DNA of 64,000 nt, from contig CAVWIG010000017.1 of NCBI GenBank assembly GCA_963754945.1, positions 212,623 through 276,622 of the forward strand. The letters are read 5' to 3'. The translations under genes were made by a program, and so were the position numbers. Of this stretch, positions 1 through 64,000 are shown piece after piece (the first letter of the stretch is position 1; each line of letters starts with the position of its first letter). Below the pieces are notes generated by a model. The model was not told where the DNA came from, ran no database searches, and saw only the letters and a list, made by a program, of their open reading frames with translations. The DNA comes from Methanotrichaceae archaeon. GTDB taxonomy: Archaea > Halobacteriota > Methanosarcinia > Methanotrichales > Methanotrichaceae.

Positions 1-1672
1 CAGTCTCTGTCAGGAAGATGTCCTGGACAACAAGGAACTCCAGCCCGGACAGAGACTCTACCATCTCCGGCATCGCCCTAGCCGGGTTGCTGCCCACGAT
101 ATAGGCAGCCTTGATCTTTCCTAGGGAGATAGCCTGAATGGTCTCATGGTAATCTCGGCCCATGCCGAGAATGGAGACCCCCTGAGAGTTGCAGTTTGCA
201 CCCAAAACCGCCAGCCTCCCCTTCAGGGCCTTGGCCAATCGGCTTGCAGCTACGACTATATCGGCACAGCAGTCCGGCCCGATCACCAGAGTTGCGCCCG
301 CCAGCGAGAGAGCCACGTTACGTATCTCTTCTTCGGTCACTCCTGAGCCGTTCAAATCCAGATCCTCTCCCGAGATCGCTCTGGTGAGAGCTACAAGGAT
401 GCTGGCCTCTTGCCCGGGCACTGGCGCTAGCCACGTGGAGGACGCCCTGGCTAGGCCGGTCTTCAATGGGCTTATAACAACCAGGTTCTTTGCCGATCTA
501 AGGGCCAGTTCTGTCGCAGGATTGGTTTCGGCCAGGTCGCCCACGACGAGAACAGAGCCGGCTGAAATTAGATCCTCATGCTTTATTCCTGAGGCTATTG
601 CGTCCGGGGCCACGGCAACGCTATTCATGACCTCACGGGCAAACTTCTGGACAAGGTAGAGGGCTTCGTTTGTGCAGACACCGGAGGTGATTGCTGCGAA
701 CTGCTCACCTGAGTATCTGGCAAGCCCCTCCGCCGCCACAGCCAATGCCTCGTCCCAGCCAGCCTCGACCAGTTTTCCGTTCTTCCGGATTAGAGGCAAC
801 TTCAGCCTGGACGGATCCTGGACGAAACCTGTCCCGAATCTTCCCCGAACGCATAGTTTATCTCCGACAGATGTCACCCGCAGCAGCTTTCCGCCAGCAA
901 CCTCTAGGCCGATCTGACAATTGGCGCTGCAGAAGGGACAGGTGGTAATTATCACGTCATCGGACGGGCCCGACCACCTCTCCGCTCGTTCAGCCAGAGC
1001 GCCTGTGGGACAGACGTCGACACACGCCCCGCAGAACCTGCACCCCACTTCTTCCAGCGGCTTCTCGAAGGCAGTTCCAATGCCCGCCTCGAACCCCCGG
1101 AAGATGAAAGAGATGGCGCCAGCTAATCGTTCCTCACAGGCGCGAACGCAACGGCCGCACAGGATACACAAGTTGGGGTCACGATCGAAGAAGGGGCTCC
1201 GTACAACTTGTTTGGATGAGCCGATGTGGGAAAGCTCAACCTTCTCCAGGCCGATAAGCTCCACAGTCTCCTGGAGGGCGCACCTTTGGTCTTTTGGGCA
1301 ATACCGGCATCCCATGGTCTGGGGCACCTTTCTCATGGGTTCTCTGGCCTCATCACACCTACCGGCGCGCTCGCAGGTCAAACAATTCGATGGATGTTCG
1401 GAGAGGAGCATCTCCAGGATACTTTTCCGGAGATCCAAAAGGGCGGGAGTGCTGGTCCGGACGACCATCCCTTCATTGACGGGCAAGGTGCAGGATGAAG
1501 GAAAACCGCGGATGCCCTCGATCTCAACAAGGCACAGCCTGCAGCCGCCATAGGGCTTCAGGCCGGGGTAATCGCACAGGCCAGGTATCCTTATCCCGGA
1601 CCGCATTGCAGCTTCCTTGACGGTGGTACCAGCCGGAACATCTACCAGAACGTCGTCGATCTTCAGATGCAC
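1..1672 (-). CDS. NuoG/FdhA-like Fe-S subunit, partial (runs off the window start)
   Basis: Manual translation from GTG 1672 gives MHLKIDDVLVDVPAGTTVKEAAMRSGIRIPGLCDYPGLKPYGGCRLCLVE (2Fe-2S domain). It is followed by CILCGRCVRAC and CRFCGACVDVCP ferredoxin motifs and TTCPFCSANC (molybdopterin-oxidoreductase 4Fe-4S). Overlaps the stop of the NuoF-like gene. Confidence 0.85.
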   Translation of the reverse strand, partial: MHLKIDDVLVDVPAGTTVKEAAMRSGIRIPGLCDYPGLKPYGGCRLCLVEIEGIRGFPSSCTLPVNEGMVVRTSTPALLDLRKSILEMLLSEHPSNCLTCERAGRCDEAREPMRKVPQTMGCRYCPKDQRCALQETVELIGLEKVELSHIGSSKQVVRSPFFDRDPNLCILCGRCVRACEERLAGAISFIFRGFEAGIGTAFEKPLEEVGCRFCGACVDVCPTGALAERAERWSGPSDDVIITTCPFCSANCQIGLEVAGGKLLRVTSVGDKLCVRGRFGTGFVQDPSRLKLPLIRKNGKLVEAGWDEALAVAAEGLARYSGEQFAAITSGVCTNEALYLVQKFAREVMNSVAVAPDAIASGIKHEDLISAGSVLVVGDLAETNPATELALRSAKNLVVISPLKTGLARASSTWLAPVPGQEASILVALTRAISGEDLDLNGSGVTEEEIRNVALSLAGATLVIGPDCCADIVVAASRLAKALKGRLAVLGANCNSQGVSILGMGRDYHETIQAISLGKIKAAYIVGSNPARAMPEMVESLSGLEFLVVQDIFLTET

Positions 1673-3588
1673 TGGACCACCTTCTTCCCTGACTTTCTGG
1701 TTACCGCGCTGAACTTCTCAGGGCATACGGAGATGCAGACGCCACACCTTATGCATTTGTCCTGGTCGATGACGTGCGCCGTCTTGAACTGGCTGGAGAT
1801 GGCCTCAGCCGGACAGCTTTCCGCGCATATTCCGCAGGATCTGCATTTTCCTGGGTCAATGTGGAAAGAGGTCAGATCTTTGCAGACGAGTGAAGGACAA
1901 TTTCCCCTGAGAATGTGCTCCTCGAACTCACTCCTAAAGAACTTCAATGTCGTGATAACGGGGTTGGGGGCACCCGCGCCAAGGCCGCAGAGCGAGCCGC
2001 TCCTCACAGCGTTGGCCAGTCGCTCCAGCTTTGATAGATCGGATAGATCGGCTTCGCCTCTCGTTATCTTCTCGAGGATTCCCAGCATCTGCCTTGTGCC
2101 TATTCTACAGGGCGTGCATTTTCCACATGACTCTCTGTGGGTGAAGGTCAGGAAGAATCGGGCAAGGTCAACGATACAGGTGCCCTCGTCTATTATTATC
2201 ATGCTTCCTGAACCCATGATCGATCCTTCTTTAGCGAGAGACTCGTAGTCCACGGGTGTATCCAGGTGGGCAGCAGGTATGCACCCGCCAGAAGGGCCGC
2301 CTGTCAGTACACCTTTGCAGGCACGGTCTCCAGGTATGCCTCCGCCGATATCGAAGATGATCTCGCGAAGAGTCATGCCCATGGGAACCTCGATGAGTCC
2401 CGCCCTTCTGACCGCTCCGGCAAGAGACAGTGTCTTGGTGCCCTTGCTCCTTCCTATGCCGATTGAGTTGTACCAGTCTCCTCCACGATTTATTATGGCC
2501 GACAGGTTGGCAAAGGTCTCAACGTTGTTTATGTTCGTCGGTTTGGACCAGAGCCCTGCGTTGGCCGGGAAAGGCGGCCTGGTCTTGGGCATTCCCCTAT
2601 GTCCTTCGATAGAGGCCATGAGCGCGGTCTCTTCACCGCAAACAAAAGCTCCAGCTCCCTCTTTTATGGTGATGTCGAAATCCATTCCCGATCCCAGGAT
2701 GTCATCTCCTAGGAGACCGTAATCCCTGGCCTGGCGGAGCGCTATCTTCAGCCTCTGGAGGGCCAGAGGATACTCAGCCCTACAGTAAATTATGCCAGCG
2801 GTAGAGCCTATGGCGTAAGCTGCAATCAACATCCCTTCCAGGACAGAATGGGGGTCGCCCTCCAGGACGGAGCGATCCATAAATGCCCCCGGATCTCCCT
2901 CATCTGCGTTGCATATCAGGTACTTCTCTAGGCCAGGAGCCTTGCGGCAGAACTCCCACTTCATCCCAGTGGGGAATCCTGCTCCGCCGCGACCTCTGAG
3001 TCCCGATCTCTTGACCTCTTCTATGACAGCCTCAGGCTTGGTGCTCAGAGCCTTTGCAAGGGCGCTATAACCGCCCCTGGCCAGGTAATGGTCTATCCTC
3101 TCAGGATCGATGATGCCGCAGTTCCGAAGGGCAATCCTAATCTGGGGTTTGAGCATCGGATGGTCCCAGATCGAAGGGATGGAGATGTCAGTAGGTGCAC
3201 CTTGGTCCTTAACATCCAACAAATCCACGACACCCAAAGCCCGTTCTTTCCATAGGTCATCTCCCAAGATGACCCTGTCCACTAAGGATGGGACAACCTC
3301 AGGTGTCACATAGCCGTAACAGACCATCGGCTGGCCTGGTTTTTTTACATAAACCAAAGGCTCAGCGTAGCACAGCCCCAGGCATCCCACCTTCATGTAC
3401 CTGGCCCGAAAATCCCTTCCTGATAGCCCCGCCTTTATGGCGTCTTGGGTCTGGCAGGCCTGAGCGGATATGCCGCAGGTGGACATGCCTGTGCACACAA
3501 GGGTATCCTCGGAGAATAGATCGTCCCAGGCCTTCTTGGCCTCTCTGCGGATCTTTTCCAGATCTTCAGAATCCGAAGCAAGCTTCAT
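1663..3588 (-). CDS. NuoF/HydB-like NADH-binding flavoprotein subunit with C-terminal 2x[4Fe-4S]
   Basis: SGLRGRGGAGFPTG, CNADEGDPGAFMDR, GAGAFVCGEETAL and ESCGKCTPCR motifs; N-terminal thioredoxin-like 2Fe-2S domain. Confidence 0.95.
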   Translation of the reverse strand: MKLASDSEDLEKIRREAKKAWDDLFSEDTLVCTGMSTCGISAQACQTQDAIKAGLSGRDFRARYMKVGCLGLCYAEPLVYVKKPGQPMVCYGYVTPEVVPSLVDRVILGDDLWKERALGVVDLLDVKDQGAPTDISIPSIWDHPMLKPQIRIALRNCGIIDPERIDHYLARGGYSALAKALSTKPEAVIEEVKRSGLRGRGGAGFPTGMKWEFCRKAPGLEKYLICNADEGDPGAFMDRSVLEGDPHSVLEGMLIAAYAIGSTAGIIYCRAEYPLALQRLKIALRQARDYGLLGDDILGSGMDFDITIKEGAGAFVCGEETALMASIEGHRGMPKTRPPFPANAGLWSKPTNINNVETFANLSAIINRGGDWYNSIGIGRSKGTKTLSLAGAVRRAGLIEVPMGMTLREIIFDIGGGIPGDRACKGVLTGGPSGGCIPAAHLDTPVDYESLAKEGSIMGSGSMIIIDEGTCIVDLARFFLTFTHRESCGKCTPCRIGTRQMLGILEKITRGEADLSDLSKLERLANAVRSGSLCGLGAGAPNPVITTLKFFRSEFEEHILRGNCPSLVCKDLTSFHIDPGKCRSCGICAESCPAEAISSQFKTAHVIDQDKCIRCGVCISVCPEKFSAVTRKSGKKVVQCI

Positions 3589-3607
3589 AAAACCTAATCA
3601 AGATCGC

Positions 3608-4057
3608 TTAATCCAAATCGTCAATAATTGCCTCGGCCTGGAGCGGGGTTAGGTTTCCGTAAACCACGCCGTCTACAGCCATAACAGGAGACCGGGAGCA
3701 GCAGCCTAGACAGGCGACCGTCTCCAGGCTGAACCTTTCATCCTGAGTGGTGTGACCCGGCTGAACGCCCAGGCTTCTAGAGAGGCGTTCCAGCAGGTCT
3801 TTTCCCCCCTTGAGATAGCACGATGTTCCCAGGCAAACCTTTACCTGATGCTCTCCGGGCTCAAAGAGCCTGAACTCAGAATAAAAGGTGGCCACCCCAT
3901 AGACCTCGCTCTCTGAGATCCCTAAAACCTCACTTATTACTTCCACAGCATCCTGGGAGATATAGCCTAGCGTAGATTGAACTCCCTGCAACAGGGGTAT
4001 CAAAGCTCCTTCCTTCCCCGGAAGCTCTTCGAGCAGTGCTCTTATTTTAGCCTCCAT
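3608..4057 (-). CDS. NuoE/HydC-like 2Fe-2S subunit
   Basis: VYGVATFY, VCLGTSC and VACLGCC motifs; ATG at 4057 chosen as start. Confidence 0.93.
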   Translation of the reverse strand: MEAKIRALLEELPGKEGALIPLLQGVQSTLGYISQDAVEVISEVLGISESEVYGVATFYSEFRLFEPGEHQVKVCLGTSCYLKGGKDLLERLSRSLGVQPGHTTQDERFSLETVACLGCCSRSPVMAVDGVVYGNLTPLQAEAIIDDLD

Positions 4058-4277
4058 CGCATCTCCAAGGTATGAATCCAAATAGTGCAGGTAAGCCTAG
4101 CCTACTTCGAGGTACTTTAAATTATCGATCGTTACGATAAGGAATCGTCATCATCTGCGATCAGATCTAAGTTGTGGTCGTCCGCGAACGTTAGTAGGCA
4201 GGATAGTTCTTTTTATAGTCCTGGATATTGGATGCGGGAAAGGTTAATAGCATGGGAAATAGATGTTGTAGACGTTT

Positions 4278-4368
4278 GGGCTCGTGGGGTAGAGGACATC
4301 CTAGCGGGCTTCGGAGACCAGATCGGAGAAACCCGCTGACCTGGGTTCGATTCCCAGCGAGTCCGCCA
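4278..4368 (+). tRNA. tRNA-Arg(TCG) with 16-nt intron at 37/38
   Basis: Acceptor stem GGGCTCG/CGAGTCC+G+CCA; anticodon stem GCGGG/CCCGC; TCG at 4311-4313; intron about 4315-4330; T-arm CTGGG TTCGATT CCCAG. Confidence 0.93.
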
Positions 4369-4468
4369 TTCTAACCAATCTTCAATCCTAGCCAATGCAA
4401 TGGAAATCCTTTAGGCAAAGGGAAACTCATTTCTTTTCGTAAAGACATTTGTCCCAATAGGTGAGGGC

Positions 4469-5410
4469 TTGGTTGATCTTTTCGGGACAAAGAAGTACAC
4501 AGATCGAATCAGTGAGCTTGAGTTGCTCGTCTCAAAGTTGACGGAGGAGAAGCTTGAGCAGGCCTCCCAGCTCGAAAAGCGGGAGGAGAAGATTCGAAAG
4601 ATGACTAGCGCCTATCAGGAGGCCAACTTGGCCCTGAAGGCAGCAGAGGTGAAATCTTCCTCTTCTTCGGCTATGCCCCAGAAGGCTGATGTCGAGATGA
4701 AAATTGGCCAGACGGTCCATGGACTTAGGCTCGGGCCAACGGAGGTGGATAAGCTACTGGAAAGGCTTGATGCCATCAGATCTCCAGAGGACGATCTTCT
4801 CACAGCTTACCTTGAGAGTCCGGTCGATCTACCTCCTGAAGCGGAGAAGCTTGCAGTATCGATCAAATCCGACCGGGGAATGGCTGTTCTTCACTGCCCT
4901 TTTATCTTCACCCTGGTCCTGGTGCCGCCGTTGCCTGTGACGCAAAGTCCTCTCACTTTCGGCAGCGCGTTCCAGCTCGATCAGCTCCGGGATTTTATGG
5001 AGACTCCGGTCCTTGTCGTATCAGCCCATGCAGGAGACACCTTCATAGGTTTGGCCCTGACCAAAAGCGATTTTGAGATTCAGGAGCGGGTGGAAAGCCC
5101 GGTTAAAGAGAAGCACTCCAAGGGCGGCTGGAGCCAGAAGAGATTCGAGAGGCTTCGCGAGGAGGATATCCGCAACCATGCCGATGCCGTGGTCCAGAAG
5201 CTCGGGGAGATGAGTGTAAGATTCAGATCCATAGCTAAGTACGCGGTGATTGGCGGAGATCATGACCTCCTGAGGATGATATCGCCATCGCTGGATTTAC
5301 CTGTCGTCGAAAGGAAGCTTGAAAGGCACGACGAAAGGAGGTCCGACAAGCTGTTGGAGGAGGTTTACAGCTTCTATTGCTATCGTAGGCTACCGGATTT
5401 GAAAGAGTGA
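4469..5410 (+). CDS. Vms1-like/aeRF1-domain (VLRF1 clade) protein
   Basis: N-terminal coiled coil; KHSKGGWSQKRFERLR motif typical of VLRF1 release-factor-like proteins. Confidence 0.8.
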   Translation: MVDLFGTKKYTDRISELELLVSKLTEEKLEQASQLEKREEKIRKMTSAYQEANLALKAAEVKSSSSSAMPQKADVEMKIGQTVHGLRLGPTEVDKLLERLDAIRSPEDDLLTAYLESPVDLPPEAEKLAVSIKSDRGMAVLHCPFIFTLVLVPPLPVTQSPLTFGSAFQLDQLRDFMETPVLVVSAHAGDTFIGLALTKSDFEIQERVESPVKEKHSKGGWSQKRFERLREEDIRNHADAVVQKLGEMSVRFRSIAKYAVIGGDHDLLRMISPSLDLPVVERKLERHDERRSDKLLEEVYSFYCYRRLPDLKE

Positions 5411-5416
5411 AAGACA

Positions 5417-6316
5417 ATGGTTGAAGCCGAAAAAGGAAAAAAAGTCGAAAAAAAGACTTCAGAGGGTTGTGAGACCCCAAAGGTTAACCTTGCCGAGCAA
5501 GCCCTTTCTTTCGACTGGCATGTGAGAAGGAGGGTGGCCTGGAATCCGGGCACCGGGGAGGAGGTTCTGCGGCGGCTGGCAAAAGATGATGTACAGTGGG
5601 TCCGGGAGGCAGTAGCTGGCAATGAAAGAACCCCGGAGGATGTCCTAGTTCGACTGGCAGGCGACAGTGATGGATTCGTCAGGGCCGCAGTGGCTCTGAA
5701 CGGAAGAACACCCGCAGTCTTGGATGATCTGGCCGTGGATGAGGCGGTGGACTACGACTACACCCTCAACAAAAATCGCTATCTCATAAAAGAAGCAGTA
5801 GCCAGGAACCCGAACGTCACCCAGGAAGCTCTTCGAGTCCTCTCATCCGATGGCGACGAGCATGTCCGGGCATCGGCCGCGTCTAACCCTGGGATTACGC
5901 CAGAACTGCTTGCCAAGCTGTCCAAGGACGTGAGCTGGCTGGTCAGAGACGGGATTGCCAAAAACGAGGTAACTCCTGAGGCCATGCTTGCTTACCTCTC
6001 CGCTGACAGGATTATGGATGTGAGGATCTCTGTAGCTCTGAACGCCAAGACGCCTCAGACGGCATTGGACGCCCTAGCCTTGGACAAAAGCTGGGAAGTT
6101 AGGGAAGCAGTCGGCCGTAACCCCAACCTGGACAAGAAAGCCCTTGCAGAGCTCTCTAGCCATTGGTCGTGGAAGGTTAGGGAAGCGGTTGCTCTAAACT
6201 CCAGCACGCCTGAAGAAATCGTGGAGCATCTGGCCATAGATCCGGATCAAAGCGTCAACAAGTCTGCACGAGAGCGCCTGGCTAAACTGGCTAAAACCAT
6301 ACAGCAAAAGCTCTAA
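5417..6316 (+). CDS. HEAT/LRV-repeat protein
   Basis: Repeats of about 24 aa of the form VREAVAxNxxTPxxxLxxLAxD. Confidence 0.85.
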   Translation: MVEAEKGKKVEKKTSEGCETPKVNLAEQALSFDWHVRRRVAWNPGTGEEVLRRLAKDDVQWVREAVAGNERTPEDVLVRLAGDSDGFVRAAVALNGRTPAVLDDLAVDEAVDYDYTLNKNRYLIKEAVARNPNVTQEALRVLSSDGDEHVRASAASNPGITPELLAKLSKDVSWLVRDGIAKNEVTPEAMLAYLSADRIMDVRISVALNAKTPQTALDALALDKSWEVREAVGRNPNLDKKALAELSSHWSWKVREAVALNSSTPEEIVEHLAIDPDQSVNKSARERLAKLAKTIQQKL

Positions 6317-6905
6317 TCTCTGAAACTTGCCATCCGCCTTCTCCAAATGTGCCGCCCTGGCTCCGCTTGAATATCTCTTTGGTATGGGGCTCTATGAGGG
6401 TCAACTCCGCCTTCGGGCTCAAGTCAGGGGCTTCTTTGGGCCTCCAGGGTGGCCTCAGCCTTCTGGGCCGCTCAGCAGTGGGCTTGACCGGTAGGGTTTG
6501 ACATGGATCGGGAACAGAAACGCCCTGAATCTCTGACAGATCATCGTTGAGCATCTCTCTGTCCAGGTAGGACACACCCGTCGATGTCTTGATATCCATC
6601 CCAAGAAGGTCCTCGGCGGTCACTATGCCCACCAGGTCGTTTGGAACTGGCGACATGAGCCTCACAATTCCACACGCACACCTGGGGTGGTAATCCTTGA
6701 ACCTGTACCACAGCCTTCTGGCCTGGTCATGGCTGCTCTCGGCCGCAGAGCTGGGCTTAGAGTCAAAAGAGGCAAGAATGGACTTAACGGTATCCAGCGT
6801 GATAGCCACATAATTGCAGTCGTCGGGGTAGACGGAACCCCGGGCATCAGTGGCAGTAAACACTGCATCCATCAGAGTCTGGTAAGAGAACGTATCCTCA
6901 GGCAT
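6291..6905 (-). CDS. Hypothetical protein
   Basis: 204-aa ORF with ATG start and AT-rich upstream region; no recognised motif. Confidence 0.6.
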   Translation of the reverse strand: MPEDTFSYQTLMDAVFTATDARGSVYPDDCNYVAITLDTVKSILASFDSKPSSAAESSHDQARRLWYRFKDYHPRCACGIVRLMSPVPNDLVGIVTAEDLLGMDIKTSTGVSYLDREMLNDDLSEIQGVSVPDPCQTLPVKPTAERPRRLRPPWRPKEAPDLSPKAELTLIEPHTKEIFKRSQGGTFGEGGWQVSEIRAFAVWF

Positions 6906-7513
6906 GCCATATACTAATATTCTTATAGGATAAAAATGTTTTGAATGTTGTGCTAATAGAACTTGAATATGGGCTATATGTCGCCTACAGGTTGAGGGGA
7001 TCTATTTGACACACGAACTAAATCAGTTTGTTGTTCCTGATCAGATTATACAACTAAAAAAAAACGGCCTAACTGCTCTTCTGCAAACTATCTATCCACA
7101 AACTTTAGGCATAGATCTGCCAGATCGCCTGTCATCTTTCGATTATGGCAATGAATAGCGATTATGACGATATAGAATTTATGCTACGAAAGCTGGGGAG
7201 TTCGAGGCTAAATTGCTATTTGTAGTATACGCTAGGGTTACATAGCTAAAGAAAAAGACGATAGCTTACTACAAGTTATGCATACCTGGCTTGCATGCGA
7301 GGGCCTCGTCGTACTTGCCATGATGGTAGAGCGACTCCTTATTGAACCAATTTTCTGCGGTGAGCCCGTCTCAGCATACCATCATATTGAGCGTTGCAAA
7401 TTGACTCTCGCAGTAGTATCTCCTGGCTGTATTTCAAACCCACTATTACCAACATATTTACTCGAATTATCTTCATATTGTGCACTAACCGTGTGATAAC
7501 CGAGGGATAGATC

Positions 7514-8502
7514 TGCTGTGTCGATTAAGCTTAAATAGTTTAAATATAAATATTATATCATGAACTATGTTGATAATAGAGACTGGCCAGAATATAATGC
7601 CCAACTTGTTCGAAGAGGCGAATTCTATCTCGATTTGAGTTGTGTGAAGAACTGGAGTTGGGAATTAAGAGAAATGAATAGAAAGAAAACAGGCGCTCCA
7701 TACAAATACCCTAACACTTTTATAACTTTTGCATCAATAATATACTCTTTTTTTCGAATGCCATATCGTCAACTTGAAGGATTCTTTGGACGACTTTCGA
7801 CCTATGAACCAGGATTGGTGGCGGCAGATTATACCACCCTCCATAAGCGAATCTCTAAGCAAGATCTTGGAATAGAGATACCAGAGAACGACGCTGTTGT
7901 TGCAGTTGATTCAACTGGGATAAAGGTAACAAATAGAGGGGATTGGATGCGCGAGAAACACGGAAAGCAGCGGCGAGGATGGCTTAAAGTTCATGTGGCA
8001 GTCGACGTTGAATCAAAGAGATTATTGTCTATGGAAATTACAGAAGAAGACACCTCGGATAGCGAGGTTTTGCGCCCTTTGTTGAAAGACGTCAATATTG
8101 AGGAGGGGTTGATGGATGGCGCATATGACACAAACGACGCATTTGAATTTATGAAATCGAAAGGTGTAGATTGTCCAGGGATTAAGATCAGAGAGAACGC
8201 GATAGTAGGTAAAGATGCATCAGCCAGGTCAACAGCTGTTCTGGAATTCAAAAAAATGGGCTACAAGGGTTGGAAGCAAATGCATCAGTACGGTAGAAGG
8301 TGGGCAGTTGAAGGCTTCTTCTCATCGATCAAGCGTATCTTTGGTGAGACGGTTCGGGCATCTTCACCCGAAGGAATGGTCGCCGAGATTAAAAGAGCAT
8401 TCATTTTGTATAATATACTTAGGAGCATATAAGTAATTAGTTAAAATAAATTATGAATTCTTGAATAACGAAATAATACTATAATAATCATGCGACACAG
8501 CA
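7514..8502 (+). mobile_element. IS5-family element, 989 bp, copy 1
   Basis: TIR TGCTGTGTCG/CGACACAGCA; 8-bp TSD GATAGATC at 7506-7513 and 8503-8510; near-identical to 62392-63380. Confidence 0.95.
7560..8432 (+). CDS. IS5-family DDE transposase
   Basis: VAVDSTGIK, WLKVHVAV, DGAYD and RWAVEGFFSSIKR motifs. Confidence 0.95.
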   Translation: MNYVDNRDWPEYNAQLVRRGEFYLDLSCVKNWSWELREMNRKKTGAPYKYPNTFITFASIIYSFFRMPYRQLEGFFGRLSTYEPGLVAADYTTLHKRISKQDLGIEIPENDAVVAVDSTGIKVTNRGDWMREKHGKQRRGWLKVHVAVDVESKRLLSMEITEEDTSDSEVLRPLLKDVNIEEGLMDGAYDTNDAFEFMKSKGVDCPGIKIRENAIVGKDASARSTAVLEFKKMGYKGWKQMHQYGRRWAVEGFFSSIKRIFGETVRASSPEGMVAEIKRAFILYNILRSI

Positions 8503-9115
8503 GATAGATCTGGAATATACAGGTAACCACCCATGCCTGTCACTCCCTTATACTGGCCATCAACCCGCACACTTGCATTATCGACTCCCACACCGTCCTT
8601 GAGCACAGTTACATCTACAGAAGATGTTATAATCGCCGTTCCCACAACAATGAGTAAGGCAAAAAGAATTGCAACCAGTAAGCAAGTCAGAGTCTTTTCT
8701 TTCATAGATTTCATTAAGAATCTTCAAGGACAAATGTTTTGCTGCGGATATAGTCTTTGCCAAGGCCAAAGAGTCGGGCTGGGGTCTCATCTCCCCCGCA
8801 CGTGAACATCAGTGAACGCTCACCATATTTAAACCACAGTAGGGGCCGAGTATCTGGATCAGTATCAAGACAAATCCCACTACTAGGCCCTTCGAAACGG
8901 TCCACATTTCCTCCTTTGCTACATCCTGTTCCCACATCGCGGAAAGGTTTCAACCCTTTCAAGTATATCTATTGTTTATTTTATAAATATATTTCTTGTT
9001 GTGAAAATAATAGTACAACAACTAAAACATACGGAACTTCGAGAGCGCGTACACCAGTAAAAAATCGAAAAAATGATGGCCTCATGAAACCACCATCCCC
9101 GATCCGAGGCTAGTA

Positions 9116-9526
9116 TTATGCCGTTATCCGGTGAAGCTTATCAATGGCCACCGATGCATTTTTTCCGTCAGTAAGATATATCAGCTCCATCTCATCGTTG
9201 GAAATGATCGTCCCCAGGGAATAACCCTTATTAAACTCGGTGATGTAGAGCGTTTTATTATCCAAACCAATGGCTCCGGCAAAACCTTCACCGATCTCTG
9301 TCTCATTCTTAAGATTGATTGTCAAATTCCCAGCGAAAATTCGATCCATCTGCTCCAAGAACGTAAAATTGATGATTCCACTCGCAGTCGAGTTGGAGTA
9401 CCCTTTTCCTTCATCATACCCACTCCACGAACCAGTCCATTTACCTAGCAGGTCTGGAACTTTCGCAGCACAGATCCCAGTGGACAAGACCAGGACCAAC
9501 AATGCTAAACACAGAATCTTTTTCAT
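9116..9526 (-). CDS. Secreted hypothetical protein (beta-rich)
   Basis: Signal peptide MKKILCLALLVLVLSTGICAA followed by VPDLLGKWTG. Confidence 0.8.
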   Translation of the reverse strand: MKKILCLALLVLVLSTGICAAKVPDLLGKWTGSWSGYDEGKGYSNSTASGIINFTFLEQMDRIFAGNLTINLKNETEIGEGFAGAIGLDNKTLYITEFNKGYSLGTIISNDEMELIYLTDGKNASVAIDKLHRITA

Positions 9527-9738
9527 ACATATCCTTCAGTGAGTTTCGATTATTAATTTTCCTGAAGATAGACATCTTATCTATGGAGCTGGGGAGAAAG
9601 CCTTTGTTTACCGATCCCATAATCCTCTCAGCTTCCGTTCTACACATGCACATCACAATAGTGGCCGTGTTGTGGTTAGCCTTTGGCCATGTGCAAAAGT
9701 ATTTCCATGAGGTTTATCGTCGCACAACAGTGGTATAT

Positions 9739-10254
9739 ATGAAAAACTGGAAGGTGCTGATGGTGGCAATATTGCTGCTGACTGCGGCGGTTTTCGTTAT
9801 GCAATTGGCTTATGCAAAAGAAGAATCTATGGGCATGGCAAATGCATCACTAAGCGCCTCATCCAACAAGACAGCACTCGTCTCATTTGTCGAGTCTGCT
9901 GTGGCCTATGCCCAAGAGAACGGCAAAGATAAAGCGCTCAAGGAGTTCAGCAATAAGACCGGCACGTTTGTCCGTGGAGATCTCTACATCTATGCCTATG
10001 ACTTCAATGGAACTAACATTGCACATCCATTCAAACCCGATTGGATAGGCAAGAGCAAGCTAAACATGACTGATTCCAATGGCGTACCATTCATCAAGAA
10101 CCTGATCAATGTTGCCGAGGAGGGAAAAGGATTTACTTACTTCATCTTCCCGAACCCTGCTCACGGTAACAGAGATGAGTTCAAGATCGCCTACGTTATG
10201 AAAGTGGATGACAATTGGTGGCTGGGCTCTGGAATCTACCTATCATGTTCGTGA
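9739..10254 (+). CDS. Stand-alone secreted single Cache-domain protein
   Basis: Signal peptide from ATG 9739; GDLYIYAYDFNG..AHP, DSNG..FI and WWLGSGIY Cache motifs. Confidence 0.88.
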   Translation: MKNWKVLMVAILLLTAAVFVMQLAYAKEESMGMANASLSASSNKTALVSFVESAVAYAQENGKDKALKEFSNKTGTFVRGDLYIYAYDFNGTNIAHPFKPDWIGKSKLNMTDSNGVPFIKNLINVAEEGKGFTYFIFPNPAHGNRDEFKIAYVMKVDDNWWLGSGIYLSCS

Positions 10255-10377
10255 TCGATGGCTATTTCCTTTTTGATAGGCGAGGAGATGCAGCACATCT
10301 ATTTTTCATCGATAGCAGTGAATCTTCGTGGGCAGGTCTTACCAGTAAATGATCTAATCCGCCTATAAACGGTAATT

Positions 10378-10824
10378 TTATTTTAAAACGCAATACCCCG
10401 CAGCTTGCTGCGGCTGGGATAAAGAGCATGTAACTCCAACTTAAGGATGCTTCAGATTTTGTAGAGCATTTTTATGCGTCGGCGGGAACATGCCCCGCTG
10501 CTTGCAGCGGGGTCCGCCGACGCAACGTTGACTCAGCGAAAAGTTGGCTTGCTGGATCAATATAAAATAAATATATTTTGAATATATCCGGATTCAAACA
10601 ATTTTATATAGCGCACTAATAGTATTGTTCGATGATTTTAGCATACGAAATCAATATACGGAAAATCGCTATACGCCAACAAGCGCCTATTTCTCATGAA
10701 AGTGTGCCAACAGATATCAATTTCATTTTTCGTGCATGAGCCTCTGTCCTGATCTTTAGGCTTATGTGGGTTTTATATGCCATTTATCCAGCCGCAGCAA
10801 GCTACGGGTATACGTTTAAAATAA
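10378..10824. repeat. Non-coding MITE/palindrome-bounded element
   Basis: Imperfect inverted repeats of about 43 bp (10378-10423 vs 10783-10824) containing CCGCAGCTTGCTGCGG-type palindromes; internal hairpin at 10475-10524. Confidence 0.7.
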
Positions 10825-10922
10825 TATTCTGAGAGGACGCCATTACTTTGATGATACAATAAAGCGAAATAAACGAGAGTTGCATCCTAAGAGGATCGTT
10901 GTCCTGCCCCTTTCTTGCACTC

Positions 10923-11561
10923 TCAATGTTGCATATCGAGCAATACCTGGTAGCTTCCGATTAGCTGGCCTTTGGCTATTGTCAGCTTTCCGTGGCCTTT
11001 TAGTTCACCTTCGTCGCTGGTGGTATTTACTATTATTCGACCCACGGTCTCTGTAGAATTGCTATCAGCAGGTTTTTCCAGAGGCTCATTAAGATCAGCG
11101 CTTAGTGTTATGTTGCTTCGAGCGAGCGTCACTTCAACATTGGTCAGCAAGTAGGTGCTCTCGCCAAGTCTGAGATGACCCCTATATGTTACATTACCTT
11201 CCTCTGCTAAAATCTCCTTTCCCACCTCATCAAGGGTTTTATTAGATGCTAGGAGTTTTCTAACATTCACAGGCCCGACAGGCCTAACGCTTTCAATGCT
11301 GATCCTTAAGATGTACGATTGGTCGCCCATCAAGGCAAATCCTTGCCAGTGGTGGAAGATTATTCCTACGGGTGCACCGTCCATATTCCCAAAAGGTTGG
11401 ACATGAGGAGCATTATTTTGTCCAAGCTCATTGCGAGTCATGTTGCCAATTTCTCCCATATCCGCTGGCTGAGCAAAGCAGACGGGGGTCAAACTCACCA
11501 GTCCTAATGCCGTTAATACGAGGAACAGAAATCTTACCTTTAGCCTCATTTTCAAACCCAT
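10923..11561 (-). CDS. Secreted hypothetical protein (paralog of 11733-12611)
   Basis: Signal peptide; GFALMGDQSYILRISIE and YRGHLRLGESTYLL align with the neighbouring gene. Confidence 0.8.
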   Translation of the reverse strand: MGLKMRLKVRFLFLVLTALGLVSLTPVCFAQPADMGEIGNMTRNELGQNNAPHVQPFGNMDGAPVGIIFHHWQGFALMGDQSYILRISIESVRPVGPVNVRKLLASNKTLDEVGKEILAEEGNVTYRGHLRLGESTYLLTNVEVTLARSNITLSADLNEPLEKPADSNSTETVGRIIVNTTSDEGELKGHGKLTIAKGQLIGSYQVLLDMQH

Positions 11562-11732
11562 TTAACTATCGATTGCCTCGGATGAGGACAGTGTTGAAGT
11601 AGAACCATTGAACGGTTTACTAACCGATTTCTCAAAAAGTGATGGAAGATCTTCAGAGGTCCTCGGATCTTTCATCAGAGATTCATAGCTTCCTCGCAAA
11701 CACTCCCCTACCCTGCTTGCAAGCCTTCGCTC

Positions 11733-12611
11733 TCAAGCTTTCTGAGGCGTTTTATCGTTTGGCTTTACCATATCCATGTTCATTCCAAATCTCTTGCCCA
11801 TCTGGTTCATTCCACCAAAAGCGCAGCCTCTCATGCCGTTGTGCTCTCCCATGCCGCGCTTCATCTCTATGAGGACTTTGTATTGGCCGCTGTACTGACC
11901 ACTGTTCATGGTAAGTGTGCCCTCTCCAACAGTGCTGTTATCCTGACGAGATGTGGTTACGGTGATATGGCCTACGACTGCGGTGGGCTTATCCTTAGCG
12001 TTATGCTTGGGGCCGGCAACGTCGGCGTTTATTGAGGAGCTGTTGTTACCCGAAAGGGTCAGTTTGATGTTCAATAGATTATAGTTGCTCTGGCCCATGT
12101 GCAAGCTGCCGTTGTAGGATGCTGCCGATATCTCAGCGTTCATCTTCGCTTTTATGTCAGACTTGATTTGGCCCAGGGTCTTATTATCTGATATGAGCTT
12201 CTTGATGTCCGCAAAATCGGGCTTTATTTGGCCTTCAATGTTCATCCTGATAACGTGGTTCTGGTTGCCGCTCATGGCAAAGCCGCTGCCCATCTTACGG
12301 ATTTCAATGGCTTTGGTTGCATTCCAATTTTCATTCTTCCAGGATCCATTCTTCTCCGCCATCCCGAAGGCTTCCTTTCCGCGCGTTACCATCTCAGGAT
12401 TTCCCCAGGGCCCCATTCCGGAATTCCACATTGGCCTCATTCCGGGCTGGAAGGCGTTACAACTGGACTTCTCTGAGGCGTTACAAGGTGTCTTTGAAGC
12501 TCCGTCATTCGTGGGCGCAGACAGGGCAGGCACAGCGATTAGGCACATGGCCACGATGCCTACCAGCGCTAAAGATTTTATTGTCAATTTCATGGTTTTA
12601 CTAACCTCCAA
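11733..12611 (-). CDS. Secreted hypothetical protein with Met/Gly-rich termini
   Basis: Signal peptide; GFAMSGNQNHVIRMNIE and YNGSLHMGQSNYNL align with 10923-11561. Confidence 0.8.
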   Translation of the reverse strand: MEVSKTMKLTIKSLALVGIVAMCLIAVPALSAPTNDGASKTPCNASEKSSCNAFQPGMRPMWNSGMGPWGNPEMVTRGKEAFGMAEKNGSWKNENWNATKAIEIRKMGSGFAMSGNQNHVIRMNIEGQIKPDFADIKKLISDNKTLGQIKSDIKAKMNAEISAASYNGSLHMGQSNYNLLNIKLTLSGNNSSSINADVAGPKHNAKDKPTAVVGHITVTTSRQDNSTVGEGTLTMNSGQYSGQYKVLIEMKRGMGEHNGMRGCAFGGMNQMGKRFGMNMDMVKPNDKTPQKA

Positions 12612-13387
12612 GAACGACCATCTATAATGTCAAGCGATCGTTCTGCAACTTGCCTATTATCTTGAACGATAGATGAATGTATGACCGAACGAACAATAAA
12701 TCAGGTAGTCGTAAAGTTCGTATAAAACGTTCAATTATAGATTAATACCAGCATTATAGTTCTATTTTGTTTTTATTGTTTATTTTCGGTTTTATTATCA
12801 TTTTAAGCATCTATTTGGATCTAAAATGCCAAAATGACTATGAATTCACGCATTGACTTCTTATCCCCTAATATGCCAGGTTATTCTGGAATAGAAGTGG
12901 TTTTCGTGGGACCTGCTGAAAGAGCCTTCTTTGAAAGCTCGAATTATCATGAATCCAAGAGTTCCCCCAAATCCGCCTTCATCTTACGATTATGGACCTA
13001 ATCAAATGAACCTGAGGAGATCTCTCTGGGTGCTCTTGACTGGATAGATTGATGCAGATATGTGATGTAGACATGTAATCGGGCACATTCAATGAGGATT
13101 ACGAACAGCAGTTCAAACGCTGCTCCTTGATCTTCGCTGAGTCTAACAATTCAGATACATAAGCGTTTCAAGAAATCGCGCAAGAGCCACGCTTGATAAA
13201 GGCATAGACTTGATGCAAACGGAACTAAAATTTAGGTTATAATCGAATACTGAACGTTCATGAGAGTTTGTTAACTGTTCGCTGAGAGTCAGTCAGATAG
13301 TTCGTTCGGTCCAGTTTTTATATATCGTTCAAATGCAAGGGGTGGTGTGGCTGGTCTACAATGAGATCATCCGCGTGGGGGTTGATT

Positions 13388-13582
13388 ATGAAATCCATTA
13401 GAGAATACCTAAAACGTAAGCCAGGACTAAAGGGTCAGATCCTCGACCGTGGAGAGCTTAAGCGAGTAGCTCGTGCCTGTGAATTGAGCCCTCAAGAGGC
13501 TAGATCTGAATTAAGAAAGCTGGGGTTTAACTTAACAAAGAACAATCATGGGCTGCCGATATGGATGAAACAAGCAGATTGA
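13388..13582 (+). CDS. Small putative HTH DNA-binding protein
   Basis: ELKRVARACELSPQEARSELRKLG is HTH-like; purine-rich RBS-like sequence before ATG 13388. Confidence 0.6.
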   Translation: MKSIREYLKRKPGLKGQILDRGELKRVARACELSPQEARSELRKLGFNLTKNNHGLPIWMKQAD

Positions 13583-13618
13583 AACAAATCAGAGTTACAA
13601 CGATATTGAGGTTGAATC

Positions 13619-13861
13619 ATGTCAATCACGAAGATGGACGCAAACGGTAGAGTGCTGCTTCCTATCAGCTTAAGATACAGACTTGATTTAAATGATGGAG
13701 ATAAGTTTGCCATAGATCAGCTTGGAGACGGCACCATAATCCTAAAAAAAGTAAGAAAACGGATGGGTTTCGAAAGATGGGTGAACGAAGAAACCTTTCG
13801 AGTATCCAAAGACCTTTGTGCCAATGACGAGAAACATTCGCCATCGCTCAATAGCCGTTAG
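13619..13861 (+). CDS. AbrB/MazE/SpoVT family DNA-binding protein
   Basis: TKMDANGRVLLPISLRYRLDLNDGD signature. Confidence 0.85.
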   Translation: MSITKMDANGRVLLPISLRYRLDLNDGDKFAIDQLGDGTIILKKVRKRMGFERWVNEETFRVSKDLCANDEKHSPSLNSR

Positions 13862-13998
13862 CTCAACAAGCCGTCAACTCAATCAGACAACTAACTGAAC
13901 TCATTAGATTCATAAATGAGGTATGACGTCGGTAATTGTCAACCTACCGCGCACACGAGAGCTTTTACCCTGTAAAGAAAGCGACTGGCAGTGCCAAG

Positions 13999-15927
13999 TC
14001 ACTCCTTCAGGCTTCCTTCTTTAATTCTCGAACCACCCGGCGGTAGGAATTGAACAATCCTGTCAACAGAGGCAATGGATTTCAAGTACGCCCTATCATC
14101 GATCTTCTCTGAGAAGGACCTATAGATTCTCTTGGCCAGATCGTCCGCGTTGTACTCTCCCGGCTCGATCTCAAACGCCTGGCCCACTTTTGGCTTAACA
14201 GCAGAAGTCGGACCTCCAATCAGCGTCTCGTCCTCGATCCCGATGGTTGTCCCAACCGGCGTATCTCTGAAGTACCGGCGCTCGCCCCTGATAACAAACG
14301 CTCCTTTTTTTAGATACTCGCCGTGTTCAGGAGTCTTGGTGACTTGCTCGGCATTAACCATGTAGCAGTCACCTGCAGCCAGGCCTGCCTTCCAGATGCT
14401 TGAGTAGCTGACGGCGAACTGCGCAGCCTCAAGCAAGGTGGTTTCCGGGACTTCTTCGCCCTCTGTTTTAATGATTGTCAGAGGCGCACCGGGAGCGTCG
14501 GTATGGAATACCAGGTCCCGCTTCTCCATGTACTTGGCGTAGATCTCTTCATTTGTTTCCGCATCCCGACCGCCGATGACCAGGAAGCCGTCGGAGGATG
14601 TGAACCACCTGAACCTCTCATACCACTTGGGCTTCCTCCTCCGGATTACCATCCTGGTCTTCTTGGGCACTGCTTTGCTTACTTTCAACGCCTCGGTTAT
14701 CAGAAGTGCCTCTTTAGCGCCCTTCGCCTTCTTGGCCATCTCCTTGGCAGAATCGTAGTATCGTTGGGCGTTCTGAGGCACTGTGAGGCCTGCGTTCAGG
14801 TCAATCTCGACCCCGTCAAGAACAATGCCCACCTTGCCAGTGTGGTCCATTGACCTGATCATTCGAGCCTGAGGGAGCTCGGATGTCCTTATCCTCTCCC
14901 AGATCTGGGTGAATGAGAAACCCTTTTCTTTAGCGGCGGAGATTACCTTGAGCAACTGTTCTATATCTCTGTACTTCTGGTAGATCAGCTCGCCAATTAC
15001 CACCAGCTCCTTTTCCTTGGATGCAAACTCTTCGATGGCCTTGCGCTGAATCTCGATTCTGCGGTCTATGGGATTCTGCTTTGGCTCCGCGACCCTGTCC
15101 ACGAAGAAAGCGTCCAGGGCATCGCTAAAGGTATCGTAGCTTTTTCTCTCCAAACCTTCGTAGAGTTTTAAGGGTTTGGGCAGGGCGTCAAAGGGAAGTC
15201 CGTCTTTCAGAACAATGTGCGGCTCGATTGTATCTGGCATGAAGACATCGGCAAGAGCCTTATGAACTCGATCTATCTCCTCAGTCTCAAGTTCAGCAGC
15301 AGGCTTGTTCTTGTCCACGCCAGCCTGTAGGCAGACCTCCTCTCCGTAGGTTCCGCCCATGTTCAAGCATCTGACTATTGTCCTGACCAGGTCCTGTTCG
15401 GAAGTGGCCAGCAGACCTGAAAGCTCTGACCGGGAGATTGTCCTCGGGTCAAGCTGGATGGTGTGGTACAGGTACTCCTCGCCTTTGGCCATCTTCCTGC
15501 CCCGGAAGACCATCTTTTTCAGCATGGTGAGAATACGTCTTGACTCGTCCAGGAGGATCATGCTCCCCTTCGGGAACAGCTCGACGATGAGGTAATTGCT
15601 TACGCCGTCGCGGTCCACGGTTATCTCCACAACCCTGTCCAGGTCAAACTGTTGAATGTCGGCGATCCTTCCACCCGATAGGCGAATCCTGAGCATTGTA
15701 GGAAACTGGGGCGGAGTCTTGGAAGCTTTCCGCTCTTTCTTCGTCAGGTGGATGCGACGGCCTGCTTCCATTAAGAGGTCCATCCGGCCCTCTCTGGGGG
15801 ACTGGACTGAGAGAGAAATCGTTTCTGCATTTAGCTGGTATGCCTTCCCCACATGGCCGTCCACCAGCCTCTCCCGGAGTTCAGCAACCATGGCTGCAAC
15901 ATCCACGTTGCTCATCGCCTTCTTCAT
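13999..15927 (-). CDS. rqcH: Rqc2/NEMF (NFACT) ribosome quality-control protein
   Basis: Start MKKAMSNVDV at 15927; FDLDRV, VELFPKG, KWYERFRWF..GGRDAETNE and GAFVIRGER motifs. The ORF-track extension to 16182 overlaps the divergent gene. Confidence 0.92.
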   Translation of the reverse strand: MKKAMSNVDVAAMVAELRERLVDGHVGKAYQLNAETISLSVQSPREGRMDLLMEAGRRIHLTKKERKASKTPPQFPTMLRIRLSGGRIADIQQFDLDRVVEITVDRDGVSNYLIVELFPKGSMILLDESRRILTMLKKMVFRGRKMAKGEEYLYHTIQLDPRTISRSELSGLLATSEQDLVRTIVRCLNMGGTYGEEVCLQAGVDKNKPAAELETEEIDRVHKALADVFMPDTIEPHIVLKDGLPFDALPKPLKLYEGLERKSYDTFSDALDAFFVDRVAEPKQNPIDRRIEIQRKAIEEFASKEKELVVIGELIYQKYRDIEQLLKVISAAKEKGFSFTQIWERIRTSELPQARMIRSMDHTGKVGIVLDGVEIDLNAGLTVPQNAQRYYDSAKEMAKKAKGAKEALLITEALKVSKAVPKKTRMVIRRRKPKWYERFRWFTSSDGFLVIGGRDAETNEEIYAKYMEKRDLVFHTDAPGAPLTIIKTEGEEVPETTLLEAAQFAVSYSSIWKAGLAAGDCYMVNAEQVTKTPEHGEYLKKGAFVIRGERRYFRDTPVGTTIGIEDETLIGGPTSAVKPKVGQAFEIEPGEYNADDLAKRIYRSFSEKIDDRAYLKSIASVDRIVQFLPPGGSRIKEGSLKE

Positions 15928-15978
15928 AGGCGTTGTGGCGTGATCAATCGATAAATAGTTGCGGATTATATATTTCGT

Positions 15979-16419
15979 GTGGAACGATTCTTGGTCGATC
16001 AAATGCTGATGAGCCTGGGGAGGTGGCTGAGGCTTGTAGGCATGGACGTGGCCAACCCCGGAGTTGCTGACGATCCAGAGCTCATGATCAAGGCCAGGCA
16101 AGAGAACAGGGTCCTTATAACCCGAGATAAACGCCTGGCCGAAAACTGCAGAACCGCTAGGGTAGAATGCATTCTCATACAATCAACTAGCCTCCTTGGC
16201 CAGCTTAATGAGATGGCCAAGATAGGTGTAAAAATGGAGTTGAACCCCCTGAGATGCACTGTCTGCAACGGTCCCCTTCAAGCATTTAGAGGAGCTGACC
16301 ACCATCCTCTCCATGAACGGACCTGGGAGTGCGAAGTATGCAGGAAGCTCTATTGGGAGGGATCGCACTGGAAAAGAATTGAGGATACGCTCAAACAGAT
16401 CCGTTCAGAAAAGGACTAA
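15979..16419 (+). CDS. Mut7-C RNase (PIN-like, DUF82) protein
   Basis: RFLVDQML..LGRWLRLVG, LITRD, RCTVCNG and CEVCRKLYWEGSH motifs. Confidence 0.9.
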   Translation: MERFLVDQMLMSLGRWLRLVGMDVANPGVADDPELMIKARQENRVLITRDKRLAENCRTARVECILIQSTSLLGQLNEMAKIGVKMELNPLRCTVCNGPLQAFRGADHHPLHERTWECEVCRKLYWEGSHWKRIEDTLKQIRSEKD

Positions 16420-16439
16420 TTCTTAAAAGAGAGTAGGGG

Positions 16440-16847
16440 TCAAGACTTTAGCTTGAAATGATAGAACCTGGCATCTCCAAGATTGACCAGGATCTTTCTA
16501 AAGCCAGGCAGATCCGCTATCTCGTCCTCTAAAGGCCTGATAATGACGTCTGCGCCGATCTCTGCGGCCAATCTGCCCATAGCAATCTGGACCTCGATAG
16601 GCGGCCTTATTGAGTACAGAATGCTAGCACCCTCGTAAATCTCCTTACGCGGCGAAAAGATGTCATCAGCTTCTACTGCCAACCCATCGAGATTTCGCTT
16701 CTCTTTATCAGTGGCTACTACTTTCAGGTGCCGGCTTATTATTAGGGCCACTTCAGGGACAAATCCCGCCCCTACCTCTACAGCCTTTCCTGAATAGTTT
16801 CGCAGAATAAAGTCGGCAATCTCAGACGCACCTCGAAGCCCAATCAA
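16440..16847 (-). CDS. UPF0146 family protein
   Basis: KAVEVGAG, DDIFSP..IYEGA..YSIRPP motifs. Confidence 0.85.
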   Translation of the reverse strand: MIGLRGASEIADFILRNYSGKAVEVGAGFVPEVALIISRHLKVVATDKEKRNLDGLAVEADDIFSPRKEIYEGASILYSIRPPIEVQIAMGRLAAEIGADVIIRPLEDEIADLPGFRKILVNLGDARFYHFKLKS

Positions 16848-17156
16848 GCTCTAACCACCTTGTACCACTTTAGGTCGTCTCCATCATAAAAGATCATTGT
16901 AGCTGCGGATGCGCGCAGCCAGCATGACCTCGATCCATACGACCAGCTGCCTCAAGCCCGATCGGTGATAAAGTTATCTTTTAAATAGTAGAAAATCTTA
17001 TCTAGTATAATATAGAACTAATCATCACATTCACGGGCTTAAGCAGGTAGCAAGGAGACAGGATTCTCTGAGGAGATATTGTAGGTCTCGGTAATCAGCT
17101 TGGTCTTGCTTGATTCCTGTCGCGTGAAGATTGAGACAAAAGATAGATGTGAAAAG

Positions 17157-17252
17157 ATGAATGAACTGATGCTCCAGATCATTTCCTTGATACTGACCAT
17201 TGTGCTGGGAGTGGCCACAGTCTACAGCATCCGTTTGTACCTCGAGATCTGA
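17157..17252 (+). CDS. 31-aa single-TM small protein
   Basis: MNELMLQIISLILTIVLGVATVYSIRLYLEI*; GTGA upstream; lies in an otherwise empty intergenic gap. Confidence 0.55.
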   Translation: MNELMLQIISLILTIVLGVATVYSIRLYLEI

Positions 17253-17511
17253 ATTAGGGCTGACAGCCTACTATAACCAAGCTAGGGCGAACGACGACTG
17301 GATTTGGCATGAAATACTTTGAAGTGGATTGTCTAGATCACTTTGCCAATCCACTTAACTTCAATTTGCGACAATGTGGCAACTAAATCAAGCAATTGCT
17401 GAGAACATATCAGAAACCATAGCCTATTGGCTCATAATAGTCTGTGAAAAAGATAGGTTTGATGTACCAAAGTGCATATAGCTCTCCTGAACATCAACAA
17501 CTGTAAAATTG

Positions 17512-18771
17512 TTATCCTTTCTTTATAACCCTCTCGAATTTCCAAAGCTTATCCAGCCTGGCCGTAGCATCAATTCCGACCTTGGTAGTAATGCCGTTCA
17601 CGGACCTCGGGTCTAGGGTGCTTCCGCGGACCCCTGGATGCATGACGACGTCCTCGTCGCCGCGAAAGCGTGTGGCTATGGCATACTCAAGATCAGTCGG
17701 ATCATGGATGTCTATGTCTGTGTCCACGACCAGCACATGTTTCAGTGACCTGTGGGCTTCCAGTGCTGCGTCTATGGCACGCCTGGCGTCCGACTCCGTC
17801 TGCTTTTCAATCTGCACAACTGCATGGAAGTAGCAACACCCACCGTCGGTCAGGAGAACATCTATAACCTTAGCTACCTTAGAGACTGCCTTGAAGATCA
17901 ACGGCTCGTAGGGAACTCCCATGAGCATCTTGTGCTCTCCTCCACCAGGCAGCAGTCCATGGTAGATTGGGTCTATGCGGGTCATCATTTTAGTTAGCTT
18001 AATGACCGGCTCCTGACGGACAAGGTCTCTCGTACCGGTTATATCTACAAAGGGGCCCTCGCTGGCGCGCTCGCCTGTGATGTAGCCCTCGAGGACTATC
18101 TCGGCATGAGGGACCGGCACACCGTTATCCAGATTCACAAGCTCTACAGGCTCGCCTCGAAGGGCGCTGGCATACTGGAACTCCATGTCGGTAGGGACCC
18201 TTGTACTCGCCGCAATGAGCACCAGAGGATCGACGCCTATAGCGATTGCAACCGGCACGTCGTGCCCAGTCTCATGCGCTTGCTGGCACAGCGTATGGGT
18301 GTGCCTGCCCGGGACCAGCCTTGCTGCCAGACGGTCTTTACCCAGGACCATCAGGCGGTGAACACAGGCGTTGATGTGGTCATTATAACGGGACACAACA
18401 ACGGCGGACGTGATGTACGGGCCGCCGTCGCCCTTGAAATAGGTCAATATCGGCAGCCTGGACAGGTCGGGCTCAGTGACAACCTCTTGGAAGGGAGACG
18501 AATTCACGTATCGAATCTGGCCTTTGGACTCGTATTCAATGCCGCTCAGGTACCTGATCATCTCCTCAGTCCGAATACCCAGAGCCCTGGCGAGCAAGTC
18601 CCGAGTGCCCAGGATGTTCAGGCAGCACCTGTGACCGTCCACGTTTTGGAACATCACCGGCCCTGCGCCCAAGGATCTATTGGCCACTTCATGGACAGGT
18701 GACACCGGCTCGTGCACCTCTTTGAGCAGCCTCGCTTCCTTTAGCTCATCCAGGAAACCCCTGAAGCTCAT
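17512..18771 (-). CDS. UbiD-family decarboxylase (probable anhydromevalonate-phosphate decarboxylase)
   Basis: DGGPYITS, EIVLEG, EGPFVD and VVDTDIDIHD motifs; start MSFRGFL at 18771. Substrate inferred from archaeal UbiD homologs. Confidence 0.85.
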   Translation of the reverse strand: MSFRGFLDELKEARLLKEVHEPVSPVHEVANRSLGAGPVMFQNVDGHRCCLNILGTRDLLARALGIRTEEMIRYLSGIEYESKGQIRYVNSSPFQEVVTEPDLSRLPILTYFKGDGGPYITSAVVVSRYNDHINACVHRLMVLGKDRLAARLVPGRHTHTLCQQAHETGHDVPVAIAIGVDPLVLIAASTRVPTDMEFQYASALRGEPVELVNLDNGVPVPHAEIVLEGYITGERASEGPFVDITGTRDLVRQEPVIKLTKMMTRIDPIYHGLLPGGGEHKMLMGVPYEPLIFKAVSKVAKVIDVLLTDGGCCYFHAVVQIEKQTESDARRAIDAALEAHRSLKHVLVVDTDIDIHDPTDLEYAIATRFRGDEDVVMHPGVRGSTLDPRSVNGITTKVGIDATARLDKLWKFERVIKKG

Positions 18772-18847
18772 AGCCCTGCCTTCCGTTCGATGTTCATTTG
18801 ATTTTTCCAGTCGAACATAATGAGATCCTTTCCAGTCAACCTTCCAG

Positions 18848-19555
18848 TCAAACCAGAAGCACTGCAATTATTCCGCTGAGGAATACTCCGTCAAAAGTAC
18901 CGGCTCCGCCGATGCTCGCCACAGGTGCTCCCATGTCCCTGATCTTGTTGAGGTTGAGCAGATCGGCACCGATCAGCGTTCCAAGCGTTCCTCCCACGTA
19001 GGCGATGAGAAACACGAAATCGTGAGGTGCATTGAACAGATAAACCAGAGCAAGAGCCCCCAGGGCTGCCGTCAGTGGGGGAAGCAGAGCTGGAGTGACG
19101 ATGCCCAACCCTTTGACAGGACGGGCTACTCGGTTGGTCACCATGGCCACGAAGACAACACCGACAACTGCATAGATCAAGGCACCGGGAAATTGACGGA
19201 GCAGTAGGATGGATATGAGCGTTGGTATGATCGCGCCGCCTACATTAACTGCCAGAATCGTATTGCAGGCTATATCCTCCATCACAGGGATCCTGTAGGT
19301 GACGCCGAAAACCCTGACGTATCTCTCCGTCACCATGGGCGTGCTGCACTTCATATTCGTCACGGGGATGTTGATGTTGCTTCCAAGGAGAGACGCTAAC
19401 AGGATTATGAGGGCGTGCTGCCAGGTGAAACCGATCTTAGTAAAAGCCGTGCCAATGACGTTTAGAAAGAGAAAACCAACCACTAAGAACAGCAAAAACG
19501 CCAGGAGCAGCATGAACAGCATTCCGAAGGGGTTGTAGACCAACCGGTTTTCCAT
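18848..19555 (-). CDS. DUF1614 family membrane protein
   Basis: SLLGSNINIP, AVNVGGAIIP, GTLIGADL and SIGGAGTFDGVFL motifs. Confidence 0.9.
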   Translation of the reverse strand: MENRLVYNPFGMLFMLLLAFLLFLVVGFLFLNVIGTAFTKIGFTWQHALIILLASLLGSNINIPVTNMKCSTPMVTERYVRVFGVTYRIPVMEDIACNTILAVNVGGAIIPTLISILLLRQFPGALIYAVVGVVFVAMVTNRVARPVKGLGIVTPALLPPLTAALGALALVYLFNAPHDFVFLIAYVGGTLGTLIGADLLNLNKIRDMGAPVASIGGAGTFDGVFLSGIIAVLLV

Positions 19556-19774
19556 GAGCTATAGTTGGCTTCTTTGGTTATAACTTTTTTTGAGCTTAAT
19601 CAATAACTCAAAAATGGATTATTAAGTAAAAATTAAGATTTATATAAATACCTCAGCTTTCGGGAGCGATCCATCAATTTCTCAATATTACTATTAGAAA
19701 AATATATACGTAGCTTTACGCAATTCTCATCCACCCCAGGGCAATGAATTGACCTATCTCCGAGGAGGGGAATT

Positions 19775-30537: not shown

Positions 30538-31995
30538 ATGATTATCTACAACACCATGAGCGGCAAGAAAGAGCCGTTTCAGCCAATTCACAAGAATCGC
30601 GTCAACATATTCGTCTGCGGACCAACTGTTTACGACAACTCTCACATCGGACACGCCAGGACCTACATAGCATTCGATGTCGTCGCTCGCTACCTCAAGT
30701 ACAAGGGCTTTTCCGTGTTTTATCTTCAGAACATCACCGATGTTGACGATAAGATCATACAGAGGGCTTCGGAGCTAGGCATTGAGCCGGACGCTTTGGC
30801 GCGCAAGTTTGAGCGAAGGTACTTGGAGGATATGCAGGCGTTGGGCGTGACAAATGTCAACCTCTACGCCAGGGCGACAGAGCACATTCCCGAGATCATC
30901 AGCCAGATTGAGCGGCTCGTGGAGTTGGGTTTTGCTTACGAGACGGAGACTGGTGTTTACTTCGACGAATCTAGATTCGAGGACTTCGGGAAGCTGTCGC
31001 ATCAGACTTTTGAGGAGGTTGCGCGCCACAGGATAGAGCCCGATCCGACCAAGAGGAACCCGGGAGATTTCTCTTTATGGAAGAAACGGGAAGACGGGGC
31101 TAAGGTAACCTGGGATTCGTCTTGGGGAAGAGGACGACCAGGATGGCACATCGAGGACACGGCCATCACGGAGACCTATTTCGGACCTCAGTACGATATC
31201 CATGGCGGAGCAATGGACCTAATATTCCCCCACCACGAGGCAGAGATCGCTCAGATGGAGGCGACGTCAGGAAAAAAGCCACTGGTTAGGGCTTGGATGC
31301 ACACCGGCTTTCTCAACGTCAAGGGCGAGAAGATGTCTAAGTCCCTGGGAAATTTCATGACCATAAGGGAAATGCTGGAGAGATGCGATGCCGAAGCTTT
31401 CAGATTGTTCGTCCTCCTTGCTCACTACCGATCACCAATTGATTTTTCCGAAGAGGTGCTGGAGCAGTCTCGAAAGAGCCTTGAAAGAATTCGCCATCTG
31501 ATCAAGGTCATCGAAGAACAATTAGAAACGCCCGGCGAGATCTCGGAAAGCGAAGGTGTCGACCCAATACTGATCAAGGCAAGAGCTGAGTTCTTGGATG
31601 CGATGGACGATGATTTCAATACGCCTTACGCGCTTCGAACCGTATTCGACCTGGTGAGGGATATAAACCGCAGAATAAACGAAAAAAACGTATCGAAGGA
31701 GACTTTAAAGGATACGAAACTGCTGCTGGAGGAGTTCGGCAGGGTCTTCGGAATCAGCTTTTCTTCCGGGTCAGAAAAATCCATAGGAAAAGAAGAAGAC
31801 ATGGCTCGCGACCTGATCGAGCTGCTTATCGAAATAAGGCAGAAGCTCCGCGAAAAAAAGGACTGGCAGCTCGCCGATGAGATACGTAACAGGATGAAGG
31901 AATTGAACGTCGTGTTGGAGGATGCCGAAGGAGGTGGCAAATATACACTTCGAGGAGAGAATTGCCTTAATCGCAAAACTTATAACCTTCAATAA
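30538..31995 (+). CDS. cysS: Cysteinyl-tRNA synthetase
   Basis: MIIYNTMSG start; CGPTVY, HIGH, GRPGWHIED, FPHHEAE and KMSKS motifs. Confidence 0.97.
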   Translation: MIIYNTMSGKKEPFQPIHKNRVNIFVCGPTVYDNSHIGHARTYIAFDVVARYLKYKGFSVFYLQNITDVDDKIIQRASELGIEPDALARKFERRYLEDMQALGVTNVNLYARATEHIPEIISQIERLVELGFAYETETGVYFDESRFEDFGKLSHQTFEEVARHRIEPDPTKRNPGDFSLWKKREDGAKVTWDSSWGRGRPGWHIEDTAITETYFGPQYDIHGGAMDLIFPHHEAEIAQMEATSGKKPLVRAWMHTGFLNVKGEKMSKSLGNFMTIREMLERCDAEAFRLFVLLAHYRSPIDFSEEVLEQSRKSLERIRHLIKVIEEQLETPGEISESEGVDPILIKARAEFLDAMDDDFNTPYALRTVFDLVRDINRRINEKNVSKETLKDTKLLLEEFGRVFGISFSSGSEKSIGKEEDMARDLIELLIEIRQKLREKKDWQLADEIRNRMKELNVVLEDAEGGGKYTLRGENCLNRKTYNLQ

Positions 31996-32020
31996 CAAGT
32001 GTTAATTCGGTGAGCTTAAA

Positions 32021-32303
32021 ATGAGGGATCTATTTTGCCAACCCCGGATATGAACAGCCGAGTTCGAAGATAGAGCGCCTGCCGCCATCAGCAAAGCTTG
32101 TTCTTAAAGTGCTGGAGTCAGGCAGCCTTTTAACGCAGAAGGACATAATAAGAAAGACGTATCTTCCGGCAAGAACCGTAAGGTACGCTTTGAGCAGACT
32201 TAAAGACGAGGACCTTCTTCAGGAACGCTTCTATTTCCAGGATGCGCGCCAGAGCCTCTATGGGCTGAATGCCCAAGCCCTGGAGGTGACGACGACCGCA
32301 TAA
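32021..32303 (+). CDS. Winged-HTH regulator, predicted +1 frameshift at TTT-TGC (32033-32038)
   Basis: Paralog of the 24010 C-terminus. Homology (LPPSAKLV) extends upstream of GTG 32109 with no in-frame start; SD-preceded ATG 32021 is out of frame. Confidence 0.75.
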
Positions 32304-32469
32304 ATTATTTTCTAATTATTATGTATAAAGTTATCAGGTGATGGGGATTGCAATCACGGATCGTTGAACAGTTCAATTGGATATTCCCGTGCTGATGCTG
32401 CCTGGCCAGGTTGGTTTGCCTGGTATGGGTTCTTCTTCTCCGCTGCCACCTTCCACATTTCGGGAGGCT

Positions 32470-32820
32470 TTAGTTTGGGCGTACTGATAAAGGAATTCGA
32501 GGGATAAACGACTGTGCTATTTTGGGAGACCTAAGAGGCAAGGAGCACCAATATGGCACGCCTCCTGGATGATAGAATTCAAGATGCGCAACGTGTGCCT
32601 GGGCAGAAAGCTGAGAAGAGCCTTTTGTAGCGCCGTGAAAGGCTATGTGTCGTAATAAGGAGGGAGGCAAAAGTCTTGGTGTAGGAGGGAGAAAAGAGGT
32701 GTATCGACTTTTGCCTATTACTAATACGACTATTGCCGAAATATAAGGTTTTCGCTCCAGGGTAGTGAGGTGTAGTCTCATACAATAAATGACCGAAATA
32801 GAGAAAATCGAATACTCAAG
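32470..32820 (+). ncRNA. Candidate structured ncRNA A
   Basis: Nested helices CTATTTTGG/CCGAAATAG, GGCACGC/GTGTGCC, AGCCTTTT/GAAAGGCT and AGGCAAAAGTC/GACTTTTGCCT; G-U pairs favour the + strand. Confidence 0.45.
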
Positions 32821-33282
32821 CGGGGCCAACGCCGATCCACAGCGCCCTTGTAGGAGGAACCTGTCAGTGTGCAGGCCTGACTCCGCTCAGAGTTCGATCA
32901 TATGCCTGGGCTAGAAGGCGGCACGGCACTGGAATTTCACACAGCGCCCATTTCATAGGGACCCCAAGGCATCGTGAGATGTGGGTCTCGTGCTCGCCTT
33001 CCGCCTTCGGCTTGTGACGCGTCATGCCCCGGCCGTGTATTGACGCCAAGCTGTCGGCAGATTGCTACGCAAGTTACGGCGTGCAACTTTCCTCTGCTGA
33101 ATATCAGCTTAACAGGCTCGTAGCCGAATGCAGTGCCACGAAGGCATGCATCTCCTGGAACAAGGACGCGATCCACCCTAGAAGCGACCGCATGCTCACC
33201 CATCGATAGGGCAAACATCCAAATCTCCTTGCCAAACAGAGCATTATCAGATACGTTAAGCCCACGGCACACCCGCCACCCT
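32820..33282 (-). ncRNA. Candidate large structured ncRNA B (about 460 nt)
   Basis: Many G-U-containing helices on the - strand, a possible pseudoknot, TATA box at 33311-33305, and no credible ORF. Confidence 0.6.
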
Positions 33283-33302
33283 TTGCATGGCGCGCCAAAT
33301 TA

Positions 33303-33323
33303 ACTATATAATCGTTATACATA
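33303..33323. promoter_or_regulatory. Divergent TATA-box region
   Basis: AT island ACTATATAATCGTTATACATA between two GC-rich structured segments. Confidence 0.5.
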
Positions 33324-33586
33324 TTTGTAGTTGTCGCTCGGAAACCAGCCTTTGGGTAAGTGCATAAACTGTTATTCGGAAGGAATAGCGAGCTTAAGGC
33401 AGGCGCTGGGTCAAACACAACCACGGCGTGGTGGCCGATTCAATCGGACGCCTCTCCTAGTTGGCAGGCGTGGGCCCACAATAGATTTGATATTGCAGAA
33501 AGATAATATTGTGGACAGCGCAAACCTATGAATGACTAGCAATTGCTCCGATTCGATATCAGCAATCTTGGAATGGTGGGCGAGAT

Positions 33587-34042
33587 ATGATCGAAAATAA
33601 GACACAGCTTTTGGCTGATTTGGCCTACATTGGCTCGAAAGTTCAAGCAAAGACCAGCGTGTACCTGATCGCTGGTGCGGCCCTTCTGTGGCATGGCTTG
33701 AAAGATGTCACTAAGGATATCGATATCTGTTGCTCATATGAAGAAGCTGACAGTATTGTATCGGAACTCAGGCTGTCTGGCAGGATGGAGTCGGTCACTG
33801 GTATCAACGAAATTCACTTCCTCCGGTTATTCCTGAAATCATTCACGCTTCAGATCTTCATCAACGAGGTGTGGATGGGCGATGAATACCAGCTTCTGGA
33901 AGCAGCCCACTGTGATTCACTCACATTTGGTGGTGTGGCCTTCTTGATTCCCGATATCAAAACTCTCATTATGATCCAGGATAGGCACATCCAAGCACTG
34001 TTCAACGATTGGAAGAAACTGAAAGGAGAGGTATCTGTCTGA
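33587..34042 (+). CDS. Nucleotidyltransferase-fold protein (DUF6036/AbiEii-like)
   Basis: YLIAGAAL..GLKDVTKDIDI signature. Confidence 0.75.
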   Translation: MIENKTQLLADLAYIGSKVQAKTSVYLIAGAALLWHGLKDVTKDIDICCSYEEADSIVSELRLSGRMESVTGINEIHFLRLFLKSFTLQIFINEVWMGDEYQLLEAAHCDSLTFGGVAFLIPDIKTLIMIQDRHIQALFNDWKKLKGEVSV

Positions 34043-34097
34043 ATTGTGATGAGGATATCAGCCTTTAGAGATTACTAATCTAAAGAGGGCAATGGCC

Positions 34098-34364
34098 TTA
34101 TCTTTCTCCTTTTAAAACACCCCATCCACGTTCTGTAAGCCGGATTTGATTCATGCCATTTTTGAGAGATTGCCCTTCTTCATAAGTACCAGATTGTGTA
34201 TTTATGAAACCCCATCTTTCCAAGCGTGTTAAGCGATCTCCAAATTCCGTTTCATCAAGCCCGAGGGCTCTATTGACATTGACCGGATTGACCCATTTGG
34301 TCAGGGATCTTTCAAGGATCGATTCGAGGATCTTCCTATCTGTTCCAACTATGTAATCAATCAT
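34098..34364 (-). CDS. Small winged-helix protein
   Basis: DRKILE, LTRLERWGFI and RLTERGW wHTH pattern. Confidence 0.65.
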   Translation of the reverse strand: MIDYIVGTDRKILESILERSLTKWVNPVNVNRALGLDETEFGDRLTRLERWGFINTQSGTYEEGQSLKNGMNQIRLTERGWGVLKGER

Positions 34365-34771
34365 CTCTACTCCAATTTATCCTAGCACGATGGATCTTCG
34401 CTGCGTATCTATCATACTAGCTAACAAATATCTATAATGATTGTTATTAACATATAAATACCATTCATAAGCTGAATGCGACCACCTCCGGCATGTTAAA
34501 TGCCGACCGAATATTCTATTTGACGAGGGCAGGAAATCCTGGAGACCTTTCAATTCCCAACCTTCGTATGCAGAGGGAATGCTCCAGAGGGCTGGTGGAG
34601 AAGACCTTCGTAAGGTACAATCTTATAATGCACTTATAAGTCGCTACGCCTAGTTACAGGACATTACATATATATAGATTATAATACTTATCGATTTGGG
34701 AACCAAAAGCTTTTTATTTAAAAATATCGTATTAAGAGAATCGCAGAATAAGTTTAAATGGAGAATTTAAA

Positions 34772-34918
34772 ATGCAAAATAAAAAAGATAAGAGAACAAA
34801 GGCTGATGTAGGGAAGACAGCGGCATCTGGAATCGCAGATGCAAAGAAAGGGGTAGCGGATGTGGGGAAGAAGGGAGCACATGGAAAAACTGATGGAAAG
34901 AAAGGGTGGAAAAAGTAG
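34772..34918 (+). CDS. 48-aa Lys/Gly/Ala-rich small protein
   Basis: MQNKKDKRTKADVGKTAASGIADAKKGVADVGKKGAHGKTDGKKGWKK*; GGAGA RBS; internal ADVGK repeat. Confidence 0.5.
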   Translation: MQNKKDKRTKADVGKTAASGIADAKKGVADVGKKGAHGKTDGKKGWKK

Positions 34919-35082
34919 GAAAAAAAGTAGGAACCTGCTATTCCCAAATGATTAGTTGTCCAAGCAGCCGGCCTGCACCTAGTCGAGCGGTAGCAGTGAT
35001 GATTGAATGATGCCACCTTCCTGTCTCATTTTTGAATTAACGGCTCGCCTGCCTTTCGACCCTGTCCTTTTCGCACCATTCC

Positions 35083-35847
35083 TTAATGATCATAGTAGAT
35101 TTGGGGCTGATTCCTCATCATGTACCCGAACCCTAATCCCACTAACAGGCCCGTCAGATGTGCAGCATGAGCTATGCTGTCTCCTGTTCCCATCATCATG
35201 AAGTCCATGAAGGCAAAGAGAACGACTGCATACTGAATCCTCAAGGGAATTATAAAGAATAGCAGTACTCGAATTTCAGGGGCAATTATGGCCAGACATC
35301 CCATGACACCGAAGAGGGCTCCGCTTGCGCCTAGAAGGGTTCCTGTGGACACCAGCATCTGTCCCAGAGCAGCAGCCAACCCCGAGAACATGTATATCTC
35401 AAGGAAACGGGTCTCGCCAACGCGCCTCTCCAGTTCTACGCCAAAGAAGAAGAGGAACAACATGTTCCAGAAGAGGTGGTCGAAGTTGGCATGGACGAAC
35501 ATGTGAGTAATGAGCGTCCAGGGCCTCTGCATAACATATGCCGGGTTCAGAGCGAGATAGCCGTAAACGAACCCCGGAGCAATTAGACTTAAGAGGGATA
35601 CAAACACGCAAATGGCCAGTATAGCCATTGAGTAGCTCACGGGAAGACCGGTCGGAATCTTGCTCTTCCAGCTTCGGTTCTCCCAAGGTGCTGGGTCGTT
35701 CCAGTCATCTTTGTGCCTGAAATCATCCCTGCCGCCTATTGAGGCAAGAATTGGCCCAAGAATCAATGATCTTGTATACCTGAGACGGTCGTTTAGGCTT
35801 TTGCCAGTATAATTTTTGCTAATATTATTTATCTCCTCACTTGCCAT
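35083..35847 (-). CDS. Rhomboid intramembrane serine protease
   Basis: PWTLITHMFVH, HLFWNM, GASGA and AHAAHLTG motifs. Confidence 0.9.
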   Translation of the reverse strand: MASEEINNISKNYTGKSLNDRLRYTRSLILGPILASIGGRDDFRHKDDWNDPAPWENRSWKSKIPTGLPVSYSMAILAICVFVSLLSLIAPGFVYGYLALNPAYVMQRPWTLITHMFVHANFDHLFWNMLFLFFFGVELERRVGETRFLEIYMFSGLAAALGQMLVSTGTLLGASGALFGVMGCLAIIAPEIRVLLFFIIPLRIQYAVVLFAFMDFMMMGTGDSIAHAAHLTGLLVGLGFGYMMRNQPQIYYDH

Positions 35848-35978
35848 GATCCCTCAAAATGTTTCTTGAAACACCATTGTTGAGTATATTATTGAGTACA
35901 TTACAGCGTGCATAGAATATGCTATCAATAAAGTTCGCCAATGCATTATAATTTATCCATTTATCTCTTACTATCGAA

Positions 35979-36464
35979 CTATTCAGTCACATACTGGCCG
36001 TCGCGCAGCACTATGACGTAATCCGCTGAGTTCCTGAGGGCCACTGAAAAGCCTGGCTCGGCTCCGAAGATTATGGTCTCCTTGCCGTGCTCCATGGCTT
36101 TCATCAGAACAGGTTTTAAGTCAGCGTCTCTGGTGACCATGGCGATGGTATCTATGACTGGATTATAGATCATGTCGATGCCCTCGACTGCCATCCTGAC
36201 GTCAACGTCACTGGTGCATATGACAGGTTCGAACCCCTGGTTCTCCACTGCCTCAACGAGTTTCTCAGATGCGTACTGGTTCAGGAACACCTTGCCCATC
36301 TTGATGTCGCCGTAATCCTTAAGGATGTCCCTAATCTCCTCAAGATCCATCTGGAACTCCTTGCGAAGCATGTTTGGACCATCCACTAGAAGACCTATCT
36401 TCTTTCTGCCTCTTTCCTTCTTGGAGCCAAGATAATTCATGATGTGTTCGAAGTGTATCGCCAT
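35979..36464 (-). CDS. NYN-domain protein (TIGR00288 family)
   Basis: LLVDGPNMLRKEF, DVDVRMAVE and TRDAD motifs. Confidence 0.9.
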   Translation of the reverse strand: MAIHFEHIMNYLGSKKERGRKKIGLLVDGPNMLRKEFQMDLEEIRDILKDYGDIKMGKVFLNQYASEKLVEAVENQGFEPVICTSDVDVRMAVEGIDMIYNPVIDTIAMVTRDADLKPVLMKAMEHGKETIIFGAEPGFSVALRNSADYVIVLRDGQYVTE

Positions 36465-36576
36465 CAGATCACATAATCCTTGAGATAACCCCAGACTGTA
36501 TCATATAAAAATCTATCTCATATATTATTTTATCTATCTTATACTCCGTCTACTCTTGTGTGTCCGTGCTCTCTTG

Positions 36577-37347
36577 TCACGGAATTTTGTAGATCTTCTT
36601 TATGTTCTTGGTGGTGGCAGAAGCGACCTCAGATGGCGATAGTCCTTTTATCTTGGCGATTAGCCTTACCGATTCGAGAACATTCATAGGTTCGTTCCTC
36701 CCTCGTTTTGGGGCAAGGAAAGGGCTGTCAGTCTCCACGAGAAGGTGATCTAGAGGGACGTTTCTAGCCAGCACTTGATGCTGACCGGAGCGGCACACAA
36801 CTGTTGCTAAAGAGATGTAGAAGCCTCGGTCCACTGCCTGCTTCATTGTATCCATGCTGCCGCCGTAACAGTGAAACACGACCTTGTCCAGGTCCTTTAC
36901 CATATCCAGGGCCTGCTGCTCGGCATCCCTTGAGTGGATAACCAGCGGAAGATCGACGGATTTGGCTAGGTCAATTACCTTCTGAAAGACCTGAACCTGA
37001 TGGTTCCTGGCCGCTTCATCTTTACACCTGTAATGATCCAGGCCCGCCTCCCCTATGCCAACGGCCTGACCGGCATTCTCTTTGATAAAATCAAGCTGAG
37101 ATTCCAGGTCCTTGTTGCTTGTCCCTTCCAGGGAGTTGGGTGAAAGCCCAAGAGTCGCCCGCATGAAGTCGTGCTTTTTCGCCAACTCCAGGCTCTTCCT
37201 GTTTGTGGCAATGTCGACGCCGGAGTTGATCATCATCACGACGCCCGCTTCTCGGGCCCTATTCATCACCGCGTCCCTGTCTTTATCGAAATGCTTGAAA
37301 TCGAGGTGACAGTGGGAATCTATTACCCCATCTCCGAACTCGTTCAA
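36577..37347 (-). CDS. tatD: TatD-family hydrolase
   Basis: IDSHCHLD, GIGEAGLD, VIHSRDA, FHCY and VETDSPF motifs. Confidence 0.93.
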   Translation of the reverse strand: MNEFGDGVIDSHCHLDFKHFDKDRDAVMNRAREAGVVMMINSGVDIATNRKSLELAKKHDFMRATLGLSPNSLEGTSNKDLESQLDFIKENAGQAVGIGEAGLDHYRCKDEAARNHQVQVFQKVIDLAKSVDLPLVIHSRDAEQQALDMVKDLDKVVFHCYGGSMDTMKQAVDRGFYISLATVVCRSGQHQVLARNVPLDHLLVETDSPFLAPKRGRNEPMNVLESVRLIAKIKGLSPSEVASATTKNIKKIYKIP

Positions 37348-38886
37348 TTGTGGTTTTCCTCCAAAAGCATCAATCTGTTTATGGCGCTGACAAGGGCCTC
37401 AACCGAGGCCATAACTATGTCCTCGCGTGCCGATCGGGCACTTACTTTCCTTCCGCGGTCGTCCTCGACCCCTATCACTACCTCAGCCAGGGCGTCTGAA
37501 CCTCCGGATATGGCCTCTATCCTGAAATCAGAGAGGCGTATGGACGCGTCGCCGTCCATGAGTCCCTGTACTGCCTTTAAAGCGGCATCGACAGGTCCAA
37601 CGCCGATGCTGGCCAGGACCTTCTCGTGACCACGCACTACGGCCTTAACAGTGGCTGTGGGGGTTATAATGTTCCCGGTCATCACTGAGACCTCTTTGAG
37701 CACCATAGCCTGGCTGGCCTTGGCCACCTCTCCAATGACCACGTCGGCTATGGTCTGAAGGTCGGCATCGGTGATCTGCTTTCCCTTGTCTCCCAGCTCT
37801 TTTATCCTATCCAGGATCTCATGGAGCTGCTCATCCGTTGGCCTGTAGCCAGCATCCTCGAGGACCTTCTTAACAGCGTGCCGGCCTGTGTGCTTTCCAA
37901 GGACTATCCTTCTTCTGTGGCCAACCATCTCAGGAGTCATTATGCCCGGCTCAAAGGTCTTGCTGTTTTCGAGGATTCCGTGGCTATGAATTCCGCTCTC
38001 GTGAGAGAAGGCGTTTTCACCGACTATGGGGGCAGTTATTGGTATTTTCGCTCCTGTTAACCGCTCAACAAGCCTTGCAGTCTCTACCAGGTACTCCGTT
38101 TTTATGCTCGTGGTTGCACCGTAAATTGAGTGCAGGCTCATCACAGTCTCTGCCAAATTTGCATTGCCAGCCCGCTCCCCCAGACCGTTGACGGTAACCT
38201 GGATCTCTCTCGCACCGGCCTCCACTGCGGAAAGGCTGTTGGCAACAGCGAGGCCGAAGTCGTTATGGCAGTGGACATCCACGACCATGTCAACGTACTC
38301 GCAGATCCCCTTCACAAAGGCGTAGAAGGCCGAAGGGACAGCAACTCCCACGGTGTCTGGGATGTTGATGATGTCGCAGTGGACCTCCTCGACTGCCTTG
38401 AAAATTCTGTGGAGGAACTCCGGGGATGTCCTGGTGGCGTCCATGGCAGAGAAGAGGCATGTCCTTCCCTGATCCTTCACGTATTCCACTGTCTCAACTG
38501 CCCCGGCCACTATCTCGTCGTGGCTCTTCTTTATCGTGTGGGCTATCTGGATGTCTGACGTTGGCACGAAGACGTGGACGAGACCAACATCAGCATCGAG
38601 ACAGGCTTGTGCGTCTGCCTTGACAATTCTGGAAAGTCCGCAGACCTGGGCAGAGAGGCCAGCTCGGGCAATTTGCCGGACGCTCTCGAACTCGCCCTTG
38701 GAAGACACAGGAAAACCAGCCTCGATGATGTTCACACCGAGCTTATCGAGCTGCCTGGCAATAGCAAGTTTCTTTTCAGGGGTGAGTGAAACACCCGGGG
38801 TCTGCTCTCCATCGCGGAGAGTCGTGTCAAAAATTCTAACTCTCTCGCCGCGAAGATCTCTTACATCGTAGAAGACGATCCCTCAT
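37344..38886 (-). CDS. leuA: 2-isopropylmalate synthase, predicted +1 frameshift at CTT-CTA (38874-38869)
   Basis: [15 protein letters not shown] is in frame upstream of the first in-frame start (GTG 38735). EAGFPVSS (LeuA-type), HCHND, GERAGN and HESGIH motifs; C-terminal allosteric domain. Confidence 0.88.
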
Positions 38887-39030
38887 AGAGGCTTCTTGCG
38901 TCATGTTTCATTGAGTGAGCCTCCGTTCTATAAAACTCTTGCCCCGAGGCCGCAATGCTACAAGGAATATTCAGCAAAGAATTCAGTAATTAATCTGGCG
39001 AAAAAAGAATTATGCAGGCGAGATTCACCT

Positions 39031-39810
39031 TCAGGTTGGCGAAGCACCCTGGTCCTTTGATGCCTGTTCCGCCTCGGCTGCCTTCTCTTCTGATTCCTTC
39101 GTCTCCTCAGAGCCCTCTTTGGCCGGAGGGGATATTACCTCGGCGCTGACCTTAGCCTCAGTGTGCTTCTCGATGAAATCGACCTCTTTCAAGCTGAGGT
39201 GCTGGATGATCATGTCCGCCAGGCCACGCCTGATCATCAGCCACTCTTTGTAGTAACCAAGCTCCCAGGGAACGATGATCGTGGCCACATCGTCCTCAAT
39301 CTTGGATTCCAGGTCCAATCGGGCGAAGGTCTTGATCAGGCTCTTGAGCTTCTCGGCCCGGTCTTCGATGCTCTCAAGGATCTTGTACTCGTAGACGATG
39401 GTCTTGTCTGCCAGGGGGTGGTTGAAGTCAACGATTGCCTTTCTTCCGATAATCCTGGTGACTGTCCCAACCTTGTTCTCGACACCTACTCTCATCCCGG
39501 GCACGGGTTTCTTATCCTTGAATTTGTTGATGGGTATGCTCTCCACTTTCGTGGGATCGTGGGTTCCAAAGGCCTTTTCAGGCGGGATCTCGACCAACCC
39601 TGCGTATCCTATCTCCTTGCCGATTAGGTCTTCCTCCATGCCTGCTACGAGCTGACCAGAACCTACAACGATTAAGTGGGGGCCGTACTGGCACTCTTCA
39701 TCGAAGATGCCTTTGGCAGTGGCCACCTCTTTATCGGTAGCTGCTATGACTTGTCCATCAACGCTCTCAGTATAATCGATCCTTATAAAATCGCCATTTT
39801 TTACAGCCAT
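39031..39810 (-). CDS. Long-type FKBP peptidyl-prolyl isomerase (SlyD-like)
   Basis: GDFIRIDYT, EIPPEKAFG and VDFNHPLA motifs. Confidence 0.92.
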   Translation of the reverse strand: MAVKNGDFIRIDYTESVDGQVIAATDKEVATAKGIFDEECQYGPHLIVVGSGQLVAGMEEDLIGKEIGYAGLVEIPPEKAFGTHDPTKVESIPINKFKDKKPVPGMRVGVENKVGTVTRIIGRKAIVDFNHPLADKTIVYEYKILESIEDRAEKLKSLIKTFARLDLESKIEDDVATIIVPWELGYYKEWLMIRRGLADMIIQHLSLKEVDFIEKHTEAKVSAEVISPPAKEGSEETKESEEKAAEAEQASKDQGASPT

Positions 39811-39886
39811 CTTGAAATCCATCCTAGCTTTGTTGCTGTTCACCGGATCTATTTATATGCTTTCTGTCTGCCGTGAGGCAATTCGC

Positions 39887-40351
39887 CTAGATTAGGTAAT
39901 CTGCAATCCTCTCAGTGATGGGCTGCTCGCAGTAGACGCACCGCAGCACAACAGGGTTCTTGGTCTTTACGAGCATCCTGGACTTTATGGGCTCCTCTGT
40001 GTTGGATATGCAGCTAGGGTTCTGGCAGCGTATAACGTCTATTATCAGGTCCGGCAGGTCTACTAGGTGCTTCTCGATCACCAAAAAGTCGCGAATGATG
40101 TTGATAGTGGCATCTGGGGCTATCAGGGCTATCCTGTTTACCTCTTCCTCTTTCAGCTCCCTGTCTTCGACCTTGACTATATCCTTCTTGCCCAGCTTGC
40201 TGCTCTCAACGTTCATGACCACTGAAACCGTTGCATCGGTTGTTCCGGATATTCCCAGGATCTTCAGGACGTTCAGGGCCTGGCCTCCGGCTATGTGGTC
40301 TATTACAGTGCCGTTTTTAATGGGTTTGACTCTCAGCTCGACTTCGGCCAT
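39887..40351 (-). CDS. pyrI: Aspartate carbamoyltransferase regulatory chain
   Basis: [26 protein letters not shown] and RCVYCE motifs. Confidence 0.96.
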
Positions 40352-40356
40352 TTCGA

Positions 40357-41352
40357 TCACCCTCCTACCCTGTCTTCGGTGTCAGCTCTGCGACTCTCAT
40401 TGCTCTCATTGCTCTCATCGCCTATCAGCACTCTATTTCCATCGCCTATCAACATCTTTAGGAGGGCCATCCGCACCGTGACACCGTAGAAGCTTTGTTT
40501 GAAGTACATCGCGTGTTTGGTTGAGTCCACAGATGGCGATATCTCGTCAACTCTGGGCAGTGGATGCATTATGATCAGATTTTCCCTCACTCCGGCCAGG
40601 TACTCCGGGGTGATCCGGTAGCTTCTGGCTACTTTGTTGTACTCCACAGGATCGGGGAATCTCTCTCTCTGGATTCTGGTCATGTAGAGGACGTCGACGT
40701 TTCGTATGACCTCGCTCAGGTCGCAGGTCTCGCGAACCTTGGTATTTTTGCTGGAAAGGTCTGACTTTATCTGCTCGGGCATTCGAAGAGTTGGCGGCGA
40801 GACCAGGGTTATGTCCGCACCGTAAAGGGATAAGGCATAGGCCAGAGAGTGAACCGTCCGGCCGTACTTGAGGTCGCCCACCAGGGCAATGCTCAGGTTC
40901 TCTAGATGGCTTTCTTTCTTTATTGTGTAGAGGTCCAGGAGAGTTTGGGTTGGGTGGTGGCCCGCTCCGTCTCCTGCGTTCAGGACGGGCACAGGTGAGA
41001 ACTCCGAGGCAAGGCGGGCCGAGCCCTCTTTGGGATGGCGGATGACCAAGGCGTCCGCATAGCCGCCTATAACCCGCACCGTATCGGCCAGAGACTCACC
41101 CTTTGAGATGGAGCTGCCCTCAGCCGGGCCCAGGTTGATCACTCCGCCGCCCAGACGCTTCATAGCCGTCTCAAAGGACATGCGCGTGCGGGTGGACGGC
41201 TCGAAGAACAGCAAAGCGAGAATCTTTCCGGAGAGCATATCGCTACGCTTGCCGCGGGCATAGGGTTCCAGATCCGATGCGAGGTCGAGGACGGAGTCGA
41301 TCTCCTCCCTGGAGAAGTCCCGCATGGAGAGGACGTGCCTCTTCTTGAACAT
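40357..41352 (-). CDS. pyrB: Aspartate carbamoyltransferase catalytic chain
   Basis: [26 protein letters not shown] and MHPLPR motifs; start [10 protein letters not shown] at 41352. Confidence 0.97.
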
Positions 41353-41453
41353 GATTATTCCTCGGCAGTATGGGATATAATGTTTCTGATAAATCCTCTG
41401 AATCCTGATTAAATTGAACGCCAGCGACTCTCTTATTTGTACCAATCTCGACA

Positions 41454-41574
41454 TCACTTTATTCGCAGCTGGTAGTATGTGTGATGGCTGCCTCTTACCC
41501 GCTTAAGAACAAATCCATTTCTTTTCCAGTGCTTTCGCTAGTTCCTCAGGGGAAACCGAAGACAGCTTAGGCGT
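41454..41574 (-). pseudogene. hicA: HicA toxin remnant
   Basis: (ACG)PKLSSVSPEELAKALEK, a frameshift, then GFVLKRVRGSHHTYY; truncated. Confidence 0.7.
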
Positions 41575-41685
41575 GGGCTTCAACTACTACGGTGTATTCC
41601 AAGGAGCCCTCTTCGGTTGGAACTTCTTTGCCAAGATCTATGAGAGTTTGCCATGAAAACGCCCTAAATAAAAGGATCAGCGGCC

Positions 41686-42936
41686 TTAACCGCCTTCCCT
41701 GTATTCGTTTCTCCTCACCTCATATCCTGCTTTGATGATAGTTTTGATCATTTCATCGAGGCTCATCGATGTAGTTGAATGTACACTGGAATGCTTAACA
41801 CATCTTGGTTTGCTGAGCAGGTCATCTTGATAGAGCTCTTGACTGATCAGCAAATGATAAAGTATGCAGAGCACTTTTCTTGCAAGAGCAACGACACCAA
41901 TTTTTGTACCTCTTCTTGCCTTGATCCTCAAGAAGAACTTCTTGAGTTTCGAGTTTCGCTTTGATCGAATAATGGCATGTGCCACCTCAATAATCATCCC
42001 TCTTATGTGAGGTGAACCATGCTTTGTGATATGGCCGTTTATCTGCTTGCCTGCCGATTGATAAACAGATGGCACAAGTCCGCAATAAGCAGCAAGCTTA
42101 TTCGGGGAACTGAAGTCTCTGAAATCTCCGACCTCTGCCAGGATAGTAGATGCAGAAACGACTCCCATTCCCGGCATGGATAAAGCGATCCTCATGTCTT
42201 CATTCCGTGAAGAGATCTGATCCGAAATCTTAGCGTCGATTTCTACAATCTGTTTGGTAATGGCATCAATCATATTCAGATGAGATCGAAGGAGAAAGAT
42301 CTGTGAAGGAGATAGGTTAGCCTGGATGATTCCACGTATCTCCTCTTTAATCGCTCTTACCCTTTTCGAAGGTATGCTTTCCAATATCTTCTCCAAATCC
42401 ATGCCGTTAAGAAGTCCATCGACGATATGTCTTCCTGACTTGCCAAAAACGTCAGATAGCACCGAGGAAAGCTTGATACATGCAGCCTCTAGCTCGTGAG
42501 TAACCCGATTCTTGATCTTGGTTCTTACTTTAATCAGGCTCTCTCTCGTCCTTGTAAGAGATCTCAATTCGCGGTGATCTCTGGGAAAGATTCGGGATGG
42601 AGAGATCAGATTCTTCAAACAAATCTCCGCAATCCACTCGGAATCCAGCGCGTCTGTCTTTCTTCCTGGAATATGCTTAATCTGATAGGCATTTGCCAGA
42701 ATAAAATTTACAGACCCCTCTAAGACATTGTAAATCGGAAGCCAGTAATTGCCCGTAGATTCCACGGCCACTTTATGGCAACCATTCTCCTTTAGCCAAT
42801 TCTTGAACTTCAAAAGCTCTTCTAAGCTTGTTTCAAATCGATCTTGAAGCTTCAAGCCGTCGCTGGAAAGAATAGTCGCCACAATAAACTTATTGTGTAC
42901 ATCAACTCCGCAAGCTATTTCTCTTTTTCCAGACAT
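41686..42936 (-). CDS. IS110 DEDD recombinase
   Basis: GVDVH, VESTGNYW, KTDALD and GLVPSVYQSAG motifs; start MSGKRE at 42936. Confidence 0.95.
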   Translation of the reverse strand: MSGKREIACGVDVHNKFIVATILSSDGLKLQDRFETSLEELLKFKNWLKENGCHKVAVESTGNYWLPIYNVLEGSVNFILANAYQIKHIPGRKTDALDSEWIAEICLKNLISPSRIFPRDHRELRSLTRTRESLIKVRTKIKNRVTHELEAACIKLSSVLSDVFGKSGRHIVDGLLNGMDLEKILESIPSKRVRAIKEEIRGIIQANLSPSQIFLLRSHLNMIDAITKQIVEIDAKISDQISSRNEDMRIALSMPGMGVVSASTILAEVGDFRDFSSPNKLAAYCGLVPSVYQSAGKQINGHITKHGSPHIRGMIIEVAHAIIRSKRNSKLKKFFLRIKARRGTKIGVVALARKVLCILYHLLISQELYQDDLLSKPRCVKHSSVHSTTSMSLDEMIKTIIKAGYEVRRNEYREGG

Positions 42937-43151
42937 TATGCCCTCGCAGTTGCGATATGGGCAGATGAGTAATCCCTGGTGGTGAATTGCCATTCGCGTT
43001 CAGCGACGCATTTGGGTGCTCAAGAAGTCTGGCTACTTTCTATGACGGGATCCAAGTCCCGAACTAATTAGCAGCCTTCACTACCCATATCAATACTGCA
43101 ATCCGCTGCAATCGTTTTCATAGTTTTGGGTGCGAATCAGGATTCATGATT
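42937..43151 (-). ncRNA. Candidate IS110 bridge/seek RNA
   Basis: Stem-internal-loop-hairpins carrying matches to the target flank and to the element ends. Confidence 0.6.
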
Positions 43152-43511
43152 GCTTTCTATGTATCCTTCAATCGCCTCTTTTGCCATCTCGATAGCTTCT
43201 TCTATCGACTTTCCAAAAGTATGGCAACCTGGAAGGAACTGACACGATGTAAACGCCTTCCTCGGGGTCCTTCTTAAGCACGATATGGTATTTCAGGGCT
43301 TTCATAGTTTGCTCAATGCCTGTCCATAATATATCGGTCCCAGGAGTTAAAGTGTCCCATATGCTTCGCGGCAGGCCTAAAGACATCCTTGTGTACTTGG
43401 ACCGGATTACCCATAATAATTTCATGAAACCATAGCTAAACGGCAAATTAGTAGCGTAATCTATTTGTAAATTAAAATGTGTTTAACCTCACTAAAGAAA
43501 ATTGACCTAAC

Positions 43512-43832
43512 ATGTTCGGTGAGGAAACTGCTAAATCTAAGAATGGCGTTCCCATAAGATTGCCAGATGAGCGGTGGCTGCATCTAACTGAAGCGCATTC
43601 TGAGATGGCCGGTTACTATTCTGATGTTCTGGAAACCCTCGACGACCCTGACATTATCTGCGAGGGAAACGCTGGAGAGCTTCTCGCAGTAAGGAAGCTG
43701 TAAACCAATAAATACATAATAGTTGTATATAAGGAAGTTAACAAATTGGACGGATTTGTGATTACAGCGTTTCTGTCGAGCAAGAATAATCAGCTTGAGA
43801 GGCGAAGAAAAGTATGGCAGAAGTCGAAATAG
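43512..43832 (+). pseudogene. Putative toxin (RelE/BECR-like) with in-frame TAA at 43701-43703
   Basis: Frame continues TNKYIIVVYKE..GFVITAF..RKVWQKSK* and overlaps the start of the DUF2283 gene. Confidence 0.7.
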
Positions 43833-44062
43833 AGAAGATCTCAGCTCTTGTACCACACCTGCTGGACATCCCTTACAAGAAGATTTGGGTGGATTACGAT
43901 GAGGAAGCAGATGTCCTCTATGTCAACTTCAAGAAACCAAGCCATGCCGACGACTCCGAGATAACCGACGATGACGTCATAGTCAGATATGAGAAGGGAG
44001 AAGTGATTGGGATGACCTTCCTTAACGCTAGAGAGAGGCGAATGCTTCGGAGACCAGTTTGA
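43814..44062 (+). CDS. DUF2283 family putative antitoxin
   Basis: DYDEEADVLYVNF..DDVIVRY..GEVIGMT motif. Confidence 0.85.
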   Translation: MAEVEIEKISALVPHLLDIPYKKIWVDYDEEADVLYVNFKKPSHADDSEITDDDVIVRYEKGEVIGMTFLNARERRMLRRPV

Positions 44063-44190
44063 AGTGCCCAATATTGAAGACCACTTCTTCCAAAACCCAC
44101 CTTCCAGGCCCTGACCATCAGCGTTCCCTTCTGCATCTTCAAGCTGCTCTTCGGCGTCTTGAGGCATTCGCGCGTGGGACAGTCATCTTT

Positions 44191-45923
44191 CCTACATTCC
44201 GCGCTTCGCATCAATAATCCGGAAATAGCCTACGATTAAAATGGGAAAGATTATTTAATAACAACTTCCTACTGCTTCCAAGAAGGGAAGTAGCATGGAT
44301 ATGGATGTCCAATCATATTTGATAGGTCACCTTGGCATAGTTGCTGGCATATTTGATTCATTGAATATCGCTGATGTAATTGATCGAGTTCTTCCCAAGA
44401 GAGGTTCGCGAAATCTTCTTCATTCAGTAATTATCAAAGCCATGATCCTGAACGGCTTGGGTTTTACTGGTCAGCGACTGTACCTTTTCCCCAACTTTTT
44501 CATGACGATTCCTACAGAAAAGTTGCTTGGTAAGGGCATCAGTCCAACCGACCTCAATGATGATGTCGTTGGCAGGACACTTGATGCGATTTACAAAAGC
44601 GGTGCCACTGAGCTTTTCAATGAGATCTCTTTGCACATCATGAAACAATTTTCCATTGGAACTCAACTGATCCATGTAGATACAACAAACTTCAGCGTCT
44701 ATGGAAAATATGATAATGATGCGCCAGATGGTACTGATTCAATCCGGGTTACTTTTGGTCATGCCAAAGACGGTAGAATGGATCTGAAGAGGTTCGTGCT
44801 CGGCATGGTTACAAATCAATTTGGTTTACCGCTCTTTGCTAAAGCATACTCAGGAAATAAATCGGATAAGAAGAGCATAATGGAAATGATACAAAAAACG
44901 CAACAAGCGATTGATTTTGACGATGAAAGCTATTGGATCGCAGATAGCGCATTGTACACAGAAGAAAATATCAAACTCTTGGGAACAGATACAAAATGGA
45001 TTACACATATCCCAGCGACTGTAGCAGAAGCTCAAAAGCTACTCAACTCCAACTTAAATATGATTCCTGGCAACGATCCAAGATACGCTTTTTTCACAAC
45101 CGATCTCAATTACGCAGGTGTTCCTCAGCGTGCGGTTGTTGTTTGGTCTGAAGAAATGAAAAAGAGGAACGAAAAAACGTTCGAGAAAAAAATTGAAAAA
45201 GAAACGACTGAGGCCGAAAAAGATCTCAAAAAGCTAATGAGAAAGAAATTTGCCTGCATACCGGACGCAGATAATGATTCGAGATTATGGCAATCTGCGC
45301 ATCCACATCATCTGCTCAAGAATGTGCAGGTCATGCCCGTTATGGAAAAAGCAGAAAAGAAACGAGGACGTCCGAAAAAAGATGAACTTTTGAACGTGAG
45401 CTACGTGATTGAAAGTGAGATAGAACTCAACGAGGAAGCTCTAATAGAAGCTCGCAAGAACTTGGGTCGATTTGTTTTGGCCAGCAATCAAGTCGATCTC
45501 GACTCCGAGGTCATGCTAAATTATTATAAAGGACAGCAAGCGGTCGAACGTGGATTCAGATTCTTGAAGGATAAGAGCTTCCATGTTTCCGAGGTCTATC
45601 TCAAAAAAGAGGAGAGGATCGAAGCACTTTGCATGATCATGGTCTTGAGTCTTCTCATATATTCATTCGCTGAATGGAAGCTCAGGAAGGAACTAAAAGA
45701 GACAGAGCAAACCATACCTGATCAGGTAAACAAACCAACTCAGCGACCTACTATGCGTTGGGTCTTTGAGATCTTTATGGGCGTCATTGTATCGGCTGTT
45801 ACGGATGGTGGAACAATCATTAAGACTATAATACATCTGAGTGACCCACAGAGCACTATTCTTGAATTATTAGGCAGCGAGTGCCAAAAATATTACGGGA
45901 TGGAGTGAACCGCGGAATGTGGG
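44191..45923 (+). mobile_element. IS1634-family element
   Basis: 17-bp TIR CCTACATTCCGCGCTTC / GAACCGCGGAATGTGGG (2 mismatches); 6-bp TSD ATCTTT at 44185-44190 and 45924-45929. Confidence 0.93.
44295..45908 (+). CDS. IS1634 transposase
   Basis: GHLGIVAG, HVDTT, GHAKDGRMDLK, IADSALY and VERGFRFLK motifs. Confidence 0.95.
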   Translation: MDMDVQSYLIGHLGIVAGIFDSLNIADVIDRVLPKRGSRNLLHSVIIKAMILNGLGFTGQRLYLFPNFFMTIPTEKLLGKGISPTDLNDDVVGRTLDAIYKSGATELFNEISLHIMKQFSIGTQLIHVDTTNFSVYGKYDNDAPDGTDSIRVTFGHAKDGRMDLKRFVLGMVTNQFGLPLFAKAYSGNKSDKKSIMEMIQKTQQAIDFDDESYWIADSALYTEENIKLLGTDTKWITHIPATVAEAQKLLNSNLNMIPGNDPRYAFFTTDLNYAGVPQRAVVVWSEEMKKRNEKTFEKKIEKETTEAEKDLKKLMRKKFACIPDADNDSRLWQSAHPHHLLKNVQVMPVMEKAEKKRGRPKKDELLNVSYVIESEIELNEEALIEARKNLGRFVLASNQVDLDSEVMLNYYKGQQAVERGFRFLKDKSFHVSEVYLKKEERIEALCMIMVLSLLIYSFAEWKLRKELKETEQTIPDQVNKPTQRPTMRWVFEIFMGVIVSAVTDGGTIIKTIIHLSDPQSTILELLGSECQKYYGME

Positions 45924-46401
45924 ATCTTTCCTTCTCTATTTCGGCTGGCTGATCATCGCCTGTGCGTCAGTGGACCTGGCAAGAGTTTTCTACCACCTCT
46001 CAGGACGCGAATCGCCTTTTGAGTATTGCACAATAGCCCAGGCCGGTCGCATCTTTGGAAGGCCCAAGCTCCTTCTGACCATCGACACCTACCTTTCCTT
46101 CTCTATCATCTGCTTCGTTCTGTGGTCCGGCTGGATTAAGGATTTAGTAACCGCTGAGTCTTACCTGTGGTACGCAGCAACTTACGTTGAACCTCATCAG
46201 CATCTCTCTGTTAACATCTGGCTGGGGCTGGGAAGGAGATCTTGGAATGGTCCAGGATCAGTATTCCATCAGCGGGCTAGCTGGGGGGGATGGCGTCGCT
46301 ATTTTGCTGGCCACACGGCCTCGATAAGAGTTTAATCGATGCACTGTTTATGTAGCAAGCCAAGATAGTGATGCAAGGATAGAAGATATCGAGATCGAGA
46401 C

Positions 46402-47640
46402 GTGGGGGATACCAAAAACTTGAAAAGCAATGCATCCGGGTTCGCTTTTAAAATACTGAAAGAAGACAAAGAATCGAGGGCCAGGCTTGGAGTTATAAAG
46501 ACCAGGCGCGGTTACATAGATACTCCCTACTTCGTGCCTGTGGCTACCCTGGCTTCCGTCAGAGCTTTGGGCTCCGATGACCTGGACGCACTGGGAGTTC
46601 AGTGCGTCCTGGCCAACACCTATCATCTTCACTTGAAACCTGGAGACGAGCTGATCAAGAAGCTTGGCGGCCTGCACAGATTCATGTCCTTTGACCGGCC
46701 GATTTTAAGCGACTCGGGAGGATTCCAGGCTTTCTCACTGGGGTGCGGAAGAGAGGACAACATAAACAAGATTGGCGGAGTCTTCCCGCACGGAAGAAAA
46801 ACTGAGGAGAACGTTGGGAAAAAAGAGAACTTAACAAAGATCACAGATCAGGGTATCTCTTTCAAGTCCTTCTATGATGGCACCTGGCAGTTCCTCGATG
46901 CCAAAACGTCCATGCAGATTCAGTCCAACTTGGGCTCAGACATCATCATGGCCTTTGACGAGTGCACCTCCCCTCTTTCGGATTACGATTACACCAAAGA
47001 AGCCATGAAAAGAACGCACGAATGGGCCGGGCTATCCTTGAAACACCACGACGAAAAGCAAGCCATCTACGGCATAATCCAGGGAGGTTGGTTCGAGGAC
47101 CTTCGGGCGGAGAGCACAGAGTTCATTAAATCGCTTCCCTTCGATGGTATAGCTATAGGCGGATCTCTCGGAAACTGCAAGAAAGATATGCATCAGGTCC
47201 TGGATTGGGTGGTGCCCAAACTTGATGACCGGCCCAGGCACTTGCTGGGAATAGGAGAGGTCGACGACATCTTTGAGTGTGTAGAGCGAGGGATCGACAC
47301 CTTCGACTGCGTCTTCCCTACAAGAGTTGCTAGGAGGGGATGTGCGTTCATTGCCCCCGAATCTGGTGGTGGGCCCGAGAATAAGTTCAGGATACACATA
47401 AAGTCTGCAAAGTTCAAAGACGATGGAACGCCCATAGATCCTAATTGCCGCTGCCCGACGTGTATGAGATACTCAAGAGCCTATCTGAGACATCTCTACC
47501 TTGCCAACGAGCTTTCCTACTTCCGTCTGGCATCGGTGCACAACCTCCACTTCATGCAGAGGCTCATGAAAGAAATCAGGGAATCGATAAATAACAGCAC
47601 TTTTATGGAACTGAAGGAGAAATGGCTGGGGTCGATTTAG
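46402..47640 (+). CDS. tgt: Bacterial-type tRNA-guanine(34) transglycosylase
   Basis: LANTYHL, SDSGGFQ, MAFDEC, GIIQGG, PRHLLG, DTFDCV and CRCPTC..H Zn site; no archaeal PUA/C-terminal domains. Confidence 0.9.
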   Translation: MGDTKNLKSNASGFAFKILKEDKESRARLGVIKTRRGYIDTPYFVPVATLASVRALGSDDLDALGVQCVLANTYHLHLKPGDELIKKLGGLHRFMSFDRPILSDSGGFQAFSLGCGREDNINKIGGVFPHGRKTEENVGKKENLTKITDQGISFKSFYDGTWQFLDAKTSMQIQSNLGSDIIMAFDECTSPLSDYDYTKEAMKRTHEWAGLSLKHHDEKQAIYGIIQGGWFEDLRAESTEFIKSLPFDGIAIGGSLGNCKKDMHQVLDWVVPKLDDRPRHLLGIGEVDDIFECVERGIDTFDCVFPTRVARRGCAFIAPESGGGPENKFRIHIKSAKFKDDGTPIDPNCRCPTCMRYSRAYLRHLYLANELSYFRLASVHNLHFMQRLMKEIRESINNSTFMELKEKWLGSI

Positions 47641-47968
47641 TTCCGAAGATAAGGCCCAGGAAGGTCGCGAAAGGAAGCCAAGGCCGGATTTCGAACGTCC
47701 TCCTGAGGAGAATGAAAATTGCTAAGACCCAAACAAAGTAGTCAAAAGAAAGTCCACAGGCTTTTTGTCCAGACTCAATCCGGACAGAAATTCAAGCAGC
47801 CATAATCCTGTGCGGGTTCTATCTGTTCTCTCTGGCAGGAATACAAATGAACCAGTTCATTTACAGTAACTTTCATCCATACCTGGTGAAAGGAAGGCCA
47901 GCATCAATGAGCCGATATAGGCCTCTAAGCGATCTATCAAATAGAACCTCAATAAATCCCACATCGAT

Positions 47969-48646
47969 ATGATCAATGAGCTGCTATGGTTCGGGCTGAT
48001 GATTTTTTGCTATCTCGCCGTCCTACTAATATACAAGCTATTCGGCAGGAAGGGCCTTTTCGCATGGGTGGCAATGTCGATCATACTTGCAAATATCCAG
48101 GTGATGAAAACTATCCAGATTTTCGGCCTCGTGACTGCAGAAGGAAACATAGTCTATTCCTCGATATTTTTCGTATCAGCCATCCTAAATGAAATCTATG
48201 GAAAGAAAGAGGCCAGAAAAGCCGTATTTGTGGGCTTTTTCGTTTTAATTACGATGACGGTGATCATGCAGGTGACTTTGATGTTCGTTCCGGATTCTTC
48301 AGATACTATGGCCCCTCATTTAGCAGCTATCTTTGGGTTCATGCCTAGAATAGCGCTGGCCAGCCTTACTGCCTACATATGCTCACAGATGTATGATGTC
48401 TGGATGTACGCTTTCATAAAAAAATATCACGGAAGAAAGTTGCTCTGGTTCAGAAGTAACGTATCAGTGATATTAAGCCAGCTTATAGACAATACCATAT
48501 TCACACTCATTGCATTCTACGGCATATTCACATGGGATATAATACTCCAAATCTACGTAACCTCGTTAATGCTCAAGGTCGTAGTCTCGTTTGTAGATAC
48601 TCCGTTTCTGTATTGGGCGAGGAGCATAAAGCCGGAGGATGATTAA
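47969..48646 (+). CDS. yhhQ: Queuosine-precursor transporter (YhhQ/COG1738)
   Basis: ANIQVMK, LNEIYG, RIALASLTAYICSQMYD, SQLIDN and DTPF motifs. Confidence 0.88.
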   Translation: MINELLWFGLMIFCYLAVLLIYKLFGRKGLFAWVAMSIILANIQVMKTIQIFGLVTAEGNIVYSSIFFVSAILNEIYGKKEARKAVFVGFFVLITMTVIMQVTLMFVPDSSDTMAPHLAAIFGFMPRIALASLTAYICSQMYDVWMYAFIKKYHGRKLLWFRSNVSVILSQLIDNTIFTLIAFYGIFTWDIILQIYVTSLMLKVVVSFVDTPFLYWARSIKPEDD

Positions 48647-48923
48647 AAGTTATATGATATAATTGCTTTTATGTAAAGTGAGACATGAGGAATCCTAAAA
48701 ACCAGCTAAATCCATCCACTTCTTTATATACTTGTTTATAAATGATGTGACCAAAATCGGAGGTTATTAGGAATCCTCGACATGAGCATGTCATTCAACA
48801 GACCTCTATAATAACCAATGGTCAGAAGTCTGAGATACTGAATTAACAAATTAATTCTTTGCCAGCGCTCTTTCCCGCTTGGGACTAAGAGCGCTGTCTG
48901 ATTAAGAATTAAAGGATTTAAGA

Positions 48924-49562
48924 TTAAGACAGGGTTTGTGGAGCAACTGGTTCTGGAGCAGCAGGAGCTGGCCCAGCCGAGCTTGGCTCAGCCCTAATCT
49001 CAGTCTTCCTGACCTCCACCCTCCGCAACGGATAGATCGCCTTGGCCTCTTTGTAGATGTCCAAGGAGAGCTTGCCCATGACTACTTCTTGTATGAGCTG
49101 GTTCAAGTCCAATCCTACTGCCTTGGCAAGGACTACCTGCTTAGAGAGCTCTCTTATGGTCTTCACTTGGTTAGCCCTGGCCCTTTTGACTGTGAAACAG
49201 CTAGGCTTTACTCTTACCTGGTATCCATCAACGGTGGTGATGTCGACTATGGAGTCAATTCTGGAGGTTCTTCTCTTCACCAGAGACCTGATGTAGTCGG
49301 TTGTCATCTCATGGCCCACGAACTTGGTGTAAGCGGAATCGCCAGCTACTCGGTCTACTCTGAACTTGAGCTTAGTATTCTGTTTGGAGAAGTTGTTTGT
49401 AAGCTCACCGAGAGTGGTCTCAATTACCCTGCCCACAATTCGGTTGGGATCATTAGATATTGTCTCCCCGACGGGTGTGCGCCCGAACATCTCAGGTCCA
49501 ATTACCTTATACCATTGCTTTGCCTTTCTGCTTTCAGCTTTTCTTTGTGATCTTCTAGCCAA
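48924..49562 (-). CDS. rps3ae: 30S ribosomal protein S3Ae (eS1)
   Basis: KQWYKV, GRVIETTL, DYIRSLVKRRTSRID and IYPLRRVEVRK motifs. Confidence 0.96.
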   Translation of the reverse strand: MARRSQRKAESRKAKQWYKVIGPEMFGRTPVGETISNDPNRIVGRVIETTLGELTNNFSKQNTKLKFRVDRVAGDSAYTKFVGHEMTTDYIRSLVKRRTSRIDSIVDITTVDGYQVRVKPSCFTVKRARANQVKTIRELSKQVVLAKAVGLDLNQLIQEVVMGKLSLDIYKEAKAIYPLRRVEVRKTEIRAEPSSAGPAPAAPEPVAPQTLS

Positions 49563-49661
49563 TAAACATCCTCCAGGGTAATATCAATCCCAACACCATC
49601 CAAGCTCGCAGTATATAAACCGATCGCCCAAAACAAAAACAAATCAAGTCTGGTCGAGAGG

Positions 49662-51302
49662 TCAATTTGCCGACCAGACGTAGACATAAATGTAGTTCGA
49701 CCAGTCGTTGCTGAAATAGCTCAAGATGTGCCAGCCGGGCTTATTGCCGCGGAACCAGGTCGAGTACCAGCCTGTTCCCTTGTAACCGAAGTTCTTGGCC
49801 TCCGGATAACAGAAACTACCAGAGGACGTGCAGCCTTGAGTCCACTCAAAGGACCAATAGCATCCAGGCTTGCCGATCTTGGACCACAACGGCAACCACT
49901 CACCGCACTTCACGCTTCCGATTGTGTTGAGTCGACCTTGACTTCCCTGCACGTAGTACTCATTGCACTTGTAGGCCGTCGGCTTCGGAAACACAGTTTT
50001 GAACGTCTGAGCCGAGTAACCGCCCTGAGAAGCATATCCGCTCTGACCAGGATTATATCCATTCTGGCTAGGATTGTATCCGCTCAGACTGGGATTATAT
50101 CCGCTCTGACCTGGATTGTATCCGCTCAGGCTGGGATTATATCCAATCGGACCTGGATTGCCGCTCTGCCCTTGAGAGAATATACTATAGTCCGGAAGCA
50201 TCAGGTTTTCAGCATTGGGATCGGGCGGTGTAGGTGCTCCCGACGGCAAGGCAGCTGAAGATTGGGCCATTGCTGGCATTATAGGGCCGTTTCCGCTTCC
50301 TGCTGTTCCCACGCCACCTGCGCCAGGCCAGACGTAAATGTAGACGTAGTTTGACCAGTCACGGCAATGGAAGCAGAGGATGTGCCAACCAGGCACGTCG
50401 CCGCTAAACCATCCCTTCTTCCAGCCCGGCCAGGTCCAGCCCCACCATCTAACGTAAGGGCTGGTTTGCCCTGGATACCACTCGTAAACGTAGAAGTTGT
50501 CTGATGAGGCGATGTTCGCCCACAGAGGAACATAGCCGCCGTAGCTGCAGCCCGCAACCGACTTGAAGCCAGACGAGGTTTGAACGTAAAACTTGTTCCT
50601 GGAGCTCGTCGATCCCGGATAATACCATGAACCGGAGGTTGAATAACCTGGGGCAGTAGCTGAAACAGCACTCGAAGCCGAGGCAGTGTCTGCAAGCATG
50701 CCGCTAGGTGGATTGTCTGTTACGAAGTTAAGGCTCCCCTGAGGCTCGAAAACTTCTGCCTGAGGCTGGGAGAGCCTCAGATCGTCCGGAGAGAAATGCT
50801 CCTGGTAGGGGCCGGAGAGCTGCGGCGCTGCCGAGGCAAGGCCAGACATCTGGTTTACTGGATTGGATTGTTGGTAGCCAGATGACGGTAGATTAGCTTG
50901 TACAGTCGGATAGCCAGCTTGTGGCGACTGATAATTTTGTCCAGCCACAGAGCCACCTTGATTAAACGGAAGGCTTGTATCCTGGGGTACCCCCATTTGA
51001 GTAGTCTGGGTGTACTGACCGGGAATAGATCCACTCAATGGCTGCTGAAAGCCAGAGGGCTGCAATGAACTATCCTGTGGTGCTGGATACCCGGTACTTC
51101 CAACAAGATTATCTTGAGACTGTAATCCAGGGGTCTGGGATGCCAAACCTCCTTGTTGAGCCGCTCCAGCCGTATAGCTAGATGAAGGCTGAAGGTTGTA
51201 ACCATCAGAAACTCCCACGTCTCCGACCCCACCCAAGGCAGCGTTCGTAAGCGCTAGAAACGCTACCAACAGAGAAAGATAAATTCTCATACCCCACCCC
51301 AA
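49662..51302 (-). CDS. Secreted protein with Q/S/G/P-rich linkers and two Trp-rich repeated domains
   Basis: Signal peptide; duplicated PLW..YEW..GW..GWH(IL)..DWSNY.Y.YVW domain. Confidence 0.85.
   Translation of the reverse strand: MGWGMRIYLSLLVAFLALTNAALGGVGDVGVSDGYNLQPSSSYTAGAAQQGGLASQTPGLQSQDNLVGSTGYPAPQDSSLQPSGFQQPLSGSIPGQYTQTTQMGVPQDTSLPFNQGGSVAGQNYQSPQAGYPTVQANLPSSGYQQSNPVNQMSGLASAAPQLSGPYQEHFSPDDLRLSQPQAEVFEPQGSLNFVTDNPPSGMLADTASASSAVSATAPGYSTSGSWYYPGSTSSRNKFYVQTSSGFKSVAGCSYGGYVPLWANIASSDNFYVYEWYPGQTSPYVRWWGWTWPGWKKGWFSGDVPGWHILCFHCRDWSNYVYIYVWPGAGGVGTAGSGNGPIMPAMAQSSAALPSGAPTPPDPNAENLMLPDYSIFSQGQSGNPGPIGYNPSLSGYNPGQSGYNPSLSGYNPSQNGYNPGQSGYASQGGYSAQTFKTVFPKPTAYKCNEYYVQGSQGRLNTIGSVKCGEWLPLWSKIGKPGCYWSFEWTQGCTSSGSFCYPEAKNFGYKGTGWYSTWFRGNKPGWHILSYFSNDWSNYIYVYVWSAN
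50030..50150 (-). repeat. 21-bp coding tandem repeat, GYNP(S/G)(L/Q)S about 5-6 copies
   Basis: GGATTATATCC/GGATTGTATCC units spaced 21 nt apart. Confidence 0.85.
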
Positions 51303-51561
51303 TACCTATCGACAGGTTGCTACTATATCCACTATATGAAGGCTTCTATTTAAGTTGGCACTTTATCTATTTAATACTTGCTTAAGTGGCTGATATTCGA
51401 GGTGAAATATTCTCGATTTGACACAGCAACTCGATTATATATTCAGGCAAATAGATGGCGATTTGGCTCAACGGTTGCAAAGGGAAAAATGACGCCAATC
51501 AAGACCTCTTAGTTTTTTTTGTGTTTCCGGATTAACTTCGATTTGCTGTTTATGCTTTCCA

Positions 51562-52335
51562 TCACTTAGCCGAGCTTTTTGAGCCCCAGGTAGACCTGAC
51601 CATATCTGCAAGACGTGGATTCTTGAACTGCCCATAGATATCGAGGTCGGTGGTATATCCGATAAACGGGTCAATGGCGCCTTGTTCAAGGTTGGCCACC
51701 CAGATCTGAATCCCAGCCTCCTCAAATGCTGCACCCTTTTCCCGGAAGAACTTCATAAATGGCTCCAGGTTATCCCCGCTTGGAACCAGGATAATGTAGT
51801 CTGCTTCCGGACCCTGTCTGCGATCATCCAGGTTGAGCGAATTTATGCTGGTAAAAAGTTGGCAATCTGCCCTCCTACTCGGAGCCTCGAACACGAAGGT
51901 CCGGGATGAACTTTCAGATATCCTATACCCTGCTTCGGCCATGAATTCTGTGAGGAGATCGATCATGTTCTGACGTAAAACGGTCCTCAACCCGGGTATC
52001 GACTTCTGGAAATTGCAGTAGGCGTTATCGAAGTCCTGCTTTCCGTATTTCTCGGTGTGATTGAAGTGGAATATCTTGCCGTTCAAGAGAGTATAGGTGT
52101 CAAGCCTTGGGAGATCGAAGAAGATTGGGGTGCCGCTCAACAAATTGGCAAATATCCCTGCAGCTACATGCTCGCCGACGAGCCTCTTGAGGTCATCCTC
52201 TTCGGACGGGCTAAACTGTGCCGCTCGCACAAAATCGTAAGTCCTGTTGAGAAGTTCGCATCTGGCAATGATCCTTCGATCCATCAGCAAATTCCTTAAG
52301 GGCGTACCTATCCTTTCGATTGCGGTCATAGTCAC
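51562..52335 (-). CDS. Hypothetical protein
   Basis: 257-aa ORF ending IDPFIGYTTDLDIYGQFKNPRLA; no recognised family. Confidence 0.75.
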   Translation of the reverse strand: MTMTAIERIGTPLRNLLMDRRIIARCELLNRTYDFVRAAQFSPSEEDDLKRLVGEHVAAGIFANLLSGTPIFFDLPRLDTYTLLNGKIFHFNHTEKYGKQDFDNAYCNFQKSIPGLRTVLRQNMIDLLTEFMAEAGYRISESSSRTFVFEAPSRRADCQLFTSINSLNLDDRRQGPEADYIILVPSGDNLEPFMKFFREKGAAFEEAGIQIWVANLEQGAIDPFIGYTTDLDIYGQFKNPRLADMVRSTWGSKSSAK

Positions 52336-52370
52336 TGGTTTCCTGTTTTCTTAGACTGAAAAGCTCATCT

Positions 52371-53655
52371 GAGGGTTTCGATTTAGTGTTGGTTAATGAA
52401 GCCTTAAATTCTTGCGTTAATATTTTCAATCTTTATAGTGGTTTTTTAGCATATTTCACCCCTAAATTGGCTTATTAGATTTCAATTTACCTTGTTGTTT
52501 CTAATTTTTGCGCTTTTTTAGAGAGCTTCCGCTAGGCTGTTTGTTTATGCACTAAATATTTCAACTGTTCCAGGTTGTAAACGACCGAATTCATCATGAA
52601 TTTTACTCCAGCTCTTGCGACAGTTGTTACATAAACATGTGCTCCCTTATGCCCCCGCTTCATAACAGCGAAGCATCTTTCGATGTGCGATCGCGTTTTA
52701 CTGATTCTCTTATTCCTCAGAAGATCTATGATTCCAAGCTTGTGACCTCTTGTAGCTTTTTTCATGGCTGCATCATATCCTCGAGTTTTTGCACCATCAT
52801 ATCCCTTATCGGCGTAACGTGGTAGCCCTTCAATTCCAAGATCTACCTGACTATCGTGTACAGAAGCAGTTGTAGTCTCAAAATATCTGATAAGGTGGTA
52901 ATTGGTATCGATTGAGATATGACCTTTATATCCGAAAAAGGATTTGACACCCTTTTTTGCCCAACTTCCCTCATTTATTGGCTCTTCTTCGAGTCTCTGT
53001 GGTTTGGCCTTGTCATCAATAATATTATTTGAAATACCAATTAGCTCTTTATCAAACTCCTGATTCAGGCTCGTACTGGTGGCTTCGGAATCTTGACCTT
53101 CCTTTTTGTCCCCGCCTTGCTCGTCTTTCTTGTTCCTCTTCCGACCTGGGTCCGAAGTTATGAAGGTTGCATCCTGGATAGTGCCATTCTTTACAGTAAA
53201 CCCCATCTCATCGAGCTGCCTTTGAAGCTCATTCCAAAGATCATCGTATACGTCGCACTTAATCAAACGTTCACGGAATAGCCAAACTGTGCTGAAATCA
53301 GGAATTACTTCAGTGGTGCCAAGGAAAATACGAAAAGAGATCCTATCCGCAACCTGTCGCTCCAGTTCTGGATCTGTTAGACCAAACCAATGCTGAATTA
53401 CGAGAGCTTTCACCATAATCACGATGTCAATGTTCGGACGACCTCCGCGGCTAGTTTTATTTTTGTATATCAATGGTTCCAAAAATCTGAAACGCTCCCA
53501 ATTGATCAACGATCCGATCTCGGATAGATCATCTCCGAGGGCTTTTACTCGAGCATATTCTGCTCGAATGGCAAAATCAATGAGAGTCCTCATGCATTAT
53601 ATTATAGTATTAATAGTATATAAGTATTTCGATTGATTAGTTTTTCGAAACTCTC
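52371..53655 (-). mobile_element. IS5-family (IS5 subgroup) element, intergenic
   Basis: TIR GAGGGTTTCGA / TCGAAACTCTC; TSD ATCT at 52367-52370 and 53656-53659. Confidence 0.85.
52532..53593 (-). CDS. IS5 transposase
   Basis: GGRP, DRISFRIFL, PDFSTVWLFRE, IQDAT, GYKGH, ADKGY and RSHIER motifs. Confidence 0.95.
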   Translation of the reverse strand: MRTLIDFAIRAEYARVKALGDDLSEIGSLINWERFRFLEPLIYKNKTSRGGRPNIDIVIMVKALVIQHWFGLTDPELERQVADRISFRIFLGTTEVIPDFSTVWLFRERLIKCDVYDDLWNELQRQLDEMGFTVKNGTIQDATFITSDPGRKRNKKDEQGGDKKEGQDSEATSTSLNQEFDKELIGISNNIIDDKAKPQRLEEEPINEGSWAKKGVKSFFGYKGHISIDTNYHLIRYFETTTASVHDSQVDLGIEGLPRYADKGYDGAKTRGYDAAMKKATRGHKLGIIDLLRNKRISKTRSHIERCFAVMKRGHKGAHVYVTTVARAGVKFMMNSVVYNLEQLKYLVHKQTA

Positions 53656-53670
53656 ATCTCTGATTGCAGC

Positions 53671-54618
53671 TCAATACAACTTCATACTAGAAAGCTCTGC
53701 TCGGAGTTCGCCCATGGTTGCCGTCCTCTCTGCAAAGGCGTTATGCTGGTGGATGCTCTCCTCATTTATTTGCTTGAGGGTCACAGCCGCATCGTCAGGA
53801 AGGTCACTGAAAGCCTCTACAACCTTCTGGGCCATGGTCCTGACACAATCCTCAACGAACTTCGGGTTGCTGTGGGCTCTAGCCACAACTACAGCCTCGT
53901 CGGGACGCTTCAGTAGCCCGTAAACCTTTGCGCTCATGGACTCTTCTATGATCCTGATGATCCTGTCAATGGAGACACATCGGCGGTCATGTACTTCGAT
54001 GGAGATGCTTCCTCTCCCTCGTTGGTTATGAGTGGCCACAGGGATTCTATCAGCAAATTCTGCTGCTGCTGATTGATCCACGCCCAGTTTGGCCAGCTCG
54101 TTCCTCACCTGCTCTTTCATGATCTCCTGGGCGCACGGACAGGCAGTTGTTCCAACTACCTCTGCTCCTACTGACTTCTTGAGAAAGCCCATAGGGCCCG
54201 CTCCTGCCATGGCCTCGGCGAAGATATCCACGACCTCCTGACAGGTAACCCTGGTGAAGGGAGTCGTCCTGCGGACTACATACTCGCTCTTCATCTTAAC
54301 CTCGGCGTGAGTGGCGTACTCGTGCCTGGACAGAAGCCTTGTAGCTATCTCTCCGCACAGCTCTTCTATCTCATAAACCGGCCTGTTTATGGCTTCCTCC
54401 ACAACCTCGTCTATGACCTCGAAGTTCCTGGACAGGTTGGCGCCTTTGCGGTCGGAGGGAAGATCCACGAATACCTCGAAGTTGGAGATGAGAACGATTG
54501 GCCGGTTGTCTCCTCCACGCTCCACCTTCACCAGTTTCTTAACGCCTGTGACCCCAACCCTTGTCAGGTTTATGGGATACTCAGGGACACAGGCCTGAAT
54601 GTCGGGCAGGTCACTCAA
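53671..54618 (-). CDS. mptA: GTP cyclohydrolase MptA (FolE2 family)
   Basis: [35 protein letters not shown] and ESIHQHNA motifs. Confidence 0.94.
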
Positions 54619-54624
54619 ACGACA

Positions 54625-54852
54625 TCACCTGTTACAATGGTCATTTTTCTCAAGGTCCTCGGCAAGCAGTATGAGCCTGTCAACCTCTTCGAGAAGATCG
54701 TCAAGGGTCTCGCTGATCCTTCTGTCGCGCTCGTCAAGACCCTTCAAGATTGCCTCCAGATCGACAGAGGCACTTTTATCACCCAGGCTGAGAATCATCT
54801 CCCGAAGCTTGCTATCGATCTCATCAGAACCCTGCATATGGCTCTTGTTCAT
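54625..54852 (-). CDS. Small hypothetical coiled-coil protein
   Basis: 75-aa ORF immediately upstream of and co-oriented with mptA. Confidence 0.55.
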   Translation of the reverse strand: MNKSHMQGSDEIDSKLREMILSLGDKSASVDLEAILKGLDERDRRISETLDDLLEEVDRLILLAEDLEKNDHCNR

Positions 54853-54942
54853 GGCCGAACATATTTGAGACTTTCCAAGTATGATAGATTCATAGAGTCA
54901 TCTATATCTATTGGCACGTTCCTCTCTCGGAGAGGTGTTGTC

Positions 54943-55626
54943 ATGATCAAGCATTGCTCTCACCATGGATTTTTCAGGGGAGAATGTTGCGAATGCAGCG
55001 CAGCCGGTACATTAGTTCTCGATGAGGCTAAGACAGAGCAACTGGGCAGGCTGGTTGCAGGAGCGCTCAGACATTTCCCCGACGACCTGGGGCTGGCCAT
55101 GGACCCCAGGGGTTGGGTCGATCTTATGGCCCTGAGCGATGTGATTCAGAAGAGACACCACTGGGCTGACAGGAACACGTTGGTGGCCCTCGTAGAGTCC
55201 GATCCAAAAAAGCGGTATGAGATCAACAACGACAAAATAAGAGCGCGTTACGGTCATTCGGTTAACGTCGATCTGGACCATCCGGAGAACACACTTCCTT
55301 ATCTGTACTATGGTGCTAACGAGGAGGAAGCCGATAGAATACTGGAAATAGGGCTGAAGTCAGCATCTCAGCGCTACGTTCATCTTTCCACAACCCCGGA
55401 AAAGGCTTGGCAAGTGGGCACTTTCAGGACGAGTAACCCCAAGGTGATCAAGATAGATTCCGCGGCTGCTAAGGAAAATGGGATTAGGATGATGATAGTA
55501 AACGACGACATCGTGCTTTCAGAACCTATACCTTTCATATTTCTCAGCACATTCCCTTCCAAAGACATACAAAAGAAAGAGATGATTAAGCCGGGTATAT
55601 CAAAACCTAACTCATCTAAATATTAA
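54943..55626 (+). CDS. kptA: RNA 2'-phosphotransferase (Tpt1/KptA)
   Basis: LRHFP, KKRYE, IRARYGHS and VHLST motifs; N-terminal Zn-ribbon; GAGGTG RBS before ATG 54943. Confidence 0.92.
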   Translation: MIKHCSHHGFFRGECCECSAAGTLVLDEAKTEQLGRLVAGALRHFPDDLGLAMDPRGWVDLMALSDVIQKRHHWADRNTLVALVESDPKKRYEINNDKIRARYGHSVNVDLDHPENTLPYLYYGANEEEADRILEIGLKSASQRYVHLSTTPEKAWQVGTFRTSNPKVIKIDSAAAKENGIRMMIVNDDIVLSEPIPFIFLSTFPSKDIQKKEMIKPGISKPNSSKY

Positions 55627-56288
55627 TGTATTTATATATAAAGGTTTGGTTTTAATACTTTATTTTTAATACCTTTATAAAGGAAATATCACCAATCGTA
55701 TCTATGAAATCTTCATATGAGGATTCCTATTTACTTGCTCCTCCAGAGGTTGTTCTCAAAGGTCCGCGCTATTTTCGTTCTCCAGATGTCTAATTTCCTT
55801 GAATTACCCTCTTTTTTCGGTCGATTTTTGACAGCTTCCGCTAAGTCAAATGATTATGGCATTTTTCAATGTACAGAGCTGATAGAGGTGAAAAGCGAAT
55901 GCGGTAACCATCATTTTTATGTGAACCCTTTGGACTGTAGTAACTAACTATCCTATCCGATATCTGCGATAGTCGAGACTTTCTTGTTTTGCATAAAGAC
56001 CTCGAAGCATCCACGTAGTAACAGAATCCATATTATACGATAGTATTGTTAGTATACAAATTCTCCATTACTATGCTTTGGGATAGAGGTTTATAGGAAT
56101 CCTCCTCCTATTGATATTATAAAAATTTAGCAATTGCATTGTGGAGCCAAAGGATCAGCCCGAGGCTGGCGAGGAGGAGCTGGCGCTGATGACGAAGATA
56201 TTGGACAAGATGACGACGGACCTGGGGCGTAAATGTACACAGGTTCAAGGATTTTGTCACAAGGGTCATAACGCCTTCTTATGACAGG

Positions 56289-56555
56289 TTAAATTATAGC
56301 ATGATACGATATAAATAATACAAAGTAGGTTGCCACTGCGATTACTGGTAAGGAAACTAGCTTTAAAACGGCCCACGTTTTCCCAACTAATACCCACCAT
56401 GCAACAATAAGGAGACCTGGCCATACAATCCAGTCAGCGCCGGTCGAATGCAGCGTTGCTTGGAACATCTCAATATATCCTATGATCATTGCCCATATAG
56501 TCATCATCATTAATACTACATGATCAGCTTCCGATTTGGCAATGAATTCAAACAT
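56289..56555 (-). CDS. Small hypothetical membrane protein
   Basis: Three hydrophobic segments; start uncertain. Confidence 0.4.
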   Translation of the reverse strand: MFEFIAKSEADHVVLMMMTIWAMIIGYIEMFQATLHSTGADWIVWPGLLIVAWWVLVGKTWAVLKLVSLPVIAVATYFVLFISYHAII

Positions 56556-57080
56556 CGGATAGAATTTGACATTTAACGTATATATAGATTTGATACATAG
56601 TATATATAAACTTGATAGATGAACGAAAATCGAATAACGGCCACCCTGCACAGCCATCCTCCATCAGCAAGACATGAATCGAATCACCTGAATCCTTCTC
56701 TTAAGTTCAGTGGATTATCGTGGTTAAATCGTCCCTCAGGCCCTCCAGGTTCCTACTGCAGGTCAGTAGAGCATCACAGTCTTCAGCCCATGAACCATTA
56801 ATAGAAAATGGATGACAACTTGTTCTAATGACCTGATGGATAGCGTTTGTGTACATGTATTCATTATGTATCAACATGGTGATGCTTGCAACCAGCCTCG
56901 TTCCCGACGAATTTCTGATGATCTGATCTGTTGGAGCAACGATGTCGTCGTCCTTTTGTTTGTCCTTTTCTTCATCCTTTTGTTCGTCTTTTGGTCGTCT
57001 GGCTTTTGTAGTGGCTGGAACTGCCAAGGTGCTTCTTTGAAACTCGAAGGACAACTATATTAGAATGCAGCATATTAGAG

Positions 57081-57509
57081 ATGCAGCTTAGAGATAGTAG
57101 CCCAGGAGGTTTTCCAGTGACCGGTGAAGATCAAAGGCATCTGAGTGTGCTTCTCGTTGAGGATAACGAAGTTAATCAGAAAATAGTTCAGGCGATGCTC
57201 AAACGTATGGGTTATACGGCTGATTTGGCCGTGAACGGTCTGGAGGGGCTACAAGCCCTGGAAAACAAAAGGTACGATGTTGTACTGATGGACATCCAGA
57301 TGCCGGTGATGGACGGCCTGCAGGCTACGGAGGCCATCCGCGCTCGCTTGCCACCCGCGGAGCAGCCTTATATTATTGCCATCACAGCCTACGCTCATCT
57401 GTACAGTGTTGATATGTGCCTTCATGCAGGTATGAACGATTACATCATCAAGCCCTTCAATTTGGAGGAGCTAAAGAACGCCTTCCATGGAATGAGAGTT
57501 AATTCATAA
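57081..57509 (+). CDS. Stand-alone response-regulator receiver
   Basis: LLVEDN, VLMDIQMPVMDG, AITA and IIKP motifs. Confidence 0.92.
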   Translation: MQLRDSSPGGFPVTGEDQRHLSVLLVEDNEVNQKIVQAMLKRMGYTADLAVNGLEGLQALENKRYDVVLMDIQMPVMDGLQATEAIRARLPPAEQPYIIAITAYAHLYSVDMCLHAGMNDYIIKPFNLEELKNAFHGMRVNS

Positions 57510-57743
57510 TGCATAATACATGCATAATACATAATCGCAAAAGACGACAGAGAGTTTATATTGGAAAGTTATGAGGCCTCAGTTGCAAAGACACGCTCAG
57601 CGCTGTGGCCAGCGTTAATGGCATTGCCCATTCCTGGATAACCTCTCTTCAAGGATTTTTGAATAATAACTGGACACAGATTTTTATATTAACGTATACC
57701 GCCACCAAATGACTTTTTAGAACGCACTTTCAGGAGCTGGATT

Positions 57744-58511
57744 ATGGACAGCAAAGAGATCGTAAAAAGACAGTTCGACACGCAAGCCGAGAACTTCAGC
57801 AACTGGTCGGTCACCAAGAATGAAGCGTACATGCAGGCGTACTTCGAGTTCATCGATCTGCACAAAGTTGACGAGCTGCTGGACGTCGCCTGCGGAACAG
57901 GAGAGTTCTCGGTCTTCTGCGCAAGAAGGATCAAGCGCGTCAACGGAATCGACATCTCGGAGGGGATGATCGATCTGGCGCAAAAGTTAGCCCAAAACAA
58001 TAATCTCGCCAATGTCGCTTTTGAATGCCATGATGTTGAGCGCATCCCTTGCGCCGACAATTCGTTCTCGGTCGTGCAGTGCAGGTCGGCGTTTCACCAC
58101 ATGGAGATCTACCCCACTGTGTTCAAGGAGATGCTGCGGTGCTGCGAGCGCGGTGGACGACTGGCTGTTCAGGACATAATGGCTTATGAGGATCAGAAGG
58201 TCAACTCGTTCTTCGAGGCTCTGGAGAAGGAAGTCGATGTCAGCCACAATGCGACGCTGCACCGAGGGGAGTTCATCGATCTCTTCGACCGAAACCAGGT
58301 TGAGGTGATTCGGTCGTTTATGGTGGAAATAGAGCTGAACTTCCTTGAGTATCTAGGCCATGCGTTTCAATCGGAAGGCAGCATTGAGAAGATCGAAGAT
58401 ATGGTAGAGGAAGGATTGCAGGATGAGGAAATATCACGCTTTCTTTACATGAACGGAGATAATGAGCTGGTCCTCAAGAGGGCTGTGTTCCTGATCCTCG
58501 GTCAGAAATGA
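57744..58511 (+). CDS. Class I SAM-dependent methyltransferase
   Basis: LLDVACGTG, GIDIS and AFHH motifs. Confidence 0.9.
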   Translation: MDSKEIVKRQFDTQAENFSNWSVTKNEAYMQAYFEFIDLHKVDELLDVACGTGEFSVFCARRIKRVNGIDISEGMIDLAQKLAQNNNLANVAFECHDVERIPCADNSFSVVQCRSAFHHMEIYPTVFKEMLRCCERGGRLAVQDIMAYEDQKVNSFFEALEKEVDVSHNATLHRGEFIDLFDRNQVEVIRSFMVEIELNFLEYLGHAFQSEGSIEKIEDMVEEGLQDEEISRFLYMNGDNELVLKRAVFLILGQK

Positions 58512-58577
58512 AAGGAGTAGCTATATAATCATCGAATGGTAACTACAACGACACCAAAAGGGAGAGCGAAGAGTCCG

Positions 58578-60175
58578 ATGAGTGGAACGTTCGATTCGAT
58601 TTTGACGTTTTTCTGAGCTACAGCTCCAAGGATAAAAAGACAGTCCTCGCGCTGGCCGAGCGGTTGAAGAAGGACGGGCTAAGAGTGTGGCTTGATGAGT
58701 GGACAATCAAGCCAGGTGACTTGATCGGCTTAGAGATCCAACATGGGTTGGAAAAATCTCGGACTTTAATTATGTGCATGTCTTCAGCCTATTTTGAATC
58801 CGAATGGGCAAAGCTAGAACACCAGACCCTTCTCTTTCGTGATCCTACTAACAAACAGCGACGGTTTATCCCACTCCTCATCGAGGATTGCACTCGACCG
58901 GACATCATCGCTCAATTCGCTTATATTGACTGGCGAAAGCAGTCTGACGAGAAATATAGCAAGCTCGTCACTGCTTGCCAAGGAAAAGAACCGGAAAAGG
59001 CAAAGTTATCGCAAGAGAAGATGACAGATCAGACGCGTATAGTCATGAACGGTGCTGGATATGTCCGGAGTGCGGCAGCCACGCCTGATAGCAAGGAGAT
59101 TGTATCCGGTTCTTCAACGGTTACGATATCTTCCTCGGCAAATGTTTCCCCCAATGGATGTAAATATTCCACCATTCAAGCAGCAGTAGATGCTGCGAAC
59201 TCTGGGGATACCATAACTGTGGCAGCAGGTGCCTACAAAGAGAGAGTATATATCGACAAGTCGTTGACCATAACGGGGGCTGGAGCGGAAAAGACCATTG
59301 TAGATGGCGGCCAAGTTAGTTCGGTGTTCATTGTGGGTATGAATTACGACAAAATCGACGTGTTTTTATCGGGAATGACTATCAAAGGAGGATTTGGTAC
59401 TTCTGTTTCGGTCGATGACAATGACGCAAATACATACATATGTGGTGGAGGAATTCTCAACTATGGCCGACTTACTGTAACTGACTGCAAAATCTCCAGT
59501 AATAATGCACACTACGGTGGCGGCATTTTCAACAAAGGAACTGTGAACCTAAACAACGGAACATCCGTGACCAAGAACACTGCTTACAATGGTGGTGGCA
59601 TTTACGGAAACAGAGGATTGATCAAACTGAATGGCGGCTCTGTAATTAATAACCGAGCAGAGCAACTCGGTGCCGGTATTTATACTGGCTATAGGGGTAT
59701 TGTAAAAATGTGCAGCGGCACCATTTACGATAACAATGCAGGGAACAATGGGGGAGGAATTTATAGCCAGGGCGGCCCTGTGACCTTGTATGAAGGCAAA
59801 ATTTTCAAGAACGATGCACACACATCAGGTGGCGGCATTTATAGCTACGGTGGCCAAACCAACCTGAGCGGCGGCGCTATCTACAGTAACACAGCGAGGA
59901 ACGGTGCGGGAGTTGAGAACGCCTCTGGAGGCAAGATAACCTTGGAGGGTACTCTAATACATCACAATACTGCTAACAAAAATGGAAACGGTGTCGGCAG
60001 GGGCATTGATAATACCGGAACATTGACCCTAATCAGTGGCTCTATAGAACATAACACTGCACTTACAGATGGTGGGGGTATTATGAATGTTGGTCGGGCC
60101 ACCGTGTCGGGCGACAGTCGACTCGTGCATTATAACACATTGGTTAGCGGAATTCCAGATGATATATCCCCTTAA
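58578..60175 (+). pseudogene. TIR domain + WD40 remnant + pectin-lyase-like beta-helix; frameshifted by a 5-bp duplication
   Basis: FDVFLSYSSKDK lies upstream of the first in-frame start; removing one TTCGA joins ATG 58578 to it. SEWAKLE; TIQAAVDAA; GGGIY repeats. Confidence 0.75.
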
Positions 60176-60312
60176 GCCTAAAAGTCGACCAGATCGCCCC
60201 CCCCCACCAATTGGTCGCTCACAGAGTTGGCGAGTCGCTTAAGGGCCAAAAAGAACGCTGAGCATGTCTCAATGCTTACGGCTTCATCTGACGCCGAATC
60301 TTAATTTAATAC

Positions 60313-61842
60313 ATGGAGAGATTTGTGCCTGACATCATCAATTCCGATACAGTCATAGTTGGAGGAGGCATCACTGGTCTATACACCTGTTACAAACTAA
60401 ACCAGTTAAAAGGCGTTAACTATACCATCTCCCTTTTTGAAAGTTCAAGTCGCTTTGGAGGTCGAATTGAGACCGTGGAAATGGGTGGATTTTTAGCAGA
60501 ATATGGCCCAATGCGTTTTGAGAAGATGGCGCAGCCCCTTCTCATGAACCTCATTGCTGAACTCGGTTTGGAGACAAATCACTTCGCTCCCTACACAGCA
60601 GCAAACGACTCTGAGTCTCTTTTCGATTTGATTTCCGATGAATCAGGAGGCAAGCGCCAAGGGCATAAGCTGACTACCCTTGAGCTTTTGACACTGGGTA
60701 TTCTGCGCCTCTTGAATGCAAGTGGCGGGGATATGAACGACCCCAACGACCCTCGGCATCGGGAATGGTGGGCTACTCTTGACGAGCAGTACTACCGCTA
60801 TGTGCGTAACGAGGCTGATTATAATGGCACGCCTCTCCATCAGATGGGTTTCTGGAATGCACTCAGTCTTGTTCTTAGCCACCGTGCAGTGAGTAAGATC
60901 ATTCATTATGGGACGTTTTATCATGTCGTCCACTTTAACCCCAATGCGGCAGAGTGGATTATCTTCTGGCTGCGTGGATTACACCCCAATGATGAGCTGG
61001 TCGGCGTAAAACAGGGTGTAGAGTCCATTATTCGCGAGATGGTTCGTAGATTGGACTCATTGGACTCTACATCGGAACCTTCTGTCTCGCTACATCTCAA
61101 CCACAGGTTAACAGCCCTTTCTCCTCAGCCGGATGGGCGGGTTTTACTGGAATTCAAGACCAACCGTACTGACCATACTACAGTTAAGGCACTGGCAAGG
61201 GATGTTGTGCTCGCATTACCTCGCTGTCCTCTGATGCAGCTTCGCCCTCTGTTACCCGGACACATTGGAGAGCTTGTAGATTCTGTAATCCCTATTCCAT
61301 TGGTAAAGTGCTTTTTTGTCAATGAGAATCCCTGGTGGGATGAGTTCACACCGTTGCAGACACGAGCCTCATCTACTCCGGCAAGGGAAATTCATTATGC
61401 TGTTAAGCAGAAAGATGCTATCAAGCAGGAAGGAAGCAGCAAACGTGGAATCGTTATGGTTTATGGTGATCCACCCAGCATGAACTACTGGACGCCATTT
61501 GTACGCCAGCAAGAGCATTTAAAAGCAGAGCTGAATCACGATCAACGCCTCGTTAGAGGCTACCTTCAGTATTTACGATCGAATCTTGATAGCACAGACA
61601 TTAAAGAAATAGACGCAGAGGCTGAATCAATAAGTTGTTTCGGCATCAGGGATTGGAGCCGAGAGCCCTTTGAGGCTGGTTGTCACATCTGGAAAGCTGG
61701 CGTCCGTGTTGAAGAGGCAATCAAAGAGTTAACTGCATTCTCATTACATGGTGCGCCTCTATCAAATAAGAATGTCCATATCTGCGGTGAGGCTTATTCG
61801 GACTTCCAGGGATTTATCGAAGGGGGTTTGCGTAGGTCGTGA
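60313..61842 (+). CDS. Flavin-dependent amine/amino-acid oxidase family protein, C-terminus cut by IS1
   Basis: IVGGGITGL, RFGGRIET and ICGEAYSDFQGFIEGGL motifs; ends abruptly at the IS end at 61835. Confidence 0.85.
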   Translation: MERFVPDIINSDTVIVGGGITGLYTCYKLNQLKGVNYTISLFESSSRFGGRIETVEMGGFLAEYGPMRFEKMAQPLLMNLIAELGLETNHFAPYTAANDSESLFDLISDESGGKRQGHKLTTLELLTLGILRLLNASGGDMNDPNDPRHREWWATLDEQYYRYVRNEADYNGTPLHQMGFWNALSLVLSHRAVSKIIHYGTFYHVVHFNPNAAEWIIFWLRGLHPNDELVGVKQGVESIIREMVRRLDSLDSTSEPSVSLHLNHRLTALSPQPDGRVLLEFKTNRTDHTTVKALARDVVLALPRCPLMQLRPLLPGHIGELVDSVIPIPLVKCFFVNENPWWDEFTPLQTRASSTPAREIHYAVKQKDAIKQEGSSKRGIVMVYGDPPSMNYWTPFVRQQEHLKAELNHDQRLVRGYLQYLRSNLDSTDIKEIDAEAESISCFGIRDWSREPFEAGCHIWKAGVRVEEAIKELTAFSLHGAPLSNKNVHICGEAYSDFQGFIEGGLRRS

Positions 61843-62391
61843 ATTGTTAATAGGTTTTAATTTTGATATAGGAGAAGGTCAATAGTTCATGCAAGCTCCA
61901 GATGTGATCAATTAAGCCGGCTTGCTTCGCAGGACAATTGAGCCTTGTTATCCCTCGCTCGTCCCTGTATTTCAGAGAGCGATGCTTTCTGCAGTAATTG
62001 AAGTTTGCGAAATAGAGGGTCATTTGATGATCTAATTCCATATTTTTCTTAGAAAAGCCTATTGTTTTCCTGGATATGCGGTTATTATCTTGTCTGCATG
62101 TTAGATTATGTCGTTCTATATAGCTAGTAGATATCATCTTGAGTTTTATATTCGCCCCAAATATGATCCTTTTAACAACTTTTTTAAGTCTGCCTTCTGC
62201 CCGAATCTTAATAACCTGCGCGTAGTTTAACAGTTCGTCTACTATTAATTTAGGACTTCGAGGTCGTCCTCGTTTGCCAGTTGGTGCAAACAGTTGTAAC
62301 TTTCCATATTGCTTTCGGAGAGCTATTGTATATAATTTTAATCCATCAGTTACAAATAATGGTATTGATCTCAGCATTTTCGCGGTATTTG

Positions 62392-63380
62392 TGCTGTGTC
62401 GCATGATTATTATAGTATTATTTCGTTATTCAAGAATTCATAATTTATTTTAACTAATTACTTATATGCTCCTAAGTATATCATACAAAATGAATGCTCT
62501 TTTAATCTCGGCGACCATTCCTTCTGGTGAAGATGCCCGAACCGTCTCACCAAAGATACGCTTGATCGATGAGAAAAAGCCTTCAACTGCCCACCTTCTA
62601 CCGTACTGATGCATTTGCTTCCAACCCTTGTAGCCCATTTTTTTGAATTCCAGAACAGCTGTTGACCTGGCTGATGCATCTTTGCCTACTATCGCGTTCT
62701 CTCTGATCTTAATCCCTGGACAATCTACACCTTTCGATTTCATAAATTCAAATGCGTCGTTTGTGTCATATGCGCCATCCATCAACCCCTCCTCAATATT
62801 GACGTCTTTCAACAAAGGGCGCAAAACCTCGCTATCCGAGGTGTCTTCTTCTGTAACTTCCATAGACAATAATCTCTTTGATTCAACGTCGACTGCCACA
62901 TGAACTTTAAGCCATCCTCGCCGCTGCTTTCCGTGTTTCTCGCGCATCCAATCCCCTCTATTTGTTACCTTTATTCCAGTTGAATCAACTGCAACAACAG
63001 CGTCGTTCTCTGGTATCTCTATTCCAAGATCTTGCTTAGAGATTCGCTTATGGAGGGTGGTATAATCTGCCGCCACCAATCCTGGTTCATAGGTCGAAAG
63101 TCGTCCAAAGAATCCTTCAAGTTGACGATATGGCATTCGAAAAAAAGAGTATATCATTGATGCAAAAGTTATAAAAGTGTTAGGGTATTTGTATGGAGCG
63201 CCTGTTTTCTTTCTATTCATTTCTCTTAATTCCCAACTCCAGTTCTTCACACAACTCAAATCGAGATAGAATTCGCCTCTTCGAACAAGTTGGGCATTAT
63301 ATTCTGGCCAGTCTCTATTATCAACATAGTTCATGACACAATATTTATATTTAAACTATTTAAGCTTAATCGACACAGCA
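62392..63380 (-). mobile_element. IS5-family element, 989 bp, copy 2
   Basis: Same TIRs as copy 1; 8-bp TSD GGTATTTG at 62384-62391 and 63381-63388. Confidence 0.95.
62462..63334 (-). CDS. IS5-family DDE transposase
   Basis: 290 aa; differs from the 7560-8432 protein at only 3 residues. Confidence 0.95.
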   Translation of the reverse strand: MNYVDNRDWPEYNAQLVRRGEFYLDLSCVKNWSWELREMNRKKTGAPYKYPNTFITFASMIYSFFRMPYRQLEGFFGRLSTYEPGLVAADYTTLHKRISKQDLGIEIPENDAVVAVDSTGIKVTNRGDWMREKHGKQRRGWLKVHVAVDVESKRLLSMEVTEEDTSDSEVLRPLLKDVNIEEGLMDGAYDTNDAFEFMKSKGVDCPGIKIRENAIVGKDASARSTAVLEFKKMGYKGWKQMHQYGRRWAVEGFFSSIKRIFGETVRASSPEGMVAEIKRAFILYDILRSI

Positions 63381-63466
63381 GGTATTTGCAACGAGCTTAT
63401 CTGCGATTTTCTGAGACCGCTCACCAACTACATGGGAAAGCACCAGACGACATTCAGTAGCCATGC

Positions 63467-63937
63467 TTATCCAGATCCAATTCCCAGAGTCTTCGAATTC
63501 ATCTTTTCTGGGCAACGTTTTTTTTCCACAAAAGTCCAGAGTTCGTCCATCTCTACTTTTGGTGTCTCGATGTCTTTCAAAATAACCTCATTTACCCGTT
63601 CACAATGCTCTCCAGCTCTTGAGATCCAGGTGCTTACAGTAGACGGCTGTACCTCAAGAGTTTCTGCGATACCTAAAATGCTCATTCCGCGCATAGACAT
63701 TTTTAAAGCCAGCTTGACTTTATCTTCATCTGTCCGTAGGTCATATAATGGCGTGTTAGTTCTATCGCAGAACTTAGTTGTGCATGAATGGCAGACGAAT
63801 TTTCTACCCTTGCCGGAACTTCTCTCATAGGTTCCGTAAACAGTAACGTTTCCTTTTCCAGCAATTCCAAATAGTGCACACTTTTCATTTGGACATGCTA
63901 CATCCAAAAATCGAGGTTTTGGACCTCTTAATCCCAT
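63467..63937 (-). CDS. IS1 transposase N-terminal frame, -1 frameshift at the A8C run
   Basis: CPNEKC..CHSC, HTH and EMDELWTFV motifs, then GAAAAAAAAC (T-run 63518-63525 on +); the -1 frame reads TLPRKDEFEDSGNWIWISM. Confidence 0.85.
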   Translation of the reverse strand: MGLRGPKPRFLDVACPNEKCALFGIAGKGNVTVYGTYERSSGKGRKFVCHSCTTKFCDRTNTPLYDLRTDEDKVKLALKMSMRGMSILGIAETLEVQPSTVSTWISRAGEHCERVNEVILKDIETPKVEMDELWTFVEKKRCPEKMNSKTLGIGSG

Positions 63938-64000
63938 TTGCTACACCCCATATAGCATAGTAGACAGGGGCTATTTATAACAGCCTATAATTGATTCACG

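What the first reader, a model, noticed from the sequence alone, without database searches (positions are those of the whole stretch)
32009..32303. wHTH regulator behind cysS apparently made only by a +1 shift at TTT-TGC (Cys codon)
GGTGA SD (32009-32013) precedes ATG 32021, which opens MRDLFCQPRI* (stop 32051-32053). The +1 frame encodes ANPGYEQPSSKIERLPPSAKLVLKVL, homologous to the paralog at 24010-24603, with no ATG/GTG/TTG before LPPSAK. TTT-T allows perfect re-pairing of tRNA-Phe. Inference: a 93-aa regulator produced when Cys-tRNA is scarce.
Basis: partly seen in the sequence, partly recalled or inferred. Interest (0 to 1): 0.85.

Follow-up and report, generated by a model that had tools for sequence, protein, structure and literature searches.

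The report
Cysteine-codon frameshift switch for archaeal regulator
A small DNA-binding regulator of methanogens has no start codon of its own and seems to be made only when the ribosome slips one base at a cysteine codon, which would let the cell measure its supply of cysteine-charged tRNA.

Summary
ATG 32021 opens a 10-codon ORF (MRDLFCQPRI*). The winged-helix ORF lies in the +1 frame, open from 32025, and has no canonical start before GTG 32109, which sits inside helix 1.

This is not an error or a pseudogene. The 17-nt cassette ATGAGGGATC-NNN-TTTG heads 64 distinct homologous ORFs, some in closed genomes. Record titles name Methanothrix/Methanotrichaceae, Methanosarcinaceae, Methanoregula, Methanoculleus and Methanocellaceae.

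Frame 0 always reads M-R-D-R/L-L/F-C. The site is YTT-TGY, and the same-genus relatives have CTT, not TTT. Two bases upstream lies GAGGGATC, which pairs with this genome's own 16S 3' tail (-9.9 kcal/mol). The layout is that of bacterial prfB (SD-like element, CUU-UGA), with a Cys codon where prfB has the stop.

Context supports cysteine sensing. Of 25 tRNA genes in 68 family loci, 17 are tRNA-Cys. cysS, SepCysS, cysK-cysE and homocysteine synthase recur beside the gene. A palindromic operator stands before the regulator gene and before tRNA-Cys-SepCysS and cysK-cysE.

In this window the order is tRNA-Cys, cysS, regulator. I found no publication describing this. The frameshift itself and its response to Cys-tRNA are inferred, not shown.

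The parts
30410..30427 (+). Inverted repeat TTTGCCG-CTA-CCGGCAAA upstream of tRNA-Cys/cysS. It shares TTGCCGC with the region just upstream of the TATA box of many family promoters. Role unknown.
   Evidence: motif seen in the upstream sequences (by eye, not tested)
30466..30536 (+). tRNA-Cys (GCA), a divergent isodecoder, ending one base before the cysS ATG
   Evidence: ARAGORN; compared with the genome's two other tRNA-Cys genes
30538..31995 (+). cysS (cysteine--tRNA ligase). The likely start is ATG 30538, because the mechanical ORF start GTG 30472 lies inside the tRNA gene.
   Evidence: a homologous fragment from L053 matches TIGR00435
31979..31987 (+). TATA-like box CTTATAACC of the regulator's own promoter, inside the 3' end of cysS (inferred)
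   Evidence: homologs have CTTATATT at the same place
31993..32004 (.). Palindrome TAACAAGTGTTA between the TATA box and the SD; putative operator for autoregulation
   Evidence: one of only 3 such cores in the 64-kb window, and 2 of the 3 lie at the promoters of the two paralogs
32009..32013 (+). Initiating Shine-Dalgarno GGTGA, 7 nt before ATG 32021
32021..32053 (+). Frame-0 ORF MRDLFCQPRI* (10 codons). Codons 1-5 would give the N-terminus of the shifted product.
32023..32030 (+). Internal SD-like GAGGGATC, the putative frameshift stimulator, 2 nt upstream of the P-site codon
   Evidence: -9.9 kcal/mol duplex with this genome's 16S tail, within the top 0.8% of window 10-mers; invariant
32033..32038 (+). 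Shift site TTT-TGC: P-site Phe codon, A-site Cys codon, with the T at 32036 skipped
32037..32303 (+). +1 frame coding part (ANPGYEQ...TTTA, stop TAA 32301-32303). With codons 1-5 it gives a 93-aa winged-helix protein (P0122).
24010..24603 (+). Long paralog: N-terminal hydrophobic segment, Cys-rich region and the same wHTH, with an ordinary GTG start and no cassette
23973..23984 (.). Palindrome TCACGATTGTGA just after a TATA-like box, upstream of the long paralog

Best explanation
The gene encodes a minimal MarR-like winged-helix regulator whose synthesis requires a programmed +1 ribosomal frameshift five codons after the start.

Proposed steps (all inferred from sequence):
1. Ribosomes start at ATG 32021, placed by the GGTGA Shine-Dalgarno 7 nt upstream, and read M-R-D-L-F.
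2. With tRNA-Phe on UUU in the P site (tRNA-Leu on CUU in most relatives), the Cys codon UGC waits in the A site.
3. GAGGGAUC, 2 nt upstream of the P-site codon, can pair with the 3' tail of 16S rRNA. That spacing is 2-3 nt shorter than the spacing used at initiation in these same genes.
4. [quoted passage not shown]
5. Reading then continues with GCC in the +1 frame and gives the 93-aa protein MRDLF-ANPGYEQ....
6. Ribosomes that decode UGC in frame terminate after 10 codons.

Slippage competes with decoding of UGY, so output of the regulator should rise when Cys-tRNA(Cys) is scarce. The protein probably binds the palindrome TT[A/C]AC-N4-GT[G/T]AA. That palindrome lies in its own promoter and, in other genomes, before tRNA-Cys-SepCysS and cysK-cysE. 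This would close a feedback loop on Cys-tRNA supply.

Shown here: the sequence architecture, its conservation, the rRNA complementarity and the genomic associations. Inferred: that the shift happens, its efficiency, its response to Cys-tRNA, DNA binding, and whether the regulator activates or represses.
For: 1. No alternative start. The +1 frame has no ATG, and its first canonical start, GTG 32109, is residue 29 at the end of helix 1 (H21-30) of the model. That codon is GTT in same-genus L004. Substitutions upstream of it are mostly synonymous in the +1 frame: 5 synonymous to 1 nonsynonymous against L003, and 3 to 0 against L004. In closed genome G039 (L016) the first canonical start is codon 97 of 129.

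2. Conservation. 38 of 45 distinct family ORFs in the loci then held open at ATGAGGGATC. The 7 others are 5 long paralogs with ordinary starts, L021 with an in-frame ATG, and L009. 64 unique cassette ORFs were held at the end. A 22-sequence alignment shows an island of identity (ATGAGGGATC, TTTG) in otherwise diverged flanks, with no conserved RNA structure.

3. Positions that the search pattern left free behave as the slippage model predicts.
- Position 13 is C or T in 64 of 64 ORFs, and in 25 of 25 of the subset found by protein similarity alone. GCN/GTN codons elsewhere in these ORFs end in a purine 440 of 727 times.
- Position 18 is C or T in 61 of 61, so the codon is always Cys.
- Codon 4 varies among CGT/CGC/CGA, which is synonymous in frame 0 but reads A/D/V in frame +1.
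- The cassette Phe codon is always TTT, although Phe elsewhere is TTC 132 times and TTT 55 times.

4. rRNA pairing. This genome's 16S ends ...GGAUCACCUCCU. GAGGGAUC forms 8 bp with one bulge at -9.9 kcal/mol, within the top 0.8% of 9142 window 10-mers and stronger than the initiating SD region at -8.2.

5. Specificity. The pattern has 61 sites in 56 of 401 genomes of the phylum, against 0 for the reversed pattern. Of the 31 sites inspected, 27 are this family. A one-base variant gives 5 sites, none in the family.

6. Cysteine context.
- 17 of 25 tRNA genes in 68 family loci are tRNA-Cys, in 14 loci. In 104 non-family loci there are 0 tRNA-Cys among 5 tRNA genes.
- In the window, tRNA-Cys 30466-30536 is followed by cysS and then the regulator. 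The same tRNA-Cys lies upstream of cysS in G001 and G003.
- In 65 loci, cysS occurs in 7, SepCysS in 6, homocysteine synthase in 4, a TusA-like gene in 9 and a sulfate-permease-like gene in 4. At least one of these occurs in 22 of the 65.
- cysK-cysE lie directly upstream of the gene in L067.

7. Operator. A palindrome lies within 80 nt upstream of 39 of 69 cassettes. Strong copies lie 13 nt before tRNA-Cys-SepCysS in L102 and L175, and before cysK in L067.

8. The +1 product has no Cys in 50 of 61 ORFs and one Cys in the other 11.
Against: - No protein, ribosome-profiling or reporter data exist. The only RNA contig laid on the gene covers 32045-32262 and misses the cassette.
- NCBI annotators begin some homologs at the ATC codon (P0006, P0033, P0105), and I cannot exclude that reading by computation.
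- A/V at the first +1 codon and Phe before it could be protein constraints rather than slip-site constraints.
- tRNA-Cys is not a rare gene here: there are 3 copies.
- The palindrome overlaps or directly follows the TATA box at the regulator's own promoter and stands 13 nt before tRNA-Cys genes. That is a typical repressor position. A repressor that rises when Cys-tRNA falls would not give simple homeostasis unless a ligand or activation is involved.
- Only 22 of 65 loci show a Cys or sulfur gene, though most loci reach only 1.5 kb to each side.
- No palindrome was found before cysS in this window.
- Related genomes are not independent, some loci are the same place fetched twice, and part of the set was collected with the pattern itself.
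Confidence: 0.72

Rival explanations
1. There is no frameshift. Translation starts at the invariant ATC (32028-32030) as a non-canonical start codon, as some NCBI annotations assume, and the overlapping ATG ORF is a small competing or regulatory uORF.
For: ATC is invariant. Database proteins P0006 (MYFAE...), P0033 (MDFAE...) and P0105 (MVFVE...) were called from that codon.
Against: The SD is placed for the ATG: GGTGA plus 6-8 nt, which would be 13-15 nt from ATC. An invariant out-of-frame ATG 7 nt upstream would pre-empt a weak ATC. This reading does not explain Y-only at position 13 (64 of 64, against 60% purines at comparable third positions). It does not explain the invariant TTT, the always-Cys frame-0 codon, the synonymous frame-0 pattern at CGN, or the invariant GGG and TGA before ATC.
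Confidence: 0.1
2. A +1 shift does occur, but elsewhere in the first codons, for example tRNA-Arg(CCU) slipping from AGG to GGG at codon 2. In that case the Cys codon is irrelevant.
For: AGG-G allows re-pairing with one G-U pair. tRNA-Arg(CCU) is present in this genome. AGGG is invariant.
Against: No stimulator or slow codon would then be in place. The invariant TTTG, Y at position 13 and Y at position 18 would go unexplained. Frame-0 synonymous variation at codon 4 (CGT 43, CGC 9, CGA 6) suggests frame 0 is still read there. The association with tRNA-Cys, cysS and SepCysS would be a coincidence.
Confidence: 0.08
3. The short ORF is a leader peptide, and the wHTH is made from an internal start such as GTG 32109 by reinitiation or coupling.
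For: GTG 32109 exists in this genome. Gene callers often pick internal starts, giving annotated lengths of 56-135 aa.
Against: GTG is GTT in L004. First canonical starts in homologs are scattered or lie beyond the domain, for example codon 69 in L015 and codon 97 in L016. A start at residue 29 would remove helix 1 and the invariant PPSAKL. The region upstream of GTG evolves as coding sequence in the +1 frame. Frame-0 stops lie at 6 to 18 codons, with no start codon beside them.
Confidence: 0.04
4. The gene is a pseudogene or carries an assembly error in a T run of a metagenome-assembled genome.
For: The genome is a MAG of 54 contigs, 88% complete, and the site contains TTTT.
Against: The same frame arrangement occurs in single-contig genomes (G028, G032, G036, G039) and in 64 unique ORFs. 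Substitutions are mostly synonymous. No insertions or deletions appear in the DNA contigs laid over 31961-32138.
Confidence: 0.01

Closest known systems
Bacterial prfB (release factor 2) programmed +1 frameshift, E. coli site AGGGGG-UAU-CUU-UGA-C (site and spacing recalled; PMC10798248 and PMC8710568 seen as search listings only)
   Same: An SD-like element lies a few bases upstream of a CUU/UUU P-site codon followed by U, and tRNA re-pairs on UUU. A short frame-0 ORF precedes a main product in the +1 frame that has no start of its own. A slowly read UGN codon in the A site acts as the sensor in a feedback loop.
   Different: The A-site codon is the sense codon UGY (Cys), not the stop UGA. The spacer is 2 nt and the SD-like element pairs with the longer archaeal tail (GAUCACCUCC) with a bulge. 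The site lies at codons 5/6, directly after initiation. The product is a transcription factor rather than the factor that reads the codon. The domain is Archaea.
Sense-codon ('hungry' or rare codon) +1 frameshifts of yeast Ty1, EST3 and ABP140 (CUU-AGG-C; recalled; ABP140 and hungry-codon passages seen in PMC5009743)
   Same: P-site tRNA-Leu on CUU slips +1 while a slowly decoded sense codon waits in the A site.
   Different: Those sites have no rRNA-pairing stimulator, and the rare codon is constitutively slow rather than tied to a regulated amino-acid pathway. They are eukaryotic.
Known archaeal frameshifting: -1 frameshift of Saccharolobus solfataricus fucA1; proposed cases in Mg-chelatase and haloarchaeal viruses (PMC8211752 passages; PMC3711429 and PMC5009743 passages)
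   Same: Recoding in Archaea inferred from split ORFs.
   Different: Those are -1 shifts on A-rich heptamers, or viral cases. The 2021 review states that only one -1 case had been reported in Archaea. No conserved cellular +1 case and no case in a regulator appears in the passages I read.
MarR-family winged-helix regulators (MepR 4lll, PcaV 4fht, OhrR 1z9c)
   Same: The wHTH core fold matches: Foldseek TM 0.70-0.74 normalised to the query, probability 1.00. Pfam HTH_24 scores 22.7 bits against a cut-off of 21.9. The target is palindromic.
   Different: The protein has only about 90 residues and lacks the N- and C-terminal dimerisation helices of MarR. Sequence identity is 11-28%. Pfam MarR_2 is below its cut-off (21.2 against 27). 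No solved structure is a close relative by sequence; the best profile E-value is 0.011.
Bacterial sensors of uncharged or scarce tRNA (T-box leaders, leader-peptide attenuation; recalled)
   Same: Expression of aminoacyl-tRNA synthetase and amino-acid biosynthesis genes is coupled to decoding or charging of the cognate tRNA.
   Different: Here the read-out would be a change of reading frame that produces a trans-acting transcription factor, not a cis-acting terminator or antiterminator RNA.

Membership tests
prfB-type SD-stimulated +1 programmed frameshift site | P-site codon followed by a base that lets the same tRNA re-pair in the +1 frame (CUU-U or UUU-U) | tested here: met
   YTT-T in 64 of 64 unique cassette ORFs. 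Position 13 was free in the search pattern and is never a purine. tRNA-Phe(GAA), tRNA-Leu(GAG) and tRNA-Leu(UAG) are present in this genome.
prfB-type SD-stimulated +1 programmed frameshift site | Internal Shine-Dalgarno-like sequence a few nt upstream, complementary to the 16S 3' tail | tested here: met
   GAGGGATC lies 2 nt upstream and is invariant. It forms a -9.9 kcal/mol duplex with this genome's tail ...GGAUCACCUCCU, within the top 0.8% of window 10-mers.
prfB-type SD-stimulated +1 programmed frameshift site | A-site codon is the stop codon UGA, read by the product (RF2) | tested here: not met
   The A-site codon is UGC or UGU (Cys) in 61 of 61 ORFs. The product is a wHTH protein, not a release factor.
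prfB-type SD-stimulated +1 programmed frameshift site | Short frame-0 ORF, with the main product in the +1 frame lacking its own start | tested here: met
   Frame-0 ORFs are 6-18 codons long. The +1 ORFs open at the TGA inside ATGA and have no conserved start.
prfB-type SD-stimulated +1 programmed frameshift site | Frameshift product demonstrated, and its efficiency responds to the A-site decoding rate | not testable with these tools
   No proteomic or ribosome-profiling data were within reach. The RNA contigs do not cover the site.
MarR / HTH_24 winged-helix transcription regulators | Winged helix-turn-helix domain: three helices and a beta wing | tested here: met
   PF13412 scores 22.7 bits against a cut-off of 21.9. 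The AF2 model (mean pLDDT 80) has H21-30, H38-45, H49-61 and strands 65-69 and 77-81. The top Foldseek hits are MarR proteins.
MarR / HTH_24 winged-helix transcription regulators | MarR dimerisation helices flanking the wHTH, and a score above the MarR family threshold | tested here: not met
   The protein has 92-93 aa with a single short C-terminal helix (83-90). PF12802 scores 21.2 against a cut-off of 27, and PF01047 does not match this protein. Foldseek hits cover only 43-63% of the target length (TMt 0.43-0.63).
MarR / HTH_24 winged-helix transcription regulators | Binds a palindromic operator in its own and target promoters | tested here: inconclusive
   Palindromes lie upstream of 39 of 69 cassettes and before tRNA-Cys-SepCysS and cysK-cysE. 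Binding was not tested. A loose pattern is not enriched genome-wide: 31 hits against 76 in a shuffled genome.

The most novel reading that the evidence does not exclude
Methanogens and their relatives (Methanotrichaceae, Methanosarcinaceae, Methanoregula, Methanoculleus, Methanocellaceae, and by database names ANME-2 and Methanoperedens) measure Cys-tRNA(Cys) with the ribosome itself. A prfB-like site in which the stop codon is replaced by a Cys codon turns a stalled A site into a +1 shift. The shift yields a transcription factor that controls tRNA-Cys, CysRS, SepCysS and cysteine/homocysteine synthesis. If true, this would be the first conserved cellular +1 programmed frameshift in Archaea. 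It would also be the first sign that elongating archaeal ribosomes use anti-SD pairing to change frame, and a new class of aminoacyl-tRNA sensor that acts in trans.
Probability: 0.5. Interest if true: 0.95.

Novelty: new variant of a known kind. Interest (0 to 1): 0.9.

Why it matters
Programmed frameshifting in Archaea rests on one proven case, the -1 shift in fucA1 (PMC8211752, passages read). A deeply conserved, sequence-defined +1 site would add a second mechanism. It would also show that the SD/anti-SD stimulation known from bacterial prfB works in archaeal elongation.

How methanogens regulate cysteine and Cys-tRNA supply is largely unknown, although they run two routes, CysRS and SepRS/SepCysS. 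This family gives a candidate regulator, a candidate operator and a candidate signal, and all three can be tested with ordinary reporters.

There is a practical consequence too. The gene is mis-annotated throughout the databases, with lengths of 56-135 aa and starts at ATC, at internal GTG/TTG, or at spurious upstream ATGs. Gene callers could fix this with the 17-nt cassette.

Tried and rejected
- read minus-strand loci in the wrong orientation. It was redone. Only its plus-strand rows (for example L015, L016) are used.
- A loose palindrome pattern scanned over this genome was not enriched: 31 hits against 76 in a mononucleotide-shuffled genome. Regulon prediction in this genome was therefore dropped. 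Only the strict core in the window and the strong sites in family loci are used.
- One exact site at G000 C14:52688 precedes a 469-aa membrane protein. It was not followed further.
- No conserved RNA secondary structure was found from -25 to +70 in 22 sequences: 0 predicted pairs. A downstream structural stimulator is therefore not proposed.
- Sequencing runs: all holders had small shares (0.20 or less) and were contigs. DNA contigs of X1 cross the cassette without indels. The one RNA contig on the gene (X15) starts at 32045. Nothing can be said about the transcript's 5' end, editing or expression.
- A profile search of PDB sequences gave only weak MarR/Lrp hits, best E 0.011.
- Pfam gave no family for several window neighbours.
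- SepCysS was not found above its cut-off in this genome, which is 88% complete. SepRS was found.
- tRNA-Cys was not found in the 1-kb stretches upstream of cysS in G002 and G005 (L184, L186).
- Transcriptional slippage was considered and set aside, because the T run is only 3-5 bases.
- Literature searches that found nothing on this family or cassette. Passages were read in PMC8211752, PMC5424206, PMC3711429 and PMC5009743 (of the last, only the first 300,000 characters are held).
- The M. mazei Ribo-seq paper PMC11456600 was seen only as a search listing. Its supplements, like all supplements, were closed and might bear on whether a Methanosarcina homolog is translated.
Full report
OBSERVATION

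GGTGA lies at 32009-32013 and is followed after 7 nt by ATG 32021. That ATG opens ATG AGG GAT CTA TTT TGC CAA CCC CGG ATA TGA, which reads MRDLFCQPRI* with the stop at 32051-32053.

The +1 frame is open from 32025, directly after the TGA that overlaps the ATG, to TAA 32301-32303. It has 92 codons and no ATG. Its first canonical start is GTG 32109.

The frame encodes a winged helix-turn-helix. Pfam HTH_24 scores 22.7 bits against a cut-off of 21.9. It is 64% identical over 72 residues to the C-terminal domain of the 197-aa paralog at 24010-24603.

The window belongs to a metagenome-assembled genome of 54 contigs, 88% complete. Names attached to database homologs place it in the Methanotrichaceae.

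NOT AN ERROR: A CONSERVED CASSETTE

A protein search of 41 related genomes found the family in 22. I oriented the loci and read the DNA. Of 27 distinct short-form ORFs, 25 open at exactly the same place, on the invariant DNA ATGAGGGATC-NNN-TTTG. Four of these genomes are single contigs (G028, G032, G036, G039).

The two exceptions are these:
- L021 has an ordinary in-frame ATG and no cassette.
- L009 has ATGGGGGATC and a TAA in the +1 frame, and looks decayed.

The long paralogs, which carry a hydrophobic N-terminus and a Cys-rich region, have ordinary starts.

A scan of a 596-Gb genome collection with the 14 specified bases was capped at 120 sites, most of them chance hits in bacteria. Fifteen sites were followed in the +1 frame by this wHTH, and L094 adds one more. 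All lie in records titled Methanoregula, Methanoculleus palmolei, Methanosarcina, Methanolobus, Methanococcoides, Methanosarcinaceae, Methanosaeta/Methanotrichaceae, Methanomicrobiales or Methanocellaceae.

In an even sample of 401 genomes of the phylum:
- the pattern has 61 sites in 56 genomes, and the reversed pattern has 0;
- 27 of the 31 sites fetched are this family;
- a one-base variant, ATGGGGGATC...TTTG, has 5 sites, none in the family, which gives the chance rate.

At the end I held 64 unique cassette ORFs. A 22-sequence alignment from -25 to +70 shows an island of identity in otherwise diverged sequence and no conserved secondary structure.

WHERE THE FRAME CHANGES

Frame 0 reads MRDRFC (41), MRDRLC (17), MRDLLC (2) or MRDLFC (1) and stops after 6-18 codons. 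In 17 of the 61 ORFs the stop follows the Cys codon directly. The shift must therefore happen at or before the Cys codon.

The variable positions point to the site:
- Codon 4 is CGT, CGC or CGA (58 of 61). That is synonymous in frame 0 but reads Ala/Asp/Val in frame +1.
- Codon 6 is TGT (31) or TGC (30).
- Position 13 was left free by the search pattern. It is C or T in 64 of 64 ORFs, and in 25 of 25 of the subset found by protein similarity. GCN/GTN codons elsewhere in the same ORFs end in a purine 440 of 727 times.
- The Phe codon in the cassette is always TTT, whereas Phe elsewhere in these ORFs is TTC 132 times and TTT 55 times.

C or U at position 13 is what a P-site tRNA needs in order to re-pair on UUU after a +1 slip (tRNA-Leu on CUU, tRNA-Phe on UUU). 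The conserved site is therefore YUU-UGY.

THE STIMULATOR

Two bases upstream of YUU lies the invariant GAGGGAUC. This genome's 16S rRNA ends ...CUGGAUCACCUCCU. ViennaRNA duplexfold pairs GAGGGAUC with that tail in 8 bp with one bulged A, at -9.9 kcal/mol. This is within the top 0.8% of 9142 ten-mers of the window and stronger than the initiating SD region of the same gene, at -8.2.

At the true start codons of these genes, the end of the GAUC-equivalent of the SD lies 4-5 nt before the ATG. In the cassette it lies 2 nt before the P-site codon.

As I recall it, this is the geometry of bacterial prfB: an SD-like element, 3 nt, CUU-UGA-C, with too-short spacing favouring forward slippage. The layout differs from prfB essentially in the third base of the A-site codon, which is UGY (Cys) instead of UGA (stop).

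THE PRODUCT

Reading TTTT as one step gives a 93-aa protein, MRDLF-ANPGYEQ... (P0122).

An AlphaFold2 model of the +1 ORF, built with a 31-sequence alignment, has mean pLDDT 80. The first ten residues are disordered. It shows helices at 21-30, 38-45 and 49-61, a two-stranded wing, and a short C-terminal helix. Its nearest solved folds are MarR-family proteins, at TM about 0.7 and 11-28% identity. By sequence no solved structure is close.

GTG 32109 is residue 29. Starting there would delete helix 1 and the invariant PPSAKL. The codon is GTT in same-genus L004. The stretch upstream of it evolves as coding sequence in the +1 frame: 5 synonymous to 1 nonsynonymous change against L003, and 3 to 0 against L004.

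Database gene calls for the family range from 56 to 135 aa. They start at ATC, at internal GTG or TTG, or at spurious upstream ATGs in variants where TGA is TGG.

WHY CYSTEINE

In this window a tRNA-Cys(GCA) gene (30466-30536) ends one base before the likely cysS start, ATG 30538. cysS ends at 31995, and the regulator follows with its own TATA-like box and palindrome.

The tRNA association holds across the family:
- In 68 family loci (264 kb), ARAGORN finds 25 tRNA genes, and 17 of them are tRNA-Cys, in 14 loci. At least two pairs of loci are the same place fetched twice.
- In 104 non-family loci from the same pattern scan (760 kb) there are 5 tRNA genes and no tRNA-Cys.
- tRNA-Cys also precedes cysS in G001 and G003. 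It was not found in the 1-kb stretches taken from G002 and G005.

Cysteine and sulfur genes recur as neighbours. By tblastn over 65 cassette loci, most reaching only 1.5 kb to each side, I found:
- cysS in 7;
- SepCysS in 6;
- O-acetylhomoserine sulfhydrylase (homocysteine synthase) in 4;
- a TusA-like sulfurtransferase in 9;
- a sulfate-permease-like gene in 4;
- at least one of these in 22 of 65 (identities confirmed with NCBIfam).

In a Methanoregula record (L067), cysK (466 bits against a cut-off of 351) and cysE (238 against 211) lie directly upstream of the cassette gene.

A palindrome of the type TT[A/C]AC-N4-GT[G/T]AA lies within 80 nt upstream of 39 of 69 cassettes, mostly at -45 to -36. 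Strong copies also lie in these places:
- 13 nt before a tRNA-Cys gene that leads into SepCysS, homocysteine synthase and MetX in L102;
- 13 nt before tRNA-Cys-SepCysS in L175;
- before cysK in L067.

In the window, only three such cores occur in 64 kb, and two of them lie at the promoters of the two paralogs. The +1 product has no cysteine in 50 of 61 ORFs.

These associations occur in several orders, although relatives are not independent samples.

MECHANISM PROPOSED

Ribosomes start at the ATG. At codon 5 the anti-SD pairs with GAGGGAUC, and the outcome depends on how fast Cys-tRNA(Cys) fills the A site. Fast decoding gives a 6-18-residue peptide and termination. Slow decoding lets the P-site tRNA slip to UUU, and the regulator is made.

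The regulator would then act on its own promoter and on genes for tRNA-Cys, CysRS or SepCysS, and cysteine/homocysteine synthesis. The logic is that of RF2 autoregulation with a transcription factor in between.

The sign of regulation is open. At its own promoter and before the tRNA genes the palindrome sits where archaeal repressors usually bind. Before cysK in L067 it sits further upstream. A pure repressor would not give simple homeostasis.

WHAT IS NOT SHOWN

No data show the shifted protein, the efficiency of the shift or its response to cysteine. The public runs that hold this sequence gave only contigs. DNA contigs cross the cassette without indels, and the single RNA contig begins at 32045.

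Initiation at the invariant ATC cannot be excluded by computation. It leaves the ATG, the SD spacing, Y13, TTT and the Cys codon unexplained. A slip at AGG-G is also possible in principle.

NOVELTY

Seven full-text searches found no description of this family or cassette.
- The 2021 review of archaeal recoding (passages read) states that only one -1 frameshift had been reported in Archaea.
- The 2013 GeneTack survey and the 2016 frameshifting review (passages) mention only Mg-chelatase and viral cases for Archaea.
- Mukai et al. 2017 (passages) note tRNA-Cys genes beside some SepCysS genes, but no regulator or frameshift.

VERDICT

The finding is real, conserved and unusual. I rate the programmed +1 frameshift at about 0.7 and the cysteine-sensor reading at about 0.5. 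It is a new variant of a known kind: a prfB-type site with a sense codon as sensor, in Archaea, driving a transcription factor.

Noticed in passing
window 30466-30555: tRNA-Cys(GCA) ends at 30536 and the likely cysS ATG is at 30538. The mechanical ORF start GTG 30472 lies inside the tRNA gene. tRNA and cysS are probably one transcript, and processing of the tRNA would leave a nearly leaderless cysS mRNA. This tRNA-Cys is a divergent isodecoder; the genome's two other tRNA-Cys genes (C20, C39) are identical to each other.
   Followed up: partly
window 23322-24603: The long paralog (197 aa: hydrophobic N-terminus, 9 Cys, then the same wHTH) lies next to a divergently oriented 91-aa Cys-rich protein with a signal-like N-terminus (23322-23597, minus strand). 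Pfam finds no family for that small protein. Similar Cys-rich small ORFs and long paralogs accompany the cassette gene in other genomes (L011/L029, L025, L094).
   Followed up: partly
window 30410-30427 and 31962-31968: TTGCCGC/TTGCCTT lies just upstream of the TATA-like box of the regulator gene. It also lies inside an inverted repeat (TTTGCCG-CTA-CCGGCAAA) upstream of tRNA-Cys/cysS. TTGCCNC recurs at about -58 in Methanotrichaceae and Methanocellaceae family promoters (seen by eye). It may be a second regulatory site.
   Followed up: no
L040 3149-7081; L044 4942-5862: NifH-like and nitrogenase-component-1-like genes lie near the SepCysS and homocysteine synthase genes and the cassette gene in Methanoculleus palmolei. 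A NifH-like gene lies beside the cassette gene in Methanosarcina sp. DH2.
   Followed up: partly
G000 C14:52688: An exact palindrome TTCACAATCGTGAA lies directly after a TTTATAA box, upstream of a 469-aa membrane protein. It may be a target of one of the two paralogs in this genome.
   Followed up: partly
L009 (G023:C132) and L022 (G003:C50): These two copies look decayed. L009 has ATGGGGGATC and a TAA in the +1 frame just after the shift site. L022 keeps the cassette but has a TAA inside the wHTH (ORF of 61 codons).
   Followed up: partly
window 25108-30221: A CheB-CheR fusion with PAS domains (1009 aa) lies here. The adjoining 643-aa ORF (28290-30221) looks, by reading its translation only, like a hybrid histidine kinase with two receiver domains. 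Both lie between the two paralogs.
   Followed up: partly
A radical-SAM gene is a neighbour in 11 of 65 cassette loci.
   Followed up: partly

Follow-up and report, generated by a model that had tools for sequence, protein, structure and literature searches.

Two unrelated genes of this Methanotrichaceae archaeon, leuA and a winged-helix regulator gene, open with a common short cassette, and on balance we favor the reading that both are expressed through a programmed +1 ribosomal frameshift on NGG RAU YNN YUU X, gated by a hungry codon. From the sequence we infer the slipping, its position and its response to aminoacyl-tRNA supply: a frameshift is very probably needed for expression of leuA and the regulator, the slip probably takes place at YUU-Y, and sensing of amino acids by the frameshift is marginally favored. 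Both genes lie in the window, i.e., the whole stretch of 64,000 nucleotides that was analyzed. The initial annotation knew of no description of such a frameshift system, and none was found in the literature searched.

The leuA locus is composed of the following features:
37344-38882, minus strand: leuA main frame, 512 codons plus stop, closed upstream by a TGA at 38885-38883.
38929-38935, minus strand: TATA box TTTTATA, assigned by sequence and preceded by a purine-rich, BRE-like AAGAG.
38836-38904, minus strand: zero-frame short ORF of 22 codons; a leaderless mRNA is predicted to begin at its AUG.
38877-38884, minus strand: SD-like element GAGGGAUC, forming a predicted 8-bp duplex with the 16S tail (-11.5 kcal/mol, one bulged rRNA base).
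38872-38874, minus strand: candidate slip codon CUU (codon 11 of the zero frame); all 37 leuA cassettes have CUU or UUU here, with C or U as the next base.
38869-38871, minus strand: putative sensor codon CUA (Leu), zero-frame codon 12; a Leu codon in 37 of 37 cassettes.

As the initial annotation had noted for both genes, the conserved N-terminal frame lacks an in-frame start. At leuA, the arrangement A-TGA-GGG-ATC places an ATG one base 5' of the TGA that closes the long conserved frame, and the first in-frame ATG, GTG or TTG is a GTG at 38735, 49 codons past the GGG and beyond a conserved 10-residue motif. The protein matches the NCBIfam model NF002085 with 713.9 bits (cut-off 517), over residues 13-507 only. 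The 5' end of leuA was placed by the rule for the distance from TATA box to start, and in the family-f1 leuA loci the box lies 23-25 nt ahead of the short-ORF ATG. Beyond 38908 neither RNA run has any contig depth, whereas DNA contigs continue, and the leuA RNA contigs stop at 38892 and 38895. The mRNA thus looks leaderless, with its 5' end at the AUG at 38904, and the ATG at 38904-38902, six codons upstream of the ATG of the shared 10-mer, is the likely initiation codon. The codons CTT-CTA (38874-38869) had been named correctly, but because initiation lies further upstream they are codons 11-12 and not 5-6, and the proposed junction peptide MRDRL-YDVR gives way to a 15-residue peptide from the upstream ATG. 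Zero-frame codons 2-7 of leuA display a pairwise amino-acid identity of 0.57, against 0.34 in the other two frames; selection switches frame at the cassette, with the zero frame kept upstream and the main frame downstream.

The regulator and its neighborhood comprise:
30466-30536, plus strand: tRNA-Cys(GCA) gene (ARAGORN; Rfam RF00005, 53.4 bits).
30538-31995, plus strand: cysS, cysteinyl-tRNA synthetase (Pfam tRNA-synt_1e, E = 1.3e-115).
32009-32013, plus strand: Shine-Dalgarno sequence GGUGA, 7 nt ahead of the zero-frame AUG.
32021-32053, plus strand: zero-frame short ORF MRDLFCQPRI followed by TGA.
32025-32303, plus strand: winged-helix regulator main frame, 92 codons plus TAA, closed upstream by a TGA at 32022-32024.
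32023-32030, plus strand: SD-like element GAGGGAUC, predicted duplex with the 16S tail of -12.2 kcal/mol.
32033-32035, plus strand: candidate slip codon UUU; CUU (74) or UUU (18) in 92 of 92 cassettes.
32036-32038, plus strand: putative sensor codon UGC (Cys); UGC (78) or UGU (14) in 92 of 92 cassettes.

The regulator likewise carries A-TGA-GGG-ATC, with an ATG one base 5' of the TGA closing the conserved frame. Its first canonical in-frame start, a GTG at 32109, lies 28 codons in, inside the first helix of the domain, which was recognized by Pfam HTH_24 at 22.7 bits (cut-off 21.9). The codons TTT-TGC (32033-32038) were also as the initial annotation had named them. The true ATG of cysS, at 30538, is 1 nt past tRNA-Cys, so that tRNA-Cys, cysS and the regulator adjoin in this order; the genome holds three tRNA-Cys genes. 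The claimed link of the regulator to a Cys locus holds for this genome, whereas cysS upstream of the regulator is a minority state elsewhere, seen in roughly one in three genome loci and in 7 of the 80 from metagenomes.

The identical 10-mer ATGAGGGATC on which the initial annotation was built is present at 32021-32030 (plus strand) and 38877-38886 (minus strand). The match alone is weak evidence, because the expectation for the window is 0.30 matches and two or more turn up in 7 of 100 shuffles; the genome holds five copies, one of them an ordinary ORF start. What lifts the feature beyond chance is its conservation in relatives, where leuA codon 7 is GTG, CTG, GCG or CAG in other genera; exact identity between the two genes is therefore partly coincidental. 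The motif truly common to both is RGG-RAU-YNN-YUU-Y, and the five-codon shift window common to all loci is NGG-RAU-YNN-YUU-X. The shift is confined to exactly five codons by the main-frame stops on one side and, on the other, by the earliest zero-frame stops, which lie at codon 13 in 9 leuA loci and, in 21 of 54 regulator loci, at codon 7.

Each of the comparative checks suggested in the initial annotation favored its interpretation, which is supported in part. Matches to leuA were obtained in 31 of 31 genomes, and the cassette in 37 of the 38 loci examined, which span three families of the window's class, Methanomicrobiales and one Halorutilales genome. All 92 distinct regulator cassettes collected carry it as well. 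It is thus kept across families and orders, with complete one-contig genomes among the carriers, although locus counts overstate independence because the loci are phylogenetically related. No canonical in-frame start occurs upstream of GGN in 32 of 37 leuA loci, or before FDTT in 26 of 37; in the five exceptions (L005, L008, L015, L019 and L096) an ATG or TTG lies in frame ahead of GGN, and there the shift may not be obligatory. The 20 distinct regulator genome loci all open with ATG AGG GAT C.. YTT TGY, with GGTGA or GGAG kept at the Shine-Dalgarno position in every one. Among 78 metagenome regulator rows, 54 show A-TGA-GGGATY and 23 the variants GGAATC or TGGATC, while one lies at a contig edge.

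The proposed fit of GAGG-GATC to the archaeal anti-SD with one bulge was borne out on this genome's own 16S tail, GGAUCACCUCCU, with which GAGGGAUC pairs leaving one bulged A. Both duplexes fall within the top 1% of coding 12-mers (background 1st percentile -10.7 kcal/mol). Mean energies are -9.0 kcal/mol for leuA cassettes and -10.0 for regulator cassettes, compared with -3.8 for background; pairing is weak in some cassettes (e.g., -6.7 kcal/mol in L004), and only 54% of leuA cassettes lie below the background 5th percentile. The main-frame third positions constrained within the cassette are consistent with 16S tail pairing: none of the 129 cassettes has GGC, and codon 7 has G at position 3 in 35 of 37 leuA cassettes. 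A scan of this genome for the ORF geometry without the motif returned 150 sites; of these, the two cassettes have the two strongest anti-SD energies. Aligned spacing from the anti-SD to the slip codon is 4-5 nt, a distance also used for ordinary initiation in this genome (3-8 nt, mode 5), and is therefore not compressed as in prfB.

In the favored reading, translation would start in the zero frame, at the 5'-terminal AUG of the leaderless leuA mRNA (38904) or at the SD-led AUG of the regulator (32021). With CUU or UUU in the P site, the A site would hold a Leu codon (CUA, leuA) or a Cys codon (UGC, regulator). Prompt arrival of charged tRNA would allow no slip, and the ribosome would terminate within 1-11 codons, releasing a useless peptide. 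When charged tRNA is scarce, the A site would stay empty and peptidyl-tRNA-Leu(GAG) or -Phe(GAA) would slip one base onto UUC or UUU; the genome has a tRNA-Leu(GAG) gene, and re-pairing is possible on UUC 38873-38871 and, for tRNA-Phe(GAA), on UUU 32034-32036. Reading would resume at UAC 38870-38868 or GCC 32037-32039 and proceed in the LeuA or regulator frame. The G-rich GAGG-GAUC, 2 nt upstream of the slip codon, may stimulate or position the slip through its pairing with the 16S 3' tail.

In all cassettes the P-site codon is CUU or UUU and the next base C or U. Although the search pattern fixed the UU of this codon and the following Y, its first base was left free, and all 129 cassettes have a pyrimidine at this base, a main-frame third position. 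Re-pairing with UUY one base downstream is open to no tRNAs other than those that read CUU and UUU. The claim that the next codon tracks the pathway stands for the counts, 37 of 37 for Leu and 92 of 92 for Cys, but extends to two gene families only (n = 2). Five codons (CTA, TTA, CTG, CTT and TTG) encode the leuA sensor; CUA makes up 10% of the Leu codons of this genome, and is thus uncommon rather than very rare.

That a real +1 shift at YUU-Y is constitutive, or tuned by a factor other than Leu or Cys supply, is unlikely, yet it is the best surviving competitor. Such a shift might hold expression at a constant low level, or follow tRNA modification or the overall state of translation, with the Leu and Cys identities as by-products of overlapping main-frame residues. 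Indeed, a main-frame F-Y makes a Leu codon inevitable, selection could act on the aromatic residue behind F (Y, F, W or C) itself, cysS linkage is sparse in the metagenome loci, and just two gene families carry the cassette. The covariation argument for a Leu sensor is weak: it comes from six loci, all Methanomicrobiales. The overlapping main-frame residue varies among leuA cassettes (Y/C/F/W); in L011 this residue is Cys and the zero-frame codon is still Leu. The regulator speaks against a by-product, since a Cys sensor requires UUU in the overlapping Phe codon instead of the preferred UUC, which leuA of the same family uses; all 92 regulator cassettes have UUU there and none UUC, despite 65% UUC usage for Phe in this genome. 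In addition, the next regulator codon is always G[C/U]N whereas the residue beyond is hypervariable, and the Leu codon sits in a leucine-pathway gene, the Cys codon in a gene beside tRNA-Cys/cysS.

An earlier +1 slip at codon 8 (NGG, then G or A), with the main frame read from AUY as ...x-I-V-F-Y, is improbable. Cassette variation does track main-frame third positions (entropy 3.94, versus 0.31 and 1.16), as would also be expected from main-frame translation of G-I-V-F-Y, and codon 8 is never without a GGG triplet (AGG-G, UGG-G, GGG-A/G/U), which would fit a slip there too, and re-pairing by C34 versus U34 tRNAs; in many loci a main-frame stop directly precedes GGG. However, neither GCG-G in L099 nor AUG-G in L186 can re-pair, a slip of tRNA-Trp from UGG would leave a first-position mismatch, and the A-site codon would be Asp or Asn, unrelated to either gene. 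A codon 8 slip also gives no reason for the invariant YUU-Y or its leading main-frame third-base pyrimidine, and leaves unexplained I-x-F at the N-terminus of two unrelated proteins. There, GIxF is invariant, outside the LeuA family model and followed by variable linkers, hypervariable with indels in the regulator.

Similarly doubtful is initiation without any frameshift at the in-frame AUC or AUU (Ile), with the out-of-frame short ORF as a separate regulatory uORF. AUY is invariant, and the LeuA database entries of Methanocella and Methanoperedens begin MVFY..., annotated from the AUY codon. An in-frame AUY where a start is expected recalls infC (IF3), which is autoregulated through its AUU start codon; here, in contrast, AUY has no suitably spaced SD, and the conserved initiation signals (the TATA-positioned 5' AUG of leuA, the SD and AUG of the regulator) serve the other frame. 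The sole SD-like element abuts AUY at 0-1 nt, compared with a genome spacing mode of 5, and AUY would be covered by any ribosome translating the short ORF. Near-cognate start codons are very weak, yet leuA is a well-transcribed biosynthetic gene, and initiation at AUY would not account for the codon identities, the YUU-Y rule or the conserved G-G that precedes AUY. That the layout reflects an indel from assembly or sequencing, or the decay of both genes into pseudogenes, has a negligible probability: the assembly is in 54 contigs and 88% complete, with a GGG run at the site, but 29 of 30 relatives, one-contig genomes included, and metagenome contigs from many projects share the frame layout with no conserved in-frame ATG, purifying selection acts on the main frame downstream, and sequencing error is refuted at leuA by independent short-read DNA contigs (X1 record 3, 38685-39000, no gaps; X2 record 25, 38827-38934, 0 differences) and an RNA contig (X15 record 12, 38779-38892, 0 gaps).

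The closest known parallel to the favored hungry-codon frameshift is bacterial prfB (release factor 2), an autoregulatory +1 frameshift with CUU in the P site and UGA in the A site. Under that reading, both have a short 5' zero-frame ORF, a CUU that slips +1 onto UUY-type pairing, a slow A site as sensor, an SD-like element just upstream and feedback on the gene's own function. The present cassette differs in its putative sense-codon sensor (Leu or Cys), its archaeal host, the one-base gap in GAGG-GAUC with uncompressed spacing, and its sharing by two unrelated genes. The bacterial leu operon is controlled by leader-peptide transcription attenuation (leuL), where, as proposed here, decoding speed in a short leader ORF with Leu codons reports Leu-tRNA charging and controls leuA. 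Unlike leuL, no alternative terminator/antiterminator hairpins were seen, since the alignment fold gave -0.07 kcal/mol with no covarying pairs and an Rfam search no match for the cassette; regulation would act on translation, and the leader would be part of the same polypeptide as the enzyme. Eukaryotic antizyme, a polyamine-sensing +1 frameshift with an A-site stop codon and a downstream pseudoknot, reads a metabolite level as frameshift efficiency in negative feedback, as the cassette would, but the cassette is not eukaryotic and has neither element.

Yeast Ty1 shifts +1 at CUU-AGG-C, where the limiting tRNA is constitutively rare and the ratio fixed, and hungry-codon frameshifts have been made in the laboratory in E. 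coli. To our knowledge, no natural amino-acid-biosynthesis gene is under such control. In these cases, as proposed for the cassette, tRNA-Leu in the P site slips off CUU during the wait for a scarce aminoacyl-tRNA in the A site; unlike the fixed ratio of Ty1, the codon here matches the gene's pathway, which suggests regulation. PMC8211752 cites papers on hungry-codon frameshifts. Cellular archaeal genes expressed by ribosomal frameshifting include Sulfolobus solfataricus fucA1 (PMC1616953) and candidate Mg-chelatase genes (PMC5009743), but these shifts are -1, use A-rich heptamers and involve no amino-acid sensor.

If the favored reading is true, the cassette would provide feedback on the supply of two amino acids: a shortage of Leu would lead to more LeuA, and a shortage of Cys to more of the regulator, located in this genome within the tRNA-Cys/cysS cluster.

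In the window, leuA and the gene of a small winged-helix regulator share one frame layout: the conserved main frame is closed by a TGA, and an ATG one base 5' of this stop starts a short ORF read in the -1 register (hereafter the zero frame). The initial annotation had pointed to an identical 10-mer, ATGAGGGATC, at both genes, and its presence at 32021-32030 (plus strand) and 38877-38886 (minus strand) was confirmed; alone, this recurrence is weak (0.30 expected, at least two copies in 7 of 100 shuffles), and the window's genome (G000) holds five copies, one being an ordinary gene start. The features of the two loci are as follows.

30466-30536, plus strand: tRNA-Cys(GCA), followed by cysS
30538, plus strand: true ATG of cysS, 1 nt after tRNA-Cys; the regulator gene comes next
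32022-32024, plus strand: TGA closing the regulator main frame, whose first canonical start lies 28 codons in
32025-32300, plus strand: regulator main frame, 92 codons, small winged-helix protein
37347-38882, minus strand: leuA main frame, 512 codons, 2-isopropylmalate synthase
38885-38883, minus strand: TGA closing the leuA main frame
38935-38929, minus strand: leuA TATA box, with the zero-frame ATG at 38904

The leuA product is a member of the 2-isopropylmalate synthase family (NCBIfam NF002085, 713.9 bits against a cut-off of 517), and its homologues carry the catalytic and regulatory domains PF00682, PF22617 and PF08502. The first ATG, GTG or TTG of the main frame occurs only at 38735, past a conserved protein motif. 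Over codons 2-7 of the short ORF, pairwise protein identity is 0.57 in the zero frame versus 0.34 in the other frames, and 3' of the cassette conservation shifts to the main frame (0.36 versus 0.22 and 0.19). At 37344-37347 the end of leuA, stop codon included, shares 4 nt with the beginning of a TatD-family hydrolase ORF (36577-37347, minus strand), which starts with TTG; the downstream genes, encoding TatD, an NYN-domain protein and a rhomboid, are not leucine genes.

A BRE/TATA element (…AAAGTTTTATA) ends 23-25 nt 5' of the leuA zero-frame ATG. The usual archaeal promoter geometry fixes the distance from TATA box to transcription start, so that transcription is predicted to begin at the AUG and the leuA mRNA would be leaderless, with its 5' end at the short-ORF AUG. 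In two metatranscriptome runs, each from a separate study, leuA is covered at a depth of 80-370 by contigs that end at 38892 and 38895 in adapter sequence, with zero depth past 38908, and DNA contigs run on; these ends are a weak but concordant hint of a leaderless start. At 38905-38910 (minus strand), the window's genome reads ATGAAAC and two congeners ATGAAC or ATGAGC, which places an additional upstream ATG in the third frame in G000 and in the short-ORF frame in the congeneric loci L002 and L003; this ATG sits 5' of the predicted transcription start.

To follow the layout among relatives, the best leuA locus per genome was combined with eight loci from named genome records (38 in total); all 31 genomes searched in the window's class yielded a leuA homologue. 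The arrangement is present at 37 of the 38 loci, the exception being L023, and the set includes the one-contig genomes G020, G022, G026 and G029. At 32 of the 37 loci the stretch from the upstream stop to the conserved GGN has no canonical in-frame start, and at 26 there is none anywhere before the FDTT motif; the five exceptions (L005, L008, L015, L019 and L096) have scattered, non-homologous in-frame ATG or TTG codons. In family f1 and most of family f3 the zero-frame ORF starts seven codons ahead of the cassette. From GGN to the F of FDTT there are 17 codons at 29 of the 37 loci (L001-L030, L091), with variable linker sequence. The layout also occurs in Methanomicrobiales records (L093-L096, L099, L100) and in a Halorutilales genome (L097), and the GIVFY N-terminus is found in database proteins named Methanocella and Methanoperedens; the nearest database proteins carry the names Methanothrix or Methanotrichaceae. 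At the Halorutilales locus (L097:1440-1560), the cassette-like sequence GGA ATC GTT TTT TGG has the sensor TTG (Leu), no zero-frame ATG was seen, and upstream lies a short main-frame ORF ending in GGG ATC TGA with an inverted repeat GAAGGGA/TCCCTTC.

The regulator shows the same organization. All 20 distinct genome loci start with ATG AGG GAT C.. YTT TGY and have TGA directly before GGG; the zero-frame ATG is preceded at about 7 nt by a GGTGA or GGAG Shine-Dalgarno (SD) sequence in 20 of 20. Among 78 rows from 80 metagenome loci, 54 read A-TGA-GGGATY, 23 carry GGAATC or TGGATC instead, in some cases together with three additional zero-frame codons, and one is truncated at a contig end. Independent DNA contigs plus one RNA contig contain no indels at the leuA site, and the frame layout of the two genes is not an artefact. 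In both genes the reading frame of the product is +1 relative to that of a short initiating ORF and lacks a usable in-frame start, and a frameshift is very probably required for their expression.

The region in which such a shift could occur was delimited by the stop codons of both frames. The main-frame stop overlaps codons 7/8 at many loci (leuA codons are counted from the ATG at 38904), and the earliest zero-frame stops directly follow leuA codon 12 (9 loci) and regulator codon 6 (21 of 54 metagenome loci); their intersection leaves five codons common to both genes, NGG-RAU-YNN-YUU-X, with YUU and X at leuA codons 11-12. Per-position tallies were made over 37 leuA and 92 regulator cassettes (129 in total), collected with a pattern that imposed AT[CT] and TT[CT] and put no constraint on base 1 of the fourth codon, base 3 of GGN or the last two bases of X. 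The first codon contains GG in 128 of 129, AU of the second is invariant (AT[CT] being set by the pattern), and the third begins with a pyrimidine in all 129. The fourth is CUU or UUU followed by C or U in 129 of 129; here TT[CT] was imposed and the first-base pyrimidine was not. This base is the third position of a main-frame codon for Val, Ala, Asp, Ile, Tyr or Asn, where free variation would be expected, yet it is always a pyrimidine. Genes for tRNA-Leu(gag) and tRNA-Phe(gaa) are present in the window's genome, and tRNAs reading CUU or UUU (anticodons GAG and GAA) can re-pair one base downstream on UUC or UUU, which those reading AUU or GUU could not. The cassette therefore contains a conserved slippery P-site codon able to re-pair in the +1 frame, and the comparative pattern suggests that slippage probably takes place at YUU-Y.

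Two other readings were considered, both improbable. Slippage at codon 8, from NGG onto GGN, would account for the GGG requirement and for the periodic variation within the cassette; however, re-pairing fails at L099 (GCG-G) and L186 (AUG-G), and the conservation of YUU-Y would have no explanation, so this site appears quite unlikely. Initiation at the in-frame AUC or AUU without any frameshift, as some database annotations assume, has an equally slim chance of being correct. Neither a normally spaced SD nor a 5' end serving this codon was found: the SD-like element abuts it, versus an aligned spacing mode of 5 in G000, the TATA box (leuA) and the SD (regulator) position the out-of-frame AUG instead, and ribosomes on the short ORF would occlude it. 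A leader-peptide transcription attenuator was rejected, as the alignment fold of 27 of the 37 leuA loci and an Rfam search of 30300-39100 gave no mutually exclusive terminator and antiterminator hairpins.

The conserved bases upstream of the slip codon could contact the ribosome. The 16S rRNA of the window's genome ends in GGAUCACCUCCU, with which GAGGGAUC forms an 8-bp duplex that leaves one rRNA base bulged; predicted duplex energies are -11.5 (leuA) and -12.2 kcal/mol (regulator), compared with a mean of -3.8 and a 1st percentile of -10.7 kcal/mol for background coding 12-mers. Complementarity is thus within the top 1% in this genome and weaker in some relatives: the means over all cassettes are -9.0 and -10.0 kcal/mol, and 54% of leuA and 75% of regulator cassettes fall under the background 5th percentile. 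Tolerated substitutions (A or G as the first base, C or U as the last) are mostly wobble-compatible with 16S pairing, position 3 of leuA codon 7 is G at 35 of 37 loci, and GGC, the commonest Gly codon, is found in 0 of 129 cassettes. The frameshift interpretation of the initial annotation appears largely borne out by the comparative evidence. A prfB-type compressed SD spacing is not supported: the aligned spacing from element to slip codon is 4-5, inside the normal initiation range of G000, so the compressed-spacer explanation does not carry over. The element may act through pausing, positioning, or a register change between its two half-sites. The alignment fold of 27 of the 37 leuA loci revealed no conserved RNA structure (-0.07 kcal/mol, 4 pairs without covariation) and no downstream stimulatory structure, and tRNA was the sole Rfam match over 30300-39100.

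The last codon, X, is the candidate sensor. In leuA it encodes Leu in 37 of 37 cassettes (CTA in 29, CTT in 6, otherwise TTA, CTG or TTG), and the overlapping main-frame residue varies among Y, F, C and W; this identity is partly automatic, since a Leu codon tends to arise wherever a main-frame F precedes a codon that begins with T. The sole covariation in leuA, TTC before TTY (6 of 6), is confined to a single order. The regulator provides the stronger test, with Cys in 92 of 92 cassettes (TGC in 78, TGT in 14): a TGY codon requires the overlapping Phe to be TTT and the next main-frame codon to be G-initial with C or T as second base. TTC makes up 65% of Phe codons in G000; leuA of the same family uses TTC and the regulator TTT, and the residue after the constrained main-frame codon is hypervariable. 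Usage of CUA and UGC in this genome is 9.1 and 7.9 per 1000. A shift gated by amino-acid supply is judged slightly more likely than not. ARAGORN also returned two 'tRNA-???' predictions in G000, at C18:101136-101232 (4-base anticodon gtta) and C28:31548-31640 (2-base, tc), which are probably mis-parsed intron-containing archaeal tRNAs; neither anticodon matches the cassette codons.

The regulator is a marginal Pfam HTH_24 match (22.7 bits, gathering score 21.9) and falls under the MarR_2 cut-off (21.2 versus 27); profile search found no PDB relative, and similarity to MsvR is far under the MsvR cut-off. In the window's genome the mature regulator has zero cysteine residues. Once the 3' end of tRNA-Cys is processed, the cysS mRNA would have almost no leader; the mechanically listed cysS ORF start, GTG 30472, reads through tRNA-Cys. 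As cysS is the upstream neighbour of the regulator at a minority of loci (about 7 of 21 in genomes, 7 of 80 in metagenomes), this partial synteny was rejected as proof of a cysteine role, and the link is suggestive, not established. A Cys/Met PLP enzyme adjoins the regulator at one locus (L035); further neighbours are DUF169, a radical-SAM protein, a gas-vesicle protein and UvrB.

Scans of G000 and five complete relatives detected no cassette-bearing genes beyond leuA and the regulator. In G000, the motif GGR-ATY-NNN-TTY gave 225 hits and 6 candidates, of which only the leuA and regulator sites hold up; C44:6366 appears non-coding or antisense, and the gene at C44:31371 encodes ribosomal protein L10e and starts normally, at a TTG. 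A motif-free ORF-geometry scan of G000 yielded nothing further. In five complete f3 genomes, among 43 AGGGATCNNYTTY hits (30 + 10 examined, 3 coinciding with the known loci L024, L028 and L048), cassette geometry was limited to leuA, in all 5 genomes, and the regulator, in 4; L258 was discarded as antisense to a real ORF, and L066, though flagged, has no ATG and an implausible product. The 43 occurrences in these genomes (G020, G022, G026, G029, G030) compare with 4 for a reversed control pattern and include only 9 cassettes; codon or dipeptide bias may account for the excess. Likewise, ATGAGGATC is present 72 times in G000, about three times the naive expectation.

The 1.5-Mb genome G019, of family f2 (L023, L046), lacks the cassette in both genes: in its leuA an in-frame TTG accompanies a decayed remnant of the cassette, GAG ATT ACA TTC TCT, and its regulator has an in-frame ATG. 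An altered 16S tail was rejected as the cause, the 3' tail being identical to the others. The pattern looks like co-loss and hints at a shared trans-acting requirement.

We hypothesize that an anti-SD-binding element containing a one-base gap, the CUU or UUU after it and a 'programmable' sensor codon form one machine: when the cognate aminoacyl-tRNA is short, a +1 slip would turn an abortive leader peptide into the full protein, sensing leucine at leuA and cysteine at the regulator of the tRNA-Cys/cysS locus, with both cassettes, since one genome is missing the two together, relying on a common property of the translation apparatus. That this entire scheme operates, as a portable five-codon cassette replacing attenuation at the level of translation in Methanosarcinia/Methanomicrobia methanogens, we regard as an evenly balanced proposition. 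The cassette resembles prfB mechanistically (CUU slip, SD-like upstream element, autoregulatory logic), Ty1 and laboratory hungry-codon shifts in sense-codon starvation, and the leader-peptide attenuation of leu operons in function. It differs from all three in its sense-codon sensor, archaeal host, absence of an RNA switch, fusion of leader to product, and use of one cassette in two unrelated genes. No description of it was found in the literature, including the accessible portions of recoding reviews and M. mazei Ribo-seq work (PMC8211752, PMC5009743, PMC12713407, PMC11456600), and 'isopropylmalate' has 0 occurrences in the accessible portion of PMC3711429; the leuA short ORF could still be listed among the small ORFs tabulated in the supplement of PMC11456600 or in the PMC3711429 frameshift clusters.

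Throughout public databases, leuA and the regulator are mis-annotated, either truncated or with CTG or ATC pseudo-starts. Being short and modular, the cassette lends itself directly to reporter tests in Methanosarcina and might serve as a tunable switch. Confirmation would make it the first programmed +1 frameshift with a regulatory role in a cellular gene of an archaeon, and the first natural example of a hungry sense codon switching on a biosynthetic enzyme. To our knowledge, archaea have no classical attenuation, and the cassette, if confirmed, would answer how they couple amino-acid supply to gene expression.

Follow-up and report, generated by a model that had tools for sequence, protein, structure and literature searches.

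A probable new multi-copy family of large structured non-coding RNA in relatives of Methanothrix

Introduction

What is the nature of a stretch of about five hundred nucleotides that reading of an archaeal sequence had led to propose as an unassigned large structured RNA, transcribed from the minus strand under an archaeal promoter of its own? The question deserves attention, as few large structured RNA classes are known apart from rRNA, RNase P, SRP RNA and introns, and as OLE, GOLLD, ROOL and HEARO each opened new biochemistry; to our knowledge, no archaea-specific large structured RNA class of such size is known. We analysed this locus within the whole 64,000-nucleotide stretch of DNA in which it lies (hereafter the window). 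Homologues, Rfam scans and assembled contigs all support the proposal, and the strings on which the original prediction rested were found on the minus strand where it had placed them. Taking into account 93 homologous copies and metatranscriptome contigs, we find the region to be non-coding, structured and expressed, and it is very probable that window positions 33296-32807 (minus strand) encode a lineage-specific large structured non-coding RNA that has not been described before.

The gene and its limits

The large RNA belongs to a multi-copy family with members of ~480-500 nt, at least 93 distinct full-length copies being present in 47 genomes. Truncated as well as tandem copies occur, and BLAST and nhmmer place sharp ends of the repeated unit at ~33339 and ~32653. 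The elements of the window's own copy are as follows.

32807..33296, minus strand: large non-coding RNA of ~490 nt, delimited by contig pile-up and consensus fold; predicted 5′ end, 3′ end in an oligo-U tract
33297..33339, minus strand: conserved promoter block, kept in all aligned copies; similarity between copies begins sharply near 33339
33326-33319, minus strand: TATA box AAATATGT, at -30..-23 relative to 33296
within 33297..33339, minus strand: conserved AT-rich proximal element, including TTATATA (33311-33305)
32796..32811, minus strand: U-rich tract UCGAUUUUCUCUAUUU, directly past the last helix, with T-runs at the same place in other copies

The TTATATA box had first been taken as the promoter of an RNA starting at ~33282. 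It is indeed present and conserved, yet the upstream TATA box AAATATGT is better placed, and predicts that transcription probably begins at ~33296, from a BRE/TATA promoter deduced from the sequence. Two observations agree with this position. Helix H1, which displays compensatory changes, begins at 33295, and at another locus (L027) the promoter block is directly followed by a different transcribed region, made of a Shine-Dalgarno sequence and a DUF3303 ORF, the break between promoter and RNA body falling exactly at 33297/33296. One adapter read-through, by contrast, points to an end at 33287 instead of 33296. At the opposite extremity UCGAUUUUCUCUAUUU is likely to be an archaeal terminator; two X1 contigs terminate at 32807, the position near which we infer that the oligo-U tract brings transcription to an end. 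With a start at ~33296 and a stop at ~32807 the RNA would therefore be the product of a free-standing gene, rather than a leader or a UTR. The limits proposed at the outset, 33282-32820, were nearly right, and are now replaced by 33296-32807 (~490 nt).

A fold supported by comparison of copies

The 93 distinct full-length copies were aligned with MAFFT, an alignment that is not structure-based, and folded with RNAalifold, which gave a consensus of three domains, 20 helices and 135 base pairs. Canonical pairs fill 93.8% of the pair cells, as compared with 36.6-41.0% when partners are slid by 1-3 columns; compensatory change is seen in 74 pairs, as against 38.3 ± 3.2 in column shuffles (the observed value was reached in 0 of 300), counts that overstate the number of independent events because the copies are related sequences. 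The window's copy has 121 of 131 consensus pairs in canonical form. Across the family G·U cells (1685) exceed A·C cells (259), which fixes the minus strand, and the strand argument initially drawn from G-U pairs in a single sequence therefore holds family-wide. The subdomain made of H8, H9 and H11 was also considered in an alignment of 52 sequences, where 96.7% of cells are paired vs 91.7% after shuffling (0/500) and 15 pairs changed on both sides vs 6.0 (0/500), while folding of the alignment predicted 30 pairs, 18 of them with compensatory change. Because the main alignment is MAFFT-based, some helices are weak (H5, H7, H12, and H1 with 19-24 non-canonical cells at two pairs). Compensatory changes in H1 include AU 74 / CG 7 and UA 57 / CG 6. 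The fold is organized as follows.

33016..33296, minus strand: domain 1, with H1 as closing helix; pairs counted in 93 copies, H8, H9 and H11 also with shuffle and slide controls
33295-33285/33027-16, minus strand: H1, pairs the 5′ end, domain 1
33271-63/33037-30, minus strand: H2, domain 1
33262-47/33127-15, minus strand: H3, domain 1
33241-38/33155-52, minus strand: H4, domain 1
33232-28/33165-61, minus strand: H5, domain 1
33214-08/33201-195, minus strand: H6, domain 1
33188-86/33173-71, minus strand: H7, domain 1
33151-43/33137-28, minus strand: H8, domain 1
33114-08/33050-44, minus strand: H9, domain 1
33099-94/33060-55, minus strand: H10, domain 1
33087-78/33071-61, minus strand: H11, domain 1
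32909..33005, minus strand: domain 2, pair counts on 93 copies
33005-03/32911-09, minus strand: H12, domain 2
32999-91/32923-16, minus strand: H13, domain 2
32986-83/32964-61, minus strand: H14, domain 2
32960-58/32949-47, minus strand: H15, domain 2
32946-40/32932-27, minus strand: H16, domain 2
32817..32889, minus strand: domain 3, pair counts on 93 copies
32889-78/32828-17, minus strand: H17, domain 3
32877-69/32867-58, minus strand: H18, domain 3
32857-55/32848-46, minus strand: H19, domain 3, UCCUCCU motif in loop and stem
32845-40/32834-29, minus strand: H20, domain 3
33272..33281, minus strand: G-rich highly conserved segment GGGUGGCGGG, unpaired in the consensus fold

Helices had been proposed from the window's copy alone, and the 93 copies allow us to sort them: two stand, two stand in part, and two fail together with a pseudoknot. 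The pairing AUGUUUGCCC/GGGUGAGCAU is a real hairpin, H6, with compensatory change in 7 of 10 pairs, and AUGCAUGCC/GGCACUGCAU is H8, with 92.8-97.7% of cells paired. The inner three base pairs of GCGGUC/GAUCGC are retained (the middle pair is UA in 31 copies and CG in 27), the remainder of that helix being lost; in GAAGGCGG/CCGCCUUC, which is 65.7% canonical, the 3′ arm finds a better partner in AGGCG-AGCA, the adjacent repeat at 32999-32991, with which it forms H13. As for GCUUAAC/GUUAAGC, one of its pairs is canonical in just 4 of 93 copies. The outer pairs of AAGUUGC/GUAACUU are A·G in 74 of 93 copies and A·A in 33 of 93, and this helix is superseded by H11, GUUGCRCGC/GCGY-A-GCAAU (GC 70 / AU 22; GC 73 / AU 16), while the pseudoknot ACGCC/GGCGU would bring together C·A in 49 copies and U·C in 55. 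The presumed closing helix CGGGGC/GCCCCG is 91.6% canonical with both arms nearly invariant, and is mutually exclusive with the covarying H1, H2 and H17.

A partner was sought for GGGUGGCGGG in an all-against-all scan of alignment columns, which returned only isolated pairs resembling clade effects and no adjacent run; its complement is found 8 times in the genome, twice in copies of the RNA, against ~6 expected by chance. A kink-turn was also looked for by eye in the H4/H5 internal loop (consensus GAUGA), but is absent from the window's own copy, and the idea was dropped.

Each of the refuting conditions named at the outset was examined, and one alone went the other way. When the single minus-strand sequence is folded, its z-score is -1.25, with 11 of 100 shuffles equally good, a weak test for a 460-nt RNA; the plus strand, with a z-score of -2.22, would wrongly be favoured. 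As the single sequence folds no better than chance, the evidence for structure is comparative, not thermodynamic, and we consider that covariation among the sequences outweighs the failed z-score.

Neither a protein gene nor a known RNA

Could the conservation be that of a protein? The window's copy holds ORFs of 111 and 61 codons, neither with a Pfam match, which are stop-free in 3 and 10 of the 93 copies and whose length is congruent modulo 3 in 32 and 31 of 93, respectively. Indels relative to the window fall into the three classes modulo 3 as 431, 1369 and 531, and codon periodicity is absent (column entropy by codon position 0.67/0.73/0.71). Conservation among the homologues, which it had been proposed to examine, is of the compensatory and not of the codon type. 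A peptide encoded from AGGAGAUG was considered and rejected, with a 1-nt spacing and a sequence that is not kept in divergent copies.

The original prediction had found no resemblance to RNase P, SRP or intron cores, and the Rfam scans agree. With cmscan the RNA reached no family at gathering level (whole window) nor at E<=10 (32000-34200); tRNA-Cys alone attains the gathering level in the 64-kb window (Rfam 15), and the sub-threshold matches within 32000-34200 are sR60, mir-263 and SOX2OT only, at 12.8-16.1 bits for cut-offs of 45-51.3. Eight other copies matched no Rfam 15 family at E<=1, their sole sub-threshold match being the UCA1 lncRNA model (27.1 bits, cut-off 80). Archaeal SRP RNA, group I and II introns, OLE, ROOL, GOLLD, the HEARO/IscB omega RNA and the remaining models of Rfam 15 gave no match. 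The canonical RNase P RNA of this genome lies elsewhere (G000:C10:32077-32378, 208.6 bits, E 1e-62). No such RNA is reported for Methanothrix or Methanosaeta in the literature consulted, mainly abstracts.

An abundant transcript

A transcript had been demanded as a check, and this RNA is very abundant in all four peat metatranscriptome runs considered, which come from four studies. Summed contig depth ranges from 1.1e4 to 4.7e5 over 32876-33277 and from 0 to 50 over CysRS and other neighbours, and single contigs have depths of 1400-4200 for the large RNA vs 3-24 for CysRS, these values being drawn from contig assemblies in which many strains, alike at >=90%, are taken together, and which give neither strand, nor true ends, nor proper level. 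The contigs pile up over ~32807-33290. Stretches devoid of contig cover (e.g. 32072-32205 and 32340-32473) are no sign of silence.

Distribution, copies and neighbours

When searched with a covariance model (R1), a single archaeal family, which is probably Methanotrichaceae, shows the RNA in 79 of its 105 genomes, whereas four sister families show it in none of their 76 genomes (0/3, 0/67, 0/4 and 0/2). Within the former, its matches are distributed by genus as follows.

g2: 58 of 59 genomes
g8: 10 of 16
g1: 2 of 2
g4: 3 of 3
g15: 2 of 2
g16, g9 and g14: 1 of 1 each
g6: 0 of 7, and g5: 0 of 3, most of these genomes being 91-99% complete

The RNA seems to be carried by Methanothrix and related organisms. 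Genomes with the RNA have 1-9 matches, that of the window having four, and this variable copy number, together with the patchy distribution among genera, is what one would expect of an accessory function more than of an essential one. Searching genome contigs with a 16-base pattern, unspecific enough to yield chance bacterial matches, placed the element in one record among the matches listed (L059, Methanothrix sp.); viral contigs returned no match to an exact 22-base signature, by which divergent viral copies would be missed.

For 63 of 76 copies the nearest relative resides in another genome, and the paralogue lineages are older than the species carrying them. The copies behave as stable genes rather than as a young transposon, dispersed between ordinary housekeeping genes. 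Flanking genes differ among loci (PEP synthase, ScpA, ScpB, Lrp/AsnC, MgtE, MoaA and similar), and no constantly linked protein gene was found among the loci examined. Pfam searches of the flanking ORFs of the window and five loci identified CysRS, wHTH, rhomboid, NYN, TPR and the like, with no transposase or TnpB, and neither inverted repeats nor duplications were seen by eye at the unit ends in alignments of 8 and 41 copies, which speaks against a MITE and against transposon-derived guide RNAs such as the TnpB/IscB omega RNA or the IS110 bridge RNA. In an empty-site comparison with one genome (G002) the CysRS-wHTH synteny stops at window position 32336, with the RNA not adjoining; beyond this point the locus shows no match to 29000-38000, and hence no insertion boundary.

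A gene for a DUF1699 protein was weighed as a candidate partner: in 8 of 28 loci it precedes the RNA by 100-300 nt, in the same orientation. The window's genome has seven matches, none adjoining the window's copy, and DUF1699 also matches Methanosarcina acetivorans; the large RNA is found in none of the 67 genomes of one sister family (f3). The link is loose, and the candidate was rejected.

A separable small-RNA module

Downstream of the large RNA the repeated unit contains a second element.

32653..32755, minus strand: separable module with its own TATA-like box and a ~65-nt hairpin RNA
32746-32739, minus strand: TATA-like box TTATATTT of the module
32715-06 and 32675-66, minus strand: stem arms GGCAAAAGUC and GACUUUUGCC of the ~65-nt RNA
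32689-83 and 32664-58, minus strand: CCCUCCU in the loop and in the 3′ tail of the ~65-nt RNA

Of 92 copies of the large RNA, 73 are followed by this module at a distance of 50-148 nt. The window's own genome contains 17 matches to it, all provided with a TATA box and 15 standing apart from any large RNA, and the module is also present in genera devoid of the large RNA. Its CCCUCCU motifs resemble an anti-Shine-Dalgarno sequence. In Methanosarcina mazei, sRNA154 and sRNA41 are described as intergenic small RNAs complementary to ribosome-binding sites, which they are proposed to mask (PMC5867862). The ~65-nt module alone resembles them, as an intergenic archaeal small RNA with a sequence complementary to ribosome-binding sites, a likeness of description that carries no claim of homology; unlike them, it is multi-copy (17 in the genome) and coupled to a large RNA in 73 of 92 cases.

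Discussion

Large ornate non-coding RNAs (OLE, ROOL, GOLLD, etc.) form an operational class, that of RNAs longer than 400 nt having many covariation-supported helices and conserved nucleotides between them, and the RNA described here falls within it, with ~490 nt, 20 helices, 135 pairs and 74 pairs with compensatory change. OLE (RF01071) is among the most abundant transcripts; it is bacterial, essentially single-copy and linked to oap protein genes. It is described as an RNA of several hundred nucleotides with highly conserved nucleotides and a ribonucleoprotein nature (PMC9723947). The large RNA is similarly several hundred nucleotides long, intricately folded, with conserved inter-helix nucleotides, very abundant and lineage-restricted; it differs in having no sequence or structure match to OLE, in being archaeal, with 1-9 copies per genome, and in lacking a constant protein neighbour. 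ROOL and GOLLD are bacterial and often phage- or prophage-associated. Both are reported to form RNA-only multimeric assemblies (bioRxiv 10.1101/2024.12.08.627333). They share with the present RNA a large ornate character, and an abundant RNA with many paralogues might conceivably act through self-assembly; unlike them, it has no Rfam match, its signature is absent from the viral contigs, and it sits between housekeeping genes. With archaeal RNase P RNA (RF00373) it has in common the size class, a multi-domain fold and long-range helices, and its stretch GAGGAAAGU at 33096-33088 bears a superficial likeness to the RNase P P4 region. The gene of RNase P RNA is normally single per genome, whereas the large RNA, which its model does not match, is multi-copy and patchy among genera.

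What might such an RNA do? We would tentatively propose, as a possibility and not as an expectation, that it is an abundant and stable scaffold acting in trans. It may be a self-assembling ornate RNA like OLE, ROOL or GOLLD, or else the RNA around which a ribonucleoprotein is built; its binding or active surface would then be formed by the invariant junction and loop nucleotides (GGGUGGCGGG, UAAUG, CUAAUA, the GUAAC loop and GUGARAUUC), and paralogues would differ in variable peripheral helices. The anti-Shine-Dalgarno-like small RNA that regularly follows, together with the AGGAG and UCCUCCU motifs of the large RNA itself, gives a hint of a putative link with translation control.

That hint may be pushed further, to make the large and small RNAs a translation-linked decoy or sponge that would titrate ribosomes, the ribosome-binding sites of mRNAs or CCUCC small RNAs via AGGAG(A)UG and UCCUCCU. 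The near invariance of CAGGAGAUGCAUG, the UCCUCCU of domain 3, the two CCCUCCU of the module that follows 73 of 92 copies, the great abundance of the large RNA and the anti-RBS precedent of M. mazei sRNA154 and sRNA41 (PMC5867862) would all be in keeping with this role. We nevertheless find it unlikely: the consensus fold pairs AGGAG (in H4) and partly pairs UCCUCCU (in H19), the motifs are invariant, so that no covariation signal is possible, a fold of 20 helices far exceeds the needs of a sponge, and the small-RNA module also exists alone (15 of 17 in the window's genome) and in genera without the large RNA.

A ribozyme, its conserved junctions being the active site for a lineage-specific RNA-processing or other reaction, seems quite unlikely, even if a large multi-domain molecule, where the long-range helices H1, H2, H3 and H9 enclose invariant single-stranded nucleotides, has a size and complexity comparable to those of RNase P RNA. 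A patchy distribution with 1-9 copies would be unusual for a housekeeping ribozyme, no Rfam ribozyme model resembles it, and neither a self-cleavage signature is visible nor a substrate known.

Being multi-copy, intergenic and dispersed, with sharp unit boundaries, truncated and tandem copies, and a downstream hairpin module repeated 17 times in the genome, the unit also evokes a mobile element that is non-autonomous, akin to a MITE or SINE, or else the leftover of an IS or intron, the structure of which would serve mobility or be incidental. This we regard as very unlikely. No terminal inverted repeats or target duplications were seen in the alignments, no transposase, reverse transcriptase, TnpB or IscB in the flanks examined, and no match to group II introns or HEARO; furthermore, 63 of 76 copies are closer to one in another species than to any copy sampled in their own genome, compensatory change maintains the fold in every lineage, the promoter is strong and conserved and expression very high, and orthologous positions have so far been stable across species.

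Finally, a cis-acting UTR or leader of a neighbour, or else a degraded or unrecognized protein gene, is extremely improbable and already largely refuted, for although at L027 the RNA body lies downstream of the DUF3303 ORF on a shared promoter block, in 8 of 28 loci a DUF1699 gene stands 100-300 nt upstream in the same orientation and the window's copy contains the 111-aa and 61-aa ORFs, in the window the minus strand carries nothing coding between the RNA and the convergent wHTH gene, a promoter block and a U-tract of their own accompany most copies, neighbours vary from locus to locus, and the ORFs are stop-free in 3 and 10 of 93 copies without codon periodicity.

Coming back to the scaffold and to the wider class in which it would belong, it is quite conceivable, while still short of what we would assert, that we are dealing with the first ornate large RNA class of Archaea, ~490 nt long, three-domain, with ancient paralogues and expression at housekeeping level in Methanothrix, with its own biochemical part to play, whether as ribozyme, RNP core or self-assembling particle, and possibly tied to translation control via the coupled small RNA. 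About a hundred diverse copies available for structure inference, contrasts between paralogues and abundance in wetland RNA make good starting evidence. Such RNAs, currently unannotated, can absorb reads in rRNA-depleted libraries, and this one could act as a sensitive metatranscriptome marker. Methanothrix and its relatives produce a large share of biological methane from acetate, Methanothrix being the main acetate-consuming methanogen of wetlands and digesters; an abundant RNA specific to this lineage could bear on the physiology of all these organisms.

A family of repeated RNA genes

When window positions 32000-35082 were compared by BLAST with 41 genomes (40 relatives and the window's own, G000), many matches shared identical sharp ends, at query positions 1744/1751 and 2426/2430. 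They delimit a repeated unit, window 33339-32653 on the minus strand, which is one copy of many. The original prediction, a structured RNA at 33282-32820 on the same strand, lies inside this unit, which extends past both of its limits. A second full copy is found in G000 on contig C29 (81-85% identity), together with others that comprise just the final ~100 nt. The duplication shared by contigs C17 and C29 (33346-32386) reaches a repeat of ~125 nt at 32385-32508, which lies downstream of the small module described below and is also seen at G000:C29:39470-39602 and twice in G001:C150.

An nhmmer profile made from the first copies recovered, in the fetched loci, 93 distinct full-length RNA cores from 47 genomes. 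BLAST places the core in 64 of the 105 genomes of f1, the family holding the window's genome, while R1, a covariance model built on a subdomain of 146 positions and used at E<=0.001, has matches in 79 of the 105. By genus, R1 is found in g2 (58/59), g8 (10/16), g1 (2/2), g4 (3/3), g15 (2/2) and g16, g9 and g14 (1/1 each); at this cut-off it has no match in g6 (0/7), g5 (0/3), g12, g13 and g10 (0/2 each) or g11, g7 and g3 (0/1 each). When the class was sampled evenly, R1 matched 51 of the 74 f1 genomes included and none from four other families (0/3, 0/67, 0/4 and 0/2). A genome holds one to seven matches with R1, and up to nine with BLAST.

Divergent 'type B' copies (G000:C52:16972-17126, G000:C29:287-425 and loci L015, L037, L007 at 323-989, and L249) score 31-42 bits with R1 for the G000 copies and, for the four loci, 167-235 bits against the nhmmer profile of the core. 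They have the promoter block and most helices in common with the family, but the 5' part of their domain 1 is markedly different; L007 has a type B copy in tandem with a standard one.

A conserved fold in three domains

RNAalifold, applied to the 93 copies, gives 135 pairs in 20 helices, arranged as follows:

33296-33016, minus strand: domain 1, closed by a 12-bp helix joining the extreme 5' end to 33027-33016, with three long-range helices nested inside (H2, H3, H9) and the hairpins H6, H7, H8 and H11
33005-32909, minus strand: domain 2
32889-32817, minus strand: domain 3

Canonical combinations fill 93.8% of all pair cells, a share that drops to 36.6-41.0% once the 3' side is shifted out of register by 1-3 columns. 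Compensatory change is kept among the homologues: 74 pairs have changed on both sides, whereas shuffling the columns 300 times gave 38.3 +/- 3.2 and never as many as 74. An alignment of 52 subdomain sequences behaves likewise: 96.7% paired against 91.7% shuffled (0/500), 15 double-change pairs against 6.0 (0/500), and 26-59% in slid registers. The copies are related sequences, and the covariation counts listed here exceed the number of independent events; despite this relatedness, the register specificity of the fold is unambiguous.

Covariation counts at selected pairs of the consensus helices
H2: CG 61, UA 26
H6: CG 35, UA 27
H7: UA 31, CG 27
H10: GU 28, GC 28, AU 25
H11: GC 70, AU 22; and GC 73, AU 16
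H15: UA 75, CG 8
H18: AU 28, GU 19, UA 14, GC 7

The pair cells hold 1685 G·U against 259 A·C, which puts the RNA on the minus strand, as G-U pairs in the window had led the original prediction to propose. The window copy can make 121 of the 131 consensus pairs; folded singly on the minus strand it does no better than its shuffles (z -1.25), and the evidence for structure is therefore comparative. Two of the helices first proposed are recovered as H6 and H8. GCGGUC/GAUCGC keeps its inner 3 bp and loses the rest, and in GAAGGCGG/CCGCCUUC the 3' arm stands while its partner gives way to an adjacent repeat that pairs better with that arm (H13). The supposed closing helix CGGGGC/GCCCCG is 91.6% canonical; its arms are near-invariant G/C, and it is incompatible with H1, H2 and H17, which covary. 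GCUUAAC/GUUAAGC, AAGUUGC/GUAACUU and the proposed pseudoknot are not conserved among the copies.

The RNA is not protein-coding. Open reading frames of the window copy remain open in few others (111 aa in 3/93, 61 aa in 10/93) and have no Pfam match; about one in three copies keeps the ORF length congruent modulo 3, most indels have lengths not divisible by three, and sequence variation among the copies has no codon periodicity. Nor does the RNA match a family in Rfam 15: at gathering level cmscan of the whole window matched a tRNA-Cys only, a permissive search of 32000-34200 (E<=10) gave noise (12.8-16.1 bits, where the cut-offs are 45-51.3), and eight other copies had no relevant match. The canonical archaeal RNase P RNA of G000 is encoded on a different contig (208.6 bits).

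Promoter, ends and expression

All copies have in common a block of ~45 nt, CAACTACAAATATSTATAACGATTATATAGWTAGTTT, upstream of the RNA, and H1 takes in 33295-33285 with compensatory change. In locus L027 (G001:C41, 255-1351) this block runs directly into another 5' region, a Shine-Dalgarno sequence and a DUF3303 ORF (104 aa, Pfam E 1.8e-17), and the RNA body takes up again 400 nt further on, 75 nt past the DUF3303 stop and without its own promoter block; the break point corresponds to window 33297/33296. Such an arrangement resembles a natural promoter swap, or else a 3'-UTR variant. Archaeal TATA boxes usually lie at -30..-23, where a start at 33296 puts AAATATGT (33326-33319). We infer this start, with AAATATGT as TATA; the TTATATA at 33311-33305, first taken for the box, is present in the sequence, less well placed, and would fall in the AT-rich proximal region. 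Adapter read-through in one peat metatranscriptome run, X1, gave a single fragment end (n=1) at 33287. At the other end, UCGAUUUUCUCUAUUU directly follows the last helix, and two X1 contigs end at 32807.

The transcript is abundant in each of the peat metatranscriptomes examined, four runs that stem from four studies, as judged from contigs of at least 90% likeness that pool strains and paralogues and carry no strand. Hundreds of contigs fall on 32876-33290 in each run, with a summed depth of 1.1e4 to 4.7e5, against 0-50 over the cysteinyl-tRNA synthetase (CysRS) gene and other neighbours; the sum is 16-900 over 32742-32875. Single RNA contigs of 64-115 nt have a depth of 1400-4200, against 3-24 for CysRS contigs. 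Pooled and strandless as the contigs are, the contrast nonetheless amounts to three to four orders of magnitude.

Genomic setting and inheritance

Copies occupy intergenic gaps among ordinary genes (PEP synthase, ScpA, ScpB, Lrp/AsnC, MgtE, MoaA, a carbamoyl-phosphate synthase fragment, TPR/HEAT proteins), at times paired within 1.5-13 kb, and some are truncated. Of the 76 copies whose genome contributed two or more to the sample, 63 have their nearest relative in another genome (median identity 0.92, against 0.87 to the nearest copy of the same genome). It follows that the paralogues are ancient and have been inherited stably, which counts against a transposon that is active today; the flanks examined showed no transposase-like gene, the copy alignments no inverted repeat, and viral contigs, searched for an exact 22-base signature, no occurrence.

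Around the window copy lie tRNA-Cys, CysRS, a small convergent wHTH gene, a family-less 151-aa ORF, a rhomboid protease and an NYN protein. The tRNA-Cys (GCA), 30466-30536 (+), immediately precedes the CysRS ORF, 30472-31995 (+), whose mechanical start lies inside the tRNA, so that the true start is further downstream. The wHTH gene (HTH_24/MarR-like, 32003-32303, +) contains a sequence of ~280 nt repeated often in f1 and matching genomes of two further families. The 151-aa ORF (33587-34042, +), divergent from the RNA and without Pfam family, has 79-88% DNA identity in G001, G018 and G019, and shares a contig with two RNA copies in G018. Just past its stop, contigs of three runs join 34041/34043 straight to 34552/34555, skipping ~510 nt, which suggests either an insertion in the window genome that its relatives lack, or removal of this segment. 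In 8 of 28 loci (L192, L184, L187, L176, L177, L191, L015, L059) a DUF1699 gene (Pfam E ~1e-56) precedes the RNA by 100-300 nt in the same orientation, and at L258 (2113-2520) one stands between two truncated copies; G000 has seven matches to DUF1699 (C31, C28, C38, C7). G+C is low at 22001-23000 (33.5%) and 7001-14000 (40-47%), and ~50% elsewhere.

A small module downstream

Behind 73 of 92 copies, on the same strand and 50-148 nt on (median 64), comes a module of ~100 nt:

32653-32755, minus strand: TATA-like box and hairpin RNA of ~65 nt with two CCCUCCU motifs

Some 25 nt beyond the box stands a 10-bp hairpin, GGCRAAAGUC...GACUUUUGCC, with one CCCUCCU in its large loop and a second in the 3' tail; the G·U pairs of the stem favour the strand of the RNA. 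Fifteen of the 17 modules in G000 lack the large RNA (among others C14:10535-10637, C34:33136-33238, C40:4764-4869, C28:199296-199389), and those examined each have their own TATA-like box, the boxes not being homologous to one another. The module also occurs in genera without the large RNA, and has no Rfam match. We read it as a separate, putative family of small-RNA genes with anti-Shine-Dalgarno-like motifs, comparable in principle with the anti-RBS small RNAs of Methanosarcina mazei (PMC5867862).

A new class of archaeal RNA

These data show an abundant and elaborately folded RNA, apparently free-standing, with several old paralogues. Full-text searches of open-access articles, judged by abstracts, found no comparable RNA. 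It is alike in kind to the large ornate bacterial RNAs, but has no sequence or fold model in common with them, and is archaeal. We regard the family as new in the sense of an RNA class and not of a demonstrated mechanism.

This profile fits a stable trans-acting RNA, structural or catalytic, and not a cis-regulator or a selfish element. As to its role, two main alternatives deserve mention: that it is a decoy linked to translation seems improbable, and that it is a ribozyme we hold to be quite unlikely. By analogy with OLE, ROOL and GOLLD, our tentative suggestion is that it may be the core of an RNP or a self-assembling scaffold, whose functional surface would consist of the invariant nucleotides at the junctions.
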